Part shown: positions 1 to 64,000 of the stretch, piece by piece
How positions within the stretch are numbered: position 1 is the first letter of the stretch
Layout of the letters: each line of letters begins with the position of its first letter
Source of the DNA: Erysipelotrichaceae bacterium
GTDB taxonomy: Bacteria > Bacillota_I > Bacilli_A > Erysipelotrichales > Erysipelotrichaceae
Direction of reading: 5' to 3'
Assembly: GCA_017515475.1 (NCBI GenBank)
Contig: JAFWFS010000027.1
Location: 829 to 64,828 of the forward strand
Length of the DNA: 64,000 nt
Notes under the pieces: model-generated
Databases searched by the model: none
Seen by the model: only the letters and a program-made list of their open reading frames with translations
Told to the model about the DNA's origin: nothing
Position numbers and translations under genes: made by a program

Positions 1-787
1 TCTTCTTGAACAGTCTCGAGAAGTAGTTGGCATCCGCGATCCCGCAGTTCTTGGCGATATCTTCCATGCTCAGATCGGTGAATCTGAGCATTTTTTTCGC
101 TTCGGTGATCCTGCGGTTCTGCAGGTAGGTGTTGACTGTTACGCCGTAGGTGTTCCTGAAGAGTCTGGTCAGATAGAACTTGTTGATGTAGAAGATCTGC
201 GACAGGGAATCCAGGGAAAGGTCGTCAGAATAGTGCTCGTCGATATAGTCCCTGATGTCGGAAATGTGGTAGATCGTATTGCGTCCGCTTTCTTCATAGA
301 CCGTTTCTCCCATCAGCAGAGTCAGAAGGTCGTAGAGACAGCCGTTGATCTTCATGTCCCGGATGTAGTCGTCGGATCCCGCAATGGCGCAGATGCGGTT
401 TATGAGGTCCTGGTAGGAATTCTGTTTCCCGCTGATGAAGATGTTGTTTCCGTTTCTTTCCAGGTATTTCCGGTAGATGGAAGAAACGCCCTTTCCATAG
501 AAGTGGACCCACATGATGTTCCAGTTGTCGGAAGAATGGGAATAGCCGCTCCGGCAGTCGATGAAGACGCAGGAGGAACGGTTCAGCCGATATTCCCGGT
601 TCTGATAGGTAAAGGTGCCGTTTCCTTCCAGAACGATCAGGAAAAGAAAGGAATCCAGATCGTTTCGGGAACTGATATGTTTCTTTAAGGACCTGAGTTC
701 TCCCGCTTCCTGCAGATAGATCAGGGAATCTTTCGCGAATTCGCTTGGCGTATAGACGATACGCCTGCTGTCGACGACATTGTTCAT
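1..787 (-). CDS. AraC-family transcriptional regulator; the N-terminus is complete and the C-terminus runs off the window start
   Basis: This ORF is missing from the ORF track because it has no stop inside the window. Reverse-strand translation from the ATG at 785-787 reads MNNVVDSRRIVYTPSEFAKDSL... It ends ...NRRITEAKKMLRFTDLSMEDIAKNCGIADANYFSRLFKK, the classic AraC dual-HTH signature. The N-terminal half looks like a cupin-type effector domain. The + strand ORF 233..688 is its shadow. Confidence 0.85.
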   Translation of the reverse strand, partial: MNNVVDSRRIVYTPSEFAKDSLIYLQEAGELRSLKKHISSRNDLDSFLFLIVLEGNGTFTYQNREYRLNRSSCVFIDCRSGYSHSSDNWNIMWVHFYGKGVSSIYRKYLERNGNNIFISGKQNSYQDLINRICAIAGSDDYIRDMKINGCLYDLLTLLMGETVYEESGRNTIYHISDIRDYIDEHYSDDLSLDSLSQIFYINKFYLTRLFRNTYGVTVNTYLQNRRITEAKKMLRFTDLSMEDIAKNCGIADANYFSRLFKK

Positions 788-874
788 GTCAATATTATGC
801 TATAAAAAGTCAATTTAGTCTATTATCATCAATATTTTATCGGTTTAATATAGTATCTGAGTGAGGTCAATATT
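788..874. promoter_or_regulatory. Divergent AT-rich control region between the AraC-like gene and the gmd operon
   Basis: This is an 87-nt AT-rich spacer between two divergently oriented start codons. A gaggt Shine-Dalgarno lies about 8 nt upstream of the gmd ATG at 875. I could not assign exact -35/-10 boxes with confidence. Confidence 0.4.
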
Positions 875-1963
875 ATGAAAAAAGCGTTAATTACCGGAAT
901 TACCGGACAGGATGGCTCGTATCTGAGCGAACTGCTGCTGGAAAAGGGATATGAAGTACACGGCATCATCAGAAGGTCGTCCGTCGACTACAGAGAGCGC
1001 ATTGCCCATCTGGAAAACGATGATCGTTTTCATCTGCACTATGGCGATCTGGGCGACTCCATCAGCCTGATCAAAGTCATCAGCACTGTCAGGCCCGACG
1101 AGATCTACAACCTGGCGGCTCAGTCCCACGTTCAGGTCAGTTTCGATGTTCCGGAATTCACGGCCGATATCGATGCCATCGGGATCCTGAGGATCCTGGA
1201 AGCCGTCAGGATCTGCGGACTCGAGAAGACCTGCCGTATCTATCAGGCTTCTACTTCGGAGCTGTATGGAAAAGTCGAAGAAGTCCCGCAGTCCGAAACG
1301 ACGCCTTTCCATCCGTATTCTCCTTACGCTGTAGCCAAGCAATACGCCTACTGGATCGTCAGGGAATACCGGGAAGCCTACGGGATGTTCGCGGCGAACG
1401 GCATACTGTTCAACCATGAATCGGAACGCAGAGGCGAGACCTTCGTTACGCGGAAGATTACCCTTGCGGCAGCACGCATTGCCCAGGGCAAGCAGGAAAA
1501 GCTTTATTTAGGCAATCTGGACTCGCTGAGAGACTGGGGCTATGCCAGGGACTATGTCGAGTGCATGTGGCTGATCCTGCAGCAGGATGAACCGGACGAC
1601 TATGTCATCGCCACCGGTGTGCAGCACAGCGTCAGAGAATTCTGTGAACTTGCTTTCAGGCATGCCGGCATCGAGCTGGAATTCAAAGGGGAAGGGATCG
1701 AGGAAAAAGGCTACGACCGGAAAACGGGCAGAGTTCTGGTCGAAGTTTCCAGAGACTTCTACCGTCCGACCGATGTCGTCAATCTTCTGGGCGATCCTTC
1801 CAAAGCCAGAATGAAACTGGGCTGGAATCCGACCGCAACTTCCTTTGAAGAACTGGTCAGACTGATGATTGAACACGATATGAAGAAAGTCGCAGTAGAA
1901 AGGGCGGAGGAACAGATCCACCGCAATCTGGCGGAATATCTGGAGAAAGGCGTGGTGAAATAA
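875..1963 (+). CDS. gmd: GDP-mannose 4,6-dehydratase
   Basis: 362 aa. The N-terminus is [36 protein letters not shown]. Also present are ...ASTSELYG..., [45 protein letters not shown] and [13 protein letters not shown]. Together these are the canonical Gmd SDR signature. Confidence 0.95.
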
Positions 1964-1964
1964 G

Positions 1965-2909
1965 ATGATGAACAAAGACGCGAAGATCTACGTTGCCGGA
2001 CACCGGGGAATGGTGGGATCGGCCATTGTCAGACAGCTGAATAAAGAAGGTTATCACAATATCATAACAAGAACGCACAAGGAACTGGACCTGTGCAGAC
2101 AGGAAGAGGTAGAGAGATTCTTTGAAGAAGAGAGACCGGAATACGTCTTTCTGGCCGCCGCCAAGGTCGGAGGTATCGTCGCGAATCAGTCCGCCCTGGC
2201 CGACTTCATGTACGACAACATGATCCTGGAGATGAACGTCATCCATTCGGCCTGGAAAAACGGCTGTAAAAAACTGGAATTTCTGGGCTCCAGCTGCATC
2301 TATCCAAGAATGGCGCCGCAGCCGATGAAAGAGTCCTGTCTGCTGACGGGAGAGCTGGAGAAGACAAACGAAGCCTATGCACTGGCCAAGATCAGCGGAC
2401 TGAAGTACTGCGAATTTCTGAACAGGCAATACGGAACCGACTACATCTCGGTCATGCCGACGAACCTCTACGGTCCAAACGACAACTATCATCCGGAACA
2501 CTCCCATGTGCTTCCAGCTCTGATCAGAAGGTTTCATGAAGCCAAGATCGACGGCCTGCCTTATGTGACCTGCTGGGGCGACGGATCGCCGCTGAGGGAA
2601 TTCCTGTATGTGGACGATCTGGCGGAACTGTGCGTCTTCCTGATGAACAACTATTCGGGGAACGAGACGGTCAATGCCGGGACAGGCAAGGAACTGTCAA
2701 TAAAAGAACTGACCGAGCTGGTTGCGAAAGTGATCGGATACAAGGGCGAGATACGCTGGGATACAAGCAGACCAAACGGCACGCCGAGAAAGCTGCTGGA
2801 TGTATCCAAAGCCACGGCTTTAGGCTGGACCTACAAAACGGAACTGGAAGAGGGCATCGCTCTGGCGTATCAGGATTTTTTGAACAACCCGATGAGGGCG
2901 GAGAGGTAG
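1965..2909 (+). CDS. fcl: GDP-L-fucose synthase (GDP-4-keto-6-deoxymannose 3,5-epimerase/4-reductase)
   Basis: 314 aa. Motifs include [55 protein letters not shown] and [30 protein letters not shown]. The gene starts 1 nt after the gmd stop. Confidence 0.93.
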
Positions 2910-2913
2910 GATC

Positions 2914-4242
2914 ATGAATATCATACTGTTATCAGGCGGATCAGGAACAAGACTGTGGCCTTTAAGCAATGAAACGATGTCGAAGCAGTTCCTGCGTCTT
3001 TTAAGAAACGAGAAAGGCGAGAAGGAGTCGATGGTGCAGAGGGTCTTCCGTCAGCTCAAGGAGACGAAGATCGATGCGAACATCGTCATCGCGACGGGAA
3101 AATCGCAGGTCGAGTCGATCCGTTTCCAGCTGGGAGAAGATACCGATCTGGTGGTGGAACCGGAGAGAAGGAACACCTATGCCGCCATCCTGCTTTCGGC
3201 CGCCTATCTGAAATACAGAAAACACATCGGTGACGACGAATCGGTTCTGGTCCTTCCGGTCGACCCTTATACGGACAACGCCTATTTCAAGACGCTGCAT
3301 AAATTGGATGAAGTCATTCAGAGCGGACGATCGCAGATGGTACTGATGGGCATCGTCCCGACCTATCCAAGCGAGAAGTACGGATACATTATCTGTAAGG
3401 AAGATGAAGGGGATGTCAGAACGGTCACCAGATTCCAGGAAAAACCAGATCTGGAAACGGCGAAACGGCCACTGACACAGGGCGCCTTCTGGAATGCCGG
3501 TGTTTTCGGCTTCAAGCTGAACTATATCATGGATATTCTGCACAAGGAACTGAAAGCGGATTCCTATGAGGAAGTCCTGGAACAGTTCCCGCAGATTAAG
3601 AAGAACAGCTTCGACTATGAGGTCGTCGAGAAAGCCGATTCCATCAGCATGGTCCCGTACCGGGGCGAATGGAAAGACCTGGGTACATGGAACACTTTGA
3701 CAGAGGAGATGCCGGAGAACCACGGCAATGTCGTGACCGGTGAAGGAAACGAGAATGTCAGCATCGTCAATGTTACGGACAAGCCGGTTGTGGTATTGGG
3801 CTTAAAGGATGCGGTCGTCGTTTCCAGCGCCGAAGGCGTGCTGGTTTCGGACAAGGGAAAGAGTTCCTATCTCAGACCGTACGTGGAAGGACTGAACGAG
3901 AGACCTCTTTTCGAGGAGAAGAGATGGGGCAAATACAAGGTCCTGGATCAGGAAGAATACGGACAGGGACAGAAGATTCTGGTGAAGCGTCTGTCGGTCA
4001 GAGCCGGCAAAGCCTTCTCTCTGCAGCTGCACCATCACCGCGACGAGATCTGGATCATCGTTTCCGGAAGAGGTCTGGTAACGGTCAAAGACGAAACGAA
4101 GGAGATGTCTGCCGGTGACGTCGTGAAGATCAGCAAGGGAGAAAAGCACAAGGCCGTCGCCCTGGAGGACATGGATATCATCGAGGTACAGATCGGAGAC
4201 ATTCTGAGCGAGGAAGATATCGAGAGGTTCGACTATCAATGA
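2914..4242 (+). CDS. manC: Mannose-1-phosphate guanylyltransferase with a C-terminal cupin domain
   Basis: 442 aa. The nucleotidyltransferase N-terminus is MNIILLSGGSGTRLWPLSNETMSKQFL. The C-terminal cupin reads RWGKYKVLD...KRLSVRAGKAFSLQLHHHRDEIWIIVSGRG. It sits in the operon with gmd and fcl. Confidence 0.85.
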   Translation: MNIILLSGGSGTRLWPLSNETMSKQFLRLLRNEKGEKESMVQRVFRQLKETKIDANIVIATGKSQVESIRFQLGEDTDLVVEPERRNTYAAILLSAAYLKYRKHIGDDESVLVLPVDPYTDNAYFKTLHKLDEVIQSGRSQMVLMGIVPTYPSEKYGYIICKEDEGDVRTVTRFQEKPDLETAKRPLTQGAFWNAGVFGFKLNYIMDILHKELKADSYEEVLEQFPQIKKNSFDYEVVEKADSISMVPYRGEWKDLGTWNTLTEEMPENHGNVVTGEGNENVSIVNVTDKPVVVLGLKDAVVVSSAEGVLVSDKGKSSYLRPYVEGLNERPLFEEKRWGKYKVLDQEEYGQGQKILVKRLSVRAGKAFSLQLHHHRDEIWIIVSGRGLVTVKDETKEMSAGDVVKISKGEKHKAVALEDMDIIEVQIGDILSEEDIERFDYQ

Positions 4243-5123
4243 GGCTGGGCGGACTAGAGATGGGCGGAACCAAGATGGTCTGCGCCATCGGAGACGAAAA
4301 AGGGGAAGTCCTGGACAGGTACGTGATCGAGACTTTAGAATCCGAAAAGACTTTGCATGAAATCGCGGAGTATTTTTCAGACAAGAAGATCGACGCTCTG
4401 GGGATCGGCAGTTTCGGTCCGATCGAACTCAACAGAGAATCCGACCGCTACGGATACATCACTTCAACTCCGAAACCGGGATGGGCGAATACCGATGTCG
4501 TCGGACATTTCCGTTTTCTGAACGTTCCGATCGGTTTTGATACGGACGTCAATGCGGCCTGCCTGGGTGAAGTCACTGTCGGAGCAGGAAAAGGATTTAG
4601 AAACGTGATCTACGGAACCGTCGGGACCGGGATCGGTTTCGGCGTCTATCTGGAGGGGAATCTACTGCACGGCCTGATGCATCCGGAGACCGGACACATG
4701 CTGGTGAACAGACAAAAAGAAGACAAGGACTTCAGCGGAACCTGTCCGTATCACGACAACTGTCTGGAAAGCTTTGCCAGCGGCCCGGCGATCAGGAAAC
4801 GCTGGGGCAGAAAGCCGCAGGAACTCTATGACAAGAAAGAGGTATGGGAGCTGGAAGCCCGCTATCTTGGAGAAGCCATGGCCAACTGCATCATGTGCTA
4901 TTCGCCGGAAAGGATCATTCTGGGCGGCGGCGTGATGCATGTTCCGGGGCTGATCGAACTGGTCCGTCAGGAGACCTTAAAGGCGCTGGGCGGATACATT
5001 CAGAAAGACGAGATCACAAAGAAAATGGATGAATACATCGTCCTGCCTGAACTAAGCGATGATGCGGGCATCATCGGTGCGATGGAACTGGGAAAACTGG
5101 AGATGGAAAATGAACTGTCTTGA
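4239..5123 (+). CDS. ROK-family hexokinase (fructokinase/mannokinase type)
   Basis: 294 aa. Motifs include GGTKMVCAIGDEKGEV, the ROK glycine-rich segment GTVGTGIGFGVY, and the Zn-binding motif HPETGHM...CPYHDNCLE. The start overlaps the manC stop as ATGA. Confidence 0.85.
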   Translation: MRLGGLEMGGTKMVCAIGDEKGEVLDRYVIETLESEKTLHEIAEYFSDKKIDALGIGSFGPIELNRESDRYGYITSTPKPGWANTDVVGHFRFLNVPIGFDTDVNAACLGEVTVGAGKGFRNVIYGTVGTGIGFGVYLEGNLLHGLMHPETGHMLVNRQKEDKDFSGTCPYHDNCLESFASGPAIRKRWGRKPQELYDKKEVWELEARYLGEAMANCIMCYSPERIILGGGVMHVPGLIELVRQETLKALGGYIQKDEITKKMDEYIVLPELSDDAGIIGAMELGKLEMENELS

Positions 5124-6765
5124 GAGATATGAGATATGGAAACGGAAGGTAGAGGATAAGCAACTTCTGGAAGAGCTGGAACGGATGGATGAGCATCAGA
5201 TCGAAGATGCCTTTTACCGCGATCTGGCATTCGGTACAGGAGGACTAAGAGGCATCCTTGGCGCCGGGAGCAACCGCATGAACATCTACGTGGTAGCCAA
5301 GGCGTCCCAGGGTCTGTCTGAATATCTGAAAGAAAACAGCGCCGAAGCAAGCGTTGCGATCGGTTACGATACCAGGATCAATTCGAAGCTGTTTGCCCAA
5401 ACGGCAGCGGAAGTCTTTGCCGCAAACGGCATCCGGGTCTATCTCTACCAGGAAGCCCTGCCGGTTCCGATGCTTTCGTTTGCGGTCAGGCATCTGAACT
5501 GTTCGGCAGGGGTCATGATCACCGCATCGCACAATCCATCGAAATACAACGGTTACAAGGTCTACGGACCAGACGGCTGCCAGATCACGACCGAGGCGGC
5601 AGGGAAGATCCTGGAGAAGATCTCGGCCATCGACGAATTCGGCGTCGAAAGAAAAGCGGATAGCGAGCTGATCCGTTCTATCGAACAGGAAACGGCTGAA
5701 GCCTATATCGAGGAAGTCAGGAAACAGACATATCTCTATGACGAGGAAATCGACAGAGACATCTCCATCGTCTATACGCCGCTGAACGGAACAGGTCTGA
5801 AACCGGTAAGCCAGGTTCTGAAACAGCTGGGATATACCAGAATCATCACCGTTAAGGAACAGGAAGAACCGGACGGGAACTTTCCGACCTGTCCTTATCC
5901 GAATCCGGAAGTCAGGGAAGCCATGAATTTAGGCATGGAATATGCGAAAAGAAACGGCGCCGATCTGCTGATTGCGACGGATCCCGACTGCGACCGGGTT
6001 GGTGTAGCCGTGAAGGATCGGGACAGTTTTACGATCCTTTCGGGAAACGAAGTCGGCGTACTGCTGCTGGATTACATCTGCGAGAGAAGGAAGGCGGCAG
6101 AAGACATGCCATTGGATCCGGTTCTGATCAAGACCATCGTAACGACGGATCTGGGAGAGAAGATCGCCGAAAGCTATGGGGTGAAGACGATCAATGTCCT
6201 GACGGGCTACAAGTTCATCGGGGAACAGATCTCCCTTCTGGAGAAGCAGGGAAGGCTGGACGACTTCATCTTCTCCTTTGAAGAATCGGACGGCTATCTT
6301 TCCGGAACCTATGTCCGGGACAAGGACGGCGTGAACGGCGCCTGTCTGGTCTGCGAGATGTACGCCTACTACCGCAGCAGAGGCATTTCCCTGAAAGAAA
6401 AGCTGGAAGAAATCGCCCGGTGCTTCGGATACTACGACAGCGTCCTGCTGTCCTATGAATTTCCGGGTTCAAAGGGGTTCGAAAAGATGCAGAACATCAT
6501 GAAGGGATTAAGAGAAAACCCGTTACGGATGATCGGGGAATTCAAGGCTGTCAGATCTCTTGACTATCTTGAAGGCATAGACTCTCTGCCGAAGGCGGAC
6601 GTTCTGAAATATTTCCTGGAAGAGGGAACTACGATGGTGATCCGTCCAAGCGGTACGGAGCCGAAACTGAAGATCTATCTGACGATCTGCGGAAAAGACA
6701 GGAAGGATACGCAAAACAAGAAAGAAACGCTGACTTCATTCGCCGACGGACTGATGGGTGCATGA
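5110..6765 (+). CDS. Phosphohexomutase (phosphomannomutase/phosphoglucomutase family)
   Basis: The catalytic loop is TASHNPSKYNGYKVY and the metal loop is ATDPDCDRVGVAV. FGTGGLRG lies near the N-terminus. I chose the internal ATG at 5110 (MNCLERYEIW...) because a ggag lies about 8 nt upstream. The track ORF starting at 5059 would overlap the kinase gene. Confidence 0.9.
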   Translation: MNCLERYEIWKRKVEDKQLLEELERMDEHQIEDAFYRDLAFGTGGLRGILGAGSNRMNIYVVAKASQGLSEYLKENSAEASVAIGYDTRINSKLFAQTAAEVFAANGIRVYLYQEALPVPMLSFAVRHLNCSAGVMITASHNPSKYNGYKVYGPDGCQITTEAAGKILEKISAIDEFGVERKADSELIRSIEQETAEAYIEEVRKQTYLYDEEIDRDISIVYTPLNGTGLKPVSQVLKQLGYTRIITVKEQEEPDGNFPTCPYPNPEVREAMNLGMEYAKRNGADLLIATDPDCDRVGVAVKDRDSFTILSGNEVGVLLLDYICERRKAAEDMPLDPVLIKTIVTTDLGEKIAESYGVKTINVLTGYKFIGEQISLLEKQGRLDDFIFSFEESDGYLSGTYVRDKDGVNGACLVCEMYAYYRSRGISLKEKLEEIARCFGYYDSVLLSYEFPGSKGFEKMQNIMKGLRENPLRMIGEFKAVRSLDYLEGIDSLPKADVLKYFLEEGTTMVIRPSGTEPKLKIYLTICGKDRKDTQNKKETLTSFADGLMGA

Positions 6766-6835
6766 TGCCGGGGCGGATGAAAAGATAAAAGGAACTATGT
6801 ATAATAAAGTTTAATAAACAGATCGGAGAACGGTT

Positions 6836-7318
6836 ATGAAAGAATTGCTGAATCTGATAGAAAAGGATGCACGCTATGAAACGAAGGATCTTGCGGCTTT
6901 GCTGAACGAAGAAGAAGGCCAGATCGACGAACAGCTAAGACAGCTGGAAAAAGACCACGTCATTGCCGGCTATCATACCATCATTAACTGGGAAAAGGCC
7001 GATCAGGAGATTACCAAGGCCATCATTTTCGTCAACTGCGTTCCGGAAAGGGAAGCGGGATACGACAAGATCGCCAGAAAGATCGCCAAGTATCCGGAAG
7101 TGGAAACGCTGTATCTGATCTCCGGAAAGGCGGAGTTCATGCTGCAGGTCAACGGCAGGACGATGCGCGAGGTTTCCAGTTTCGTGGCGCACAAGCTGGC
7201 TCCGACAGAGGGCGTCAACGGTACGGAAACGATGTTTATCCTGAAGGAATACAAGATCAGCGGTGTCGATCTTGACGATACGAGAGAAGACGGCGAAAGG
7301 TTGCTGGTAACCCCATGA
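6836..7318 (+). CDS. Lrp/AsnC-family transcriptional regulator
   Basis: 160 aa. It has an N-terminal winged HTH (LLNLIEKDARYETKDLAALL) followed by an RAM/ACT-like domain. Its end overlaps the downstream aminotransferase by 4 nt, which is a commonly seen pairing. Confidence 0.8.
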   Translation: MKELLNLIEKDARYETKDLAALLNEEEGQIDEQLRQLEKDHVIAGYHTIINWEKADQEITKAIIFVNCVPEREAGYDKIARKIAKYPEVETLYLISGKAEFMLQVNGRTMREVSSFVAHKLAPTEGVNGTETMFILKEYKISGVDLDDTREDGERLLVTP

Positions 7319-8481
7319 CATTCGAGGAAGAGATCAACCAGACGATACGCTACATCAAGCCCAGCGGGATCAGGAAGTTTTTCGATATCGCCAGCACCAA
7401 GAAGGATGTCGTATCTCTGGGCGTGGGCGAACCGGACTTCATTACCCCGTGGCACATCAGGGAGGCGGCCATTCATGCGATCGAAAAGGGCAGGACTTTC
7501 TATACCGGAAATAAGGGTCTGCTGCAGCTCAGACAGGGCGTATGCGACTACTACAGACGCCGATTTAACGTGGAATATGATCCGGAAGAGAACGTCATCA
7601 TCACGGTGGGCGGTTCGGAAGCGATCGACGTCGTATTAAGAACGCTTATTCAGCCGGGGGATGAAGTGATTCTTCCGACTCCCGCCTATGTCGCCTATGC
7701 GGCGATCATCGAAATGGCCGGAGGTAAAGTCATAGAAGTTCCTCTGGAAGAAAAGGACGAGTTCAAGCTTACGCCGGAAGCCTTCCGAAAAGCCGTAAGC
7801 GACAGAACGAAAGCCGTCATTCTCAACTTCCCGGGAAATCCTACCGGAGGTATCATGAGCGAGGAAGACTATGCGAAGATCGTTCCGATCATCAAAGAAA
7901 ACGGTATCTTTGCGATCACGGATGAGATCTACGCGGAGCTGACCTACGGGCAGAAGCACTGTAGCATTGCGCAGTTCGACGAAATAAAAGACAGAGTCGT
8001 CGTCATCAACGGCTTCTCCAAGGCCTATTCGATGACCGGCTACCGTGTCGGCTACATCCTGGCACATAAGGACATCGTTTCCATGTGTAACAAGATCCAC
8101 CAGTATACGATCATGTGCGCCACGACGCCGAGCCAGTATGCGGCCATTGAAGCCGTCAACAACGGAGACGGCGACATCGAGGTGATGTTCGAGAGTTTCA
8201 GGCAGAGAAGAAACTACATCGTCAAGGAGCTCAACCGCATCGGTCTCAAGACCCACATGCCGCAGGGGGCCTTCTACGTCTTCCCATCCATCGCCTGCAC
8301 GGGGCTTTCAAGCGAAGACTTCTGCGAGAAGCTGCTGGAGGAAGAGAACCTGGCACTGGTTCCGGGCAATGCGTTCGGCGATGCCGGAGAGGGCTATGTG
8401 CGTATTTCCTACGCCTACTCTCTGCAGGAGATCAAACTGGCGATCGAGAAACTGGAACACTTTTTATCCAGATACAGATAA
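7315..8481 (+). CDS. PLP-dependent class I/II aminotransferase (aspartate/aromatic aminotransferase-like)
   Basis: 388 aa. Motifs include SLGVGEPDF, NPTGG, and a GFSKAYSMTGYRVGY segment containing the PLP lysine. Confidence 0.88.
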   Translation: MTFEEEINQTIRYIKPSGIRKFFDIASTKKDVVSLGVGEPDFITPWHIREAAIHAIEKGRTFYTGNKGLLQLRQGVCDYYRRRFNVEYDPEENVIITVGGSEAIDVVLRTLIQPGDEVILPTPAYVAYAAIIEMAGGKVIEVPLEEKDEFKLTPEAFRKAVSDRTKAVILNFPGNPTGGIMSEEDYAKIVPIIKENGIFAITDEIYAELTYGQKHCSIAQFDEIKDRVVVINGFSKAYSMTGYRVGYILAHKDIVSMCNKIHQYTIMCATTPSQYAAIEAVNNGDGDIEVMFESFRQRRNYIVKELNRIGLKTHMPQGAFYVFPSIACTGLSSEDFCEKLLEEENLALVPGNAFGDAGEGYVRISYAYSLQEIKLAIEKLEHFLSRYR

Positions 8482-8494
8482 GGAGATCAGATCA

Positions 8495-9502
8495 ATGAAT
8501 ATCGGTGTATTAGGTGCCGGAACCTGGGGAATGGCTCTCGCAAGGATGCTGGCAAACGACAACTATGATGTGACGGTGTGGTCAGCTCTGGAAAAGGAGA
8601 TCGACGAACTTTCGCAAAGCAGAAGACACAAGAATCTGCCGGGGATGATCATCCCGGATTCGATCTGTTTCACCAAGGATATCGCCGAAGTCTGCAGGGA
8701 CAAGGAGATCCTGCTGTTTGCTGTGCCTTCTCTCTATGTAAGAAATACCGTCAGATCGGCAAGGAATTTCATTCCTGACGGACAGATCGTGGTGGATGTC
8801 GCCAAGGGCATCGAGGCGGAAACGCTTTTCACCATGTCGCAGGTCATCGCCGATGAACTGAATGACGGGGAACATAAAAACGTGAAGATCGTCGCCCTGT
8901 CGGGCCCGACCCACGCTGAAGAGGTAGCACTGGATCTGCCGACGACCATCGTATCGGCATGTTCCGATATGGCTGCCGCAAAGAAGGTACAGGATGTCTT
9001 CATGAATACCTGCATGCGCGTCTACACAAACGACGATGTACTGGGCATCGAGCTGTGCGGTGCGCTGAAGAACATCATCGCTCTGGCTTCAGGCATATCC
9101 GCAGGTCTGGGATACGGTGACAACGCCAAGGCCGCCATCATTACCAGAGGCATGGCCGAGATGACAAGACTGGGCAAGAAGATGGGCGCAAAACAGGAGA
9201 CCTTTGCCGGACTGGCCGGGATCGGGGATCTGATCGTTACGGCTACTTCGATGCATTCCAGAAACAACAGATGCGGGATGCTGATCGGACAGGGAAAGAA
9301 ACCGGAAGATGCGGTAAAGGAAGTCGGCATGGTCGTGGAAGGCATCAACGCTCTTCCTGCGGCGATGAAGCTGATGAAAGTATACGACGTGGAGATGCCG
9401 ATCTCCGCGATGGTCAATGCCGTTGTCAATGAGGGAGCGGATCCGAAGAAGGCCGTTGCCGAGCTGATGGGCAGAGACAAGAAGAACGAGATGAACTATT
9501 AA
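8495..9502 (+). CDS. gpsA: NAD(P)H-dependent glycerol-3-phosphate dehydrogenase
   Basis: MNIGVLGAGTWGMALARML Rossmann start, then LSGPTHAEEVA and CGALKNIIALASGISAGLGYGDNAKAAIITRG. The start was set at the internal ATG at 8495, which has an aggag 9 nt upstream. The track ORF from 8369 overlaps the aminotransferase. Confidence 0.93.
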   Translation: MNIGVLGAGTWGMALARMLANDNYDVTVWSALEKEIDELSQSRRHKNLPGMIIPDSICFTKDIAEVCRDKEILLFAVPSLYVRNTVRSARNFIPDGQIVVDVAKGIEAETLFTMSQVIADELNDGEHKNVKIVALSGPTHAEEVALDLPTTIVSACSDMAAAKKVQDVFMNTCMRVYTNDDVLGIELCGALKNIIALASGISAGLGYGDNAKAAIITRGMAEMTRLGKKMGAKQETFAGLAGIGDLIVTATSMHSRNNRCGMLIGQGKKPEDAVKEVGMVVEGINALPAAMKLMKVYDVEMPISAMVNAVVNEGADPKKAVAELMGRDKKNEMNY

Positions 9503-9517
9503 CGGAGAATACGAACA

Positions 9518-10195
9518 GTGAGACTATTGATTGATGATGCAAACATTGAGGAAATCAGGCGTTTAATGGATCTATATCCGATCTCCGGGGGAACCACCAA
9601 TCCTTCCATCCTGGCGAAATACGGGGATGATCCGTGGACTCTGCTCAAGAAGCTCCGTACGCTTTACGGAGAAGAGAGGGACTTTCACGTGCAGACGATT
9701 GCCATGGATGCGGATGGAATGATCGGTGAAGGCCGGCACATCGCTGAAGTACTGGGAAAGAACACATTCGTCAAAATCCCGTGCATACCGGAAGGTTTCA
9801 AGGCGATGAAGACTTTGTCGAAAGAAGGCTACCGGATTACCGGAACATGCATCTATACGCCTTTGCAGGCCTATCTGGCGATCGAATCCGGGGCACAATA
9901 TGTTGCTCCTTATGTCGACCGCATCGACAACATGGGCTATGACGGCGTTGAAGTCGTCAAGATCATTCAGGACATCATCGACAATAACGGATATGAAGCG
10001 AAGGTCCTGGCCGCATCCTTCAAGAATTCACAGCAGGTTCTGGAACTGTGCGCCTATGGGATCGACAGTGCCACCTGCGTCCCGTCTGTCATCGACAATT
10101 TCACGAACAGTGCCGCAATCCTGGCCGCCGTCGAGAAATTCAGGTCGGATTTCGAAAAAACCGCAGGTCAGGGAAAGACCATGGCGGAACTCTAA
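9518..10195 (+). CDS. Transaldolase-family protein (short TalC / fructose-6-phosphate aldolase type)
   Basis: 225 aa. Motifs include MRLLIDDANIEEI...GGTTNPSIL and a FVKIP segment containing the Schiff-base lysine. It uses a GTG start at 9518. Confidence 0.8.
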   Translation: MRLLIDDANIEEIRRLMDLYPISGGTTNPSILAKYGDDPWTLLKKLRTLYGEERDFHVQTIAMDADGMIGEGRHIAEVLGKNTFVKIPCIPEGFKAMKTLSKEGYRITGTCIYTPLQAYLAIESGAQYVAPYVDRIDNMGYDGVEVVKIIQDIIDNNGYEAKVLAASFKNSQQVLELCAYGIDSATCVPSVIDNFTNSAAILAAVEKFRSDFEKTAGQGKTMAEL

Positions 10196-10212
10196 ACTGC
10201 AAAATACAAAAA

Positions 10213-10244
10213 AACAGGCAAGCATTGTTGCTAGCCTGTTTTTT
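10213..10244 (+). terminator. Rho-independent terminator after the transaldolase-family gene
   Basis: The left arm aacaggcaagca (10213-10224) pairs with tgctagcctgtt (10229-10240) with one mismatch. The loop is 4 nt and a T-run follows. Confidence 0.8.
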
Positions 10245-10317
10245 ATAGCGTGTTTACACAGTTCCGTGAGGAACAAACACTACCCGCTATGCGGGTACGC
10301 GATATATGTTATACGAA

Positions 10318-10380
10318 AATGTCACCTTTCCTTACAATAGAGGTGTTCAGGCTCTGTTGATAGAAAGGAAAGGTGACATT
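10318..10380 (+). promoter_or_regulatory. Perfect 16-bp inverted repeat sequestering the tnpA ribosome-binding site
   Basis: aatgtcacctttcctt (10318-10333) is the exact reverse complement of aaggaaaggtgacatt (10365-10380), with a 31-nt spacer. The right arm contains the aaggaaagg SD-like sequence and ends 8 nt before the tnpA ATG at 10389. A translation-occluding stem-loop of this kind is the known control architecture of IS200. Confidence 0.7.
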
Positions 10381-10388
10381 AATATTAT

Positions 10389-10865
10389 ATGGCAAATCAG
10401 CACAATTCTCTGGCTCATACCAGATGGATGTGCAAATATCACATCGTATTCATCCCGAAATACCGCAGGAAGATCATCTACAATCAGATCAGGAAGGACA
10501 TTTCCGGATATATCTCTACCCTGTGCAGATACAAGGGGGTAGAGATCATAGAGGGACATATGATGCCGGATCACGTCCATCTGGTATTATCCATTCCTCC
10601 CAAGATGGCGGTATCCGGCTTCATGGGATATCTGAAGGGAAAATCGTCTCTGATGATTTTCGAGAATCATTCCAACCTGAAATACAAGTTCGGCAACAGG
10701 AAGTTCTGGGCCGAAGGATATTATGTATCAACGGTCGGTCTGAATGAAGCCACGATCGTCAAGTATGTGCAGGATCAGGAGAAAGTCGACATAGCTTTGG
10801 ACAAACTGAACACAAAGGAATATGAAGATCCCTTCAGGAAACCGGCACAGACAAGACTCCTTTAG
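10389..10865 (+). CDS. tnpA: IS200/IS605-family Y1 (HUH) transposase
   Basis: 158 aa. The sequence begins MANQHNSLAHTRWMCKYHIVFIPKYRRK. It has the HUH motif PDHVHLVLSIPP and the catalytic tyrosine region FWAEGYYVSTVG. Confidence 0.95.
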   Translation: MANQHNSLAHTRWMCKYHIVFIPKYRRKIIYNQIRKDISGYISTLCRYKGVEIIEGHMMPDHVHLVLSIPPKMAVSGFMGYLKGKSSLMIFENHSNLKYKFGNRKFWAEGYYVSTVGLNEATIVKYVQDQEKVDIALDKLNTKEYEDPFRKPAQTRLL

Positions 10866-10998
10866 GAGTCAGGACCCAACAGGGGTAAACACAATAGAGC
10901 CTGAACTGTTTTCTGTTCAGGCAGCGCCTTGAGACGCAGTGGAGAGTAAAAAGCCTTACAGTCTTAGAGAAAACCACCCGTTTAACGGGTGGTAATTA

Positions 10999-12474
10999 TC
11001 AGTCTCTCCTATAAAGATCTCTGGTATAGACTTTATCCTTGACATCTTCCAAACAGCTGTCAAAGCGGTTTGCGATAATGGTTTGGGAGAGTTTTTTGAA
11101 TTTGCTGAGATTGTTGACGATCTTTGATCCGAAGAAGGTATCGCCGTCCGGGAGAGTCGGTTCATAGATGATGACTTCCGCTCCCTTGGCCTTGATACGT
11201 TTCATGACGCCCTGGATGGAAGACTGACGGAAATTGTCGGAATTGGATTTCATCGTCAGACGGTAGACACCGATAACGGTCTTATGTTCCATCGCTTTAT
11301 CATACTGGGCAGAGCCCATGTAGGCACCTGCCATTTCCAGAACCCGATCAGAGATGAAGTCTTTTCTTGTACGGTTGGATTCGACGATCGCTTCGATCAG
11401 ATTTTCCGGGACGTCTGCGAAGTTCGCCAGAAGCTGTTTGGTGTCTTTCGGCAGACAATAGCCTCCGTAACCGAAGGAAGGGTTGTTGTAGTGGGAACCG
11501 ATCCTTGGATCCAGGCAGACGCCGTCGATGATCGCCTTGGTATTCAGACCTTTGGTCTCGGCATAGGTATCTAGTTCGTTGAAGTAGGATACTCGTAATG
11601 CCAGGTAGGTGTTTGCGAAGAGCTTGACCGCTTCCGCCTCGGTCAGACCGATGATCAGGGTATCGATGTCTTCCTTGATCGCACCCTGTTTCAGCAAAGC
11701 CGCAAATTCGTTTGCCGCCTTGACGTTTTCTTCGCTGTTCAGATCCGTTCCGACGATGATACGGGACGGATAGAGGTTGTCGTACAGGGCCTTGGATTCT
11801 CTCAGGAATTCCGGCGAGAACAGGATGCGGTCGTCGTTTTTCTCTTTTCTGACTCTCTCGGTGAATCCTACCGGAATCGTCGACTTGATGACGATGTATG
11901 CTTTCCTGTTGTGCTGTCTGACCAGGTCGATGACCGCTTCGACAGCACTGGTATCGAAGTAGTTCTTCTGCGGATCGTAGTTGGTAGGAGCCGCAACCAC
12001 GACATAGTCGGCATCCTTGTATGCGTATTCTCCATCCAGTGTCGCTTCCAAATCGAGCGTTCTGTTTGCCAGATAGTCTTCCAGATAGTCGTCCTGGATT
12101 GGCGATTTCCTGTCGTTGATCATCCTGACTTTTTCTTCGATGATGTCGACGGCTCTGACTCTGTTGTGCTGGGCCAGCAGTACGGCGATCGACATGCCGA
12201 CATAGCCCGTTCCGGCTACGGCGATCTTTCTGCTGATGGCAGCGGCCTTTGTTTCCGGCGACTCTTTTTCTCTTAGATCATCAAAAGAGAAACCGAGCAC
12301 TTCCTGCAGATCTTCCAGCTGGCTGACGGAAGGCATGTAGGAACCGTTTTCGATCTTGGAGATCATCGCCCGGTTGATGCCGGTCTTTTCCGCCAGGTCG
12401 TTCTGAGACAGGTTCAGTTTCTCTCTTCTTTCTTTCGTTACTTTTGCAAGCAGTTCTTCTTTAATTCTGTTCAT
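10999..12474 (-). CDS. ugd: UDP-glucose 6-dehydrogenase with an N-terminal XRE-type helix-turn-helix domain (fusion)
   Basis: 491 aa. Residues 1 to about 65 form an HTH_XRE domain ([38 protein letters not shown]). The remainder is a typical roughly 390-aa Ugd. It shows [19 protein letters not shown], the catalytic cysteine region [14 protein letters not shown], and a C-terminal UDP-binding domain. Confidence 0.9.
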
Positions 12475-12552
12475 AGCATTTACCTCGTCATAATGTTATC
12501 AATTATAACGGAATTAAGCAATAGAATAATTAACAATGATGCAGATAATAAC

Positions 12553-12580
12553 AAAAAAACAGACATCTTTCATGCCTGTT
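12553..12580 (-). terminator. Rho-independent terminator ending the minus-strand four-gene operon (17419 to 12610)
   Basis: On the minus strand the sequence reads aacaggcat-gaaag-atgtctgtt followed by T7. This gives a 9-bp stem including one G-U pair. It lies 30 nt downstream of the GT2 stop. Confidence 0.75.
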
Positions 12581-12609
12581 CAATAGTGCAAATCGCTTTT
12601 TTCATTTGC

Positions 12610-13293
12610 TTATCTGTATTTCAGGATACAGTAGATCGCTCTTAATCCGTCCTTGAAGCCGATCTTCTTGCCTTCTTCGTTCGTTCTTGGATAGTAGGAG
12701 ATTGGAACTTCCTTGATTCGGATGCCTTTCTTGGCGATCTTGGCGGTGACTTCCGGTTCGAAACCAAAACGGTCTTCCTTCAGATCGATGGACTGGATTA
12801 CTTCTCTCTTGAAACATTTGTAACAGGTCTCCATGTCGGTCAGCTTCTCGCCCGTAAAGAGGTTGGAAAGTGTCGTCAGGAACCAGTTGGCCACCCGGTT
12901 CGCCAGATAGCCTTTTCTTTTCTGATTGAGATATCTGGAACCGTATACGACTTCCGCTTCGCCGTTGAAGATCTTTTCTACGACCAGCGGGTATTCGTTT
13001 GGATCGTATTCCAGATCGGCATCCTGGACGATGACGGCATCTCCTGTCGCATGAGCGAAGCCTGTTCTTAAGGCTGCGCCTTTACCTTTATTCACGTCGT
13101 GGTATACAATCTGGGAAACCAGAGGTTTTACGTCCTTTTCCAGTATCGCTCTGGTGTTGTCCTTGGAACAGTCGTCGACGACGATGATTTCCTTGTTTTC
13201 TACCGGTGATCCCAGAACTTTTTTCACCAGATCAAGGATGCTGTTTTCTTCGTTGTAGCAGGGGATGACAATGCTTAATATTTTAACTTTCAT
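12610..13293 (-). CDS. GT2 glycosyltransferase, soluble DPM1/polyprenyl-phosphate sugar synthase type
   Basis: 227 aa. Motifs include LSIVIPCYNEENSI, VVDDCSKDNT, KGKGAALRTG and IVQDADLEYDP. It resembles dolichyl-/polyprenyl-phosphate mannose or glucose synthases and has no C-terminal TM segments. Confidence 0.8.
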   Translation of the reverse strand: MKVKILSIVIPCYNEENSILDLVKKVLGSPVENKEIIVVDDCSKDNTRAILEKDVKPLVSQIVYHDVNKGKGAALRTGFAHATGDAVIVQDADLEYDPNEYPLVVEKIFNGEAEVVYGSRYLNQKRKGYLANRVANWFLTTLSNLFTGEKLTDMETCYKCFKREVIQSIDLKEDRFGFEPEVTAKIAKKGIRIKEVPISYYPRTNEEGKKIGFKDGLRAIYCILKYR

Positions 13294-13304
13294 AATACAC
13301 TTAC

Positions 13305-14903
13305 TTACCTTTCTGCAAATATTTTATCCCAACTATCGATATCAATAACATATATTGAAACATCAGCAATTACTATTTTATTCGATTTTATTTTTTCTAA
13401 CAATGGGATAAATTCCTTCTCTTCAGCATTCTGGGCAACATCTCTTGTCAATACATAAAAATAAGTCAAGTTTGATGGCTTTTCGTTTTCGTGCAAATAA
13501 ATGCGATCGTACTCGACGATGAATAATCCTCTCTCCTCATCATAAGCAATCGTGGTATTTTTGTTTTTTCCTTTAGATATCAGTTCTAACACTTTGTAAT
13601 ATCTCATGGTTGTATATCCATAGGATAAACCTTCCTGATTCAGGATATCGTTGATTTGAATCAACTTTTCCTTTGATTTTTCTCCCATAGGGAATGTGTA
13701 GAATATCGTTCTTAAAGAAAGGGAAACGACAAGTATCAGCACGGAAAGTTGGAGGATCATCTGAGGCTGTTTGTTCATCCTGTCAGTGAATAGGAATGCA
13801 TTGATTAGAAAAATAGATAGAATTCCGTTAAAGAGATATCTCTGAACGGAAGTCTTGAATAGAGTATATTGAAAAACACAAATGAACAAGACAACTGAGC
13901 TGCTCCACAACAGCAGCTTTCTGCTTTCATCAAGCGTAACTGTTGAACCGGATTTTGATCTGCGTAAATGATATGAAAATAGCGGGAAAATGATCAATGA
14001 TAAGGAGAACGCAAGCCTTATCAGAGCGAATAATCCTTTAGAGCTGAGAAGGGAAACATTGGTAGGGTTAAAATAAAAAACTTTTAAATAATCAGAAAAA
14101 AGATTATGGCTGAGATTTGAAAGTATACGATCCGTATCCGCGAAAATAAAGCGGTATACATACTGGTTTAAAGAAAATGCGGTTGAATTATAATGCCGAT
14201 ATACAAACAATCCGGCAATCGTAAAAATGATGACAAGAGATAAAACGATCAAGTCATCTTTGTTTATCTTTTTTTGGCAATAAAGCAGATATAAAAACCC
14301 CAACAGAACAGGAATGGTGCACAACGCTACTGTAACAACGCCATTAGCCGAACTCCAAAGGCAGAACACAATCAACAGAACCGAATTAAGATGAGTATTA
14401 CGATGATTTCGTATGTTGACAATACAGGAAAGCTCTCCTAAAAAGCAAACGAATCCGATGCCATAACACAGTAGATGGTGCAACAGATTATCTCCAGCAT
14501 ATGTGTATATGAAGAGCGATGTAATACTACAGAACAGAAGCCTGCTGCCGATGTTTTCATAGAGAGATTTTGAAAGCCTATATAGAGTACATAAATAGAT
14601 GAAAAAGAAAAATAACATCCCGACCTGATTAGAAAAAAAAGATACTCCAAAGAGTTTTACCAGAGGTGCCATGATGATATTCGAACCAAAAGGAACCACA
14701 TAATAATACACATAATCTGGATTTACTATTGAGTGAGATTTTAAGGATGCTTCTGCCCAAAAAACACCTTCAATAAAATCATACAGATCGTAGAAATTGA
14801 TGCCTTCAGAGAAAGAAAAAACACAAAAAAAACCGCTGATCGCAATCAAAAAAAAGATAATATGAATAATAAACATATTGATATTCGGTTTGATTCGAGA
14901 CAT
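13305..14903 (-). CDS. Polytopic integral membrane protein of unknown function (candidate extracytoplasmic glycosyltransferase or polymerase)
   Basis: 532 aa. It is very hydrophobic for about 400 aa, with many F/L/I-rich segments, and ends in a soluble tail of about 130 aa. The gene is AT-rich. A shared motif pattern with ORF 28872..30479 suggests the same family (...GSNIIMAPLVKLFG versus NTNLVFAPLFLITN). Confidence 0.6.
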   Translation of the reverse strand: MSRIKPNINMFIIHIIFFLIAISGFFCVFSFSEGINFYDLYDFIEGVFWAEASLKSHSIVNPDYVYYYVVPFGSNIIMAPLVKLFGVSFFSNQVGMLFFFFIYLCTLYRLSKSLYENIGSRLLFCSITSLFIYTYAGDNLLHHLLCYGIGFVCFLGELSCIVNIRNHRNTHLNSVLLIVFCLWSSANGVVTVALCTIPVLLGFLYLLYCQKKINKDDLIVLSLVIIFTIAGLFVYRHYNSTAFSLNQYVYRFIFADTDRILSNLSHNLFSDYLKVFYFNPTNVSLLSSKGLFALIRLAFSLSLIIFPLFSYHLRRSKSGSTVTLDESRKLLLWSSSVVLFICVFQYTLFKTSVQRYLFNGILSIFLINAFLFTDRMNKQPQMILQLSVLILVVSLSLRTIFYTFPMGEKSKEKLIQINDILNQEGLSYGYTTMRYYKVLELISKGKNKNTTIAYDEERGLFIVEYDRIYLHENEKPSNLTYFYVLTRDVAQNAEEKEFIPLLEKIKSNKIVIADVSIYVIDIDSWDKIFAER

Positions 14904-14916
14904 AGAAAGCTATCTC

Positions 14917-15858
14917 CTATAAGATCGTTTTCCTAAAATAATCAATAGTTTTCTTGAGACCTTCATCCAACGGAACCGTGGGTTCCCAGCCAAGTTCTTT
15001 TTTGGCGAGATCAATAACTGGTTTTCTCTGGGTAGGATCATCTTGCGGAAGCGGAAGGTAAACGATTTTGGATTTTGAACCTGTATGTTCGATGACTTTT
15101 TCTGCCAACTGCAGCATGGTGAATTCTCCAGGATTTCCCAGATTGACCGGTCCGGTAAACCCATCTCTGGAGTTCATCATTCGGATCAAGGCTTCTACTA
15201 GATCGTCAACATAACAGAACGATCTGGTCTGTGAACCATCGCCATAAATTGTGATATCTTCACCTTTGAGAGCCTGGACGATAAAGTTGGAAACGACTCT
15301 TCCATCGTCGCCTCTCATGTTAGGACCATAGGTATTGAAAATACGGACTACTTTGATATCGACGCCATGCTGACGGTGATAGTCGAAGAACAAAGTTTCG
15401 GCAGCTCTCTTGCCCTCATCGTAGCAGGAACGGATACCGTTTGGATTGACATGCCCCCAGTAGGATTCGGGCTGCGGATGGACTTCCGGATCACCGTAAA
15501 CTTCGGAGGTTGATGCCTGCAGGATTCTGGCATGGCATCTCTTGGCTAGACCCAATGTATGTAAAGCACCAATAAAGGAAGTTTTTATCGTTTTGATTGG
15601 GTCATATTGGTAGTGAATCGGTGACGCCGGACACGCTAAATTGTATATTTGGTCGCATTCAACATAAATGTCTTCAAGAATATCTTTACGGATGAATTCA
15701 AAATAAGGATTATCTAAAAGATGTCTGATATTGTCTTTTTGCCCAGTAAAAAGGTTATCCATGCATATGACATCGCAACCATCATTTAATAGTCTTTCGC
15801 ATAGGTGTGAACCGATAAAACCGGCTCCACCTGTTACTAATACCCTTGTTTTATTCAT
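14917..15858 (-). CDS. UDP-glucuronate decarboxylase (UDP-xylose synthase, UXS type SDR)
   Basis: 313 aa. It is nearly colinear with eukaryotic and bacterial UXS. Motifs include [97 protein letters not shown] and [16 protein letters not shown]. Confidence 0.9.
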
Positions 15859-15883
15859 AATATATACCTCTATAATTAATATA

Positions 15884-17419
15884 TCATTTATTTGTTTCTG
15901 GAAGTTCTGCAGAAATCTTAACTACCAAATACTGTCCGATCTTTGCGATGCTGTTTTCTTTTGGCCAGACATTCATCTGTGCATATTCATCAGATGAAAC
16001 GACTTTCAAGTATTCATCGTATTCTACATCTTTAAAATCAAGACCAAAATAGTTCATAAAGTATTTCTGTCTGTTGTATGTTACACCCGTTCTGGTTTTC
16101 CAGAATACCGGATTGTCAGGCAAGTCAACTGCATAACGGTAGGTCTTGATCTGGCTTCGCAGAATTGTATCGTCGAAGAAGCCTGCAACAATAACCGGAG
16201 TCTCGTTTGGTTTGTATTCTTCATGATGTTCAATGTCGTATACAACCTGTGACATTTGGCTATATGTGTAGTCGTAGGACAATCTGAAACAATGGAAAGT
16301 CGCATTGGCTGATACGATATATGTCCATACTAAGAAGATGCACAGAAATGCCGTAATCGGTTTTATAATCCTATTTTGATCCGGTTCGATCATAGCAATT
16401 AAGAACGGGATAATTAGAATGTTCTGATAGGTCATCGATGTTGAATACTCTGCATTTGGCATGATCAGGCACACAACATTGGAAGCTACCGGAATCAGTG
16501 CAATGCAGAAAAGCGAAAGCAGTATAACACGTATATTCTTTTCTCTAAATCGTTTGAAAACAGTGACCATAAGTAGAATGAATATGATCAAATAGATAAT
16601 ATGGCGCTGTAGGATCCGGTCAGAGAAAAATCGGAAGTACTGTTTATAGGAATTAACAATACTTGAAGGCAAGGAGAAAATGATCCTTCCGACAGAAAGA
16701 TCAGCCATTCTGGAGCTGGCGTGCAAACCGGTTACCAGATATAGCAATTGTAAGGCAATATAGTATAATACAGCACCTGCAAAAGCGCAGACCAGTGCTT
16801 TTGTTGCTTTTTCAAGAATCTTTCTGAGATCCATTCCTTGGCGCAGGGATATTACCATTGTCATCAGAAACAAAGCGGCAGAAAAACCTAAATAGCTTTG
16901 ATAGATTCCCAGACCGCAGGTAATACAGATAACGGGAATCAACCAGCCGAAAACGCCTTTGTATTGAAAAACCGCATAAACATAGAAGGCAGAGAGTGTC
17001 AAAGCAATTGCGTAAGGGAAAGCCACGGCATTATATGTAAAATGGATTATCGATGCCGGAGTGACGGCCATTGTTAATGATAAAAGAGCTGCACTGAGAC
17101 AAGATTCCATTTTCCAGGTCTTCATGATGATATAGGATGATAGCCAGGTCAGGAAACAGTATCCCAGAACCGCCGGAAGAGGCATGACAATATTGCCGGA
17201 TATACTGAAAAGAATTGCCAAAAGCCATCTTCCACATCCGGAAATGATCCATGTTGCATTGCTGAAAGCGGTCAATCCTTCAATAATTCCGTCCGCATTG
17301 GTATATCCGTAAATAAAATAGAGATTATATGCCAATATACCGGCCATCGTGGAAAGACCTAATCCAATCAAGGCACATGAATATGATTCTTTTATTCTAA
17401 AGAATGATAGTTTGTTCAC
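15884..17419 (-). CDS. Polytopic membrane protein, possibly GtrII-like glucosyltransferase family
   Basis: 511 aa with about 11-13 hydrophobic spans followed by a soluble C-terminal domain. The N-terminal region [11 protein letters not shown]...GCGRWLL resembles serotype-converting GtrII-type GT-C proteins. This is recognition by eye only. Confidence 0.5.
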
Positions 17420-17507
17420 ATAAGAAAGTATAGCTTATTCATACGCTTTTAACAAATTATTTAAATATGCTTTAAAACAAACGATGATTCTTTGATATTA
17501 TATTTAT

Positions 17508-18983
17508 ATGTTTACAACGATATTAAAAACTATTGTTGAGCCAGAAAAAAGAAAAACGGGAACAATCAACCTGCTAATTACTTTTTTATATTTAAGCATA
17601 CACGCATTTGTCGCTTTTCATCACGAACACTGGATGGACGAGGCACAGGCATGGATCATTGCCAGCAACCTATCGATAAAAGAAATATTTGCTATCCTGT
17701 GTACGGAAGGCCATCCTTGCCTCTGGTTTCTTTTTTTGGTACCGTTTGCCAGATTCGGCTTCTCCTATCGGTACTTTAGTCTGATCAGTCTTCTGATAAT
17801 GGGGATTGGGTCGTTCATGTTTCTGCAGAAATCCCCTTTCAGTCTAGTTGTGAAAATCGGAGTTCATCTTAGTAGTGTTTTCCTTTTTTATAATCCGGTT
17901 GTATGTCGAAGTTATTCCCTAATTGCGCTGCTGATCATCCTGCTTGCTTCTTATTATCGGGATAGGGAATCGCATCCGCTTTTCTACGGTTTTCTTATTG
18001 TCTTACTGTTTCAAAGTCATGTTCTTGTTTACGGGTTAGGGATCGGTCTTGTGGCTGTTCTGATTCTGGATTATTGTCATAGCAAAAAAAGAAAGATACT
18101 GATCGGCAGTTTTGTTTCGATTGTGGGGCTGATTCTTTCGATCGCCCAGATTTTTCCCAGAGCAGGCTACGCTTCAGGAATTGATACATCAGCTGGAGGC
18201 ATATTCAGCAAGATCAATTTTACGAACATTATGAATGGTTTGCGCTATTTTGCGTATACATCCTGGGGATGGACATCTCAGTCGACTTGGCTGTTTCCTT
18301 ATTTGATTCTCGTTGGATTGATTGCCGCCATTTTCCTGTTTACTACAATAAACAAAAACTGGAAACAGCAGCTGCCTGTTATCATTGTTGCTATCTGCTC
18401 AATCGGCCTGTTCTTCGGTGTCGTTATCCTTGTCTATACACCACATGCACAGATGGCGTCGATTCTGATGATGATTGTTCTTTTAATCATGTGGGTGCTA
18501 TATGAAAATGATACACATCTAAATCTCAGACTGACGGTCGTGCTGTTTCTCGCGGTATCGTCGTTTTTGACTTTCATCCCTGCTCAGTCGAGCATGCGCA
18601 GCGATATTTACGGAAAGTATTCTTACAGCAAAGACGCAGCCGAATCACTTGGCAGCCGTCTCAAAGCAGGGGATACCGTTCTGATAGAAAACAGTACCTG
18701 TAGTTCGGCTGTATATGCATACCTTGCTTCAGAAACGAAAGACGTCTTCTTCTATGATCTCAACAATGAAACTGAGTATGTTTTTCATCGAATGGGAATA
18801 GAATACAGGCAGATTGGTAGAAATGATTTGGAAGAATCAATTCGGAAACATACTAAAAACGGAGGTTCCGTATACCTCTTATTGAATTCAGAGGTGGAAG
18901 ATGACCGATTAATATTGATATATACAAATCAGAACGAAAAACAAAGATGGAATGAGTCTTATTATATATATGAAGTGATATAA
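17508..18983 (+). CDS. GT-C-like polytopic membrane glycosyltransferase (PMT_2/ArnT-like motifs)
   Basis: 491 aa. After TM1 comes HEHWMDEAQAW (D-E at 17637-17642), followed by EGHPCLWF. This is the DE...hPPL pattern of ArnT/PMT-type GT-C enzymes. It has many TM segments and a soluble C-terminal domain of about 120 aa. Confidence 0.6.
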   Translation: MFTTILKTIVEPEKRKTGTINLLITFLYLSIHAFVAFHHEHWMDEAQAWIIASNLSIKEIFAILCTEGHPCLWFLFLVPFARFGFSYRYFSLISLLIMGIGSFMFLQKSPFSLVVKIGVHLSSVFLFYNPVVCRSYSLIALLIILLASYYRDRESHPLFYGFLIVLLFQSHVLVYGLGIGLVAVLILDYCHSKKRKILIGSFVSIVGLILSIAQIFPRAGYASGIDTSAGGIFSKINFTNIMNGLRYFAYTSWGWTSQSTWLFPYLILVGLIAAIFLFTTINKNWKQQLPVIIVAICSIGLFFGVVILVYTPHAQMASILMMIVLLIMWVLYENDTHLNLRLTVVLFLAVSSFLTFIPAQSSMRSDIYGKYSYSKDAAESLGSRLKAGDTVLIENSTCSSAVYAYLASETKDVFFYDLNNETEYVFHRMGIEYRQIGRNDLEESIRKHTKNGGSVYLLLNSEVEDDRLILIYTNQNEKQRWNESYYIYEVI

Positions 18984-18995
18984 AGGAAGGTAAAT

Positions 18996-20546
18996 ATGAA
19001 AAAAGCGATAATTATTGGGGCAGGCCCTGCTGGTCTTACGGCTGCATATGAACTACTGGACAAATCAAAAGACTATGAAGTAACCGTTCTGGAAGAGTCG
19101 GACAAATTCGGCGGAATTTCCCGTACTGTCAACTATAAAGGAAATAGAATGGACATGGGCGGACACCGTTTTTTCTCCAAAGATCCTGATGTCAATAAAT
19201 GGTGGGACAAAATGCTTCCGGTACAGGGGCATCCTTCCATGGACGACATCAAGCTGGGAAGGACACCGATCTTGGAAGAAGGTGGACCGGATCCGGAAAA
19301 AACGGATAAAGTCATGTTGAAAAGAAACAGACTGTCCAGGATTTTCTTTAAACAGAAGTTTTTCGACTATCCTATCTCCCTGAAATTCGAAACCATCAAG
19401 AATATGGGCTTCTTTATGACAATGATTGTTGGTTTCAGCTATCTGAAATCGATTTTCTTCAAACTTCCGGAAGACAATCTGGAGAACTTCTACATAAATC
19501 GTTTCGGAAAGAAACTCTACAGCATGTTTTTCGAGAGATACACGGAAAACCTCTGGGGCAGACATCCGAGTCAGATCTCTGCCGAATGGGGTGCACAGCG
19601 TGTCAAGGGATTATCAATTATCGCGATTCTGAAAGACATGTTTGGAAAGCTTTTCCACGTCAAGAACAGAAAGGTTGAAACATCGCTGATCGAGACATTC
19701 TCCTATCCGAAACTTGGTCCTGGCGAAATGTGGGATCTGACGGCCGAAGAAGTCAAGAAAATGGGCGGCACGATCATTCAGAATGCTCAGGTCACGAAGG
19801 TCCATAAGAAGGACAATCTGCTGACGGGCGTAACATACGTGAAAGACGGTAAAGAGCATGATCTAAAAGGGGATATCGTGATTTCATCCATGCCTTTAAA
19901 GGATCTGGTATGCGGGATGAACGACGTTCCGCAGGATATGCACGATATCGCTGCGGGCCTTCCATACAGAGACTACAAAACGGTAGGTGTTCTGGTAAAA
20001 CATCTGGATCTTCCAAACAAGACAAGTATCCCGACCTTAGGCAATATCGTTCCGGACAACTGGGTCTATGTTCATGATACGAATGTCGACATGGGTAGAT
20101 TTCAGGTCTATAACAACTGGTCTCCATATCTGGTAAAGGATGTTGAGCATACCGTATGGATCGGTCTGGAATACTTCTGTGATGAGGGTGATGAAATGTG
20201 GAACATGTCGGATGACGATTTCGCTCATAAGGGAATCAAGGAAATGATCACCATGAAGATGATCAAGTCGGAAGATGATGTTCTGGATTATCATGTCGAA
20301 TTCGTCAAGAAGGCTTATCCGGCTTATTTTGATACGTATGACAGGATTGAGGATCTTAGAGCCTATCTGAATACCATCCCGAATCTGTATTGTGTTGGCA
20401 GAAACGGTCAGCATCGGTATAACAACCTTGATCATTCCATGGTTACGTCCTTTGAATCGGTAAAGAATATTTTAAATGGCATTACAGATAAGACGAATAT
20501 CTGGAACGTTAACACCGAGAAAGAATATCATGAGCAAAAATCATAG
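18996..20546 (+). CDS. FAD/NAD(P)-binding oxidoreductase (amine-oxidase/UDP-galactopyranose-mutase-like fold)
   Basis: 516 aa. The N-terminal dinucleotide fold is [21 protein letters not shown]...[14 protein letters not shown], and GGHRFF follows. A C-terminal [15 protein letters not shown] motif is typical of this flavoprotein family. Confidence 0.65.
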
Positions 20547-22011
20547 TTTCTCTTTAGATAAACTTCTTGTTTTTTTATCTATTCTATATGTAACGATACC
20601 GGTTTTAGTTTTCTTTTTTGGCTGGTTAAAAGAAGCCGTGGCTTTATTTGCCGCTGTTCCTTTTTTCTTTTTCGTATATTTTGTTTGTAAGGACATTATT
20701 GAAACCGAAACAAAGCTTTTCACTAAAGAAACATATATCTATTGGATCATCGCAATCGCTGTAATTTGCATTTGGGTTTATTTTTCAGGGATAGGTGCTT
20801 TCTCCTTTCAAAACGGCGATCATTGGGTTAGAAATCCTATCTACAGAGACTTGTGTTCTTATCGGTGGCCGGTAATCTACGATCTATCCAAAGAGCCTGC
20901 TTTTGTTCAATCTATTACAGGGTCTGATCCGGTAGCGTTTTCTTATTACTTTACGTTTTGGCTGGTTCCAGCTCTAATCTCAAAAGTGTTTGGATTAAGC
21001 GAACTGGGATGCAACATAATACTGTTTTTATGGTCGGTAACGGGTCTGCTGCTGATTCTTTACAATATGAACAGAATTATCGGAAAGTGTTCTGTCGGCA
21101 GTTTACTGATGCTTGTTTTTTTCAGCGGTATGGATATCTTGAGATGTGTCTACTATGGGAAACCTTATCAATTTATTGAACATATTGAGTGGTGGGGAGA
21201 CTTGTACCGTATACAGTATTCTTCAAATACAACACAGCTTTATTGGGTCTTTAATCAATCAATTCCTCTTTGGTTGATAATTTGTCTGACATACCAACTG
21301 CAGTCAAATAAGTATTTAGGTGCGTTGTATGCATTATCATTTGCTTACTCACCATGGGCGATATTCGGAGTCATACCTATCGCACTTGTGGGGAGTTTTT
21401 CAAAAAAACAGAACATATGTCAAGTATTTAATTTGATTAATATCATTACGACTTTATTGACCGCCGGCATCTATGGCTTGTTCTATGTTGCCAGTTCAGG
21501 AAGTTCCGGAGGTATAGGAACGACCTTGTCGTATTACAGGACCAGACTTTTCGGGTTTTTGATTGATTATTTCATATTTGTTCTTACTGAATTTATTCTG
21601 TACTGGCTGTTTGTTTATAAAGAGAAAAAGAACGATAAATACTTCTGGATCGTTTCGATGGAGCTTCTATTGTTTCCTATGGTTTGGATGAGAGACGGAA
21701 ACTTCACGATGAGAGCTTCCATTCCTGCGCTTTTTATTTTCATGTTATATATCATAGAAACAATGAATCGCATCGAAACGAAAAGCAAAATCGTTCTTAC
21801 TGCTATGTTGCTGATTGGATCTTTGACCCCGATCAGCGAAATAAACAGAAGCATTAAAAACACCTTAATCGGTAATTACGATAATGAAGAAGAAATATAC
21901 AGTTTTGGAAACATTCAGACTCGAAACGAAGCAAGAATAAAGATAGTTAAAGATCAGTTTTTCATATATGATTATAATGAAAGTATTTTCTTTAAGTCTT
22001 TAGGAAAATGA
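20530..22011 (+). CDS. Polytopic membrane protein (candidate polymerase or GT-C); function unknown
   Basis: About 493 aa counting from the ATG at 20530 ([15 protein letters not shown]...). It has at least 10 hydrophobic spans. The start overlaps the upstream flavoprotein gene by 17 nt. The track start at 20476 is unlikely because it lies deep inside the upstream gene. Confidence 0.55.
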
Positions 22012-22050
22012 CGAATGAATTCATATAATAAAGATGGAGCATAGTTATTT

Positions 22051-23016
22051 ATGGAAAAAATAAGCAATAGAATAGGACTTTCAATCATTGTCCCCTGTTA
22101 TAACGAAGAAGAAGCTCTTCCAATTTTTTATGAAGAAGCAACAAGTGTTTTACGGTCAATTGGGATTAATTATGAACTGATTCTGGTCAATGACGGATCA
22201 AAAGATAAAACACTAGAAATCATGAAAGAGCTATCTGATAGAGATAATCATGTAATTTATCTTTCTTTTTCCCGTAATTTCGGCAAGGAATCCGCAATGT
22301 ATGCCGGTTTATGTAACGCAAAAGGAGACTATGTAGCCATAATGGATGCCGATATGCAGGATCCTCCTTCGCTTTTGCCGCAGATGATCGATATTCTTGA
22401 AACACAGGACTATGATTCTGTCGCAACCAGAAGAGCGACCAGAAAAGGTGAATCAAAGATCAGAAGCTTTTTTGCCAGATCCTTTTACAAGATAATTAAC
22501 AGGATATCCGATGCCGATATTGTAGATGGCGCCAGAGACTTCCGACTGATGAAAAGAAAAATGGTTGATTCCATTGTCTCCATGAGCGAATACAATCGTT
22601 TTTCCAAAGGCATCTTCGGCTGGGTTGGCTTCAAGACATATTGGCTGCCTTTTGAGAATGTGGAACGAGTTGCAGGAGTTACTAAATGGAGTTTCTGGGG
22701 TTTATTCAAATATGCAGTCAACGGCATTATCAACTTTTCACAGACGCCGCTGGTGATCGCCTCCTTTTTCGGCATGTTCATGACCGCGGTGGCGTTCATG
22801 ATGTTGGCATTCATTGTTGTCCGGAAGCTGATTTTTGGCGATCCGGTTGCCGGATGGGCTTCCACGATGTGTGTTATCATATTTATTGGCGGTATTCAGC
22901 TGTTCTGTCTGGGCATCATGGGGCAATACATCGGTAAGATGTACATGGAAACCAAGAACAGACCGCATTACATAATCTCCGAAACCAATAGAAAAGAAAC
23001 AGAAAAAATCAGGTAA
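22051..23016 (+). CDS. GT2 glycosyltransferase, GtrB/ArnC/CsbB type (polyprenyl-phosphate sugar synthase with 2 C-terminal TM helices)
   Basis: 321 aa. Motifs include LSIIVPCYNEEEAL, LVNDGSKDKT, FSRNFGKESA, IMDADMQDPP, two TM segments (LVIASFFGMFMTAVAFMMLAF and VIIFIGGIQLFCLGIMGQYIG), and the terminal motif RPHYII. Confidence 0.85.
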   Translation: MEKISNRIGLSIIVPCYNEEEALPIFYEEATSVLRSIGINYELILVNDGSKDKTLEIMKELSDRDNHVIYLSFSRNFGKESAMYAGLCNAKGDYVAIMDADMQDPPSLLPQMIDILETQDYDSVATRRATRKGESKIRSFFARSFYKIINRISDADIVDGARDFRLMKRKMVDSIVSMSEYNRFSKGIFGWVGFKTYWLPFENVERVAGVTKWSFWGLFKYAVNGIINFSQTPLVIASFFGMFMTAVAFMMLAFIVVRKLIFGDPVAGWASTMCVIIFIGGIQLFCLGIMGQYIGKMYMETKNRPHYIISETNRKETEKIR

Positions 23017-23020
23017 AAAA

Positions 23021-23974
23021 ATGAGAAAGAAGATCTCCATTGTTACGCCATGCTACTTCAACGGCATGAACCTTCCTGAAACATACAGTGTTATTAAAAA
23101 CACTGTGTTTGATGTATGCAAAAACTACGATTTTGAATGGATCTGCGTCGATGACGGCAGCGGCGATAATCAGCTGGAAGTCATGCAAAAACTGCAAAAA
23201 AAAGATGACAAAATCAAGATTGTCAAGCTTTCACGTAATTTTGGAGAATTTAGAGCCATTGTAGCCGGCATGTCTGTTGCACAAGGTGATGCAGTCGCCG
23301 TTATCAGTGCCGATCTTCAGGATCCGCCTGAACTGATTCCTGATCTTTTGAAATTATGGGAAAAGGGTAGCTTGGTCAACCTGGCAGTCAGAAAAGAAAG
23401 AGAAGAGAGTTTTCTGAAGAATTTCTTTGCGGATACCTATTATAAACTGGTAAGAAAATGGGTCATTGCAGATTATCCAAAGAGAGGTTTTGACTTCTTC
23501 TTGATCGATAAGAAAGTCGTAAAACAACTGGTAGAAATGCAGGAAAAAAATTCCTCGATCTATCTGCAACTGATCTGGCTTGGCTATAAACCACAGACCA
23601 TTGAGTATACTAGAAGAAGCAGAGAAAAAGGGAAATCCATGTGGACGTTTAAAAAACGTCTGGATCTCTTTATCGATACTTTTGTCGTTTTCTCGCATAA
23701 GCTGATCCGGTTCATTATTTCGATCGGTTTATTGTTTGCTTTACTGGGAATGATTCTGGCAGTATACTTCATCATCGATAAGTTAACCAGCAACGTCATG
23801 CAGGGCTGGACTTCGTTGATCGTGCTGATATTGGTGGTATCCGGCATCATGATGGTGATGATGGGCCTTCTGGGAGAGTATATTTGGAGAAATCTCGACG
23901 AAACCAGAAGAAGACCTTTGTATGTGATTGAAGAAGTGATCACTAGGGAGAAAAAGAATGATTCTCGCAAATAA
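23021..23974 (+). CDS. Second GtrB/ArnC-type GT2 (polyprenyl-phosphate sugar synthase-like)
   Basis: 317 aa. Motifs include [40 protein letters not shown], two C-terminal TM helices, and GLLGEYIWR...RRPLYVI. Confidence 0.82.
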
Positions 23975-25055
23975 TCTGAAAAGACAGTATGACCTGTTTG
24001 CGGAAGAATACCGGCAGAAAGCGGTTGAAGTCCTGGATTCCGGCTGGTACGTTTTAGGCAATGAAGTAAAGGAATTCGAAAACGAATTCGCTTCCTATAT
24101 CGGTTCAAAACACTGTGTCGGTGTTGCTTCGGGAATGGATGCCCTGCAGATCGCATTTCGGATCATCGGCATTCACGAAGGCGATGAAGTAATTGTCTGT
24201 TCTAATGCGTATATTGCCTGTGCCATGGGCATTACAATGAACGGCGGTACACCGGTTTTTGTAGAACCGGATGCATACGATAACCTTGATGCTGAAAAGA
24301 TTGGGGAGAAGATAACAGATAAAACAAAAGCCATTCTGGCAGTTCATCTTTATGGCCAGTCCTGTGATATGGACAAAATCTGTGAGATTGCCAGGAAATA
24401 TAACCTAAAAGTGATCGAAGACTGTGCTCAGGCACATGGAACAAAGTGGAAGAAAAACAAGTGTGGCAGTATTGGCGACATGGCCTGCTGGAGTTTTTAT
24501 CCGACCAAAAATCTTGGTGCATTCGGTGATGGAGGAGCAATCACGACCGACGATGAAGACTATGCCAATGAAGCCAGAGTCATCCGCAACTACGGATCAA
24601 AAAAACTGCACTACGAAAATGATATTATTGGTATGAATTCCCGTCTGGATGAACTGCAGGCCGGTCTTTTAAGGGTCAAGCTGAAACATCTGGATGAACT
24701 TAATGAAGAGAGGATTCAGATCGCAGACAGATACAGCAACGAGATTGTCAATCCACTGGTTAGACCTCTTCAGACCAGACCAGGCTCAAACAACGTTTAT
24801 CATCAGTATGTGATTCATTGCGATAGAAGAGATGATCTGATGAACTATTTGAAAGAGAATGATATCGGAACGATTATTCACTATCCGATCCCGCCACATC
24901 TGCAGAAAGCCTATGCCTATCTGGGATATCATAAAGGAGACTATCCGATTGCGGAGAGATATGCAAATGAAGTTCTATCTTTGCCGATGTACAACGGCAT
25001 GAGTAAAGAGGAACTGGATTACGTCATAGAAAGAATAAATGATTTTAAGGAATAA
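23958..25055 (+). CDS. fdtB: DegT/DnrJ/EryC1-family sugar aminotransferase (FdtB/QdtB-like, NDP-3-keto-6-deoxyhexose 3-aminotransferase)
   Basis: 365 aa. Motifs include [38 protein letters not shown] and [19 protein letters not shown] (PLP lysine). It overlaps the upstream GT2 by 17 nt and is followed 2 nt later by an FdtA-type isomerase. The 3-position specificity is inferred from that partner. Confidence 0.75.
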
Positions 25056-25057
25056 AA

Positions 25058-25471
25058 ATGTCGTTAAGAGATAAGTGCCCGATTCTGGAATTCAAGGATC
25101 AGGGAGATGAAAGAGGGAAACTGGTTGTAATCGAAGGGGAGAAGTCGATTCCTTTTGCGATACAGCGTGTTTTCTACATCTATGGGTCGGATGCGACAGT
25201 TGTCAGAGGACAGCACGCCAACAGAGAATCGGAATTTGTTCTGATCAATGTTGCCGGCAGCAGCAAAGTCCGTATTACTGACGGTAAAGAGGAGTTTGTT
25301 GTAGAGTTGAACAGGCCGATGACGGGCATCTATATCCCGAAAATGGTCTGGAAGGATATGTATGATTTTTCCGATGACTCTGTTCTGCTTGTGCTTGCCA
25401 GTACGCACTATGATGGAAACGAATATATCAGAGACTATGACGCATATTTAGAGGAAATCAAGAATGGATAA
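25058..25471 (+). CDS. fdtA: FdtA/WxcM-type cupin, dTDP-4-keto-6-deoxyhexose 3,4-ketoisomerase
   Basis: 137 aa. Motifs include DERGKLVVIE...IPFAIQRVFYIYG...VRGQHANRE...LINVAGSSKV and LVLASTHYDGNEYIRDYDAYL. The size and motifs are typical of FdtA/QdtA. Confidence 0.8.
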   Translation: MSLRDKCPILEFKDQGDERGKLVVIEGEKSIPFAIQRVFYIYGSDATVVRGQHANRESEFVLINVAGSSKVRITDGKEEFVVELNRPMTGIYIPKMVWKDMYDFSDDSVLLVLASTHYDGNEYIRDYDAYLEEIKNG

Positions 25472-27005
25472 AGAAACAAAAAAGGGCATAAAGATATCCG
25501 ACATACTCCTGTATGTCGTTTTCACATTATTAATGATTTTCGTTATCTCGATGAAGATTGACTATCACATGGACGAAACATTGACATACGGTCTATCAAA
25601 TCATGCCGGATCATATTATATGGAACCAATAGACGGAATTCGCTATGAACCTTCCATTCAGCCTTATATAGATTATCTGGGAGCAACATCTCTGTCCCCG
25701 TCTTCTTTCTGGATCCCATATATCAATCAGGCAAGCGATTCTCATCCGCCGATCTATTACATGATCATTCATTTTGTATGCGGTCTCTTCAAGAGAACTT
25801 TTTCCCGCTGGCAGGCCGGATCTGTCAATATACTGTTTGCTTTAGGAACGCTTTTTCTGGTTAGAAAAATGATATCTCTCCTGACTGACAATAAACTCAT
25901 TTACCGGTCCTTGTCTTGGGCGTTTGTTTTTTGCTCAGCGATTCTTTCCGAAGTATCGTTTTTTAGAATGTATGTCATGGTAATATTCCTGACGACATTA
26001 ACGACTTATCTGTTTATATGGCAGATCGAGAAAGAAAGGGGAATTCTTTTCTATGCACTGATCAGCATTGTTGTGCTGACAGGAGCCCTTACTCACTATG
26101 GAACATTGATTTATTCTGCTCTGATCTGCATTACTTACGGAATATATCTTCTGATTCATAAGAAATGGAAAGATGCCGTGATCTTTTGCGTTCTCATGGG
26201 CATTGCTGCAGGAATCGCGATCGGCGTTTATCCGGCAATTATCCATCACGTCTTCGGCGCAGGAAGAGGGGGAGAATCGATTGGAAATCTTTTTGATCTT
26301 AGCGACATATTTTCCAGATACTTCGAGTATTTTTCTTTCTTTGACCGTTTTGTATTCGGGAGAATGCTGATTCTGATCCTTGTTTCGATCGTTGTTCTGT
26401 TCTTTTATCAGAAAAAAAAGGACCATCTTAAACTGGATGAGAAGACGGCAATGAAATATATCATTGTTATTGTTCCTGCTGCTTTGTTCTTTTGCGTAGC
26501 AGCGAAGTCATCCCCATATATAGAAGAAAGGTATACTTCAGCGATATATGCTACGGTTTTTGTGGGTGTATTATGTCCTCTCATGATTTTAGTTAGCAAA
26601 TGTTTCAATGAAAAGATCGCAAGAATCGTTACCGTATCTTTCTTGTTACTTATGTCGCTGATTTCGCTGGCGGGTAACGGATGGCAGTATCTCTATCGCC
26701 ACGAAAAGAAAAATTTCGATATTCTGGACAATTATGCAGAGAACGACTGCATCTGTATCTATAGCGGTGAAAGCTGGAGAATCAATACTTACATAATTGA
26801 ACTGACAAAGTATAACAGCTTGACGTTTATCAAACAGGGTGATATTGATCAGTATGATCTGGAGAGTTTTATCACGACTGATAACGGAATCATCGTTCTG
26901 GCGGGAGTTTTCGATGACAGCTATATGAATGAGGTCATGGAGAGACTCCCTGACTATAAAGGATATGACTATCTCTGCGAAAGATCATTTTTTGTTTATA
27001 GATAG
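25464..27005 (+). CDS. GT-C-like polytopic membrane glycosyltransferase (ArnT/PMT_2-like)
   Basis: 513 aa. The first loop reads DYHMDETLTYG (D-E at 25572-25577), followed by SDSHPPIYYMIIHF. It has many TM helices and a soluble C-terminal domain. It overlaps the fdtA end by 8 nt, which suggests translational coupling. Confidence 0.65.
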   Translation: MDKETKKGIKISDILLYVVFTLLMIFVISMKIDYHMDETLTYGLSNHAGSYYMEPIDGIRYEPSIQPYIDYLGATSLSPSSFWIPYINQASDSHPPIYYMIIHFVCGLFKRTFSRWQAGSVNILFALGTLFLVRKMISLLTDNKLIYRSLSWAFVFCSAILSEVSFFRMYVMVIFLTTLTTYLFIWQIEKERGILFYALISIVVLTGALTHYGTLIYSALICITYGIYLLIHKKWKDAVIFCVLMGIAAGIAIGVYPAIIHHVFGAGRGGESIGNLFDLSDIFSRYFEYFSFFDRFVFGRMLILILVSIVVLFFYQKKKDHLKLDEKTAMKYIIVIVPAALFFCVAAKSSPYIEERYTSAIYATVFVGVLCPLMILVSKCFNEKIARIVTVSFLLLMSLISLAGNGWQYLYRHEKKNFDILDNYAENDCICIYSGESWRINTYIIELTKYNSLTFIKQGDIDQYDLESFITTDNGIIVLAGVFDDSYMNEVMERLPDYKGYDYLCERSFFVYR

Positions 27006-27040
27006 AGATTGTTATATAATTTCTCAATAGGGTATAGATC

Positions 27041-28870
27041 ATGGAAATATTTAGAAGTGTTGTACCGATACTGTTCTTTATGACAATAAACAGCGCCTTA
27101 TGCACGGTACTTAAAAAAGGATTCGGAAAATGTCTGCCGTTCACTCTGATGACAGCAGTTTTTATGGTGTTTATATCTCAAACAATATTCAATACATTTA
27201 GGTTTGGATATTATCTTCTGATTTTGCTTTTTATCCTTTCTCTGTTCCTGATTTATAGGAACAACGACAAGAGAAACTACATTTTCACCAGCGGTTTTTA
27301 CATTTGTTTATGTCTTTGCCTTATTTTCCTTTTTATTGATTTTGGAAGACGTTTCTTTTGGGATGACGAACTTAGTCACTGGGGGAAGATGGTAAAAGAA
27401 ATGTGGAGACTGGATAAGTTCTATTATGTAAACGAATCTTCGCTGAGGAGCCATAAAGATTATCCGCCTTTTATTTCTCTGTTTGAATTGCTGTGGTGCT
27501 GGTTGTCTATGGGTTTCAGCGAAAGCAATATTTCCTTCGCCTTGCATTTCTTCGAGTTTTCTATTTTACTGCCTCCTGTGTTCGATGATTACTTTGAAAG
27601 CAGAAGAAAAGTCGAAAAGATTATCATGGATCTATTGCTCTGTGTATCTGTGATCGGCGTTGTTGTCTTCCTTGACAGTACTGATGTTTTTAATACCATA
27701 TATACCGATACTTTGATTGCTCTTCAGTTTGCTTACAGTATCTTCCTGATTTATTCAGATGAGATAGAGAACCATTTCGGAGTGTTATGCTATTCGTTGA
27801 TTCTGACGGCCGTTTTGATGACAAAACAGGTTGGTATCGCTTTTTGCATGCTGTCTTTGTTCTATGCTGCTTTATGTGCTATCTTTGGCCGTAACAGAAG
27901 AACGGAACTTTTGAATCTGCTGTCATCCCTTGTTATGCCTGTTGCTTTCTATCTGCTGTGGAACTATCTCATCAAAGACTATGAGCTTATAAAGCAATTT
28001 GATTTAGGAAACATCAGCGTTTCAGGAATGAAGGAAATTCTTTCGGGCGGTTCGTTCCAGCTGAATACGATCAAAATGTATGTGAATGCTCTATTCAAGA
28101 CCAGCATTTTCAAATGGTTTGCTCCTATCACTTTTCTGTCTTCGTTGCCGCTGGAGATACTGCTTCTGGAGCTGATAAAAAGATATTCATTAGAAAAGAA
28201 AAAAAAGACTTTCTTCGAACTGTGCTGTATAGTTGGAACGGCTGGTTATGCTTTGATGATGCTCATTCTTTATGCATTCTGTTATCCGGAAAGGGAAGCA
28301 GTTGTATTGAAATCTTATGAAAGGTATATGACCTCATTCATCTGTGCATTAATTGTTTGTATCCTATTTATTCTTATAGATACGTTTAAGCAGAAAATCA
28401 ACGACATGGATATGCACAAAGCATTTCTCTGCTTGTTAACAGTATTAACGGTTCTGGACGGAAACAGACTTCTGGATTTTGTGCCGCAGATTCTGTTAGG
28501 GAACAGATTCGCATCTTATGAAAAGAGAGCGGATTTTATCAAAGAAAGAGTTCATAGCAATTCCCGGGTCTTTATTGTCTATAATCAGGACAGCAATGAT
28601 AATTATCCTGCTTTCATAGCATATTATTGTGATGATGTGTTTTTTAATGAGAGGAACATGGATTTATACAAAGACAAGTATTCGGATATGGATGATTACA
28701 AGAAAGCCGTTGATGAATTAAAAACATATAACTACCTATACGTTATTGAAACAAGCGATGTATTCAATTATTTCTTCAATCCGATGAATAATGGAGAAGA
28801 TTTCCTGCCTGAAAGCATATACAGAATTACGGTGACAGATAATGATATGAAAACGGAGCTGGTAAACTGA
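27041..28870 (+). CDS. Large polytopic membrane protein, GT-C-like
   Basis: 609 aa. It carries FFWDDELSHWG (DDE at 27362-27370) followed by HKDYPPFISLFELLW. It has at least 12 hydrophobic spans and a soluble C-terminal tail. Confidence 0.55.
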   Translation: MEIFRSVVPILFFMTINSALCTVLKKGFGKCLPFTLMTAVFMVFISQTIFNTFRFGYYLLILLFILSLFLIYRNNDKRNYIFTSGFYICLCLCLIFLFIDFGRRFFWDDELSHWGKMVKEMWRLDKFYYVNESSLRSHKDYPPFISLFELLWCWLSMGFSESNISFALHFFEFSILLPPVFDDYFESRRKVEKIIMDLLLCVSVIGVVVFLDSTDVFNTIYTDTLIALQFAYSIFLIYSDEIENHFGVLCYSLILTAVLMTKQVGIAFCMLSLFYAALCAIFGRNRRTELLNLLSSLVMPVAFYLLWNYLIKDYELIKQFDLGNISVSGMKEILSGGSFQLNTIKMYVNALFKTSIFKWFAPITFLSSLPLEILLLELIKRYSLEKKKKTFFELCCIVGTAGYALMMLILYAFCYPEREAVVLKSYERYMTSFICALIVCILFILIDTFKQKINDMDMHKAFLCLLTVLTVLDGNRLLDFVPQILLGNRFASYEKRADFIKERVHSNSRVFIVYNQDSNDNYPAFIAYYCDDVFFNERNMDLYKDKYSDMDDYKKAVDELKTYNYLYVIETSDVFNYFFNPMNNGEDFLPESIYRITVTDNDMKTELVN

Positions 28871-28871
28871 C

Positions 28872-30479
28872 ATGAACAAAACTGTTAAAAAATACATTGA
28901 ATTATTTAAAAAGCATTCGGACTTAATCGGATATATCGCTTTGGCTCTGTTTTTTATCTTTTTGCATCTGAAGATGTATACGGTGATAGATCGACTTATC
29001 GACTCTGATATGTCTAGCGAACTTGTTCTGGCAAGGATCCTGGCATCAGAGAAGGTTTTGATTACGAAAAGCTGGTTTTATTCCAGTGAAATCAGAATTC
29101 TGAATACCAATCTTGTATTTGCACCTCTTTTCCTGATTACGAACAACTGGCATCTAGTCAGGATGATTGGAATGGCGATACTGAATATAATCCTGTTTAT
29201 CACTTTTGCTTATCTCGCAAAACAGTTAAGTATTAGGCATATTCCATGGATTGGTTTTCTGATCCTGGGATGTGTTTCCAAAGATTATTTCCTATTTGTA
29301 ACAATGGGATCGTTCTATGTTCCGCATTTTGCGATTTCTTTTATCTCTATAGGACTGATCATTGGTTTCTTTAAGGATGAGAGGAAGAATAGGAAGATAC
29401 TAAAACTGATTATTCTATTCGCATTGGCGTTTGCGGCAGGACTTGAAGGTATGAGATTAGTATCGATTACTTATCTGCCTTTGGTTCTGACTGCTATGTT
29501 GAGCTGTTTCATCAGCGAACTGGACGAGCTGAAAGAAGGCAGGTTCCGGTTGAAAGAACGGACCGTAATGCTGACGGCGGTATGCGCTTTAGGCTTTGTA
29601 TTCTCCTATGCGGGTGCCTATGTCAATTCAAACATACTTCCTGCTTTGGGATACTCCTACAAGATGGATGGTACGGATCTATATTATTCCGGTTTTGATT
29701 TTGAATCATTAGGGCAGGTCATTGACGGATGGATTGATGTGCTCGGTTATCAAAGCGACAACATGCCTGTATTCATGCCAACACAGTTGATTCTTAAACC
29801 GCTGTTTGCCTTGTTCTTCATTATCTTGTGCTGGGCAGTAATTGATATTCTTAAATATAAAGAGAAATACGATTTCTATGAGAGATTTATGAACCTGTAT
29901 TTCCTGATTGCCGCTCTGGTTATCAGTGCGCTGTTTGTTTTTACAACGACAGCTTATGTAAACCGTTATCTCTTGCCGGTTTCGGTTTTCTCCGTCTTTA
30001 CTGTCGGCATCTTCTTCTCTCATTACCGTATCGAATGGCAAAAATGGGGAATGCTGTCACTGATTGTCGTATTTATAGTAGTCAATACCAGATTCCAGAT
30101 CCATTATCAGCGAGATAATAACTGCTATACGGACGACAGTTTATTTGCCGCTGAGCAGACTATTCTTGCTAATGATTGCTTTAGCGGTTACACAATTGAT
30201 CACTGGAACGGTCATAATCTGTTTACGGAATTGACTGACGGCAAGATTGAAACTTGGAGACTAAATCAAAACGGTCTTAAAAGTATTAGCACATGGCTGC
30301 AGGCGAAGGATCATCAGACAAAAAAGCCTTCAGGCAAAGTATTTCTGCTTCTGCTGCAGGAGGAAAAAGAACTGGTTCATTTCAATGAAGATGTCAGCAG
30401 CTACATCCGTTATGAAGACAATGAAAGAATCCTATACATTTTTGACAATTATGAACAACTAAAAGGATTCATGGAATAA
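28872..30479 (+). CDS. Large polytopic membrane protein of unknown function (same apparent family as 13305..14903)
   Basis: 535 aa. It starts 1 nt after the previous stop. The loop after TM1 reads DSDMSSELVLARIL. It has many TM segments and a soluble tail of about 120 aa. Confidence 0.55.
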   Translation: MNKTVKKYIELFKKHSDLIGYIALALFFIFLHLKMYTVIDRLIDSDMSSELVLARILASEKVLITKSWFYSSEIRILNTNLVFAPLFLITNNWHLVRMIGMAILNIILFITFAYLAKQLSIRHIPWIGFLILGCVSKDYFLFVTMGSFYVPHFAISFISIGLIIGFFKDERKNRKILKLIILFALAFAAGLEGMRLVSITYLPLVLTAMLSCFISELDELKEGRFRLKERTVMLTAVCALGFVFSYAGAYVNSNILPALGYSYKMDGTDLYYSGFDFESLGQVIDGWIDVLGYQSDNMPVFMPTQLILKPLFALFFIILCWAVIDILKYKEKYDFYERFMNLYFLIAALVISALFVFTTTAYVNRYLLPVSVFSVFTVGIFFSHYRIEWQKWGMLSLIVVFIVVNTRFQIHYQRDNNCYTDDSLFAAEQTILANDCFSGYTIDHWNGHNLFTELTDGKIETWRLNQNGLKSISTWLQAKDHQTKKPSGKVFLLLLQEEKELVHFNEDVSSYIRYEDNERILYIFDNYEQLKGFME

Positions 30480-30499
30480 ACCGCTGAAAGGCGGTTTTT
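30478..30499 (+). terminator. Rho-independent terminator separating the membrane-protein run from the kds operon
   Basis: aaaccgc-tgaaag-gcggttt followed by tt, overlapping the stop codon of the preceding gene. Confidence 0.7.
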
Positions 30500-30530
30500 G
30501 TATGTAAAGATAATATCGTTTATAATAGGA

Positions 30531-31280
30531 ATGATGAAAAAGATAGCACTGATCCCTTCCAGGTACGGTTCAACCAGATTTCCTGGAAAACCCCTGGCTT
30601 TGATCAAGGGAAAGCCGATGATTCAATGGGTCGTAGAAAACATCAGGCAGTGTCCTGAAGTCGACGATGTTTATGTTGCGACCGACGACAGACGCATCTT
30701 TGATGCCGTAGAAGCTTTCGGCGGCAAGGCCCTGATGACTTCCGACAAGCATACCTGCGGTACGGACAGACTGGCGGAATGCGCCCGGATCCTGAACCTG
30801 GATGACGAGGACATTATCCTGAATATTCAGGGCGATGAGCCGACTTTCAGAAAAGAAATGGTAGAAGACCTGCTTTCGATCTTTGAGGATGAAAGCGTCT
30901 ATTTCGGCACTCTGAAAGTAGAGATTACCGATGAGAAGGAACTGAACAATCCGAATGCGGTAAAAGTAATCAACGATTTTAATGGCAATGCGATCTATTT
31001 CTCAAGATATACCATTCCGTATGTCAGGGACGAGAAAAACAGAAACATCGTAAAGCACTACAAGCACATCGGCGCTTACGGATACAAGAAATGGTTCCTG
31101 ATGAAGTATAGTGCGATGGAAAAATCGCCTCTGGAGATCTCCGAATCTCTGGAGCAGCTTCGGGCCATCGAAAACGGATATCAGATCAGGGTAAAAGAAA
31201 CGAAATACCAGACGGTCGGCGTGGATACGCCGGATCAGATACAAGAAGTCGAAAGACTGATGGAGAAAATATATGGCTAA
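30531..31280 (+). CDS. kdsB: 3-deoxy-manno-octulosonate cytidylyltransferase (CMP-Kdo synthetase)
   Basis: Motifs include [81 protein letters not shown] and VGVDTPDQ. The start was set at the internal ATG at 30531 because the track ORF from 30498 runs into the terminator. Confidence 0.9.
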
Positions 31281-32049
31281 GTTTATCCTTATTGCCGGAC
31301 CGTGCGTCATCGAATCGGAAGAACTGTGTCTGCAGGTGGCAAGCAAAGTAAAAGAAATCGCTGAAAGACTGGATCTGGATTATTATTTCAAGTCTTCTTT
31401 TGATAAAGCAAACCGTACTTCGATCTATTCCTATAGAGGCCCGGGTATTGAAGAGGGACTGAGGATTTTGAAGAAAGTCAAAGATGAAGTAGGCGTAAAA
31501 GTAACGACCGATATCCATGAACCGTGGCAGGCGGCCAAAGCGGCGGAAGTCTGCGACATGCTGCAGATCCCGGCATTTCTGTGCCGTCAGACCGATCTGC
31601 TGAAAGCGGCGGGAGAGACGGGGAAACTGATCAATGTCAAGAAAGGGCAGTTCCTGGCTCCTTGGGACATGAAGAATGTCGTAACCAAGCTTGAAGAGAT
31701 CGGATGCAAGAATTTTATGCTTTGTGAAAGAGGAAGTTCGTTCGGTTACAATACACTGGTTGTCGACATGTCGGGAATTTATGAGATGAAGAAGTTCGGA
31801 TATCCGGTCGTATTCGATGCGACCCACTCCGTACAGAAACCGGGCGGAACGGGAACGGCAACCGGTGGAAACCGGGAATATGTGGAACCTCTGGCGAAAG
31901 CGGCGATCGCAGCCGGAGCTGACGCTCTGTTCTTTGAAGTACATCCGAATCCGGACACAGCCAAATCCGATGGTCCGAACATGGTCAGGCTGGACGAGTT
32001 TGAAGAACTGCTGAAGAGAGTCATTAAAGTGTACGATGCCGTTCATTAG
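31273..32049 (+). CDS. kdsA: 3-deoxy-8-phosphooctulonate synthase (Kdo-8-P synthase)
   Basis: 258 aa. Motifs include [71 protein letters not shown] and [11 protein letters not shown]. It overlaps kdsB by 8 nt. Confidence 0.93.
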
Positions 32050-32058
32050 AGGATTAAG

Positions 32059-33024
32059 ATGGATAGATTAAATGAAGCGAAGAAAGTATTCGATATCGAA
32101 ATAGAAGCTCTACAGAAAACCAGAGACGTTTTGGGTGACGACTTTATTGGCATACTCAACGAGATATCTTCCTGCCAAGGGAAAGTCATCCTGACCGGGA
32201 TGGGGAAGCCGGGACATATTGCCGAAAAACTGGCTGCAACTTTTTCTAGTTTGGGCACGCCTTCTTTCTACCTGCATCCTGCTGAAGCGATGCATGGAGA
32301 TCTAGGAATGGTTTCGAAAAACGATGTCGTTATCGCCATCAGTTACAGCGGTGAATCCAACGAGATCATCGAGATTCTGCCGGCTATCAGACTGATCGGT
32401 GCAAAGCTGATTGCCATCACCGGAAACAGAAATTCCACATTGGCTAAGGCCAGTGATCTAGTGCAGGAACTTCCGGAATTCGAAGAAGCCTGCCACCTTG
32501 GTCTGGCACCTACCTCTTCTACAACAGTTGAACTGGTCTATGGCGATGCATTGGCGGTCGTGGCATCGGAAATGTACGACTTTAAGGATGTCGACTTCGG
32601 CAAACTGCATCCAGCCGGAGCGCTGGGCAAGAAGCTGATCCTGAAGGTCGAAGACTGCATGGCAAAGAACGAAGATCTGCCGAAGATCCATGTGGATTCT
32701 CTACTGGTGGACGCAATCAAGGAAATGACCAAGAAAGGTCTTGGCGTCGTCTGCATGGTCAATGATAACGGGATACTAAAAGGCATCCTGACCGACGGCG
32801 ATTTGAGAAGAGTCATTGAAAAGAGGGTAGACATCTATTCCGAATCGGTCAGAAACGTCATGACACCGGATCCGAAACGTACCACAAAAGACAAGTTGGC
32901 GGTAGAAGCCCTGAAGTTCATCCGCAGCAAGAACATCAACAACCTTCCGGTCGTAGATGAAGAAAACAAACTCATCGGTGTCGTCGACTGGAGACAGATC
33001 GTCAAGGCAGGAATCGTTGCATAA
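32059..33024 (+). CDS. kdsD: Arabinose-5-phosphate isomerase (KdsD/KpsF/GutQ family; SIS plus tandem CBS)
   Basis: 321 aa. The SIS motifs are GKVILTGMGKPGHIAEKLAATFSSLGTPSFYLHPAEAMHGDLG and ISYSGES.E. The C-terminus has two CBS repeats (VMTPDP...LPVVDEENKLIGVV). Confidence 0.9.
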   Translation: MDRLNEAKKVFDIEIEALQKTRDVLGDDFIGILNEISSCQGKVILTGMGKPGHIAEKLAATFSSLGTPSFYLHPAEAMHGDLGMVSKNDVVIAISYSGESNEIIEILPAIRLIGAKLIAITGNRNSTLAKASDLVQELPEFEEACHLGLAPTSSTTVELVYGDALAVVASEMYDFKDVDFGKLHPAGALGKKLILKVEDCMAKNEDLPKIHVDSLLVDAIKEMTKKGLGVVCMVNDNGILKGILTDGDLRRVIEKRVDIYSESVRNVMTPDPKRTTKDKLAVEALKFIRSKNINNLPVVDEENKLIGVVDWRQIVKAGIVA

Positions 33025-33025
33025 T

Positions 33026-33934
33026 ATGGATTTAGAAAAGATCAAAGAGCTTAGCGATGAAGTATATCGCTATATTAGAGATACGGATATGAAAAGTGTT
33101 CCGTTAGGAAGACACTTTTTTCATAATCATATCTATGCCAACGTCGAGGAATATGCGACTAAAAGAAGGCAAGATGCCCGTTTTGAATCGCATAGAAAAT
33201 ACATAGACATCCAGTACATCATTTCCGGTTCAGAGAAGATCATCGTCGATGATGTCAAGGAACTGGAAGTCATAGAGAAGTACGCTCCGGAAAGGGATAT
33301 TGCCTTTTATTATGATCGGGGTAAGGGGAAGGAATACGAACTTAAGGAGGGGGATTTCCTGATTCTCTATCCTGAAGAAGGGCACATGCCTTGTATCAGC
33401 ATCAAGGAAGAAGATCCGAAGCACGTTAGAAAGATGGTCTTTAAAATCCCATATATTCATACTAAAAAGATCAAAGCTCTGGTCATGGATGTGGATGGCA
33501 CATTGACCGATGGAAAGATCTATATGGGCAACGATGGAGAAGCGATGAAAGCTTTTGACATCAAAGACGGATACGGGATCGCCAACTATCTTCCGAAAAA
33601 AGGAATCATCCCGATCATTATTACCGCCAGAGAATCTAGAATTGTGGAGAATCGGGCAAGAGAACTGAAAATCGCTCATCTTTATCAGGGAGTGAAGGAT
33701 AAGACTCAGAAACTTCAGGAAGTGCTGAATGATCTTGACATGTCGTTATCTGAAGCGGTTTATGTTGGCGATGACGACAATGACCTGGAATGCTTCGAAT
33801 TGGTAAAGAAGAACGGCGGACTTGCTGCATGTCCTTTGAATGCTTCGGAAAGAACGCTGGCAGAAGCGGATTTCATCTCTTTGTATAGAGGAGGAGATGG
33901 GGCAGTCAGGGAATTGATTGAATGGATAAAATAG
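33026..33934 (+). CDS. kdsC: Fusion protein: YhcH/YjgK/YiaL (DUF386) cupin domain plus KdsC-type HAD Kdo-8-P phosphatase
   Basis: 302 aa counting from the ATG at 33026. Residues 1 to about 147 carry HRKYIDIQYIISGSEKI and FLILYPEEGHMP, which are YhcH-family hallmarks. Residues from about 148 to 302 carry LVMDVDGTLTDG, DIKDGYGI, YVGDDDNDLE and GGDGAVRE, the KdsC subfamily HAD motifs. Confidence 0.8.
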   Translation: MDLEKIKELSDEVYRYIRDTDMKSVPLGRHFFHNHIYANVEEYATKRRQDARFESHRKYIDIQYIISGSEKIIVDDVKELEVIEKYAPERDIAFYYDRGKGKEYELKEGDFLILYPEEGHMPCISIKEEDPKHVRKMVFKIPYIHTKKIKALVMDVDGTLTDGKIYMGNDGEAMKAFDIKDGYGIANYLPKKGIIPIIITARESRIVENRARELKIAHLYQGVKDKTQKLQEVLNDLDMSLSEAVYVGDDDNDLECFELVKKNGGLAACPLNASERTLAEADFISLYRGGDGAVRELIEWIK

Positions 33935-33987
33935 TTCCTATTGTGCTTTTGTTGCAACTTTATGTGAAAAAAAGAAAGATATAAAGA

Positions 33988-34944
33988 ATGAAGAACCCTC
34001 TAGTTTCTGTGTTACTACCGGTCTATAACCGGGAAAGAGTGAATAAGTGTATTGATTCTGTTTTGGCTCAGTCTTTTACTGACTTTGAATTGTTGATTAT
34101 TGATAATGCATCAACTGATCATACGGTTGATGTGATTAGAACTTACAAAGACAAAAGGATTAGACTGGTAATCAATGAAAAAAACATCGGCCAGACCGGC
34201 TCTTTGAATAAAGGCCTTGATCTTGCCAAAGGAAAATACATTGCCAGAATCGATTCCGATGATTTAATGCTTGAAAACAGGCTAAAGATGCAGGTTGCAT
34301 ACATGGAAGAACATCCTGAATGCGGTTTCTGCGGTTCAATGATCAGAAACATCACGGAAGATGATGTGATATCAAAGCCTTTGAATCTATGTGTATCGGA
34401 TGAAGGACTACGCCTGTTTCAAGGCGTTAGCAGCTGTATTTATCATCCGGCTGTCATGTACCGTACGGAAATACTGCATGACAATGGAATTTACTATGAT
34501 ACAACACTGAAGATCGCCGAAGACTATGAAATCTGGGATAGGCTTCTTAAGGTTACAAAGGGATACAATATTCCTGAAGTTCTTACTTTATACAGAGTCG
34601 GCGATAATAAGGATAGCGTCAGGTTTAGGGACGTTAAATCGGAAGAGTATTTTGAAATCAGAACAAGGATCTGTAAAGAAGACATGCGGATGAAATATGC
34701 TTTAGAGAGTATAAAGTATGAAAAAAAGAAAAAGAAAACGCTCCTTGACTGTTATCGGATATACAGATGCTTAAATAGATACCTCAATGACAACATGTCA
34801 ACCGGCCATTCTGACTATACTAGTCTGCGGTCCTGCGTCTATTCCCGGATCTATATGTCCTGTGCTTTGGAAAACGAAGCCGCATATGCCGTGTTGTTAC
34901 AAAAGCTTTTTAGTTTTTATAGTAAAATGAAATATGGTGATTAA
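33988..34944 (+). CDS. GT2 family glycosyltransferase
   Basis: 318 aa. Motifs include VSVLLPVYNRE, LIIDNASTDHT and ARIDSDDLM (DxD). Confidence 0.85.
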   Translation: MKNPLVSVLLPVYNRERVNKCIDSVLAQSFTDFELLIIDNASTDHTVDVIRTYKDKRIRLVINEKNIGQTGSLNKGLDLAKGKYIARIDSDDLMLENRLKMQVAYMEEHPECGFCGSMIRNITEDDVISKPLNLCVSDEGLRLFQGVSSCIYHPAVMYRTEILHDNGIYYDTTLKIAEDYEIWDRLLKVTKGYNIPEVLTLYRVGDNKDSVRFRDVKSEEYFEIRTRICKEDMRMKYALESIKYEKKKKKTLLDCYRIYRCLNRYLNDNMSTGHSDYTSLRSCVYSRIYMSCALENEAAYAVLLQKLFSFYSKMKYGD

Positions 34945-34947
34945 ATT

Positions 34948-35658
34948 ATGAAAACAGTTATTTTAGCCGGAGGTCTGGGAACCAGACTATCAGAAGAAAC
35001 ACGTTTTGTTCCGAAACCGATGGTGCAGATCGGCGGATATCCGATGCTTTGGCATATCATGAACATATATTCAAAGCACGGTTTCAATGACTTTGTCATC
35101 TGTGCCGGGTACAAACAGGAAGTCATTTTCGAATGGGCAGAGAAGAACAAGGATCTGCTGGATCAGTGGAATATTGAGATCGTTGATACTGGTCTGAATA
35201 CAATGACCGGAGGCAGAATCAAGAGGATTCAGCCATATATTGGGAACGAGGATTTCATGCTGACATATGGGGACGGTCTTTCTGACATCAATATCAAGGA
35301 TCTGCTGAAGTATCACTATAACAGAAACAGGACACTGACGATAACGGCTTATCTTCCGGAGAACAGGTTCGGAATTTTGAAATTCGATGAGAACGACAAC
35401 GTTCTGTCCTTTAGTGAGAAAACCAGAGACGACAGCGACTGGATCAATGCCGGATTTATGGTCTGCAGTCCGGAGGTCTTCGATTATCTGGAAGGGGATG
35501 CGACCGTATTTGAAAAAGAGCCTATGCAAAGGATAGCCCAAAGCGGATGCATGGCTGCCTACAAACATCACGGATACTGGCAATGTATGGACACTTTAAG
35601 AGAAAAACAGATCCTGGAAGAATTATGGAAAAAAGGGGACGCTCCGTGGAAGCTTTAA
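34948..35658 (+). CDS. rfbF: Glucose-1-phosphate cytidylyltransferase
   Basis: 236 aa and colinear with Salmonella RfbF. Motifs include MKTVILAGGLGTRLSEET..PKPMVQIGGYPMLWHIM, TGGRIKR, TYGDGLSD, HHGYWQCMDTLREK and LW..GDAPWK. Confidence 0.92.
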   Translation: MKTVILAGGLGTRLSEETRFVPKPMVQIGGYPMLWHIMNIYSKHGFNDFVICAGYKQEVIFEWAEKNKDLLDQWNIEIVDTGLNTMTGGRIKRIQPYIGNEDFMLTYGDGLSDINIKDLLKYHYNRNRTLTITAYLPENRFGILKFDENDNVLSFSEKTRDDSDWINAGFMVCSPEVFDYLEGDATVFEKEPMQRIAQSGCMAAYKHHGYWQCMDTLREKQILEELWKKGDAPWKL

Positions 35659-36689
35659 AGGATTTTTACAGCAATAAAAGAGTACTGATAACCGGTCATA
35701 CCGGTTTTAAAGGGAGTTGGATCTCACAGATCCTTTTAAATTTCAGGGCAGAAGTATGTGGCATTGCGTTAAGACCAAAAACGGAACCAAATCTGTTTAC
35801 TTTACTGAATCTTGATAAAAGAATGAATAATCATTATGTTGACATAAGAGATTACGATACGATTAAGAAGATATTTGATCAGTTTGAACCGGAGATTGTT
35901 TTGCATCTTGCCGCTCAGCCGTTAGTGATCGATTCATATAAGGAGCCCAGATATACTTACGATGTAAACATCATGGGTACCGTCAATATCTGCGAATGCG
36001 TCAGGCTTTCCGACAGTGTAAAATCGTTTGTGAACATTACTACGGATAAGGTTTACGAAAACGTTGAGGATGAAAATCATTATTACAGGGAAGATGAAAA
36101 ACTGAACGGCTATGATCCTTATTCCAACAGCAAGTCCTGCAGTGAACTGGTCACTCAGTCATACATAAAATCTTTTTTTAAAATCCCCGTATCGACCTGC
36201 AGAGCAGGAAATGTGATCGGTGGAGGCGACTTTTCTGCAAATAGGATCATGGTTGATTCATATTTTGCCGCCAGCAAAGAAAGGCCTATCAAGGTAAGAA
36301 ATCCTAATTCTGTCCGTCCTTATCAACATGTGCTTGAGGCTGACATGTTTTATCTGATGCTGGCGATGAAACAGTACATCGATCCTTCTTTGGCGGGGCA
36401 TTACAACATCGGCCCAAACGAGAACGATTGCATCACATCAGGAGAGATAGTTAAACTGTTCTGTCAGTATTGGCAGGGTGCGAGTTATGAATTCGCTAAC
36501 GTAGATGGCCCTCACGAAGCAAATTTCTTAAAACTGGATTCTTCCAAGGCAAGAAATACCCTAGGCTGGAGACCAAAGTGGAGTGTAAACGAAGCTGTTG
36601 AAAAGACGGTCGAATTATATAAAACAATCAGTAGAAATGATGATATAATGAGTATCTTAAATCAGCAGATAGATGCTTATTTGGGATAG
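35625..36689 (+). CDS. rfbG: CDP-glucose 4,6-dehydratase
   Basis: Motifs include KRVLITGHTGFKGSWIS, HLAAQPLV, NITTDKVYEN, GYDPYSNSKSCSELV, RAGNVIGGGD, VRPYQHVLE and FLKLDSSKA...LGW.PKW. The start is uncertain: either the ATG at 35625 or the in-frame GTG at 35646, which has a ggggac SD-like sequence upstream. The track start at 35547 is unlikely. Confidence 0.9.
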   Translation: MEKRGRSVEALKDFYSNKRVLITGHTGFKGSWISQILLNFRAEVCGIALRPKTEPNLFTLLNLDKRMNNHYVDIRDYDTIKKIFDQFEPEIVLHLAAQPLVIDSYKEPRYTYDVNIMGTVNICECVRLSDSVKSFVNITTDKVYENVEDENHYYREDEKLNGYDPYSNSKSCSELVTQSYIKSFFKIPVSTCRAGNVIGGGDFSANRIMVDSYFAASKERPIKVRNPNSVRPYQHVLEADMFYLMLAMKQYIDPSLAGHYNIGPNENDCITSGEIVKLFCQYWQGASYEFANVDGPHEANFLKLDSSKARNTLGWRPKWSVNEAVEKTVELYKTISRNDDIMSILNQQIDAYLG

Positions 36690-36697
36690 GAGGTTGG

Positions 36698-37816
36698 ATG
36701 ATGATTAAAGTTTCTAGAGGATGCTGTGGTCAGGAAGAGCTGGACCAGGTCAAGGAAGCGTTTGACTATGGTTATTTTGGACTTGCGTATAAAGTAAATG
36801 AATTCGAGCAGGAGATCCAGAAATTCATACAGACCGACAGGGAAGTAATCTGTACGTGCAACGGTACGGCTGCGCTGCATCTTGCTTTGGACGCGATCGG
36901 CGTTTCCGAAGGAGATGAAGTGATTCTTCCGTCCTTTACCTTTGTGGCTACCGCTCAGGCAATCAGTTCCTGCGGAGCAAATCCGGTCTTTGTCGATGTC
37001 GATGAAGAAACGATGCTGATCGATATAGAAGATGTCAGAAGAAAAATCACAGATCGAACCAAGGCAATTGTTCCGGTTCACTATTCTGGAGCCGTATGTG
37101 ACATGGAAGCTTTGCTGAAGATTAAGGAAGAATATGGAATCCGCATCATTGAAGATGCCGCACATGCTTTTGGTTCTGTATACAAAGGAAAGAAAGTCGG
37201 CTCTTTCGGCGACATCGCCTGCTTCTCTTTCGATTCTATTAAGGTCATGACCTGCGGTGAGGGCGGATGCATTATTACCAACGATAAGGATGCCGCTGAA
37301 CTGATCCGGATCAAGAGACTGCTGGGAATCGATCGAAAGACGATGCATACGACCGATTGGAAGAAACGTTCCTGGAAATATGATGTACCTGTAACAGGAT
37401 ATAGATATCATATGTCAAATATCAACGCGGCTATCGGCCTGGCGCAGATAAAAAAGCTCAATGGTTTTATCGATTATCGTAAAAAAGTCGCAAAATCTTA
37501 CAATAGCCTGCTTTCTGATATCCCGGAGATAAAACTCCCGGTATATGACATAGATACAATAACCAACTTCATGTACGTTATTCGTGTTAAAAACGGTAAA
37601 CGCGAGGAATTAAAGCAGTATTTGATGGACCATGATATTGAATCCGGCATCAGCTATATCCCGTGCCATACGTTCAGTCTCTATAAAGGAAACAATCATC
37701 TTCCTGCGACGGAAAAAATATACGAAGAACTTCTGTGTCTTCCGATTCATCCGGAGATTACAGAATCCGATCTAAAAGAAGTATCTGACAGAATTCACGA
37801 GTTTTTTAGGAAATGA
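36698..37816 (+). CDS. DegT/DnrJ/EryC1-family PLP-dependent sugar aminotransferase (probably acting on a CDP-4-keto-6-deoxyhexose)
   Basis: 372 aa. Motifs include NGTAALHLAL, IIEDAAHAFGS and a FSFDSIKVMTCGEGG segment containing the PLP lysine. At 372 aa it is shorter than my recollection of the RfbH/E1 3-dehydrase (about 437 aa). I therefore read it as a true aminotransferase. The substrate is inferred from operon position only. Confidence 0.7.
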   Translation: MMIKVSRGCCGQEELDQVKEAFDYGYFGLAYKVNEFEQEIQKFIQTDREVICTCNGTAALHLALDAIGVSEGDEVILPSFTFVATAQAISSCGANPVFVDVDEETMLIDIEDVRRKITDRTKAIVPVHYSGAVCDMEALLKIKEEYGIRIIEDAAHAFGSVYKGKKVGSFGDIACFSFDSIKVMTCGEGGCIITNDKDAAELIRIKRLLGIDRKTMHTTDWKKRSWKYDVPVTGYRYHMSNINAAIGLAQIKKLNGFIDYRKKVAKSYNSLLSDIPEIKLPVYDIDTITNFMYVIRVKNGKREELKQYLMDHDIESGISYIPCHTFSLYKGNNHLPATEKIYEELLCLPIHPEITESDLKEVSDRIHEFFRK

Positions 37817-38379
37817 TACAGAAATTCAGCTTTATTGAGACCCCCTTAAAAGGAGCGTTTATAATCGATCCATTCTATTCCTCGGATCATAGAGGAGGAT
37901 TTATAAAGGATTACAATATCGATGTTTTCAGACAGAATGGAATTGACCACGAACTGAAAGAAGTTTTTTATACTGTTTCCTATAAAGGCGTGATCAGAGC
38001 AATTCATTTTCAGTTGGAACATCAGCAGGCAAAACTGGTTAGATGTGTTAAAGGGAAAATCTATGACGTGATCGTTGATCTGCGTAAAGATTCTGATACC
38101 TTTGGTAAATGGACAGGATATTACCTGAGTGAAGAAAACAGAAAAGAATTGTATATTCCTGAATACTTTGGACACGGATATTTGGTTTTGGAGGACTCAA
38201 TCGTTTCCTATAAATGTGGTGAAGTCTTTTATGCGGATGGAGACAGCGGGATCATGTACAACGACCCGGATATTGCAATAGGCTGGCCATATGATGAGAT
38301 CGGTGGAATAGAGAACCTGATTATCAGTGATAAAGACAGGAATCTAATGTCCTTTCAGGATTACTGCGCAAATGAATAA
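37813..38379 (+). CDS. RmlC-family cupin, NDP-4-keto-6-deoxyhexose 3,5-epimerase-like
   Basis: 188 aa. Motifs include ETPLKGAFIIDPF...DHRGGFIK, RAIHFQ....QAKLVRCVKGKIYDVIVDLR, YIPEYFGHGY and SYKC. It overlaps the upstream aminotransferase by 4 nt. Confidence 0.8.
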   Translation: MIQKFSFIETPLKGAFIIDPFYSSDHRGGFIKDYNIDVFRQNGIDHELKEVFYTVSYKGVIRAIHFQLEHQQAKLVRCVKGKIYDVIVDLRKDSDTFGKWTGYYLSEENRKELYIPEYFGHGYLVLEDSIVSYKCGEVFYADGDSGIMYNDPDIAIGWPYDEIGGIENLIISDKDRNLMSFQDYCANE

Positions 38380-39778
38380 AACAAAAAAGGGATACAGCGT
38401 ATTAAAGGCGATATCATGGTATGCAGTCGGTAACGTTTTTGTTAAGAGCATATCCTTTTTTGTATTGCCCCTTTTCAGCAATCTGATGTCGACTGCCGAT
38501 TATGGCGTCTATACGATATTTACGTCAAACGCCGCTCTGATTGATTCCATTATCATTTTTGGATTAGCTCCGACTATCCGCATGGCAAAATACGATAATG
38601 ATACCGATTATGAACTATATACCTCAACCATTGTCGTCATACCGATTCTTCTGGTTCTTTTATTGGCACTTGTAAGCAATGTCTATATGCTGTTCAATCC
38701 GGTTTTGATGTCTTTGAATCGAACGGTATGGAACTGGATGTTGTTTTACTGTGCTACCAATGTGATCTGCATCATTCTTTCTAATCGGTTCGTCCTTGAT
38801 GGGAGATACAAGGCATACTTTATTTATCTTCTGATCAATACCCTCATTGCAATTGGATCGTTTCTATTGCTTGCCAAATTTGTCTTTCTCGAAAATACCT
38901 ATATGGCGCGGATTGTTGGCCAGTCTGCAGGAAATTTCTTAAGCATTCTCTTCTTTGTATGCACAATTGGCTATAAAGGAATCAGTCCGGGCTATCTGAA
39001 GAAAGGAGTTGTTTGGGGTGCTCCGTTGGTGATTCATTCTTTTATGATTTCGTTGTTTGGCCAGATGGATACTCAGCTGATTAACGTTTTTTCTGAGTTT
39101 TCCGAGCTTGGAGTATATGGCATGGCCACAACACTTGGTTTAGTACCGGCAACCCTGGAAGCGACTTTCGAAAGTGCGTGGAGTCCATGGTTTTTCAATA
39201 AAATGAATGTTGGAGATACGGAAAAGATTCGGGAAACAAACAACACGTACTTCACGATTTTTGCTGTAATACTCGGAGAATTCATGCTGATACTGCCTGA
39301 ACTGGTACGTTTTCTTAATCGGTCCTACTGGGATTGCGTCTTCTATCTGCTTCCGATTACTATCAACAGTTTTATTGAACTGATCTATCTGGTACCGTTA
39401 AACATCCAGTATTATTACAAAAACACAAAAAATATCATGTTTGCGACAGTGATTGCAACTTTACTTGATGCCTTGATGGTCGTATTGTTCATACAGCTGT
39501 ATGGTTTTTACGGCGCTGTTTACGCCAAGACAATCTCCAAGATTGCTCTGGTTGCTATTCACGACTATTCTGCGAAGAAACTGGATCAAAACAACTACTT
39601 CAGCAGTAAGCTTTTTGTCCTGTTGCTTCTAATACTGTTCGCAATAGATGCCATTGTCGTGCTTTTTACCGATTTCGCCGCACTGAGACTTTTCCTGTTT
39701 GCGGCCATCGGCATAGTTGCCCTGACATTTACGATCAGAAAAAGAAAAGAACTACTACAGATGTTTAATGGAGGATAA
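38372..39778 (+). CDS. wzx: Wzx-type oligosaccharide flippase (MOP superfamily, polysaccharide biosynthesis protein)
   Basis: 468 aa with about 12-14 hydrophobic spans. The N-terminus SWYAVGNVFVKSISFFVLPLFSNLMSTADYGVYTIF is typical of the Polysacc_synt family. Confidence 0.8.
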   Translation: MNKTKKGYSVLKAISWYAVGNVFVKSISFFVLPLFSNLMSTADYGVYTIFTSNAALIDSIIIFGLAPTIRMAKYDNDTDYELYTSTIVVIPILLVLLLALVSNVYMLFNPVLMSLNRTVWNWMLFYCATNVICIILSNRFVLDGRYKAYFIYLLINTLIAIGSFLLLAKFVFLENTYMARIVGQSAGNFLSILFFVCTIGYKGISPGYLKKGVVWGAPLVIHSFMISLFGQMDTQLINVFSEFSELGVYGMATTLGLVPATLEATFESAWSPWFFNKMNVGDTEKIRETNNTYFTIFAVILGEFMLILPELVRFLNRSYWDCVFYLLPITINSFIELIYLVPLNIQYYYKNTKNIMFATVIATLLDALMVVLFIQLYGFYGAVYAKTISKIALVAIHDYSAKKLDQNNYFSSKLFVLLLLILFAIDAIVVLFTDFAALRLFLFAAIGIVALTFTIRKRKELLQMFNGG

Positions 39779-40849
39779 ATGAAAACTGCCATTGTTTGTA
39801 ACACGCCTTTACAGGTTATGAATGCGCTAAATATCGTAATCAATGATGTAGAATGCTGTAAAAACGACTGCGATCTATATCTGATTATGAATTTTCGTGA
39901 TTCGGACAGAATAGCTGATCGTGTGGAAACAACCGAACTATTTAGACACGTTTTCCGTTTCAGATCTACAGGTGAAAAGATCACTTCGTTTATAGATCTG
40001 TTAAGTTCTCGAAAGATTCTATCTACGTATGAGTTTTCTGACAGATCATTCATGGATATGCGCTATGACAATCTGTTTGTTTCTGACCGCAACCTGCTTG
40101 GTGTTGCATTAAACTATATTAGCAGATGTAGAAATGTTTATGTCTTTGATGACGGTATCGCCACCTATAGCGGGAACAGCATCTCTGATCCTTCAAATTA
40201 CCGATATCCTTTCCTGAATCGTCTATTTAGAAGCGATGTTCTTTCCTATAAGATCCGAAAGCTTTTTGTCAACAACAAAGAATTCTGCCGGTCACAGATT
40301 TCTGATCACATTGAACAGCTTCCTTTACTTGGCAAAAAGAATCCCGTTTTTGAAGTACTGATGAGAGTTTTTGATTTCAATGTTTCAAGTGAAATAGCGA
40401 CAAAAAAAGTAATAGTTCTAGAACAGCCTTTAGATAAAAAAGAGAACTACAACCAAAAGAAATTCAAAGAAATACTTGATGAAGCATCCGTGGATACATC
40501 TGATACGCTGGTTAGACTTCATCCTGTACAGAAAGACATAGAATATGGCGATTATCGGATTGATCACATCAATAATCTATGGGAATTAGAATGTATCAAG
40601 AGCATAAGCAACGAACACACACTAATCAGTTTTTATTCTTCCGCACAGTTTTCTCCAAAACTGATTGCTGGGAAAGAACCCTACGTTGTTTTCTTGTATA
40701 AGCTCTTTCTAAGCCGTTACGACAGCAGAGAATGTCAGATGTTTGAGAAGATGGTTAATGAATTCAAAGAAAGCTATGAAGATGACGGCAAGATATTTGT
40801 TCCAGAGAACATTGATGAATTGAAAGAAATAATTAAAAAAAGAGGATGA
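39779..40849 (+). CDS. Bacterial sialyltransferase-like glycosyltransferase (GT52-like; carries DDG and HP motifs)
   Basis: 356 aa. The N-terminus MKTAIVCNTPLQVMNALNIV resembles the GT52 start. F-D-D-G lies at 40145-40156. VIVLEQPL precedes R-L-H-P at 40514-40525, with a later FYSSAQFS segment. The order and spacing parallel the Neisseria Lst blocks as I recall them (FDDGTGN, ILLGSP, APHPRQ, FFSGAA). This is recognition by eye only. Confidence 0.6.
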   Translation: MKTAIVCNTPLQVMNALNIVINDVECCKNDCDLYLIMNFRDSDRIADRVETTELFRHVFRFRSTGEKITSFIDLLSSRKILSTYEFSDRSFMDMRYDNLFVSDRNLLGVALNYISRCRNVYVFDDGIATYSGNSISDPSNYRYPFLNRLFRSDVLSYKIRKLFVNNKEFCRSQISDHIEQLPLLGKKNPVFEVLMRVFDFNVSSEIATKKVIVLEQPLDKKENYNQKKFKEILDEASVDTSDTLVRLHPVQKDIEYGDYRIDHINNLWELECIKSISNEHTLISFYSSAQFSPKLIAGKEPYVVFLYKLFLSRYDSRECQMFEKMVNEFKESYEDDGKIFVPENIDELKEIIKKRG

Positions 40850-41775
40850 AGAAGGACGTTATCACGATCGTTGTGCCTGTCTATAATACGGAAGAATACC
40901 TAGAGGAATGTCTGGATTCTTTAATTCGTCAATCATACAGTGATATTCATATAATATGCGTAAATGACGGAAGTACAGACGGTTCTCAAGAGATTATTGA
41001 AAGATATAAAAATGAGGATTTAAGGGTATCTTCATACCTGATCCCCAATAGCGGAGCGGCAAGTGCAAGAAATTATGGAATCGATAGATTTATGGAAGAC
41101 AGGGAATCCGATTTGATAACATTCGTCGACAGTGACGATACGGTTGAAGTCGATTTCATTGAAAAGCTATATGAAACCATGTTGGAGTGTAATGCGGAAG
41201 TTTCAACGTGTGACCTTTATCGCTTTAAAGGTGACAGGGGGACCAGAAAGAAAAAACTTTACACATCCAAAGAGGCTACATATGAGTATTTTAAAGATCG
41301 GGTTTTTTATGAGTCTCCCTGCTGTAAGCTTTTAAAGAAAGAAACAGTGAATAGGGTTCGTTTTAGAAATGGAAAGCATTATGAAGATACTTTTATCTGT
41401 TATCAGTGGCTAAGCAATGTGAACAGCGTGGCTCATATTGATTACGCTTCATACAACGTGAGAGTCAGAAGCGGTTCTTCTACCAGAGCACAATATGGAA
41501 ATCATAATTATGACAAGGTTGAAGCGGGTCTTGAAATCTACGAGCATTACAAAGGGACGGAATTTGAAAATCTAGCATATAACAAGTATTTAGGCATTCT
41601 GTTTTATTTCATTATCAAGACAAACGGAATTAAAAAGACTGTCAACAAGAATAAAACCGCAATTGATGAGGCAAAAAACCTGATAAAGAAAAACGGGTTT
41701 AGAAATGCCGGGTTGCGTTTCTATCCGTTTATCCTTGCAACAAAATTGAATTTAATATCTATTCCTAGAATATAA
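40846..41775 (+). CDS. GT2 family glycosyltransferase
   Basis: 309 aa. Motifs include ITIVVPVYNTEEYL, ICVNDGSTDGS, SGAASARNYG and FVDSDD. Confidence 0.85.
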   Translation: MKKDVITIVVPVYNTEEYLEECLDSLIRQSYSDIHIICVNDGSTDGSQEIIERYKNEDLRVSSYLIPNSGAASARNYGIDRFMEDRESDLITFVDSDDTVEVDFIEKLYETMLECNAEVSTCDLYRFKGDRGTRKKKLYTSKEATYEYFKDRVFYESPCCKLLKKETVNRVRFRNGKHYEDTFICYQWLSNVNSVAHIDYASYNVRVRSGSSTRAQYGNHNYDKVEAGLEIYEHYKGTEFENLAYNKYLGILFYFIIKTNGIKKTVNKNKTAIDEAKNLIKKNGFRNAGLRFYPFILATKLNLISIPRI

Positions 41776-42936
41776 TTAAACAATACTTCTTTGAGCGATG
41801 CTTCTATAAGAGAAGAGATCCCTGTCGGATGACTCTGCTCTTTTTTTCATTTTGTTTAACGTGTTTCTATCTGATATCTTTTCGATTGTTTCATTAAGCT
41901 CTTTAACCGACCCATTCTCTAAAAAGATGCAGTTACCGTTGATATCTACATGATCCGTTCCTGGCCATCTTCTGATAATTAACGGAACTCCCAGACCGAC
42001 ACATTGCTCCCAGATCACGGAATGTCTTCCTGGAAATACAGCAATGTCGCAGGCCTTCAAAACCGCATAGCTTTCGTCCTGTTTCAACCATCCAAGATAA
42101 GTGATATTATCAGCCACCAGTTGATTAAACCTGTCCCTGATTTCGTCGCCGATTGAGCCAAAGATAAAGAGTCTGACATTTTTCCTGTTCTTCACTGCTT
42201 CCATTAGATTCAGTGTCTCCGTTTTGTAATGATCGATCTTACCACCGGTAACGATATTCAGTTGTTTATCGGACAGGTGATGTTCATTTCTAAATTTTTC
42301 GGCATCTTTTTGCGCCGGTTCAATTAGTTCATCGTCTACGCCCATTACCAGCAGTTTTACTTTTTCATCCGGAAGATGGTAATACTTTTTTAAAAAACCG
42401 CAACGAATAGGTAGAACGCCATAAAAACAACTTACATAGTGGTTCAGTCTGTTCATGCAGAAGTTCCATACTGTATAGTGAAGAAGTTTAGGAAAAAAGG
42501 ATTTAGCGCTGTTGGTTTCATCCGCGTGATTGTCGCAGACGGCCTTGCATTCAGGGTGTTTTTTCAGATAACGGCATACTTTCAGTGAATCAAGAAACTG
42601 CCCGTTATGAATGAAAATATAGTCCGGCTTTTCTCTTTTCAGAGTTTTATACAGACCTTTGAAAGATCTTAATGTCCGAATTGCCCAGGTATTGAAAAGA
42701 TATTCTAGCCTGATGACTTTGATTCCCAGATCATTGACATATTCACATGAATCAGTCAGGTGATAGCCGTCGTCGTTTTTGTTGTTGATCATCCTGGAAG
42801 TAATGACAGTGACATCGTTTCCATTGAGCTTCTGCCACTTGCTGATTAAATTTTCCTGGTAGCCCCAGCCTTCGTTATAGGTGTTTCCTAAGATCACATT
42901 TACGATTTTCATATCGGTTATATTATACCATTCCAA
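41776..42936 (-). CDS. GT-B fold glycosyltransferase (GT4/GT1-like)
   Basis: 386 aa on the minus strand. The N-terminal domain carries KIVNVILGNTYNEGWGYQEN, and the C-terminal domain carries FPGRHSVIWEQCVGLGVPLI. The start could instead be the ATG at 42912 (MKIVNV...). Confidence 0.7.
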   Translation of the reverse strand: MEWYNITDMKIVNVILGNTYNEGWGYQENLISKWQKLNGNDVTVITSRMINNKNDDGYHLTDSCEYVNDLGIKVIRLEYLFNTWAIRTLRSFKGLYKTLKREKPDYIFIHNGQFLDSLKVCRYLKKHPECKAVCDNHADETNSAKSFFPKLLHYTVWNFCMNRLNHYVSCFYGVLPIRCGFLKKYYHLPDEKVKLLVMGVDDELIEPAQKDAEKFRNEHHLSDKQLNIVTGGKIDHYKTETLNLMEAVKNRKNVRLFIFGSIGDEIRDRFNQLVADNITYLGWLKQDESYAVLKACDIAVFPGRHSVIWEQCVGLGVPLIIRRWPGTDHVDINGNCIFLENGSVKELNETIEKISDRNTLNKMKKRAESSDRDLFSYRSIAQRSIV

Positions 42937-42974
42937 GGTTATTAAAATAGCTTCTATGATAAAATGATTAACGT

Positions 42975-43976
42975 ATGGACAAAATCGAAATCAGGAGCAA
43001 CTGCTTTACGCTGATTAGATATATTATGGCTTTGACCGTCATCGTCTGGCATTCTCACAGGGATATCGGGATTAGTGACTTTGTCGTTTTCCGTTATTTT
43101 GCCTGTGTACCTGTCTTTTTCTTTATCAGTGGTTTTTTAACGTCTGCTTCTTTGGATAAGAATCGCTATTCTATAAAAGACTATTTGTATAAACGTTTTC
43201 TACGTATCTATCCGGAACTTTGGATTTCCGTTTTTCTATGCGCAACGGTTATTATCATCCAGTTTCCATACCTTTTGATGAAATTCCAATACTATCTCTG
43301 GCTCTTCGGGCAATCTACGATATTCCAGTTCTGGACCCCTGATCTGCTAAGATTCTATGGCAACGGCACACCAAACGGATCGCTGTGGACCATCCCGGTA
43401 AACATTCAGTTTTATGTCTTGATCTATTATCTTTACCCAAGAATTAAGAAATTGAATCTGCAACAGGATTTGACGATGCTTGCATTAGGAGTTTTGCTTA
43501 ATGGTGTACTGTCGCTTTGCGAAGTATATCTCCCGGAGATCGTTTACAAACTGGTCTGGGAGACGATTCTTCCGTATGCCTACATGTTTTATCTAGGAAT
43601 CATCTTCTATAAGTATTTCGATCAGATCGTTTCTTTCTTGACAAAGCACTTTTACGTAGTGGCTGCCATTTTCGTGCTTGAGTGCTTCAACGGTTCATTC
43701 TTTAATTTCATTCCTCATACCAGCAACACTGCGGCACCGATCCATGTGCTAGTCAACTGTGTCTTCTGGTTTTCCTTTGCCTATAAGTTTAGACAGCTAA
43801 ACATCAAAAAAGACTATTCCTACGGAATCTATGTACTGAATATGATCTTTCTGAATCTATTTGTCCATAACGGCATTCTGATCAACCATTACGCAACTTT
43901 TGTTCTGATTCTGATTATGACGGTTCTGGCAGCGGTTTTATCAGACCGCATTGCCAGAAAGCTATTTCATTATTAA
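42975..43976 (+). CDS. Acyltransferase-3 family membrane O-acyltransferase
   Basis: 333 aa with about 10 TM segments. The N-terminal FTLIRYIMALTVIVWHS histidine motif and the later GSLWTIPVNIQFY are typical of OafA/WecH-type O-acetyltransferases. Confidence 0.75.
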   Translation: MDKIEIRSNCFTLIRYIMALTVIVWHSHRDIGISDFVVFRYFACVPVFFFISGFLTSASLDKNRYSIKDYLYKRFLRIYPELWISVFLCATVIIIQFPYLLMKFQYYLWLFGQSTIFQFWTPDLLRFYGNGTPNGSLWTIPVNIQFYVLIYYLYPRIKKLNLQQDLTMLALGVLLNGVLSLCEVYLPEIVYKLVWETILPYAYMFYLGIIFYKYFDQIVSFLTKHFYVVAAIFVLECFNGSFFNFIPHTSNTAAPIHVLVNCVFWFSFAYKFRQLNIKKDYSYGIYVLNMIFLNLFVHNGILINHYATFVLILIMTVLAAVLSDRIARKLFHY

Positions 43977-44690
43977 CTGAACGATCGTGCGCAGCGACCT
44001 ATAAACCGTATGCAGAAGCGGGAAAGAGATCCCGTTTTTCTTTAGGACTACATAACATTCCTTAAAGTTTTTTAGATATCCTTTTAGGCCATTTGAGGCT
44101 CCGCCATAACGCATTTTTACGAAATACTGTCTGACATACCGATAGTTGATATCGTTGATATTACATCTGACCATAAAGTCGTAGTCGGCACATATCCGGT
44201 AGGAGATATTGTAGTTTCCAAGCTTTTCGAAAACCTTTCTGCGGACGTACATGCTTGGATGCGCCGGACACCATGCATCGGAGTTCTTCTGTCCGGAAAT
44301 ATAATTTCTAACCGTTTTCTCCAGTTTTTCATCACAATAAAGAACATCGGCATAAACGATATCGGTATTATCATCAAAATGGTCAACAACCGTTTGAAAA
44401 ACGTTTTCGTCATAAAGAACGTCATCGGAATTAATGTTTGCGATCACATCCCCCGTAGCTAAGGCAATGCCCTTGTTCATGGCATCATACAGGCCTTTGT
44501 CCTTTTCAGAAACCAGTCTAACCCTTGGATCATTCAGGTATTTTCCAACGATTTCAAGCGTACGGTCTTTCGAGGCACCGTCGATGATCAGATATTCGTA
44601 ATCCTTATAGGTCTGTGCAAGAACGGAGTGGATCGTATCTTCAATTGTCTTTTCCGAATTGTAGCAAACGGTAATAATACTGATTTTCAT
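43962..44690 (-). CDS. GT2 family glycosyltransferase
   Basis: 242 aa on the minus strand. Motifs include ISIITVCYNSEKTI, LIIDGASKDRT and NINSDD. Its 3' end overlaps the convergent acyltransferase gene by 15 nt. Confidence 0.85.
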   Translation of the reverse strand: MKISIITVCYNSEKTIEDTIHSVLAQTYKDYEYLIIDGASKDRTLEIVGKYLNDPRVRLVSEKDKGLYDAMNKGIALATGDVIANINSDDVLYDENVFQTVVDHFDDNTDIVYADVLYCDEKLEKTVRNYISGQKNSDAWCPAHPSMYVRRKVFEKLGNYNISYRICADYDFMVRCNINDINYRYVRQYFVKMRYGGASNGLKGYLKNFKECYVVLKKNGISFPLLHTVYRSLRTIVQLIMK

Positions 44691-44768
44691 ACAACTAATC
44701 TTAACATGATTTATATCTTATTGACAGGAAAACGGCAATCCTACGAGATACATGTTATAATTGTTTAG

Positions 44769-45437
44769 ATGAAAACACTGGTGATTATTCCGGCTTTCAA
44801 CGAAGAAGAAAACATTGAGAAAGTCGTAGAAAACATAAAAGAATTCGGATACGACTATATCGTAATCAACGATCACAGTACGGATTCCACGGAAAAGATA
44901 CTGGATGAGAAGGGATACTCCCATCTCGATCTATGTGTAAATGTCGGACTGGCCGGAGTTACGCGTGTCGGTTTTAAGTATGCGCACGATAATGGCTATG
45001 ACTGTGTCATCAATATTGATGGAGACGGTCAGCATCCGGCAGATCAAATCGATTCTTTAGTGAAAGAGATTGAAAACGGTTTTGATTATGTTGTGGGAAG
45101 CCGTTTTGTTTCCGAGAAGAAGCCGTTTACCGCCAGAATGTTTGGCAGCAGGCTGCTTTGCCTGCTGATCAAGATTAAGACCGGAAAGACCGTTTTCGAT
45201 CCAACAAGCGGAATGCGCGCCTTGGGAGAAAAAGTCATCGCCGATTTTTCTTCCAGTATGAACTACTGGGCAGAACCGGATGCGTTATGTCATATCCTGA
45301 AAAGTGGATACAAAGTAAAAGAGATTCAGGTAAAAATGATGGACAGGCAGGGAGGACAAAGCTATTTTGTTAATCCTTTCAAATCCATTAAATATATGAT
45401 CGCAGAAATACTGAGCATTCTGTTTGTACAGTGGTAG
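44769..45437 (+). CDS. GT2 glycosyltransferase, DPM1-like (first gene of a GT2-DUF2304-DUF2142 triad)
   Basis: 222 aa. Motifs include LVIIPAFNEEENI, VINDHSTDST and NIDGDGQHP. Confidence 0.8.
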   Translation: MKTLVIIPAFNEEENIEKVVENIKEFGYDYIVINDHSTDSTEKILDEKGYSHLDLCVNVGLAGVTRVGFKYAHDNGYDCVINIDGDGQHPADQIDSLVKEIENGFDYVVGSRFVSEKKPFTARMFGSRLLCLLIKIKTGKTVFDPTSGMRALGEKVIADFSSSMNYWAEPDALCHILKSGYKVKEIQVKMMDRQGGQSYFVNPFKSIKYMIAEILSILFVQW

Positions 45438-45448
45438 GAGTCTTCGCT

Positions 45449-45805
45449 ATGAATAATCTGCAGTTGTCATTACTCGCTGTTTCCGTATTGGTTCTAATAT
45501 TTGTGTTAAGGAACATCATTAAGAACCGGATGAATATCGGTTATGCCATGGTATGGATCATGTGGGCTATTGGAATGGTCATTATTTCCCTTTTCCCGCA
45601 GATCGTTGCTAAGGTAGCCAGACTTCTGGGAATTCAGACGCAGTCCAATGCCGTTTTCCTGATAACGATCTTTCTTCTGTATTGCCTGACTTTCTATCTT
45701 TATCTCAGGATCAGCAGGCATAACGAAGATATCGTCAACCTGAATTACGAGATAGCGTCTTTACGCAAAAAACTGGAAGAACTGGAGAACGCCGGCAGGA
45801 AATGA
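45449..45805 (+). CDS. Small 4-TM membrane protein, DUF2304-like
   Basis: About 118 aa from the ATG at 45449, which has an aggag 8 nt upstream. It has hydrophobic helices followed by an amphipathic, coiled C-terminal tail (NLNYEIASLRKKLEELE). Its position between a GT2 and a DUF2142-like protein matches a triad I recall as recurrent. Confidence 0.6.
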   Translation: MNNLQLSLLAVSVLVLIFVLRNIIKNRMNIGYAMVWIMWAIGMVIISLFPQIVAKVARLLGIQTQSNAVFLITIFLLYCLTFYLYLRISRHNEDIVNLNYEIASLRKKLEELENAGRK

Positions 45806-47841
45806 AGACGGTTATGGAAAGAATAAGCAGTAATTACAAAAAGAACAGAATCGTTCTGCTTGTTTTTTCTTTTTTGTGGATTGCTGCCGTTACAGTTACG
45901 CTTTTAGGTTACAGGAATACGATGGGAAAGAAATCTTACGGCAATTCTGACAGAGAGTTTACACTGGAAATCAATAAAGATACCGTCATTTCTCAAACCT
46001 TGAAAGTTGAAGAGGGAACAGATGCGGTTTCTGTGCTGATGGTGACCTATGCGAGAAGAAACAAAGGAACCCTGAATATCCGAGTGACAGATGACTCAGG
46101 AAAGAAAGTATACGCAGACAAATCCGTTCCGGTTTCCCATATTCAGGATAATGCTTTTTTGACGGTCAGTTTAAATGAAACGTTGCATAACCAGAAGATC
46201 GTTGTACGGCTTTCTTCCGATTGTAAGGGGGGAGAAGGAATCAATGGAGAAGCTCCTGGCGTTTACTGTTCAACATATAATGATTTTCAAGGTGAACCGT
46301 TTACAGTAAATGGAATTGAAAATGAAGGAAGTCTTTGCATCCGTTATCTGGTTCCGGATGAACATATGGAACAGTTCTATCGGATTTCTGTTGCTAGTTC
46401 CATAATTCTTCTAACAATAATGATGATTGTTCTTCTTTTACTGGAGCCGAAATATGAAGTCTTTTTTGCCGGCCTGGCTCTAGCTTTAGGCGTTGTTTTC
46501 ATGTTTATTATTACACCTATGTCAGTACCGGATGAAAAGACGCATTATGAAAGATCTTTGCAGCTTTCCAACAGGATCATTTTTAGAAAAGGAAATACAG
46601 TAGAAACGACTTATTTGGACTATGCTGGTTTTTATGGACATCATAACAATTCCGGGTCTTATGAAAAACTGTTGAATGAATTCAGTTTTCCTGCAAAGAA
46701 TCAGGACGAAATAAAAGATCTGAACAGAATACCGAAATACTGTTATTTAGGATACTATGTCCCACAGGCGATTGGAATTGCTACTGGCAGGCTGTTTGGT
46801 CTGAATATGCTTAAGACATTCTATTTGGGACGTTTTACAAATCTGCTATTCTATGTTCTATGCATCTTTGTAGCTGTAAGAAAAACTCCGGTACATAAAA
46901 CTCTTTTCGGTATCCTCGCTTCAATGCCAATTTTTATTCAGCAGGCTTCATCTTATTCCTATGACGGTTTTATCTTTGGCCTGACTTTTGTTGTTGCTGC
47001 TTATTTTCTAAAATGGTTTTTTGTAGATGAAGATATCACTGTTTTTGAATTTGCCGTTGCTTTTGTAGCAAATCAGCTTCTTGCTCCGGCAAAATCCGTT
47101 TATTGTGTATTTTCTTTTCTTTACTGGTTTATTCCGGAAAAAAGATTCGGAACCCGTTTAAAGAAACTCGTGATCTGCACTTTGATTTGTTTTTATCCGC
47201 TTAAGATTTTATACGAAGAAATATGGAAATACAGGATAAAGGTTCATATCCAAAGAATTTTCGGATTGGCGTTTTCTAATCCGTCAGATCTTCTGCTGCT
47301 GCCTGCGGCATCAGGGAAAACCGGTCTTGTTTCGGATTGGGTCGCACCTTTAAATGAGCCTTATACCTTTACATATGTTCTCCAGCATCCAATGGAAACG
47401 ATACACCTGTTCCTTTATACGATCCGTTACAGCATTAAACTGTGGTTCTATGGATCAATAGGAAGAACAATGTCGGGTTTGAGCTTGATTCTGCCGTTAA
47501 GACTGGTGCAGAGTTTTCCGTTGCTGCTTTTGATCTGTTCACTGAGAAAAGAAGAGCATGTTGAACCTATTTGGCTAAAAGCGTTATTTGCTGTTTTATG
47601 TATTGTCAGCGCCATGATGACGCTTTTTGGCATGCTACTGGGATGGACCAGTACACAAAGTGATATGATCGAAGGAATACAGGGAAGATACTTTTCCCCA
47701 TTGCTTCCTTACTTTTTCCCAATATTTAACAATGGCAGAATAACGATTTCCGAAAAAGCCGACCGTTATTTGATTTTTACACATATCATTCTGATGTTTA
47801 TTACAATCGTCTATATTCTGTCCTATACGTTTGTTAATTGA
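45802..47841 (+). CDS. Large polytopic membrane protein, DUF2142-like (predicted GT-C-type transferase)
   Basis: 679 aa. TM1 is followed by a soluble, probably beta-rich insert of about 170 aa and then at least 10 TM segments. The motif MSVPDEKTHYERS follows the second TM, matching the PDE..H signature I associate with DUF2142. It overlaps the upstream gene by 4 nt. Confidence 0.55.
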   Translation: MKTVMERISSNYKKNRIVLLVFSFLWIAAVTVTLLGYRNTMGKKSYGNSDREFTLEINKDTVISQTLKVEEGTDAVSVLMVTYARRNKGTLNIRVTDDSGKKVYADKSVPVSHIQDNAFLTVSLNETLHNQKIVVRLSSDCKGGEGINGEAPGVYCSTYNDFQGEPFTVNGIENEGSLCIRYLVPDEHMEQFYRISVASSIILLTIMMIVLLLLEPKYEVFFAGLALALGVVFMFIITPMSVPDEKTHYERSLQLSNRIIFRKGNTVETTYLDYAGFYGHHNNSGSYEKLLNEFSFPAKNQDEIKDLNRIPKYCYLGYYVPQAIGIATGRLFGLNMLKTFYLGRFTNLLFYVLCIFVAVRKTPVHKTLFGILASMPIFIQQASSYSYDGFIFGLTFVVAAYFLKWFFVDEDITVFEFAVAFVANQLLAPAKSVYCVFSFLYWFIPEKRFGTRLKKLVICTLICFYPLKILYEEIWKYRIKVHIQRIFGLAFSNPSDLLLLPAASGKTGLVSDWVAPLNEPYTFTYVLQHPMETIHLFLYTIRYSIKLWFYGSIGRTMSGLSLILPLRLVQSFPLLLLICSLRKEEHVEPIWLKALFAVLCIVSAMMTLFGMLLGWTSTQSDMIEGIQGRYFSPLLPYFFPIFNNGRITISEKADRYLIFTHIILMFITIVYILSYTFVN

Positions 47842-47855
47842 TAAAGGAAGACCGG

Positions 47856-48956
47856 ATGAAAGCTGTAGCTCTGACCTGTTTTGAATCCAACGAGGAACGT
47901 GTCCGTTTTGTCTGTGAAGCCTGTCGTATGAAGGGTTATGAGACAAGTGTGGTCACTTCCGATTTTTCTCATGCCAGAAAGCAAAAAAGAAAAACCGTTC
48001 CAGATGATTATCGGGCAATCGATACCATTCCTTATCAGAAAAATCTATCCATCGCACGCATGTATTCACATCGTAAATTTGCCAAGGATGCGTTTAAATA
48101 TATTCAAGAACTGAAACCCGATCTAATCTGGCTGATGACTCCTGCCAATTCACTAATTAAAGAAGCTGATCGTTATAAGAAAAAAAATCCATCCGTAAAA
48201 ATCGTCATTGATATGATTGACATGTGGCCAGAATCACTGCCTTTCAGTTTCAGCAAGGATTTATTTCCTTTCGCCATATGGAAAAAGATCAGAAAGGATC
48301 ATCTGTCATGTGCCGACTATCTGGTGAGCGAATGCAATCTGTATCAGGATATTCTAAAAAACGAATACAACGGTCCGATGAAGACAATCTACTGGTCCCG
48401 TGACAGCAAGGCCGTAAAAGAAAAGGCAATTCTTCCTAATGACAGGCTTTCCCTATGCTACATCGGTTCCATCAACAATATCATAGACATTGACAGGATC
48501 GCTGAACTAATCGGAAATTGCGATGCGCCGGTTATTCTGCACATAATAGGTGACGGAGAAAACAAAGACAGAATGATCAATACAATGGATAAGATCTGCG
48601 AAGTCGTCTACCATGGCGTGATACACGACGAGAAAGAAAAAAGCGAAATCTTTAGAAATTGCCATGCCGGAATAAATGTTTATAAGGAAGGACTTTATAT
48701 TGGCCTGACTGTCAAGTGTATCGATTATTTTGAGCATGGTCTTCCTGTCATCAGCAACATCAAAGGCGATACCTGGAGGCTGGTAGAGAATTACCATGCT
48801 GGGATAAATGTGGATGATAAGACAGCGATTCATTGTAGTGAGATAATCGATTTTAGAGAAAACAACGGCAATATATATCGGCTTTTTGAAGAAAACTTCA
48901 CTAAAAAGATTTTTATTAAAAACTGTCAGGAAGTTCTGGATGAGGTCATGAAATGA
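47856..48956 (+). CDS. GT-B fold glycosyltransferase (GT4-like; in the RgpA position of the rhamnan block)
   Basis: About 366 aa from the ATG at 47856, which has an aaggaag SD upstream. The C-terminal domain carries LCYIGSINN...LHIIGDGENKD...IDYFEHGLPVISN. Confidence 0.65.
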   Translation: MKAVALTCFESNEERVRFVCEACRMKGYETSVVTSDFSHARKQKRKTVPDDYRAIDTIPYQKNLSIARMYSHRKFAKDAFKYIQELKPDLIWLMTPANSLIKEADRYKKKNPSVKIVIDMIDMWPESLPFSFSKDLFPFAIWKKIRKDHLSCADYLVSECNLYQDILKNEYNGPMKTIYWSRDSKAVKEKAILPNDRLSLCYIGSINNIIDIDRIAELIGNCDAPVILHIIGDGENKDRMINTMDKICEVVYHGVIHDEKEKSEIFRNCHAGINVYKEGLYIGLTVKCIDYFEHGLPVISNIKGDTWRLVENYHAGINVDDKTAIHCSEIIDFRENNGNIYRLFEENFTKKIFIKNCQEVLDEVMK

Positions 48957-49864
48957 AACTGATTGTTTTGTTATCCACTTATAACGGTGAGAAATATCTT
49001 AAAGCACAGCTGGATTCGCTTTTGCAGCAGGATTTGCGACCTGATAAGATCCTGGTAAGAGATGACGGATCGAAGGATGATACCGTTGCTATACTAGAGG
49101 ATTATTGTTCAAAATACAGCTTTATTCGGTACTTCTGCGGTCCGAACAAAGGACCGGCAAAATCATTCTGGGAACTGATCTGCAATTGTGAAGAAGCCGA
49201 TTATTATGCTTTGTGCGATCAGGATGATGTCTGGTTCAAAGACAAGCTTTTCGTTGCCGTAGAGCGTTTAGAAAAAGAAGACAATCAGAAGCCACTATTG
49301 TATTGCAGTAGGTACACCTTAACAGATGCGCAGCTGAATCCAATCAATTCCGATATTTCATCACTGTATGGTTATTCCGATTTTCCGCACTCTTTGGTCT
49401 ATCACACCGCGCCGGGATGTACTTTTGTTTTCAATCACGAAGCCAGAAAACAGATCATCAAATACGATCTCGATCAGGAATACTGTCTGATTCATGACGC
49501 AATCATCCATAAAATCGTCTGCATGTTCGGAAAGATGATCCTTGATTCTGATTCCCACATGTACTACCGTCAGCACGGAGACAACGAGATCGGCATGGAC
49601 GCCAATGCTTTAAGGGTGTTTATCGGCAGAATAAACCGTTTCTTAAATGGCAAGATCAGGAATTACCGAAGCAATACTGCCAAGTCCCTGCTGAAGGTTT
49701 ACGGGCAAGAGTGTTCCAAGGAGGACAAAAGGCTGCTGGAAATGCTTGCCGGCTACCGGGACAGCAAAGAGCTGAAAAAGCAGCTGTTAAAAGAAAAGAG
49801 TTTCAGGACGAATACCATCAATGATCTGTTTTTCAAGATTCTGGTATTCGTAAACTATATTTAA
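48953..49864 (+). CDS. GT2 glycosyltransferase, rhamnosyltransferase-like (RgpB/WbbL-like)
   Basis: 303 aa. Motifs include MKLIVLLSTYNGEKYLKAQLDSLLQQ, ILVRDDGSKDDT and LCDQDDVW. This N-terminal pattern is common in rhamnosyltransferases of rhamnan and O-antigen loci. Confidence 0.7.
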   Translation: MKLIVLLSTYNGEKYLKAQLDSLLQQDLRPDKILVRDDGSKDDTVAILEDYCSKYSFIRYFCGPNKGPAKSFWELICNCEEADYYALCDQDDVWFKDKLFVAVERLEKEDNQKPLLYCSRYTLTDAQLNPINSDISSLYGYSDFPHSLVYHTAPGCTFVFNHEARKQIIKYDLDQEYCLIHDAIIHKIVCMFGKMILDSDSHMYYRQHGDNEIGMDANALRVFIGRINRFLNGKIRNYRSNTAKSLLKVYGQECSKEDKRLLEMLAGYRDSKELKKQLLKEKSFRTNTINDLFFKILVFVNYI

Positions 49865-49894
49865 ATAGGCTATAATGGTTAGGTAGGTTTAAAT

Positions 49895-50908
49895 ATGAAA
49901 GAAATAAACAGAAATAAAAAGACAGAAAACGAAAAAGCGCCAATCCTTTATCTGGTCGTTCCTTGTTTTAATGAAGAAGAAGTGATCGAAAAAAGCGCAG
50001 GAATCATGCTAAAGAAACTGCAGTCTCTGGAGAAACAGAAAGTCATTTCCAAAGACAGCAAGGTTTTTTTCGTTAACGACGGAAGCAAAGATGCGACAAA
50101 AGAGATTCTGATCTCTCTGGTAGAGAAAAACAGAGAGTTTGCCGTTTTGAACTTTACGACCAACTACGGGCATCAGAACGCGATTTATGCCGGAATGATC
50201 ACCGCAAAGGATTACGCGGATATCGTGGTAACGATCGATGCCGATCTGCAGCAGGACATTGAAGCACTGGATCGTTTCATAGCGGCCTATCAGGCAGGCA
50301 ATGATGTTGTATACGGTGTTAGAAACGACCGAAATACGGATGGTGCATTCAAGAAGTTCACTGCAACCATGTACTACCGTTTCATGCATCTGCTTGGCTG
50401 CAAGATTATCTCCAACAGCGCGGACTACCGTCTGCTTTCCAAGAAAGCCCTGAACATCCTTGCGGAATACAAGGAATCCAATCTTTTCTTAAGAGGCCTG
50501 ATTCCTTCCATCGGACTGAATTCCGATATCGTCTATTTCGACGTCAAGGAAAGAGAAGCCGGATCTTCGAAGTACACTTTCAGCAAGATGGCGAATCTGG
50601 CGATCGACGGGATCACTTCCTTTTCGATCGTTCCTCTGCATCTGATCTGCATTACCGGGTTCATTATTGTTGCCTTAAGCGGCATCATGCTGGTGGTCAG
50701 CCTGGTTGAGTGGGCACAGGGAAAGAACGTGCCGGGCTATACGACGCTGCTGGTAGTCATGCTGATCGCGACCGGACTGATCATGCTTTCACTGGGTATT
50801 ATCGGTGAGTATATCGCCAAGATCTACACCGAAGTGAAGGGAAGACCGCGTTATACGATCGATTCTATTATCTGGAACGAATCTACAAAAAATGGAAAAA
50901 AGAAATAA
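49895..50908 (+). CDS. GtrB/ArnC/GacI-type GT2 (polyprenyl-phosphate sugar synthase with 2 C-terminal TM helices)
   Basis: 337 aa. Motifs include YLVVPCFNEEEVI, FVNDGSKDAT, TTNYGHQNA, TIDADLQQD, two TM helices and GIIGEYIAKIY...GRPRYTI. Its G+C is visibly higher than that of its neighbours. Confidence 0.85.
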   Translation: MKEINRNKKTENEKAPILYLVVPCFNEEEVIEKSAGIMLKKLQSLEKQKVISKDSKVFFVNDGSKDATKEILISLVEKNREFAVLNFTTNYGHQNAIYAGMITAKDYADIVVTIDADLQQDIEALDRFIAAYQAGNDVVYGVRNDRNTDGAFKKFTATMYYRFMHLLGCKIISNSADYRLLSKKALNILAEYKESNLFLRGLIPSIGLNSDIVYFDVKEREAGSSKYTFSKMANLAIDGITSFSIVPLHLICITGFIIVALSGIMLVVSLVEWAQGKNVPGYTTLLVVMLIATGLIMLSLGIIGEYIAKIYTEVKGRPRYTIDSIIWNESTKNGKKK

Positions 50909-51827
50909 GCAGATCGACATACATGCGGATGATTATGCTCTAACTGTACACACGTCTCAGGACATGCTGGAATGCATGAAAGAAGGTGTGCTGGACAGCT
51001 TCAGTATCATCTGCAATACTTCATCTTTTGATGAGTGCATGGAAATGCTAAATCAGGCAATTCCTTCTTTTTCTTTTCTTCCGCTGATTTCTGTCCATCT
51101 GAATTTGGTGGAAGGTTTTGCCTTATCTGAAGGCCTTCGGCTTATTGCAGAAAACGGAGTTATGTCTTTAGGCTGGAAAGGCGTTTGGCTGATGGCTTTT
51201 ACCGGAAAAAGAAGGCAACTGAAAGAAGAACTGAAGAAGGAAATCAAGGCCCAGATCGACAGGACTTGGGAAGTCGCAAAGAAGTGCTTTCAGATTGCCG
51301 AAGAGAATCATATTCCTTATGAACAGAATCATCTTAGAATCGATTCCCATCAGCATATACACTCCATTCCGATCGTCTGGGAAGCTTTGATGGAGGCAAT
51401 TGAAGAAAACGGATACGAAGTGGAATATATCAGGAATCCAAAAGAACCGCTGCTTCCTTTCATAAAAGAGATATCCCTTTGGAAGAGTTACCGGCCTGTC
51501 AATTTCATCAAGAACAGAATACTGATGCTGTATTCGAAAGAAAACGACAGTTACTGTGACAGAAACCATATGCAGAAGATGTACATGTGGGGTCTAGTCA
51601 TGAGCGGGAAAATGGACTTTGAAAGAATTAAAAAGATTTATCCTGAAATGCTCAAGAAAACAGAGAGAGATAATCGCAGACTGGAAATTCTTTTCCATCC
51701 TGGAACAGCCTTGAAAGAAGAAAACAAGGGCGAAATCGCAAGAGAATCCATGGAAGATTTCTATCTGTCTGATGGCAGGAACATCGAGAAGCAGACTCTG
51801 CTGCAGATAAAAAATATAGTGTGTTAG
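50892..51827 (+). CDS. YdjC/ChbG/HpnK-family carbohydrate deacetylase
   Basis: 311 aa. It has IDIHADDYALT near the N-terminus and the metal-binding block RIDSHQHIHSIP, both YdjC-family hallmarks. It overlaps the upstream GtrB-like gene by 17 nt. Confidence 0.7.
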   Translation: MEKRNKQIDIHADDYALTVHTSQDMLECMKEGVLDSFSIICNTSSFDECMEMLNQAIPSFSFLPLISVHLNLVEGFALSEGLRLIAENGVMSLGWKGVWLMAFTGKRRQLKEELKKEIKAQIDRTWEVAKKCFQIAEENHIPYEQNHLRIDSHQHIHSIPIVWEALMEAIEENGYEVEYIRNPKEPLLPFIKEISLWKSYRPVNFIKNRILMLYSKENDSYCDRNHMQKMYMWGLVMSGKMDFERIKKIYPEMLKKTERDNRRLEILFHPGTALKEENKGEIARESMEDFYLSDGRNIEKQTLLQIKNIVC

Positions 51828-51839
51828 AATTGGATTAGA

Positions 51840-52820
51840 ATGATGGATATAAATAAAGTCAGAAAGTTCTATCTGATAGTCTGGACGGCCTGTTTATCGG
51901 CCTTCCTGCTTTTCTATCTGATCGCCAGAAAAGATCTGGTTTTTACGAATACCTACTGGATATTTGTTTCGATATTCTGTCTGGCTCTTTTTGCTATTCT
52001 GTTACGTTCTTATCTTAAATACAAGAAAAAATACATTGATTATGTAGCGGCAATCGTTTATGCCGTATACCGTTACGGTTTTCTGATTTCTCAGCTGGTT
52101 TCACGCGATTTTAAATCCAAGTATAAAAGATCCGTCTTGGGTGTTCTATGGAGTTTTCTGAATCCTTTGTTGACCATGATCGTTCAGTTTCTGGTTTTCT
52201 CAACGATCTTCAAGGCGAATACCAAGAGTTATCCGGTATATCTTTTGAGTGGTGTTGTATGCTTCAGCTTCTTTAAGGAAGTTACAGACATGTGTCTTTC
52301 ATCTATATCCGGAAATGCTAACCTTATAAACAAAGTTTATATCCCTAAGTATATTTTCCCTTTGGCGAGAACGATTTCATCTATGATCAATCTTGGCCTT
52401 TCTTTGATTCCGTTAATTTTGGTAAGCATACTGATGGGAATTACTTTACACGCTTCCGTTTTACTTGGAATCTATTTTTTGGGCTGTCTGATTGTTTTTT
52501 CTTTAGGTGTCGGAATGTTTCTGGCTGCTTTGATGGTCTTTTTTAGAGACATCCAGTTCTTATGGTCGGTCATTACCCAGGTCTGGCAATACGCAACGCC
52601 GATCTTCTACCCGGCTGAAATCATTCCGGCAAAATATCACTTCATTATCCTGTTTAATCCTTTGTATCATTTCATCGGGAATTTGCGTAAATGTCTGCTT
52701 GACGGCGTTTCACCGGAGTTTCCCGCCTATATTTACTGTGCGATATTCGCTCTGCTTTCTTTATCTGTAGGTGCTTTTGTATTTAAGAAGACTCAGGATA
52801 AGTTTACTCTGTATCTCTAG
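51840..52820 (+). CDS. ABC-2 type polysaccharide/teichoic-acid export permease (Wzm/TagG/RgpC-like) with an N-terminal extension
   Basis: 326 aa. The ABC-2 core begins near residue 78 (YRYGFLISQLVSRDFKSKYKRSVLGVLWSFLNPLL) and is followed by 6 TM segments. Residues 1 to about 75 form an extra two-TM extension. Confidence 0.85.
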   Translation: MMDINKVRKFYLIVWTACLSAFLLFYLIARKDLVFTNTYWIFVSIFCLALFAILLRSYLKYKKKYIDYVAAIVYAVYRYGFLISQLVSRDFKSKYKRSVLGVLWSFLNPLLTMIVQFLVFSTIFKANTKSYPVYLLSGVVCFSFFKEVTDMCLSSISGNANLINKVYIPKYIFPLARTISSMINLGLSLIPLILVSILMGITLHASVLLGIYFLGCLIVFSLGVGMFLAALMVFFRDIQFLWSVITQVWQYATPIFYPAEIIPAKYHFIILFNPLYHFIGNLRKCLLDGVSPEFPAYIYCAIFALLSLSVGAFVFKKTQDKFTLYL

Positions 52821-52828
52821 GAGCTGAT

Positions 52829-53587
52829 ATGTCAAAAAAGGTGATCGAAGTTAAAAACGTAACGATGAAGTTCCGTATGTCGGAAGAACCGATCAACTCT
52901 TTAAAAGAGATTTTTACAACTGCCTTGTCAGGCAAATTGAAATACAATGAATTCAAGGCCTTGGATGATGTCTCTTTTTCTATCAACAAGGGAGAAACAC
53001 TTGGCCTTATCGGCAACAATGGTGCAGGTAAATCAACTACGTTGAAACTGATTTCCGGAATAATGAAACCTACTAGCGGCGCAATCACGACCAAAGGCAA
53101 TATCGTACCGATGCTGGAGTTGGGAGCCGGTTTTGATTTGGAACTTACCGGCAGAGAAAACATCTATCTTAACGGCGCGATTCTGGGCTATTCCAAGGAA
53201 TATCTGGAATCTAAATACGATGAGATCGTTGACTTTGCGGAAATTGAAGAGTTCATCGACATGCCGATCAGAAACTATTCTTCGGGCATGATGGCCAGAC
53301 TCGCTTTCTCCATTGCTTCCGTTGTTCAGCCGGAAATCCTGATTGTAGACGAAATTCTTTCGGTTGGCGATGCTGCATTCCAGGAAAAAAGCCTGAATCG
53401 TATGAAAGAGCTCATGAACGGTGGTGCTACTGTTCTGTTTGTTTCCCATAACATAGAAAAAATCAGAGAGATGTGTGATAAAGTCGTTTGGCTGAGGAAA
53501 GGCAAGATCGTTCAGAAAGGCGATGTCGGAGAAGTCTGCGACGCATATCTTCAGTGGCAGAACGAAAAGAAGCTTCAGAAAAAATGA
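52829..53587 (+). CDS. ABC transporter ATP-binding protein (Wzt/TagH/RgpD-like, short form)
   Basis: 252 aa. It has Walker A GNNGAGKST, the signature YSSGMMARL, Walker B ILIVDE and the H-loop FVSHN. It has no C-terminal carbohydrate-binding extension. Confidence 0.92.
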   Translation: MSKKVIEVKNVTMKFRMSEEPINSLKEIFTTALSGKLKYNEFKALDDVSFSINKGETLGLIGNNGAGKSTTLKLISGIMKPTSGAITTKGNIVPMLELGAGFDLELTGRENIYLNGAILGYSKEYLESKYDEIVDFAEIEEFIDMPIRNYSSGMMARLAFSIASVVQPEILIVDEILSVGDAAFQEKSLNRMKELMNGGATVLFVSHNIEKIREMCDKVVWLRKGKIVQKGDVGEVCDAYLQWQNEKKLQKK

Positions 53588-55344
53588 ACGTACTGATCAG
53601 TTCGACGACTTTCATTCCTTCGGTGATCCTTTGCGGGCACTGCCAGCTGGATTTTTTACAGAAGCAGGGGAGAGTAAACTATAAATTCGTCATTTCGCAT
53701 TTTACCGATAAGAAGAATATTGAATGGGCGGATATCATCGTTTTTTTACGAAGTGATTCGGATATTGATGCCTATGTATCAAAGATTGCAAAGAAAGCGG
53801 GCAAACACCTTGTTTACGTTCTGGATGACGACATTCTGAATGTTCCGGAATATCTCTCCAGTGCGCCCTACTATTTATTACCATCAACACAAAACAACAT
53901 CTGTACCATCATGTCAAACTGTGATACTTTCCTTACGACTTCTCCTGTCTTGTTGGATAAGTACGGAAAAGGATTCAACCACAGTTTTTTAATTGATGAA
54001 CCTTCATTGAATACGATTGATACAAAACCGAAGAATGATAAGATCAAGATCGGATTTGCCGGATCGATTGACAGATCTCAAGACCTGAACGATATTCTGG
54101 AAGAAGCAATTTCGAAGCTGGTAGAGAAATATCAGGACTCCATAGAGATCGAAGTCATGGGTGCAAAACCGGCTTTTGTCGAAAAACTTGGACTGACACA
54201 TCTTCCGTATCAGGATGGCTACGATGCCTATACGGCTTTCATGGCCAGATGCAACTGGGATATCGGTCTGGCTCCGATGCCGGATACGGAGTTTCACAGA
54301 TGCAAGTACTTTAACAAGTATGTGGAATACGCTTCTTTTGGCATTGCCGGAATCTATTCCGATCTGGAACCATATGTCTTTGGAATCCGTGATAAAGAGA
54401 ATGGCCTCCTGGTAGAGAACACGACAGAAGCCTGGTACAGGGCCATCTGCGAGCTAATAGAGAACGAACAGTTAAGAAGCCGAATCAGCGAAAACTGCCT
54501 CCTGGAAGCAAAGAAAAAGTACTCTTTGGATATTCTGGCGGAAGATTATCTGGAAAAAATCACAGAAGCTTATAAGCCGGTAACGGACAAGAAAACGATT
54601 GAAGATCTCACATTTGTAAAGACGGTCATCTTCTTTAAACGCGTCTATCGGAAGATAAAAGAAAAAGGAAAAGATTTTCCTGTGTGGCTGAAAGAAAAAC
54701 TGAGGAAGAAGCTCAATGAATACAGGAAACAGAAGACGTATCAGAACAATACGAAGAAACTGGAAAAGATGCTTCAGGAGAAAAAGAGCATCTTTGTCAT
54801 ATCTCCGTATTTTGCTGAAAAAAATGATGTTTATCACCAAAGAGTCAAACTGCTGGATGATGCATTAGGAGATGTTTATAAAATCTATCTTTCCGGAGAA
54901 GACAGGCTTTGCGAGCATCTGATGACGGACTTTATCGACGATAATCACGCTTCCATCATATTTAACAGCTACGACATTCATCAGACCGAACAGGTTCTTG
55001 AATTGATCAGAAAGTCTCACAACTGTCTGATTCATTCCGTGATCCGTTTCATGAGAGAAAAGATCTCAGATGATATGTTCCGGGTATTTGATCTGGATGA
55101 TGTAACGGTCATCTGGGACAGTCATGGCATGATTCCTGAAGAATATGAAAAGCATGCGAATTTTCATACCGGAGAAGTCACCAGTGAGATAGAAAAGAGG
55201 TTCTATCAGAAGGCAGATGTATTGATCTGTGAAAACGATGCACTGCGCGATCATTTCATCGATAAATACGGGAAAAAAGACATGGAATATCTCGTCTATT
55301 CCGGCAGCAGCGATCCGCAGGAATTAAGAAAAACACTTAAATAA
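53584..55344 (+). CDS. Large GT-B-like glycosyltransferase with a coiled-coil linker and a second partial GT-B-like domain
   Basis: 586 aa from the ATG at 53584, which overlaps the wzt stop as ATGA. The first part (about 340 aa) carries IGFAGSIDR...YVEYASFGIAGIYSDLEPY...ENGLLVEN, which looks like a GT1/GT4 C-domain. A K/E-rich linker and another alpha/beta region follow. Confidence 0.55.
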   Translation: MNVLISSTTFIPSVILCGHCQLDFLQKQGRVNYKFVISHFTDKKNIEWADIIVFLRSDSDIDAYVSKIAKKAGKHLVYVLDDDILNVPEYLSSAPYYLLPSTQNNICTIMSNCDTFLTTSPVLLDKYGKGFNHSFLIDEPSLNTIDTKPKNDKIKIGFAGSIDRSQDLNDILEEAISKLVEKYQDSIEIEVMGAKPAFVEKLGLTHLPYQDGYDAYTAFMARCNWDIGLAPMPDTEFHRCKYFNKYVEYASFGIAGIYSDLEPYVFGIRDKENGLLVENTTEAWYRAICELIENEQLRSRISENCLLEAKKKYSLDILAEDYLEKITEAYKPVTDKKTIEDLTFVKTVIFFKRVYRKIKEKGKDFPVWLKEKLRKKLNEYRKQKTYQNNTKKLEKMLQEKKSIFVISPYFAEKNDVYHQRVKLLDDALGDVYKIYLSGEDRLCEHLMTDFIDDNHASIIFNSYDIHQTEQVLELIRKSHNCLIHSVIRFMREKISDDMFRVFDLDDVTVIWDSHGMIPEEYEKHANFHTGEVTSEIEKRFYQKADVLICENDALRDHFIDKYGKKDMEYLVYSGSSDPQELRKTLK

Positions 55345-55359
55345 GCTATAATAAAAATT

Positions 55360-57552
55360 ATGGAAGAAAAAACGCCTGTTTATAAATTGAATGTTACCGT
55401 ATGGGATGCGCTCAAGAGGTTTTTGAGTTCCGATAATCCGCTGTCCTATCTGGTTAACGTTTTTTTGAATGCACTCTGGCTGATAGGAAAACTGATCAAA
55501 AAGCTTCTGAAATTGATTAAGGGCGTAAAGCCGGAAGAGAATAAAGCAGGTAAACAGGTTAATGATTATGGATATGAAGTTCATTTTAACGATCTGCTGA
55601 AATACGCCAGAAAAGAAAAAACAAGAGAGTATCATAAAGATCTTTCTGTCACGGTAATTGTTCCAATCTACAACGGTTCCGATCATCTGCGTGAACTTTT
55701 TCCATCTCTGGAAAAGAATACTTCAAAAAGAGTGAAAATCCTGCTGATAGACGACTGCAGCAGCGAGAAAAAGACAAAAGACCTGATTCGCGAGTATAGT
55801 GAAAGAAACAGAAACTGGGAAGCTAGCCGTAATAATACAAATCTGGGCTTTGTCGGTTCCATAAACAGAGGAATGTCGCTGGTAAAGACGGATCTTGCCG
55901 TATGGCTGAACTCAGATACGATCGTACCTTCCAAGTGGCTGGAAAGACTGACCGAACCATTCTGCCAGGATCCTTATCTTGCTACAGCTACGCCTTTTAC
56001 CAATTCCGGTGTGACTTTCTCTTATCCTGTTTTTGCAAAAGATAATGAGCTCAAGTTCTCCCTGGAAGAGATAGATAAAGCATTCGGCCGTATTCAGAGT
56101 CTGAATGACGGGCTGGATGATACCTACAGCGGTACGGGTTTCTGTATGGCGGTAAACATGAAAGCATGGAAAGAAGTTGGCGAACTGGATGAGGTTTCTT
56201 TTGGAAAAGGTTATGGTGAAGAGAACGACTGGTGTTTCAGGGCGCTGCAGAACGGTTACCGCCACAAGATCGTTCCGGATCTGTTTGTAGAACATCGCCA
56301 TGGCGGAACCTTTGAATCCGAAGAGAAGCAGAAACTGCAGGAAGAACACGCTAAAGTTCTTTTACAGCGTTATCCGAAACTGATGAACGAAACAATTCCC
56401 ACTTTCCTGAAAGAAGACCCGTGGAAGAAATACAGAGCACTTGCAGATCTGTTTTTGTCCGACCATAAAACGGTACTGTTTATCGATATCCGAAAAGAAA
56501 GCAATGACAAGAGCGGAGCGATCGACTACGCATATGACAAGATCGCTGAATTTGAAAGAAAGGACTGTCGTGTCATTCTTTTAAATTATGAGAAGAACAG
56601 CGAGAAATGGTTTGTATCTCCTATTTCCATTGATTCTGGCTGTTCGATAAGCTTAGACAGTTTTTCTGATCTGAATGAACTGTTTAAACTGATTTTCGTT
56701 AAGACGGTATTCATAAATAATCTTGCATTTTACCTGAATCCTGAGGCTATCATTGATCAATTGTGTTTACTGAAAGATGAACATGCATTTAAGCTGGAAT
56801 ATGCCTTTAACGATCATCTTCCTGCCTGCCCAAGCTATTTTCTGATCAATGATAAATGTCTTCCGTGCCCGGTTTCTAAAGGGCAGACATGCGTAAACTG
56901 TCTAAAAGAGAATCCATACAAAGTTATAGAGCGCTATGATGTGAATAAATGGAGAGAGCATTATCGTAAACTGTTTATACGAGTTGACAGTTTTCTATTC
57001 TTCTCCGATTATACCAGAAAGATCATTACGAATGTATATCCCGAAATTCAAGCTAGAAGTCATGTAGTTCCGCACAAACCATTGATGGATCAGAACGCTT
57101 CAAAATACGTTCCAAATGAAGAAAAGGACGGAATCTTACGCATCGCTTTTGTTGGGCATTTCACCAGAACAAAAGGAGCTGATCTGTTTATCGAAACAGC
57201 GAAGAAATTGAAAGAAAACATCAAGTCGAAGTTTTATATTATCGGCTATGCGGATGACGAATACAAGGTAGACTATGAAATCACAGGAAAATACGAAAGG
57301 AACGATCTGGGAAAGATCCTAAGCGATAAGAAAATAGATCTGGTTATCATGCCTTCTTTCAGTAACGAGACATACAGTTATACCGTTCAGGAACTGATGC
57401 TTCTGAAAGTGCCTTTTGTTGTTTTTGCCTGCGGCGCTCCGGCGGACAGGATACGCAAGGAAAACTATAGATTGGCTGAGATCGCTGAAGAAGTAAATGC
57501 GGATTCTTTGTTCAAGGCAACGGTAACATTGAAAGATAGGCTGGGACTATAA
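55360..57552 (+). CDS. Bifunctional glycosyltransferase (central GT2 domain plus C-terminal GT4-like GT-B domain); candidate glycan polymerase
   Basis: 730 aa. The GT2 motifs are VTVIVPIYNGSDHL, LLIDDCSSEK and LNSDT. The C-terminal part reads IAFVGHFTRTKGADLF...IIGY...LVIMPSFSNETYSYTVQELMLLKVPFVV. This architecture is typical of ABC-transporter-dependent O-PS and rhamnan polymerases. Confidence 0.7.
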   Translation: MEEKTPVYKLNVTVWDALKRFLSSDNPLSYLVNVFLNALWLIGKLIKKLLKLIKGVKPEENKAGKQVNDYGYEVHFNDLLKYARKEKTREYHKDLSVTVIVPIYNGSDHLRELFPSLEKNTSKRVKILLIDDCSSEKKTKDLIREYSERNRNWEASRNNTNLGFVGSINRGMSLVKTDLAVWLNSDTIVPSKWLERLTEPFCQDPYLATATPFTNSGVTFSYPVFAKDNELKFSLEEIDKAFGRIQSLNDGLDDTYSGTGFCMAVNMKAWKEVGELDEVSFGKGYGEENDWCFRALQNGYRHKIVPDLFVEHRHGGTFESEEKQKLQEEHAKVLLQRYPKLMNETIPTFLKEDPWKKYRALADLFLSDHKTVLFIDIRKESNDKSGAIDYAYDKIAEFERKDCRVILLNYEKNSEKWFVSPISIDSGCSISLDSFSDLNELFKLIFVKTVFINNLAFYLNPEAIIDQLCLLKDEHAFKLEYAFNDHLPACPSYFLINDKCLPCPVSKGQTCVNCLKENPYKVIERYDVNKWREHYRKLFIRVDSFLFFSDYTRKIITNVYPEIQARSHVVPHKPLMDQNASKYVPNEEKDGILRIAFVGHFTRTKGADLFIETAKKLKENIKSKFYIIGYADDEYKVDYEITGKYERNDLGKILSDKKIDLVIMPSFSNETYSYTVQELMLLKVPFVVFACGAPADRIRKENYRLAEIAEEVNADSLFKATVTLKDRLGL

Positions 57553-57554
57553 AA

Positions 57555-59207
57555 ATGAGAAGACTGTTTGACAAAAAATGGTATTTGCAACATTACCCAG
57601 AAGCAAATAGCTACAATAAGGGGGCCTTCAAACATTATATAGATATCGGATGGAGGAAGAATTATAATCCATCTGGATTCTTTTCTACTAGCCATTACCT
57701 GAAAGACCGTCCAGATGTGAGAGAGGCCAACATATGTCCATTGATACATTATTACCGATACGGTTTATGGGAAGGAGCGAAAATCTATCCTTCCTCATCT
57801 ATCTATAAAGGTAATTATAAAAAAAGACCGTTCATGTTTCTTCCGAGAACGATAAACAAATTGCTATGGAAAAAAGATATAAAAAAGAACAAGAATAAAA
57901 AGATACTGGTAATTCTGCATTTGTTTTATATTAATGCATTTAAAGAGATTAAATATTATCTTCAGAATCTTTCATGTTATAAATATGATCTTGTTATCTC
58001 CTATGTAGAGAATTATGATTATGGAACACTTTTTGAAGAAATTAAGAGATTCAAAAAAGACGTAGTTTTTGTTCCTGTCAAGAATCTTGGATATGATATA
58101 TGGCCGTTTATTAAGGTATTAAAAGAAACGAATCTGGATAGTTATGATATAGTGTTTAAGATTCAGTCCAAAAGAACGGAATACGCAAATCTTATCTATG
58201 GAAACTTCTTTAAAAACAGAGATTGGTTTTTATGTCTTTTTGACGGGATTTTAGGCCCATACAACGTGCACAAAACCGTAAGCAGCCTGACATCTAACGA
58301 AAGAATCGGGTTATCATGTTCGCAAAGACTTATCGTTTCTGATTCAGAACCGAAACTGAGCCGAACAAAAAAGAGATTGAAAGAACTGGGAATAACAATA
58401 TCGGATGATTACTGTTTTGTTTCTGGAACCTGTTTTGCGATTAAAAAGGAAATTGCAGAAAGAATTAAAGAATTAGATGTTAAAGAAGAGAACTTCACTC
58501 GTTCTTCTTACCGTGGTTTTTTCTCTAACGCTCACGCATTAGAAAGATATATTGGTAATGTAGCAAAAGAAATGGGTTACCTTTATCAAGGTAACCATAC
58601 CGGGATGATTCAAGAAAACAAGTGGAATAGACTCGAAGAAAAACTACGCAAACTTAGCGGGATAAGGATCATATCTGAACTACCAATAAAAATGTCCGAA
58701 GAGTTTAAACTCCGATGTTTAGATAATGGATTTATTAGAGATTACGGTATCGAGAAGATCAGAGTCGGTGATCTTTTCTCGTTGCAACCTCAGGATTTAA
58801 AAGCTTATCATCTAGATGAACTAGCACCATTCAGGTACTTAAAATCGGTTGAGAATCGTGAAGAGTATATACGATATTGTGAAACCGGCAGAAGATCGGA
58901 CTATCTTAATTTGTCAGATGATGAGTTTAAAGAGAAGATCAGGGAGATCTGTTGCGAGAGATTTGACAGGCTGATTGAGGACTTAAACCAAAACGGATAT
59001 AACGAAAATGAACCGATCATAATCGAAAAGAATACTAACAGAATACTGGATGGAACACATAGAGCATGTTGGATAATGAATAAATACGGCAAAGACAAAA
59101 TGATAAATGTTCTTTCTTTAGACGTTATTCATTTTGACATGTTTTCCGCCAGACCTTTCTTGTCATATTTAAAAGAGCTACACATGAATTATCAGTTTCA
59201 TGAATAA
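57555..59207 (+). CDS. rgpF: Rhamnan synthesis protein F (RgpF)-like glycosyltransferase with a C-terminal ParB/Srx-like extension
   Basis: 550 aa. The N-terminus has FDKKWYLQHYPE-type repeats. The central part KKILVILHLFYINAFKEIKYYLQNL..YDLVIS...DIWPF matches the RgpF family pattern. The last 150 aa or so contain PIIIEKNTNRILDGTHRACW. Confidence 0.65.
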   Translation: MRRLFDKKWYLQHYPEANSYNKGAFKHYIDIGWRKNYNPSGFFSTSHYLKDRPDVREANICPLIHYYRYGLWEGAKIYPSSSIYKGNYKKRPFMFLPRTINKLLWKKDIKKNKNKKILVILHLFYINAFKEIKYYLQNLSCYKYDLVISYVENYDYGTLFEEIKRFKKDVVFVPVKNLGYDIWPFIKVLKETNLDSYDIVFKIQSKRTEYANLIYGNFFKNRDWFLCLFDGILGPYNVHKTVSSLTSNERIGLSCSQRLIVSDSEPKLSRTKKRLKELGITISDDYCFVSGTCFAIKKEIAERIKELDVKEENFTRSSYRGFFSNAHALERYIGNVAKEMGYLYQGNHTGMIQENKWNRLEEKLRKLSGIRIISELPIKMSEEFKLRCLDNGFIRDYGIEKIRVGDLFSLQPQDLKAYHLDELAPFRYLKSVENREEYIRYCETGRRSDYLNLSDDEFKEKIREICCERFDRLIEDLNQNGYNENEPIIIEKNTNRILDGTHRACWIMNKYGKDKMINVLSLDVIHFDMFSARPFLSYLKELHMNYQFHE

Positions 59208-60147
59208 AGAAATGTATTATGATTTTGAAAAGAGGATATGGATGTTAAAAGAAAAAGCAAAAAAGCTAGTAAAAAAACTGCCTGTACTTAATAGCCTTTA
59301 TTCAAGGTCGGACAATCTACTTTCCAGAACGGAAGAGCTTTTTCACGAGCAGATTCAAATGCAGGAAGAGATAGAAAACCTAAAAAGGCAGCTTGCAAAA
59401 ATGCAGAACAGAATGGATTACGAGATCGACGCATTGGATCAAGTTATTTTGGGAAGGAATAGAGTCAGCATACCTGAAGGAAAAATCGCAGTTTATACGG
59501 CAATAATCGATAAGTATGATGTTTTATGGGAACCTGATTATATTGATGAAAGATGTGATTACTACTGTTTCACAAATAATAAAGAAATCGTTTCAGATAA
59601 ATGGAATATTGTTTTCTTCGATCGAAATCAGTATCCAGAATTAGAGGAATGTGATTCTGTAAAGGTAGCCAGATATATTAAGACACATCCGCATGTATTG
59701 TTAAAGAACTATAAACAGACCCTTTGGGTTGATGCAAATCTGCAGATTAAAAAAAGCATAGTAAACTGGATCGGGCTTTTTTTAAACGATGCAGCCATGC
59801 TGACCTTCAAACATCCATTAAGAGACTGTATTTATGAAGAAGGAGAAGCTTGCAAGGAAAAGAAAAAAGATGCATGTGACGTTATTGACAGGCAGTTGAG
59901 TATCTATCGGAATAATAAATACCCTGAACACAACGGGCTAATTATGACAAATGTTTTATATAGAAAGAACAATAAGACAATAACCGATTTTAACGAAAAG
60001 TGGTGGATGGAGATAAAAAACGGGAGTAGAAGAGATCAACTTAGTTTTAATTACGTTGCCTGGAAGACCGGAATCCTATTTGATCAATGTCATCTAAATC
60101 CATCCCAGAATTATTTTTTTGCGTATTATGCTCACGAAAAAAGATAA
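59200..60147 (+). CDS. DUF616 / TOD1-MUCI70-like glycosyltransferase-domain protein with an N-terminal coiled coil
   Basis: 315 aa. The N-terminal 70 aa are coiled-coil-like (EELFHEQIQMQEEIENLKRQLAKMQNRMD). They are followed by KIAVYTAIIDKYDVLWEP...YYCFTNN...VKVARYIKTHPHVLL...LWVDANLQI...RDQLSFNYVAW, typical of DUF616. Confidence 0.65.
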   Translation: MNKEMYYDFEKRIWMLKEKAKKLVKKLPVLNSLYSRSDNLLSRTEELFHEQIQMQEEIENLKRQLAKMQNRMDYEIDALDQVILGRNRVSIPEGKIAVYTAIIDKYDVLWEPDYIDERCDYYCFTNNKEIVSDKWNIVFFDRNQYPELEECDSVKVARYIKTHPHVLLKNYKQTLWVDANLQIKKSIVNWIGLFLNDAAMLTFKHPLRDCIYEEGEACKEKKKDACDVIDRQLSIYRNNKYPEHNGLIMTNVLYRKNNKTITDFNEKWWMEIKNGSRRDQLSFNYVAWKTGILFDQCHLNPSQNYFFAYYAHEKR

Positions 60148-60184
60148 CAGATAATTACAGTATTGGAATCAACTATATAAAAAT

Positions 60185-61309
60185 ATGACAATGGGCCAGT
60201 CTACACTGTTTAGCAAGAAAACAACCTCTATGTTGCACGGATTAGCCATATTGATGATGATATATCATCATCTCTTTATTAATGGTAACCACTGGTGCTT
60301 AAATGAAGGGGCTTCTTTGTTTGATATACTGGAATTCATGAATCCGTATCGTTCTGCTTCCGTGCAGCTCTTATTTGCCTGGTTCTGTAAGATCTGCGTT
60401 GCGGTCTTTGCTTTCACATCCGGATATGGGATCTGTGCCCAGCTGGACAAGAAATGTGATGGAACGTACAGATCCATGTATGGTTACTGTTTCAGAAGAC
60501 TATGGTCTTTCTATAAACAGTTCATGATTGCTTTTCTGTTTTTTAATGGTTACCAGTTGCTGTTTGATAATTCTCATGGCTTTGATTATTCATTTCTGAA
60601 TTTTATACTGAATATGCTGGGCTTGAGAACATCATACAATGCGACCCTGTGGTACGTTCCTTTATATTACTGCATGATCCTGCTTTCTCCGCTTTTTTAT
60701 GCGGTATTAAACGGAAAGATCAGCTTTAGATTAGTCGTTTGGCTAGCGATTGCCGGCATATTCTGTTCTGCTACGATTCTGTGCTATGCCTATATGATCA
60801 ATGATTTGCCGCATTATCTTATGATTTTTTCGAATCTGATTCAGAGCCCGTTCACTATTTATATGACCGTCTTCTTTGAAGGAATGGCCTGCTGTAGATT
60901 TTTAATACTTGATAAAATTAGTCGGAAGATGGGTTTATTGACAAATCTTCTTCTCTTAACCGCAACGTTTGTTCTGCGTACCATGGTGATTAGAGTGCCC
61001 GGGGATTACGTTTTCGATATTATGTTTATTATCCCGTTCATACTCAGCGTTTCCGGACTTATGTCGTATTCGAAATACTTGAGTACCGCTTTATGTCGTC
61101 TTGGAAACTATTCTTCCTACATGTGGTATTCCCATCCTTACTTCTATTCCTACTTGTTCTTTGGCTTCATAAGAAAAAGTGACATTTCACTGTTTGTATA
61201 TGCTCAGGTAGTGCTTTATTCGATGACGACATCCTTGTTTTTTTCGTTTGTTGAGAAAAATCTTGATAAACTATGTAAGAATATTATTAGAAAGGAAACG
61301 ACTTCATGA
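60185..61309 (+). CDS. Acyltransferase-3 family membrane O-acyltransferase (second copy)
   Basis: 374 aa with about 10 TM segments. It carries the histidine motif [16 protein letters not shown] near the N-terminus. Confidence 0.65.
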
Positions 61310-62187
61310 AAGGTATTATTTTAGCTGGAGGAGCCGGAACAAGACTGTACCCCCTGACAATGGTGACATCCAAGCAGCTTCTGCCTGTTTATGATAAACC
61401 GATGATCTACTATCCTTTAAGCACATTGATGCTGGCGGGAATCAAGGAGATTCTGGTTATCTCTACACCATCGGATACGCCTAGATTCCAGGAACTCTTA
61501 GGTGATGGTTCACAGTTTGGTGTTTCTCTTTCTTACTGCGTACAGCCTTCTCCGGACGGTCTGGCCCAGGCTTTCATTCTTGGAAAAGAATTCATTGGAG
61601 ATGATTCCTGTGCAATGGTGCTGGGAGATAACATTTTCTACGGAAATGGTTTCTCACATATTCTGGAAAAGGCGAGAATGAACGCTGAAGAAAACAATAG
61701 AGCGACGATATTCGGATACCACGTCAATGATCCAGAACGCTTCGGAATTGTTGAATTCGACAAGAACGGAAAGGTTTTGTCCGTTGAGGAAAAACCTGCT
61801 CATCCGAAATCAAATTACTGCATTACTGGTCTGTATTTCTACCCGAAAGGTGTTTCAGCGATGGCGGGCAAAGTGAAGCCGTCTGCAAGAGGCGAGCTGG
61901 AGATAACAACCTTGAATGACATGTATCTGAAAGAAGAAAGACTGGATGTGGAACTTCTCGGAAGAGGTTATGCGTGGCTGGATACTGGAACGATGGATTC
62001 TCTTGTTGAAGCGGCCGTTTATGTACAGCTTTTATCCAAGAGGCAGAATTATGTCATTTCCGCTCCGGAAGAGATTGGATATAAATATGGCTGGATCAGT
62101 AGGGATGGACTGTTGAACAGCGCTGCACGTTACGGAAAATCTCCATATGGAGAGCATCTTAAGGCTGTGGCCGAAGGAAGAGAATAG
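61306..62187 (+). CDS. rmlA: Glucose-1-phosphate thymidylyltransferase
   Basis: 293 aa. Motifs include [18 protein letters not shown]...[68 protein letters not shown] and [11 protein letters not shown]. Confidence 0.95.
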
Positions 62188-62188
62188 A

Positions 62189-62761
62189 ATGAAGCGGATC
62201 GATACTGCCATTGAGGGAGTATATATTATCGAATCGGACTGTTACGGCGATAACCGTGGCTGGTTTATGGAAACATATAATCAGGCCAAGTTTCGTGATC
62301 TTGGAATAGATACTGTTTTTGTGCAGGACAATATGTCGTATTCTGCACAGAAAGGCACCTTAAGAGGTTTGCACTATCAAAGAGGTGAACACTCTCAAAC
62401 AAAGCTTGTCAGGTGTACCAGAGGGATAGTCATCGACGTTGCGGTAGATATCAGAAAAGGATCTCCGACTTACGGAAAATACGTAACCTGTGAGCTTTCG
62501 GCAGAAAACAAAAGGATGTTTTATATTCCTAGAGGCATGGCTCACGGTTTTCTGACGGTAACGGATGACGTTGAATTCCAGTACAAGTGTGATAATCTTT
62601 ACAATAAGGAATCGGAAGGATCTATCAGATATGATGATCCTGATATCGGTATCGACTGGGGCTCATTGTTAAACGGCATAGAACCGGTATTATCGGATAA
62701 GGACAAGATCGCTCCAACCCTGAAAGAATGCAATGCGGACTTTATTTATGAAAAACGATAA
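62189..62761 (+). CDS. rmlC: dTDP-4-dehydrorhamnose 3,5-epimerase
   Basis: 190 aa from the ATG at 62189. Motifs include IEGVYIIES....DNRGWFMETYN, LRGLHYQ...SQTKLVRCTRGIVIDVAVDIRKGSPTYGK, YIPRGMAHGF and YKCD. The track start at 62147 lies inside rmlA. Confidence 0.92.
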   Translation: MKRIDTAIEGVYIIESDCYGDNRGWFMETYNQAKFRDLGIDTVFVQDNMSYSAQKGTLRGLHYQRGEHSQTKLVRCTRGIVIDVAVDIRKGSPTYGKYVTCELSAENKRMFYIPRGMAHGFLTVTDDVEFQYKCDNLYNKESEGSIRYDDPDIGIDWGSLLNGIEPVLSDKDKIAPTLKECNADFIYEKR

Positions 62762-63674
62762 GAAAACTGTATTGATTCTGCTAGTGGCAGTATTGCTGGT
62801 TTTATGTGGCATTGCCGGCTACAAGGTTTTTCTTTTTGTAAAAGATAAATATCATTATCTCCGTGAACATCTTGATAATATAGAGAAGCTCGTTGATTAT
62901 GAATCCGAAAGAAACTACAGACATTATGATTTTGATTATAGTTGGGCAGAAGAAAATGTTCTGGTAGCTCATGCCATGGGCGCATATGACGGCGATACTT
63001 ATACAAATTCGTTGCAGGCATTCAAGTATAATTACGATCTTGGATACAGGGTTTTTGAAGTTGATTTCGACTTAAGCAGCGATCACTACCTGATCTGCTC
63101 TCATGATGAAGAATACTGGCGGCAGATTTCTCAATCAGACGATAGCATTGAATACAGTCTGGAAAACTTCAAATCTCGTCCAATCTGTGGAGACGTCAAT
63201 ACCTTGGATGGAAAAGATATCATAGACCTTCTGAACGAGTATCCGGATATTTACATCATCACCGACACCAAATATTCAGATGAATTCAGGACCAAACTGC
63301 AGTTTACTCAGCTTCTGAATTATGCCAAAGAAAAAGATCTGACCGTTATGGACAGGATTATCCCGCAGATTTATTCCAGACAAATGTTTGATTTTGTAAT
63401 GGAAATCTATGAATTCAAGTCAATGATTTATACACTTTACCAGGATCCAGACTGGGAAACCGATATGATGGCTTTGTTCTGTTCAAAAACCGGAATCGGT
63501 TTTATAACCATGGGGCAGAATTTTCTGGATCAGAACAGAATAGACATATGGAAAAGATTCGGTATAAAAACCGCTGTCCATACAGTTGATGAAAAAGAAA
63601 AAGCACGGGAATTCCTGAAAACGGGCGTTACGATGGTATATTCGAATTTACTAATGCCAGATGATTTTAGATAA
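62748..63674 (+). CDS. Membrane-anchored glycerophosphodiester phosphodiesterase-like (GDPD / PI-PLC X-domain-like) protein
   Basis: About 308 aa from the ATG at 62748. It has a single N-terminal TM (VLILLVAVLLVLCGIAGY). LVAHAMGAYDG...NSLQAF...GYRVFEVDFDLSSDHYLICSHD follows, matching the HxxG...E.D...H.D catalytic pattern of the GDPD superfamily. Confidence 0.6.
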   Translation: MKNDKKTVLILLVAVLLVLCGIAGYKVFLFVKDKYHYLREHLDNIEKLVDYESERNYRHYDFDYSWAEENVLVAHAMGAYDGDTYTNSLQAFKYNYDLGYRVFEVDFDLSSDHYLICSHDEEYWRQISQSDDSIEYSLENFKSRPICGDVNTLDGKDIIDLLNEYPDIYIITDTKYSDEFRTKLQFTQLLNYAKEKDLTVMDRIIPQIYSRQMFDFVMEIYEFKSMIYTLYQDPDWETDMMALFCSKTGIGFITMGQNFLDQNRIDIWKRFGIKTAVHTVDEKEKAREFLKTGVTMVYSNLLMPDDFR

Positions 63675-63714
63675 CTTTATAATTCTGAAAAAAGAATAAA
63701 GATATAATAATATT

Positions 63715-64000
63715 ATGATTAAGTTGTGTATTCAAATTCTGTTGCATAGCGTTTTTACATTTCTTTTTTACAAAGCGTTGAATCAAACAATAAATGAATC
63801 ATTGCGACAGGAACAGATGATAATCAAGATCCTTGTTTTTTTCATAGTTCACATCTTTTTCTACGGGGCTTTCCTTTATATTTATAATCTGAATCAGTAT
63901 TATGAATATTTGAATTTCCTTGATTATCTAAATGATTATCATATAAACTCCTTAGAAGCTTTTTTAAAACACACATTGCTGAATTCAGCTCTTTCTGTTT
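63715..64000 (+). CDS. Hypothetical membrane protein, 5' part only (runs off the window end)
   Basis: The frame is open from the ATG at 63715 to the window end: MIKLCIQILLHSVFTFLFYKAL...ILVFFIVHIFFYGAFLYIY... The sequence is hydrophobic and AT-rich. It is missing from the ORF track because it has no stop in the window. Confidence 0.35.
   Translation, partial: MIKLCIQILLHSVFTFLFYKALNQTINESLRQEQMIIKILVFFIVHIFFYGAFLYIYNLNQYYEYLNFLDYLNDYHINSLEAFLKHTLLNSALSV

Follow-up and report, generated by a model that had tools for sequence, protein, structure and literature searches.

The kds cassette and its surroundings

In the window, the whole 64-kb stretch of DNA that was analysed, four closely packed genes on one strand encode the enzymes expected to make activated Kdo (Table 1). 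That kdsB, kdsA, kdsD and a kdsC-containing fusion form one run had been proposed in a first-pass annotation and is borne out here by strand and spacing, down to the 8-nt overlap between kdsB and kdsA (31273-31280); the remaining gaps are 9 nt (kdsA-kdsD) and 1 nt (kdsD-fusion). The kdsB product, identical to MBR2534204 by exact-sequence look-up, scores 309 bits with NF003952 (cutoff 193) and 236 bits with TIGR00466 (cutoff 155), and the kdsA product reaches 418 bits with NF003543 (cutoff 242) and finds its best PDB match in KDO8PS of Aquifex aeolicus (1FWN, 314 bits). On alignment, KdsA keeps the GPC (Cys11) and DATHSVQ motifs together with an acidic Glu and Asp, which we take to be the remaining metal ligands. 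As for kdsD/kpsF, its product scores 321 bits with TIGR00393 (cutoff 204) but stays below the cutoffs of both the KdsD and the GutQ equivalog models and is therefore placed at the level of the KpsF/GutQ family only. Judged by these scores, the predicted four-gene pathway for activated Kdo is intact.

Table 1. Features of the cassette and of the polysaccharide locus around it (positions in the window)
Feature	Position	Strand	Basis
Polytopic membrane protein, 609 aa, 11-12 predicted TM	27041-28870	+	GT-C- or Wzy-like
Polytopic membrane protein, 535 aa, 11-12 predicted TM	28872-30479	+	GT-C- or Wzy-like
Terminator-like hairpin, 8-bp stem, 4-nt loop, T run	30478-30497	+	Scan; visible in sequence
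kdsB, CMP-Kdo synthetase, 249 aa	30531-31280	+	PF02348, 197 bits
kdsA, Kdo-8-phosphate synthase, metal-dependent class, 258 aa	31273-32049	+	TIGR01362, 402 bits (cutoff 314)
kdsD/kpsF, arabinose-5-phosphate isomerase, 321 aa	32059-33024	+	SIS (PF01380) and two CBS (PF00571)
DUF386(YhcH)-KdsC fusion, 302 aa	33026-33934	+	PF04074, 127 bits; TIGR01670, 132 bits (cutoff 107)
DUF386/YhcH-type metal-dependent anomerase domain, N-terminal, ~residues 1-146	33026-33463	+	PF04074
KdsC Kdo-8-P phosphatase domain, C-terminal, ~residues 147-302 of the fusion		+	TIGR01670
GT2 glycosyltransferase, 318 aa, directly downstream of the cassette	33988-34944	+	PF00535, 116 bits
Wzx-type flippase, 468 aa, ~10 TM	38372-39778	+	PF01943, PF13440
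Sialyltransferase-like GT-B glycosyltransferase, soluble, 356 aa	39779-40849	+	Fold and motifs
Rhamnan-type (Rgp/Epa/Cwps-like) backbone module	45802-62761	+	Pfam matches
ABC-2 permease and ATPase, rhamnan module	51840-53587	+	Pfam
RgpF, rhamnan module	57555-59207	+	Pfam

The two upstream polytopic proteins gave no family match beyond a trace of Wzy_C (E 0.16). Homologues precede the cassette in the sister locus L005 (49% and 55%) and in L094 (51%, 59% and 50%); the pair accompanies the cassette, yet diverges strongly between strains. In the PDB the GT2 enzyme matches GT-A enzymes, chondroitin synthase among them. L094 has a homologue (52% identity), and in L005 an acyltransferase takes its position; the enzyme belongs to the conserved gene set, and we regard it as a second candidate transferase. 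Further downstream, the last base of wzx (L094 homologue, 42% identity) abuts the gene of the 356-aa transferase. Other members of the rhamnan module are a DUF2142 GT-C protein, GT1 and GT2 enzymes, YdjC, a TOD1/MUCI70-like GT, an acyltransferase, RmlA and RmlC, and the downstream flank adds GDPD, genes whose Pfam matches look RmlB/D-like and two Sulfatase-family proteins, which we read as LtaS/GacH-like. With seven polytopic proteins of no family beside Wzx, GT2/GT1, RgpF, the ABC-2 exporter and RmlA/C, the setting is, by gene content, a wall-polysaccharide locus of the rhamnan type whose variable half depends on Wzx. Neither an initiating phosphoglycosyl transferase nor an LCP ligase was found within the window.

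Consistent with the annotation, which saw only polysaccharide genes around the operon, genes for polysaccharides, sugar nucleotides and a Gram-positive-type wall make up the picture across the 64 kb and some 20 kb of flanking DNA. Its claim that lpx and waaA are missing from the 64 kb also stands: Pfam scans of 56 ORFs with a length of 150 aa or more returned no match to LpxA, LpxB, LpxC, LpxD, LpxK, WaaA (Glycos_transf_N) or Capsule_synth (KpsC/S), and neither these ORFs nor the called genes of the flanks include an outer-membrane or LPS gene (about 84 kb seen in all).

Borders, composition and selection

The hairpin (AAACCGC-TGAA-GCGGTTT, then a T run) follows immediately on the stop codon of the membrane-protein gene upstream. 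Placed between this gene and kdsB, it marks the conserved cassette's 5' edge, in agreement with the previous view that the operon begins after a terminator (then put at 30478-30499). At about position 30500, nucleotide identity to L005 rises from roughly 0.6 to 0.98, and it amounts to 0.91-0.98 across 30501-33750 as opposed to 0.55-0.70 in the upstream and 0.3-0.4 in the downstream flank. By this comparison the cassette is a discrete module. Between the two strains dN/dS is 0.07 for kdsB, 0 for kdsA (zero nonsynonymous changes), 0.03 for kdsD and 0.15 for the fusion, at a synonymous divergence of 0.10-0.24; these ratios show purifying selection on an intact cassette. Since an identical KdsA is found on 23 contigs from several samples, the cassette is not an assembly chimera. 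The notion of a G+C island survives in part: the 37/60 count for the 60-nt line at 31561 was reproduced and the rise is real, but it is only modest. Values are 0.465 (kdsB), 0.49 (kdsA), 0.48 (kdsD) and 0.42 (fusion), next to 0.366-0.391 in neighbouring genes and 0.517 in the core genes at 1-10 kb; GC3 is 0.54-0.58 for kdsB, kdsA and kdsD, 0.62-0.70 for the core and 0.34-0.57 for the rest of the locus.

A fused DUF386 domain and a candidate Kdo transferase

We place the start of the fusion at ATG 33026, which yields the 302-aa form that gene callers report and that exists as an exact NCBI protein; a 325-aa ORF from 32957 was rejected, this form being absent from databases. In the PDB the fusion matches KdsC (7T35, 107 bits) and YhcH HI0227 (1JOP, 55 bits). 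Its DUF386 half keeps the ESHxKYxDxQ and YPxxxH motifs, and the HAD motifs of the KdsC half (DVDGTLTDG, GDDxND) are invariant in the fusion and its relatives. KdsB uses beta-pyranose Kdo, a minor form in solution, and YhcH/NanQ is a metal-dependent (Zn) anomerase or 'openase' of the related 2-keto-3-deoxy sugar Neu5Ac (Kentache 2021, PMC8141875). Fusions of KdsC and DUF386 occur in both domain orders among relatives, in different lineages, and this suggests that the DUF386 domain is a putative Kdo anomerase feeding KdsB. It shares with YhcH/NanQ the DUF386 fold family, both motifs and a predicted substrate class of 2-keto-3-deoxy ulosonic acids, but differs in being fused to a biosynthetic phosphatase outside a catabolic nan operon and in scoring below the NanQ equivalog (80 against a cutoff of 160). 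While the client of YhcH/NanQ is an aldolase, the predicted substrate here is Kdo and the predicted client KdsB.

The 356-aa protein by itself has no Pfam or NCBIfam match. Its family (about 1200 representatives) conserves DDG (124-126), RxHP (246-249), WE, S287 and EP, and members do match the polysialyltransferase model PF07388 (15/36) or GT52, PF07922 (5/36). An AF2 model (pLDDT 94.8) has 5WCN (GT38, E 7e-10) and 2YK4 (GT52, E 4e-8) as top Foldseek matches, and DDG and HP motifs have documented roles in CMP-sialic acid binding and catalysis. On the strength of the model the protein is a GT38/GT52 sialyltransferase-like GT-B enzyme, similar to the GT38 polysialyltransferase (5WCN) and Neisseria GT52 NST (2YK4) in fold and in D/E-D/E-G and HP motifs, yet only about 14% identical to them and under every family threshold. 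Moreover, in contrast to these enzymes, the CMP-sugar pathway nearby makes Kdo rather than sialic acid and many relatives are flippase-like fusions. An enzyme of this type needs a CMP-ulosonic acid as donor, and its gene lies in one operon-like run with the cassette. KdsB is the sole CMP-sugar synthetase within the window, and the transferase family occurs in 5/30 loci that contain KdsC but in 0/55 others (Fisher p = 0.004). Among 30 long representatives, 29 carry a fused polytopic flippase-like domain, which points to lipid-linked glycan assembly; in representative P0458, Wzx and transferase form a single protein. Hence the protein is our best candidate for installing Kdo and probably acts as a CMP-Kdo-dependent transferase. 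Two loci (L020, L013) have family members although a KdsA at 45% identity or above was not seen there, and the family is missing from some kds loci, L012 and L014 having MptE-like (PF01973) proteins in its place; the donor of the transferase could be a different CMP-nonulosonic acid, produced by genes in another part of the genome. A recently exchanged cassette with another partner transferase would likewise be compatible with the hairpin before kdsB and with the conserved-module pattern.

Host, predicted route and competing readings

The proteins of gmd, manC, ROK, AsnC, an aminotransferase and the four kds genes are identical to proteins of one 'Erysipelotrichaceae bacterium' MAG (MBR2534179...MBR2534207) from ruminant gut; the fcl protein is also in the collection, in a cluster without a name. 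As all named GpsA relatives (79-99% identity) come from Erysipelotrichaceae MAGs too, the earlier description of the housekeeping genes as Clostridia-type has to be dropped. Its apparently monoderm host is upheld: the taxonomy look-up returned Erysipelotrichaceae rather than a diderm Firmicute, and by these matches the host is a monoderm Bacillota of the class Erysipelotrichia.

We consider it likely that the cassette is a working CMP-Kdo supply for a surface polysaccharide of a monoderm, not for LPS, and we infer that Kdo is a constituent of the polymer. A Kdo pathway serving a Gram-positive wall or capsule polymer was also what the annotation had envisaged, and the parts of that reading which sequence can address (host, context, an intact and selected cassette) came out as predicted. 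Other apparent monoderms add to the case: similar cassettes lie within Wzx/Wzy or ABC-transporter polysaccharide loci of Lachnospiraceae-, Dorea- and Clostridia-labelled MAGs. KdsD would convert ribulose-5-P to arabinose-5-P, which metal-dependent KdsA would condense with PEP to Kdo-8-P for dephosphorylation by the KdsC half of the fusion; the fused YhcH-type domain may then accelerate ring opening and anomerisation towards the minor beta-pyranose, from which KdsB would form short-lived CMP-beta-Kdo. At the cytoplasmic face, the GT-B enzyme may transfer Kdo to an undecaprenyl-linked oligosaccharide, a unit that Wzx would flip, and by analogy polytopic GT-C/Wzy-like proteins might polymerise it or join it to the rhamnan backbone. 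The latter would be the product of the ABC-transporter module, on the model of the dual-chain Rha-CWPS of lactococci and enterococci.

Kdo being overwhelmingly an LPS sugar, one might suppose that the operon feeds an LPS inner core, with a host that is truly diderm or a contig that is mis-binned or chimeric from a Gram-negative. DUF386-KdsC fusions under diderm labels (Xylanibacter ruminicola, Bacteroidales, Treponema) would agree with this, as would the limited span of about 84 kb of genome seen. That span, however, lacks lpx, waaA and outer-membrane genes, the kds genes lie on one stretch with core genes that match Erysipelotrichaceae exactly, the named GpsA relatives all come from that family, and the arrangement recurs in independent assemblies from several samples. 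Furthermore, MAGs of Dorea, Lachnospiraceae and Clostridia supply the nearest KdsA among named genomes (70-76% identity), with a Synergistaceae sequence at 55%. Diderm Bacillota are Negativicutes, Halanaerobiales and Limnochordia, which cluster kdsABCD with lpx and waaA, and Erysipelotrichia are not among them. So to us an LPS role seems very improbable. We give just as little credence to a passenger cassette without a role in the host, a 'fragment of LPS biogenesis' that horizontal transfer brought in recently. The literature reads the Bacillus coahuilensis island in this way, and a composition unlike the neighbours and sharp module edges could be cited in its favour; the dN/dS values at the divergence given above speak against it, as do more than 120 KdsA clusters (82-99% identity) in gut and rumen data, a sister locus (82-86% protein identity) with the same neighbours, a G+C between those of locus and host core rather than outside both, and the joint retention of all four steps.

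A further reading accepts the pathway as functional but sends its product elsewhere. Unlikely, in our view, is that Kdo ends up in a loose capsule or exopolysaccharide or on a protein (S-layer, flagellin) instead of in a wall polymer anchored to peptidoglycan. Protein glycosylation is within the reach of sialyltransferase-like and Maf/MptE-like enzymes, two Maf enzymes from Gram-positives, expressed in E. coli, transfer Kdo to flagellin, and the window is without an LCP ligase gene; two kds loci (L092, L096) resemble classical Wzx/Wzy capsule loci with Bac_transf. On the other hand, flagellin, S-layer and Maf genes are absent nearby, the cassette belongs to a single unbroken block, all on one strand, that also contains Wzx, GT-C-like proteins and the kind of rhamnan/ABC module that is typical of Rha-CWPS, and the flippase-like fusions of the transferase family point to lipid-linked glycan assembly. 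Distinctly unlikely is a Kdo derivative or other ulosonic acid (Ko, 8-amino-Kdo, an O-acylated or phosphorylated form), although the annotation allowed for a closely related 2-keto-3-deoxy acid and the locus has two acyltransferase-3 genes, two DegT aminotransferases and a flavin oxidoreductase. KdsA and KdsB are at equivalog level for Kdo enzymes, KdsD provides the specific C5 precursor, the aminotransferases have NDP-hexose genes (FdtA, 4,6-dehydratase, cupin isomerase) as neighbours and the Pfam tables, read by eye, hold no recognisable KdoO-type dioxygenase or KdnA/KdnB pair; any modification would in any case follow Kdo synthesis.

Seen as a supply for a wall polysaccharide, the cassette runs the same four steps as E. 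coli (KdsD, KdsA, KdsC and KdsB, leading to WaaA and LPS) at curated family thresholds, but with no WaaA or lipid A acceptor, with KdsC fused to DUF386, with KdsA of the metal-dependent class (Aquifex-like, Cys11) and in a monoderm. E. coli kds genes are scattered; here they form one cassette. Group 2 capsule (kps) loci of E. coli and Neisseria, with their KpsF/KpsU paralogues, likewise place a dedicated A5P isomerase and CMP-Kdo synthetase in a polysaccharide locus and use Kdo outside LPS. Unlike these loci with their KpsS/KpsC beta-Kdo transferases, ours has no PF05159 match in the Pfam tables and no KpsM/T/E/D-like gene was seen; export relies on Wzx, the ABC-2 rhamnan module being separate, and the predicted transferase is GT38/52-like, not GT107 or GT99. 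The bipartite layout combines a rhamnan module, comprising an ABC transporter, RgpF and RmlA/C, and a variable half in which Wzx is joined by numerous GTs and polytopic GT-C-like proteins. It is that of the Rha-CWPS loci of lactococci, streptococci and enterococci (Rgp/Cwps/Epa), where a conserved rhamnan bears a variable decoration; the two Sulfatase-family genes of the flank, read as GacH/LtaS-like, are a further resemblance. From these loci it differs by its Erysipelotrichaceae host and by the initiating enzyme and LCP ligase not being seen in the window. The term Kdo is absent from the Rha-CWPS papers found in our literature search.

Kdo is normally tied to Gram-negative LPS, and here its pathway lies in a Gram-positive wall-polysaccharide locus. 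Kds genes in a Gram-positive are not wholly new: a genomic island of Bacillus coahuilensis m2-6 was published in 2016 (Gomez-Lunar 2016, PMC4744853), and Hendrickia (PMC13249872) likewise has a full set in a monoderm Bacillota beside glycosyltransferase and membrane-protein genes, called unexpected there. The B. coahuilensis island, however, has kpsC, is strain-specific, IS-flanked and poorer in AT than its genome, and was taken for an LPS fragment, whereas the present cassette lacks kpsC, includes the DUF386 fusion, occurs commonly in a gut clade and is part of a Rha-CWPS-type locus. What is new here is the recognition of a family-less protein as a candidate Kdo transferase and of KdsC-DUF386 fusions in both orders.

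The kds cassette and its polysaccharide locus

Family-model scores for the four ORFs at 30.5-33.9 kb bear out the first-pass annotation, which had seen kdsB, kdsA, kdsD and a kdsC-containing fusion as one operon, and so does tight gene spacing on the + strand, with kdsB and kdsA overlapping by 8 nt and the remaining gaps measuring 9 and 1 nt (see the table below). The start at 32957 once assigned to the last gene, a fusion of an N-terminal DUF386/YhcH domain and a C-terminal KdsC, has to be moved: no gene caller chose it, the product of the 325-aa ORF it opens has no exact database record, and the 302-aa product from ATG 33026, the true start, is an exact NCBI protein. Ahead of the cassette, the terminator described earlier is a hairpin (30478-30497) plus T run, which is detected by a terminator scan and visible in the sequence. 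Between hairpin and kdsB (30498-30526) lies a perfect TATAAT (30521-30526), 17 nt past TTGTAT, that could be the cassette's own promoter. It would give next to no leader ahead of ATG 30531/30534, and a consensus promoter scan does not list it because the -35 agrees at three of six positions only. The cassette had also been called a G+C island on the basis of a hand count (37/60 at 31561); this count is correct and the rise is real albeit modest, and the composition lies between that of the host core and that of the AT-rich variable genes.

Features of the window and its flanks, with family-model scores and base composition
Feature	Position	Strand	Content or family evidence	G+C	GC3
Upstream flank			Central metabolism
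Core sugar metabolism	1-10 kb		G+C-rich; gmd, fcl, manC, ROK kinase, phosphomannomutase, gpsA, transaldolase	0.517	0.62-0.70
IS200/Y1-type transposase gene	10389-10865		End of core block
Polysaccharide super-locus (single)	11-64 kb
UDP-glucose/GDP-mannose dehydrogenase gene	10999-12474	-	N-terminal XRE-type HTH (HTH_3, residues 14-67)
Variable half	13-45 kb		Many GT2, two NDP-aminosugar modules, Wzx, acyltransferases, seven polytopic proteins
Seven polytopic proteins	13305-14903(-), 15884-17419(-), 17508-18983, 20476-22011, 25464-27005, 27041-28870, 28872-30479		About 490-610 aa, 9-13 predicted TM
kdsB	30531-31280	+	Cytidylyltransferase family; TIGR00466 236 bits (cutoff 155); NF003952 309 bits (cutoff 193)	0.465	0.58
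kdsA	31273-32049	+	TIGR01362 402 bits (cutoff 314); NF003543 418 bits (cutoff 242)	0.49	0.54
kdsD (KpsF/GutQ family)	32059-33024	+	PF01380 99 bits; PF00571, two stretches; TIGR00393 321 bits (cutoff 204)	0.48	0.56
DUF386/YhcH-KdsC fusion	ATG 33026 on	+	PF04074 127 bits (cutoff 26.5); TIGR01670 132 bits (cutoff 107)	0.42	0.46
Genes neighbouring the cassette				0.366-0.391	0.417-0.442
GT2 gene	33988-34944
Wzx gene	38372-39778
Candidate transferase gene	39779-40849	+	356 aa, soluble
Rhamnan module	45.8-62.8 kb		DUF2142 (PF09913), GT1, GT2, YdjC, ABC-2 exporter (PF01061 + PF00005), RgpF (PF05045), RmlA, RmlC
Remaining polysaccharide locus				about 0.395	0.34-0.57
Downstream flank			GDPD protein, two Sulfatase-family proteins, RmlB/D-like Pfam matches, Bac_transf gene

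The cassette is a module. Nucleotide identity to the sister locus L005 is 0.55-0.70 in the window up to 30500, rises to 0.91-0.98 across 30501-33750, drops to 0.74 at 33751-34000 and is 0.3-0.4 beyond 34000, so that the edges of the high-identity block match the hairpin on one side and the fusion gene's end on the other. L005 and the more distant sister locus L094 also have both polytopic proteins from upstream of the cassette, but at 49-59% identity only. Serotype-variable glycan loci usually look like this, with a conserved sugar-supply block beside assembly genes that diverge fast.

Our Pfam run on 56 window ORFs of at least 150 aa revealed the same bipartite layout as in the rhamnose-rich Rgp/Epa/Cwps wall polysaccharide loci of lactococci, streptococci and enterococci. 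By predicted gene content, too, the locus is of this type: it has RgpF, ABC-2, RmlA/RmlC, Wzx (PF01943) and GT-C-like genes, with RmlB/D-like genes in the flank. One of the seven polytopic proteins has a Pfam match (GtrII, PF14264) while the other six have no Pfam family, and one shows a weak NCBIfam match to a Leptospira putative glycosyltransferase family; all seven are probably GT-C/Wzy-like enzymes, a striking density for one locus. The PF14264 and PF09913 proteins we take to be GT-C-like.

Several features of the surroundings deserve mention in their own right. The transposase gene, also found in sister contigs L089 (upstream flank) and L090, sits exactly at the border between the core (1-10 kb, 0.52 G+C) and the AT-rich super-locus (about 0.39), which is headed by an unusual enzyme-regulator fusion, the dehydrogenase with its HTH domain. 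In the rhamnan module, a 618-aa soluble protein (53488-55344) adjoins the ABC-transporter ATPase and has two weak GT-B-type segments flanking a phage scaffolding-protein match, presumably the sign of a coiled coil; its role could be to terminate the rhamnan or to set the length of the chain as a ruler. Farther out, L089 encodes (4310-7702) a 979-aa protein that combines a Fucose_pyrophosphorylase with a GHMP-kinase domain and that we read as a bifunctional, FKP-like fucokinase/GDP-fucose pyrophosphorylase, as well as FucU, beside gmd and fcl; the host thus seems able to obtain GDP-fucose both by salvage and de novo. In the downstream flank contig L098, a GDPD protein precedes two members of the Sulfatase family (PF00884; 609 and 494 aa; 4766-9562), and VTC, DUF4956 and CotH genes follow farther along. 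If the PF00884 pair is LtaS/GacH-like, as we assume, this gene set hints at a wall polysaccharide decorated with glycerol phosphate.

Enzymes, host and the LPS and capsule alternatives

The kds enzymes are ordinary members of their respective families. KdsA scores 138-153 bits with DAHP synthase models, well under the cutoffs of those models, and its closest solved relative is the metal-dependent KDO8PS of Aquifex aeolicus (1FWN, 314 bits). Its N-terminal 11 residues align to MEKFLVIAGPC of 1FWN with GPC (Cys11) kept, and the histidine of DATHSVQ is retained together with the acidic Glu and Asp positions; the metal ligands (Cys, His, Glu, Asp) are numbered as in the A. aeolicus structures. Alignment thus places KdsA in the metal-dependent class of Kdo-8-phosphate synthases. 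KdsB stays far under the cutoffs of the PseF and GlmU models. KdsD can be placed at family level only, since it falls below the KdsD (331 vs 505) and GutQ (293 vs 481) equivalog cutoffs. The KdsC half aligns to E. coli and further KdsC structures and has HAD motifs (DVDGTLTDG, GDDxND) that are invariant across 10 relatives; it scores below the E. coli-type equivalog NF007019 (143 vs 208) and below the KDN-9-P phosphatase model (113 vs 180). NCBI names three of the four products as Kdo-pathway enzymes (KdsA, KdsB, KpsF/GutQ), the fusion being named YhcH/YjgK/YiaL family protein only. Judged from their sequences, the kds genes are in use: dN/dS against L005 is 0.07 (kdsB), 0 (kdsA), 0.03 (kdsD) and 0.15 (fusion) at a synonymous divergence of 0.10-0.24, and against L094, where synonymous sites are saturated, protein identity is still 58-86%.

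An LPS producer as host would make the cassette a supplier of lipid A-core synthesis. In Negativicutes, Halanaerobiales and Limnochordia, the only Bacillota known to have an outer membrane, kdsABCD sit with lpx and waaA. All ten window proteins searched by exact sequence were present in the collection; Gmd, ManC, ROK, AsnC, an aminotransferase and the four kds products belong to one NCBI MAG, 'Erysipelotrichaceae bacterium' (MBR2534179-MBR2534207, on a contig of 212,563 bp), while the exact match in the Fcl cluster has no name attached. Named GpsA relatives (79-99% identity) are all from Erysipelotrichaceae MAGs. The metagenome samples bear labels (XIEF21, WILK20) that we read as ruminant or rumen studies. 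Since separate assemblies of several samples show the same arrangement, the contig is not a chimera. Erysipelotrichaceae are Bacillota of the class Erysipelotrichia. Since this assignment lies outside the outer-membrane groups, the host is predicted to be a monoderm; of the 'Clostridia-type' monoderm Firmicute previously suggested, the monoderm part stands and the Clostridia part does not, since the matches are Erysipelotrichaceae MAGs. As had been observed by eye for the 64 kb, the Pfam scan of the 56 ORFs contains no lpx or waaA-like gene. With the called genes of both flanks added (about 84 kb), lpx, waaA, kpsC/S, lpt and bam are all missing, so an lpxA/C/D/B/K and waaA set does not lie beside kds within this distance. 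Nor do the window Pfam tables list PF05159 or a KpsE/D-like gene typical of a group 2 (kps) capsule, and the ABC-2 pair at 51840-53587 belongs to the rhamnan module. Hence, the observation of a kds operon in a polysaccharide locus is confirmed with the small corrections above, and the proposal that Kdo is a constituent of a Gram-positive wall or capsular polymer is supported as far as sequence reaches by intact enzymes, a monoderm host, a rhamnan-type locus and the lack of LPS genes in about 84 kb.

A predicted Kdo anomerase and a candidate Kdo transferase

The YhcH half of the fusion belongs to the DUF386 family (PF04074, see the table; TIGR00022, 100 bits at a cutoff of 45.5) and aligns to Haemophilus HI0227 (1JOP) with ESHxKYxDxQ and YPxxxH motifs kept (ESH-KYIDIQ and YPEEGH vs ELH-EYLDVQ and YPYEPH). 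These common motifs presumably form the metal site. It is not NanQ itself, scoring 80.6 bits with NF040884 (cutoff 160) and being located in no sialic acid operon; window scans gave no Pfam match suggestive of nanA, nanK or nanE. Among GTDB representative genomes the fusion has no close relative, the top match being 58% over half of the protein. Among the 120 best matches, fused proteins of about 300 aa come in either domain order: DUF386-KdsC, as in the window, also in records labelled Bacteroidales and Treponema, and KdsC-DUF386 in proteins with a Lachnospiraceae or Xylanibacter ruminicola label. That the fusion exists in two independent orders is a classic sign that DUF386 and KdsC are functionally linked. 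KdsB catalyses the rate-limiting step and uses Kdo in the beta-pyranose form, which is minor in solution. Of the DUF386 proteins only YhcH has been characterised; it acts as a Zn-dependent anomerase or 'openase' on Neu5Ac, a 2-keto-3-deoxy acid chemically related to Kdo (Kentache 2021, PMC8141875). To our minds, the best reading of the fused DUF386 domain is that of a predicted Kdo anomerase linking KdsC to KdsB, which would pass the KdsC product on to the synthetase. We found no literature that links DUF386/YhcH to KdsC or Kdo or describes the fusion, a weak negative given incomplete coverage. A DUF386 subfamily would thereby gain a predicted function, namely Kdo anomerase for rate-limiting KdsB, which would matter for Bacteroidales LPS synthesis too.

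Which enzyme may transfer the sugar? The 356-aa protein encoded without a gap behind the Wzx gene has no Pfam, NCBIfam or PDB match in direct or profile sequence searches, and its relationship emerged only from fold comparison and from Pfam matches of its relatives. Exhaustive search yields a family of about 1200 representatives, in which DDG (124-126), RxHP (246-249), WE, S and EP are invariant or nearly so. D/E-D/E-G and HP motifs characterise bacterial sialyltransferases, with roles in catalysis and CMP-sialic acid binding, and the DDG and RxHP of the family correspond to these. Among 36 aligned relatives, 15 match PF07388 polysialyltransferase (best E 2e-11) and five PF07922 GT52 (best E 2e-9). 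An AlphaFold model built on this 36-sequence alignment (pLDDT 94.8; the single-sequence model, pLDDT 36, was not used) has as best structural matches 5WCN, a GT38 polysialyltransferase with bound CDP (E 7e-10, TM 0.56), and 2YK4, a GT52 Neisseria sialyltransferase (E 4e-8), with generic GT-B enzymes ranking lower. By predicted fold and motifs, the protein is therefore a sialyltransferase-like (GT38/GT52) member of the GT-B enzymes.

In the 97 fetched comparison loci the family is confined to those carrying a KdsC-type gene (the window type, L094, L096/97, L020 and L013), i.e. five of 30 KdsC loci as opposed to none of 55 control loci (Fisher p = 0.004). Moreover, in 29 of 30 long representatives the domain sits C-terminal to a polytopic half of about 450-500 aa with 7-15 predicted TM, and that of P0458, one such representative, clearly matches the window Wzx (E 1.6e-82). 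Because of the sialyltransferase-like motifs, the Pfam matches of relatives, the fold, the co-occurrence with KdsC loci and the flippase fusions, we propose the protein as a candidate Kdo transferase. Its donor would be a CMP-ulosonic acid, here CMP-Kdo, since KdsB is the sole CMP-sugar synthetase in the 64-kb window and since the family co-occurs with KdsC. We envisage that it would add Kdo to the lipid-linked unit immediately before flipping. The GT2 protein encoded just downstream of the cassette is a second transferase candidate. As for the flippase-transferase fusion (P0458, P0461, P0466 and 27 other representatives), it appears in none of the literature found with searches on other subjects. 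If correct, the assignment defines a new, predicted family of CMP-ulosonic acid transferases with potential use in glycoengineering.

Other candidates fared less well. The two polytopic proteins at 27041-30479 adjoin the cassette and are unlikely Kdo transferases, as GT-C/Wzy-type enzymes use lipid-linked donors and CMP-Kdo is cytoplasmic. A WbbB/GT99-like scheme, in which a Kdo terminator set by the 618-aa protein is read by the ABC transporter, was dropped for want of support: using phmmer, this protein matches no PDB sequence at E up to 1 and gives only weak GT1-type Pfam matches, and the Wzt-like ATPase, at only 252 aa, leaves little space for a carbohydrate-binding domain. The MptE-like (PF01973) proteins of L014 and L012 provided no clue to the transferase here, since phmmer detects no window homologue. 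In those loci (Lachnospiraceae, Dorea) they are interleaved with kds genes (L014 4215-5072, 7730-8554 and 10540-12750; L012 2098-2916), and if PF01973 is, as we assume, a domain of Maf-type ulosonic acid transferases, they may be an alternative Kdo transferase family. Between its transferase and GT2 genes, L094 (16153-18676) has an NTP_transf_3 gene (244 aa) beside one of the CofD family (589 aa); this pair, which we read as CofC/CofD-like, hints at a phospho-lactyl- or phosphoglyceryl-type glycan substituent.

Kdo genes in gut bacteria labelled as monoderm

Kdo and kds genes widely serve as Gram-negative LPS markers in envelope-evolution surveys, metagenome pathway inference and Kdo-azide click-labelling, and also as antibiotic targets. 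Kds genes in a monoderm are precedented and not new: an island in Gram-positive Bacillus coahuilensis is already published (Gomez-Lunar 2016, PMC4744853), and a 2026 survey (PMC13249872), which within Bacillota lists only that genome and two Hendrickia genomes, interprets the island as an LPS fragment gained by horizontal transfer. The few published clusters in monoderm Bacillota have been treated as stray LPS fragments; the literature found, whose coverage is incomplete, includes no chemical detection of Kdo in wall polymers of Gram-positive bacteria. Four things are new: the setting in a rhamnan-type wall polysaccharide locus of Erysipelotrichaceae, the range of gut bacteria with a monoderm Bacillota label that carry such genes, the fusion as a predicted Kdo anomerase, and the sialyltransferase-like candidate Kdo transferase family. 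As to this range, more than 120 KdsA clusters of the window type (82-99% identity) are present in metagenomes from gut and rumen. A Dorea MAG has the same order kdsB-kdsA-kdsD-kdsC (68%, 76%, 64% and 56% identity, respectively), Lachnospiraceae and Clostridia MAGs encode KdsA (70-76% identical) beside Wzy/Wzx, ABC-2 exporters, TagF-like and MptE-like (PF01973) proteins, and in L092 and L096 KdsA lies in classical Wzx/Wzy loci with Bac_transf.

From these data together, kds cassettes seem to be a regular part, maintained by selection, of the polysaccharide loci of abundant gut and rumen bacteria that bear a monoderm Bacillota label. It is quite possible, if still somewhat doubtful, that wall or capsular glycans regularly contain Kdo throughout an Erysipelotrichaceae gut/rumen clade as well as in many bacteria with a Lachnospiraceae or Clostridia label, by means of a KdsC-fused DUF386 'Kdo anomerase' (also in taxa labelled Bacteroidales and Treponema) and sialyltransferase-like, often flippase-fused Kdo transferases, and that Kdo is not a diderm-only hallmark. 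If true, Kdo-azide labelling, metagenome 'LPS biosynthesis' calls and anti-Kdo reagents would misassign signal to Gram-negatives. With kds cassettes as regular parts, the chemistry known for Gram-positive wall polymers would gain an acidic sugar of eight carbons, whose presence there would be relevant to serotype variation, to phage receptors and to the immunity of the host.

Follow-up and report, generated by a model that had tools for sequence, protein, structure and literature searches.

The bacterial enzymes closest in structure to the protein described here are the polysialyltransferases of family GT38, which include E. coli NeuS, N. meningitidis SiaD and M. haemolytica MhPST (PF07388; PDB entry 5wc6). 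These are polymerases with an electropositive groove, encoded in ABC-transporter (kps) loci, and they use CMP-Neu5Ac as the donor, with neuA/B/C. In MhPST the catalytic base is E153, H291 is the CMP-stabilising histidine and S339/T340 form the phosphate pair (PMC5517516); the histidine lies in a (K/R)xHP motif (PMC12887879, PMC5517516). The GT52 enzymes Lst/NST of Neisseria (PF07922; PDB entries 2yk4 and 2yk6) are monotransferases that act on a lipid-linked glycan and carry D/E-D/E-G and HP motifs. Families GT99 (WbbB), GT107 (KpsC and KpsS) and GT140 (KrkA) comprise retaining beta-Kdo transferases that use CMP-Kdo, share the (K/R)xHP cytidine site and have a C-terminal domain that resembles that of MhPST (PMC12887879). 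Two further systems are relevant to the donor. The plant GT29 protein RCKT1/MGP2 has been proposed as an inverting RG-II transferase which uses CMP-beta-Kdo to form alpha-Kdo (PMC11288761), and the Maf flagellin nonulosonic acid (NulO) transferases of G. kaustophilus and C. botulinum accept CMP-Kdo (bioRxiv 10.1101/2020.06.03.131540).

The window, by which we mean the whole 64-kb stretch of DNA analysed, encodes a 356-residue protein for which a preliminary description had proposed a sialyltransferase-type enzyme with CMP-Kdo as the donor. Kdo is an acidic sugar with eight carbons, and the gene belongs to a cell-wall sugar locus of Gram-positive type. The protein shares with GT38 the GT-B fold, the catalytic base, the (K/R)xHP motif and the S-S/T pair, and inversion would be expected. 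It differs in belonging to a Wzx-type locus beside a CMP-Kdo pathway, without neuABC, and in being an acidic protein that is predicted to act as a monotransferase. The D/E-D/E-G and HP motifs are common to GT52, and the predicted role resembles that of Lst/NST. The reasoning applied to RCKT1/MGP2, a sialyltransferase-family member in an organism without sialic acid, is the same as that used here, but that protein is a eukaryotic Golgi enzyme with a modified GT-A fold and has neither sequence nor fold kinship with ours. The Maf proteins are likewise NulO transferases from Gram-positive bacteria, but they have a GT-A/GT42-like fold and a protein acceptor, and their Kdo transfer is a promiscuous side activity in E. 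coli, whereas Kdo appears here to be the native donor, encoded in cis.

The features of the locus are listed in Table 1. The gene directly follows wzx, as previously described: the wzx stop codon TAA (39776-39778) abuts the ATG of the transferase gene, and a Shine-Dalgarno sequence lies within the 3' end of wzx. As read from these junctions, the two genes appear to be translationally coupled, and in most homologous loci a wzx homolog adjoins the transferase gene. The ATG of the downstream GT2 gene overlaps the transferase stop codon TGA (ATGA, also read from the sequence), and this GT2 gene is kept in L001 and L002/L003. The transferase has no TM-like segment, a pI of 5.9 and 50 Lys plus Arg compared with 54 Asp plus Glu residues, and we take it to be a soluble GT-B glycosyltransferase of the cytoplasm.

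Table 1. Positions of the transferase gene, its motifs and the neighbouring genes in the window.
Feature	Position	Strand	Remarks
kdsB, CMP-Kdo synthetase	30498..31280	+	TIGR00466 236 bits vs cut-off 155; PF02348; tblastn
kdsA, Kdo-8-phosphate synthase	31273..32049	+	TIGR01362 402.5 vs 314; NF003543 418 vs 242
kdsD/kpsF, arabinose-5-phosphate isomerase, SIS + CBS	32059..33024	+	TIGR00393 321.6 vs 203.7; PF01380, PF00571
YhcH/DUF386 (anomerase-like)-KdsC Kdo-8-P phosphatase fusion	33026..33934	+	TIGR01670 131.8 vs 106.95; TIGR00022 100 vs 45.5
CDP-hexose pathway: RfbF-type glucose-1-P cytidylyltransferase, 4,6-dehydratase, DegT aminotransferase, RmlC-like epimerase	34948..38379	+	TIGR02623 306 vs 300; TIGR01221; Pfam
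Wzx-type flippase, 468 aa	38372..39778	+	PF01943, PF13440; 10 TM-like segments
GGAGGA Shine-Dalgarno	39770..39775	+	Within wzx 3' end; sequence read directly
Candidate CMP-Kdo transferase	39779..40849	+	ORF, 356 aa, ATG start
Q12 in N-terminal C-N-T-P-L-Q loop	39812..39814	+	Aligned with MhPST Q44
D124-D125-G126, D/E-D/E-G motif	40148..40156	+	D125 = predicted catalytic base
R246-L247-H248-P249, (K/R)xHP	40514..40525	+	Predicted CMP binding and leaving-group stabilisation
S287-S288, S-S/T pair	40637..40642	+	Predicted CMP phosphate coordination
GT2 glycosyltransferase	40846..41775	+	PF00535

Sequence searches with the 356-residue protein returned no significant match in Pfam, NCBIfam or PDB sequences, and PF07388 did not match it even at E<=10. 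The gathering cut-off of this GT38 profile (23.3 bits) is, however, passed by four of 18 close homologs, among them P0011 with 32.3 bits and P0018 with 29.2 bits, and by five of ten further relatives. The preliminary description had let its reading depend on a profile match to a sialyltransferase family; taken literally, the protein alone has none, but the family to which it belongs does have one, because these homologs pass PF07388. The attribution to GT52 made at the same time is rejected, as PF07922 matches neither the protein nor any of the 18 homologs at E<=1, and the profile link is with GT38. More direct comparisons added nothing to this link: profile HMMs built from 18 and from 27 homologs found nothing among PDB sequences and did not reach 5wc6, phmmer with the PF07388-positive homolog P0025 gave only spurious reverse-transcriptase matches in the PDB, hhalign of the family profile with NeuS gave a probability of 1.3%, and pairwise BLASTP to NeuS gave only short matches centred on the motifs.

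The AlphaFold model (pLDDT 92.3, pTM 0.91) superposes best with MhPST, chain A of 5wc6, which is the top Foldseek match (E 1.3e-7, TM 0.55/0.52). The GT52 enzyme NST follows (2yk6 and 2yk4) with TM values of 0.40-0.45 and high r.m.s. differences. A WaaA structure does not occur among the best 50 Foldseek matches, and the corresponding test for GT30 in Pfam and NCBIfam was also negative. The model and the profile results suggest that the protein belongs to a large family that is a distant relative of GT38 and has a looser relationship to GT52; for the 356-residue protein the GT38 link is transitive, through its homologs, and structural. The family comprises approximately 3,000 clusters at 50% identity, its members include fusions to Wzx, Wzy or GT2, and we found no name for these proteins in public sources.

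The motifs that had led to the preliminary assignment are present, with F123-D124-D125-G126 at 40145-40156, H248-P249 at 40520-40525 and CNTPLQV near the N-terminus. On their own such motifs are weak evidence, because they are frequent by chance: in composition-preserving shuffles of the sequence [DE][DE]G occurred in 19%, HP in 13% and both in order in 1.3%, although [DE][DE]G followed 90-150 residues later by [KR]xHP occurred in just 0.035%. They become meaningful because they are conserved in 27 homologs and fall on residues of MhPST whose catalytic roles were established by experiment. Since single-sequence comparisons were not significant, residues were mapped through an unconstrained MAFFT alignment of the family with NeuS and the MhPST chain sequence. 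In this alignment D124/D125/G126 correspond to E163/E164/G165 of NeuS and E152/E153/G154 of MhPST, R246/H248/P249 share columns with MhPST K289/H291/P292, and S287/S288 with MhPST S339/T340. D125, G126, H248, P249 and S287 are invariant in the 27 homologs, at identities down to 19%, R/K246 is conserved and position 288 is Ser or Thr throughout the aligned sequences. The Q12 column is not invariant, being mostly Gln but Lys in six members of the Kdo clade defined below and His in three distant sequences. E269, W268 and P10 are invariant across the transferase family, but not in NeuS or MhPST. The D/E-D/E-G motif of the model lies in a loop between strand 119-123 and helix 127-130. As aligned, the protein retains the full sialyltransferase-type catalytic set, with D125 as the putative base, the R246/H248/P249 site and the S287/S288 clamp.

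The genes of a complete CMP-Kdo pathway lie in cis 6 kb upstream, in agreement with the preliminary description, and each of the four enzymes (KdsB, KdsA, KdsD and KdsC; 30498-33934) scores above its NCBIfam curated cut-off. The listed ORF for the DUF386-KdsC fusion begins at 32957, but the ATG at 33026 is the likely start because homologs are 302-310 residues in length and kdsD stops at 33024. KdsB is the sole CMP-type cytidylyltransferase within the 64-kb window. By tblastn there is no homolog in the window of NeuB, of a NeuC/LegG-type epimerase, of PseG or of the DmpG-type aldolase HMGL, and neither tblastn nor Pfam scans of most ORFs revealed a NeuA-type gene or another ulosonate synthase; the earlier statement that the window has no neuA/B/C, legionaminic acid (Leg) or pseudaminic acid (Pse) genes thus holds. 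The remaining glycosyltransferases of the window are assigned by Pfam to GT2, GT4 or GT1. Among the other genes of the window are some for wall polysaccharides (Rgp-type, ABC-2 and DUF2142); Pfam scans of most ORFs showed no lpx or waa gene, and tblastn found neither a Bac_transf-type initiating phosphoglycosyl transferase nor a Wzy_C/EpsG polymerase in the window. Several ORFs without a Pfam match have 8-11 TM-like segments and could encode Wzy or GT-C proteins. Two ORFs upstream of kdsB (27041-28870 and 28872-30479) were considered as Kdo users and rejected, being polytopic with 10-11 TM-like segments.

A genome scan yielded just four homologous loci, from Erysipelotrichaceae and Lachnospiraceae MAGs, and a metagenome scan yielded 26. 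In approximately 25 classifiable loci, a count that leaves out L029, L032 and L036 as unclassified, the neighbouring ulosonic acid pathway tracks the phylogeny of the transferase. Transferases beside Kdo genes (the window, L001, L002, L003/L010 and L022, with the same kds block) share at least 48% identity (48-55%). Those beside a KdsB-like cytidylyltransferase and HMGL (L004, L007, L008, L011, L014, L023-L027 and, in part, L019) share 30-43%, and those beside NeuB-type Leg/Pse/Kdn pathways (L005, L013, L015-L017, L031, L033, L034, L037, L038 and L043) share 22-34%. The exception is L041 (25% identity), which has a GDP-heptose-type context. In the tree, the proteins from Kdo contexts, of which only four are independent, form one clade, those from HMGL/KdsB-like contexts are adjacent and those from NeuB contexts are basal. 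The metagenome scan, with its 26 loci, yielded no further member of the Kdo clade.

In our view these data probably describe a cytoplasmic CMP-Kdo monotransferase, likely to be inverting, which acts before Wzx flipping; the donor is read from the gene context alone. The preliminary proposal is supported in this respect by the fold, the catalytic residues, the pathway in cis and the correlation between clade and pathway. The enzyme would bind a 2-keto-3-deoxy acid sugar activated as its CMP derivative, which for this clade would be CMP-beta-Kdo supplied by the kdsB-kdsA-kdsD-(DUF386)kdsC block. It would add one Kdo residue to a lipid-linked oligosaccharide on the cytoplasmic side of the membrane, after which Wzx from the coupled upstream gene would flip the completed unit. 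The pI, the adjacency to wzx and the fusions of relatives to Wzx, Wzy or GT2 favour, we infer, a monotransferase. Direct displacement with inversion would be expected from the precedent of GT38, GT52 and GT80, and the linkage formed would then be alpha-Kdo. Probably the host is a monoderm resembling Erysipelotrichaceae, where Kdo would form part of a wall or capsular polysaccharide and not of LPS. Such a donor has not so far been described for this enzyme type in bacteria. The earlier view that it is atypical for the fold needs qualifying, given that GT99, GT107 and GT140 share the CMP site and a related C-terminal domain and that Kdo transfer has been proposed for plant RCKT1.

It could be argued that genes beyond the window supply a CMP-nonulosonic acid (Neu5Ac, Leg, Pse or Kdn) as the donor and that the local Kdo serves another enzyme. 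The catalytic set is that of sialyltransferases, more distant members of the family adjoin NeuB-type Leg/Pse/Kdn pathways, and the survey for NulO genes covers the 64-kb window alone. We nevertheless consider this unlikely. The classifiable loci encode their ulosonate pathway in cis, with one type per locus, and the sampled members of the Kdo clade all have kds genes and none has NeuB. Furthermore, from its annotation the locus appears to hold no other plausible cytoplasmic user of CMP-Kdo, and a monoderm host has no LPS in which to use Kdo.

It is similarly improbable that the enzyme uses CMP-Kdo but retains the configuration, forming beta-Kdo in a double displacement with an Asp adduct, the mechanism of GT99, GT107 and GT140, even though these families share with it the (K/R)xHP site and have the MhPST-like C-terminal domain (PMC12887879). 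The protein has an invariant D/E-D/E-G base in its N-terminal domain, which aligns with the base of an inverting enzyme, and the combination of a sialyltransferase-like N-terminal domain with this motif leads us to predict inversion, unlike in GT99, GT107 and GT140. Inspection of alignment A1 showed no invariant acidic residue approximately 30 residues before the HP motif, position 215 being Glu, Gly, Asp or Ser and position 219 Asp, Glu, Ala or Asn. The Kdo-transferase families to which the preliminary description had pointed for comparison also proved remote: WbbB (5fa0) is a poor structural match, at Foldseek rank 47 with a TM value of 0.23, hhalign gave probabilities below 1% for KpsS and KpsC (0.2% each), and PF05159 did not match the protein.

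A CDP-activated 6-deoxy-amino-hexose, made by the RfbF, dehydratase, DegT and RmlC-like enzymes and bound as CDP in the cytidine pocket, is a very unlikely donor, because the test of co-occurrence failed. In its favour, the window, L001 and L022 all carry this pathway in the interval from the kds genes to wzx, related genes are found in L004, L007, L008 and L014, and MhPST binds CDP as a donor analogue (PMC5517516). However, homologs of RfbF, DegT and RmlC are absent within 10 kb on either side of the transferase gene in L002, L003/L010 and L011, which keep the transferase and a KdsB-type pathway. In the literature consulted (PMC5517516, PMC12887879) the set of base, HP and S-S/T is also specific to CMP-ulosonate transferases, and several GT2 and GT4 enzymes are at hand for NDP-hexoses. 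A processive polymerase forming an oligo- or poly-Kdo chain, suggested by analogy with GT38 as the nearest characterised family, seems highly improbable for an acidic protein whose pI of 5.9 (9.7 for NeuS), taken as a proxy, implies that it is not electropositive overall, as a protein binding a polyanion would be expected to be. Its gene, moreover, shares a Wzx-type locus with those of many further glycosyltransferases, and relatives are fused to Wzx, Wzy or GT2.

If the preferred reading, an inverting CMP-Kdo monotransferase, is extended to the family, then, as a tentative proposal that we regard as somewhat less probable than its negation, this clade may represent the first inverting (alpha-) Kdo transferase from bacteria outside GT30/GT73, built on a GT38-like sialyltransferase scaffold and adding Kdo to a wall or capsular polysaccharide that monoderm Bacillota export through Wzx. 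The large family around it would consist of CMP-ulosonic acid monotransferases whose donor has switched among Leg/Pse/Kdn, Kdo and a product made by an undescribed pathway. This pathway, which would consist of a DmpG-type pyruvate aldolase and a KdsB-like cytidylyltransferase, may lead to Kdo or a Kdo-like acid independently of KdsA. Literature searches on Kdo in Gram-positive wall polysaccharides, on teichulosonic acids and on alpha-Kdo transferases in Wzx pathways revealed no precedent.

Few transferases are known for Kdo outside LPS and group 2 capsules, or for legionaminic and pseudaminic acids, and knowledge of the cognate NulO transferases has been called scarce (PMC5420450, PMC7439481). 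A donor that can be read from the neighbouring pathway would help to annotate the surface-glycan loci of gut and rumen Bacillota, in their thousands. Relatives that differ in donor (Kdo, Leg, Pse or as yet unknown) would form a natural series for the study of donor specificity, for which N8, D103, N188 and N225 are candidate positions. An inverting alpha-Kdo transferase, if confirmed as such, would be useful for glycoengineering. The reading also implies that Kdo is present on the surface of monoderm commensals, which would matter for recognition by the immune system, since Kdo is generally taken as a marker of Gram-negative LPS.

The 356-residue protein encoded directly downstream of wzx (the target protein; coordinates are collected in the table below) had been described as carrying two sialyltransferase motifs. 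Both were found where they had been placed, as F123-D124-D125-G126 and H248-P249. The gene is translationally coupled both up- and downstream, and its stop codon (TGA) overlaps the start codon (ATG) of the following GT2 gene. The two bare motifs alone are weak evidence: in composition-preserving shuffles [DE][DE]G arises by chance in 19%, HP in 13%, the two in order in 1.3%, and [DE][DE]G with [KR]xHP 90–150 residues further on in 0.035%. The motifs are meaningful because of their conservation and position.

Searches with the target protein itself returned only noise from Pfam at E ≤ 10 and no match among NCBIfam models or PDB sequences. A homolog search identified 18, and later 28, full-length relatives (19–99% identity), for which no names were found in public sources. 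The gathering cut-off of PF07388 (α-2,8-polysialyltransferase, GT38) is passed, over nearly the whole length, by four of the first 18 homologs and by five of ten further relatives, with modest family-to-GT38 E-values (about 1e-7 at best). PF07922 (GT52) matched none of these relatives; the GT52 link of the preliminary description was not borne out, and the profile link is instead to GT38 by way of the homologs. An exhaustive profile search gave 2,991 clusters (50% identity) at E ≤ 1e-3 and 1,151 at E ≤ 1e-30, which places the target in a large and uncharacterised family.

The AlphaFold2 model, built from the 18-sequence alignment, is confident (mean pLDDT 92.3, pTM 0.91) and predicts two Rossmann-like halves; the protein has no TM-like segment. 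A Foldseek comparison with the PDB ranked 5wc6, the Mannheimia haemolytica polysialyltransferase (MhPST), first (E 1.3e-7, TM 0.55), followed by the Neisseria LOS sialyltransferase NST (GT52) and then by generic GT-B enzymes. The β-Kdo transferase WbbB (GT99) appeared no higher than rank 47 (TM 0.23).

Catalytic residues were predicted by aligning 29 family members with MhPST and the Escherichia coli K1 polysialyltransferase NeuS (neuS from UTI89), using MAFFT L-INS-i without constraints. The MhPST chain sequence and numbering were recovered from the PDB alignment via NeuS, and chain index + 19 reproduces the published E152/E153, H291 and S339/T340. Target residues D124/D125/G126 align with MhPST E152/E153/G154 and NeuS E163/E164/G165, R246/H248/P249 with K289/H291/P292 and K285/H287/P288, and S287/S288 with S339/T340 and S337/S338, respectively. 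The roles described for MhPST are catalytic base (E153), stabilisation of the CMP leaving group (H291) and help with the phosphate (S339/T340) (PMC5517516); (K/R)xHP is a cytidine-binding motif common to sialyltransferases and retaining Kdo transferases (PMC12887879). D125, G126, H248, P249 and S287 are invariant among 27 homologs, down to 19% identity; Q12, which aligns with MhPST Q44, is not invariant. In the model D124-G126 lie in a loop between strand 119–123 and helix 127–130, in agreement with the β5/α5a catalytic loop described for MhPST.

The complete CMP-Kdo pathway previously noted upstream was confirmed by curated NCBIfam models. The kds block is followed by a GT2 gene, a CDP-hexose pathway (RfbF-type cytidylyltransferase, dehydratase, DegT and RmlC-like), wzx and the target gene. 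Downstream are more GT2 and GT4 genes, an acyltransferase and a GtrB-like GT2 with DUF2304 and DUF2142; farther out in the window are an ABC-2 transporter pair, RgpF, RmlA, FdtA with DegT, and GDP-mannose/fucose genes. The reported absence of sialic, legionaminic and pseudaminic acid genes from the window also held: tblastn with NeuB, NeuC/LegG-type epimerase and PseG queries gave no match, and queries with cytidylyltransferases and an HMGL-like (DmpG-type pyruvate aldolase-like) protein gave nothing besides KdsB. No lpx or waa genes were seen in the window.

Several other features of the window were noted. KdsC has an N-terminal YhcH/YjgK/YiaL (DUF386) domain whose closest named NCBIfam model, 'N-acetylneuraminate anomerase', matched below cut-off, and the fusion is kept in every Kdo-type locus. 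KdsB uses the minor β-pyranose form of Kdo, which the DUF386 domain may supply as a Kdo anomerase. Five polytopic ORFs (about 490–610 residues, 8–11 TM-like segments, no Pfam match) may represent new GT-C, Wzy or ligase-type proteins; the last two have counterparts upstream of kdsB in L002 and L003 (48–52% identity). The HTH–dehydrogenase architecture is unusual for a sugar-nucleotide dehydrogenase, and wall-polysaccharide genes surround both a TOD1/MUCI70 domain, whose family is known mainly from plants, and a YdjC-like protein. The GC content is 36.3% for the transferase gene, 46.1% for the kds block and 42.1% for the whole window, and between-locus identity is 77–87% for kds genes but only 42–55% for the transferase and wzx. 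The locus has a mosaic appearance, in which the sugar-supply module is conserved and the transferase and flippase appear either fast-evolving or exchanged. Loci homologous to this one occur in MAGs of Erysipelotrichaceae and Lachnospiraceae, and the KdsA of the window is 86–87% identical to that of the Erysipelotrichaceae MAG locus; a monoderm Bacillota is therefore the probable host.

Coordinates of features in the window and in comparison loci (contigs with target homologs)
Feature	Source	Coordinates	Strand	Basis
Target ORF, start ATG	window	39779-40849	+	
Shine-Dalgarno GGAGGA ahead of target	window	39770-39775	+	sequence reading
wzx stop TAA, abutting target ATG	window	39776-39778	+	sequence reading
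FDDG motif	window	40145-40156		
HP motif	window	40520-40525		
KdsB	window	within 30498-33934		TIGR00466, 236 bits (cut-off 155)
KdsA	window	within 30498-33934		TIGR01362, 402 (cut-off 314)
KdsD/KpsF	window	within 30498-33934		TIGR00393, 322 (cut-off 204)
KdsC fused to YhcH/DUF386	window	33026-33934 (ORF listed from 32957)		TIGR01670, 132 (cut-off 107)
DUF386-KdsC fusions elsewhere	L001; L002; L022	2243-3157; 6662-7594; 26-934		
Polytopic membrane ORFs	window	17508-18983; 20476-22011; 25464-27005; 27041-28870; 28872-30479		
Cro/C1-type HTH (N-terminal) fused to complete UDP-glucose/GDP-mannose dehydrogenase	window	10999-12474	-	
TOD1/MUCI70 glycosyltransferase-like domain	window	59200-60147		
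YdjC-like protein	window	50892-51827		
HMGL-like/KdsB-like loci	L004; L014; L007; L008; L011	5573-8592; 5628-8590; 13630-16005; 11739-15065; 12667-14998		
NeuB-like synthase, CTP_transf_3, KdsC-like phosphatase	L034	166-2500		
Target homolog	L041	9032-10129		25% identity
GDP-heptose-type genes	L041	1595-5519		

Homolog neighbourhoods on slightly more than 40 contigs were assigned to classes by tblastn markers. The first class, kdsB-kdsA-kdsD-(DUF386)kdsC, accompanies proteins 48–100% identical to the target (window, L001, L002, L003/L010 and L022, which is truncated by the contig end) and represents only four independent Kdo-type contexts. The second (30–43%; L004, L007, L008, L011, L014, L023-L027 and partly L019) has a KdsB-like cytidylyltransferase and an HMGL-like protein of about 525 residues, often with a HAD phosphatase or a PfkB kinase, and lacks KdsA and NeuB. 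The third (22–34%; L005, L013, L015-L017, L031, L033, L034, L037, L038 and L043) has NeuB-type pathways, pseudaminic-type in L005 and legionaminic-type in L016, L017 and L013. No classified locus has two pathway types. A neighbour-joining tree groups the Kdo-context proteins in a single clade next to a grade of HMGL contexts, with the NeuB contexts at the base. Donor pathway thus follows transferase phylogeny, as would be expected of donor-specific enzymes. Exceptions occur: L029 has only CTP_transf_3, about 6 kb from the homolog, and L041 has GDP-heptose-type genes and no CMP-ulosonate pathway within about 10 kb. These markers left L032 and L036 unassigned.

In the second class, whose transferases form a sister clade, the L011 cytidylyltransferase scores above the TIGR00466 kdsB cut-off and that of L004 reaches the cut-off only of the KdsB subfamily model NF003952. 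Among proteins of solved structure, the HMGL-like protein is closest to a 'putative aldolase' and to DmpG-type 4-hydroxy-2-oxovalerate aldolases. Together with its KdsB-like partner, this class II pyruvate aldolase-like protein makes up a candidate non-orthologous pathway leading to Kdo or to a Kdo-like 3-deoxy-2-ulosonic acid. The L034 gene set, which adjoins a family member of 26% identity, resembles a pathway of the Kdn type (Kdn, deaminated neuraminic acid). The L041 neighbours include an NTP_transferase-HAD fusion, a GmhA-like SIS protein, a GHMP kinase, a 4,6-dehydratase and LicD; similar heptose-type genes occur downstream in L002 and L003.

Assignment of CMP-Kdo as the probable donor is guilt by association, drawn from gene context. 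A nonulosonic acid donor made by genes elsewhere in the genome is unlikely, as it would break the rule of a pathway in cis, which holds in every classifiable locus. Still less probable is that the cytidine pocket serves a CDP-hexose: L002, L003/L010 and L011 have no RfbF, DegT or RmlC homologs within 10 kb on either side, yet retain the transferase and a KdsB-type pathway. Retaining β-Kdo transfer is made less likely by the invariance of the base motif and by poor similarity to WbbB, KpsC and KpsS; in addition, inspection of the alignment by eye showed no acidic residue that is invariant upstream of the HP motif. A poly-Kdo polymerase is likewise disfavoured by the acidic pI (5.9, compared with 9.7 for NeuS), the Wzx-type setting, and the existence of relatives that are fused to Wzy (P0032, P0047, P0049, P0074; Wzy_C), to a Wzx-type flippase (P0033) or to GT2 (P0053). 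No other plausible user of CMP-Kdo was seen in the locus: the other glycosyltransferases are GT2, GT4 or GT1, and the Pfam-less ORFs (8–11 TM-like segments), among them the pair immediately preceding kdsB, look GT-C/Wzy-type with extracytoplasmic action.

Known Kdo transferases include the GT30 (WaaA) and GT73 families. Retaining families have been named as GT99, GT107 and GT140 (PMC12887879). The target is predicted to work like a GT38/GT52-type enzyme; it falls outside GT38 on three points (its own profile score, donor context and polymerase character) and likewise outside GT52, GT99/GT107 and GT30. A literature search for a bacterial enzyme of the GT38 or GT52 kind whose native donor is Kdo found no report. 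Conceptual precedents are the plant GT29 protein RCKT1, which belongs to a sialyltransferase family and has been proposed to transfer Kdo from CMP-β-Kdo with inversion (PMC11288761), and the promiscuous Kdo transfer of Maf enzymes of Gram-positive bacteria (bioRxiv 10.1101/2020.06.03.131540).

In the mechanism that we propose, KdsD, KdsA, KdsC and KdsB would supply CMP-β-Kdo, which the target would bind via R246/H248/P249 and S287/S288. D125 would take the proton from an acceptor hydroxyl on a lipid-linked oligosaccharide, and a single, inverting transfer would give α-Kdo, after which the completed unit would be flipped by Wzx. Across the wider family (2,991 clusters), the transferase domain is found at the C-terminus of a Wzy-type polymerase in many proteins of about 850 residues. 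Together with the Wzx and GT2 fusions, these suggest that the addition of ulosonic acid is closely coupled with flipping and polymerisation.
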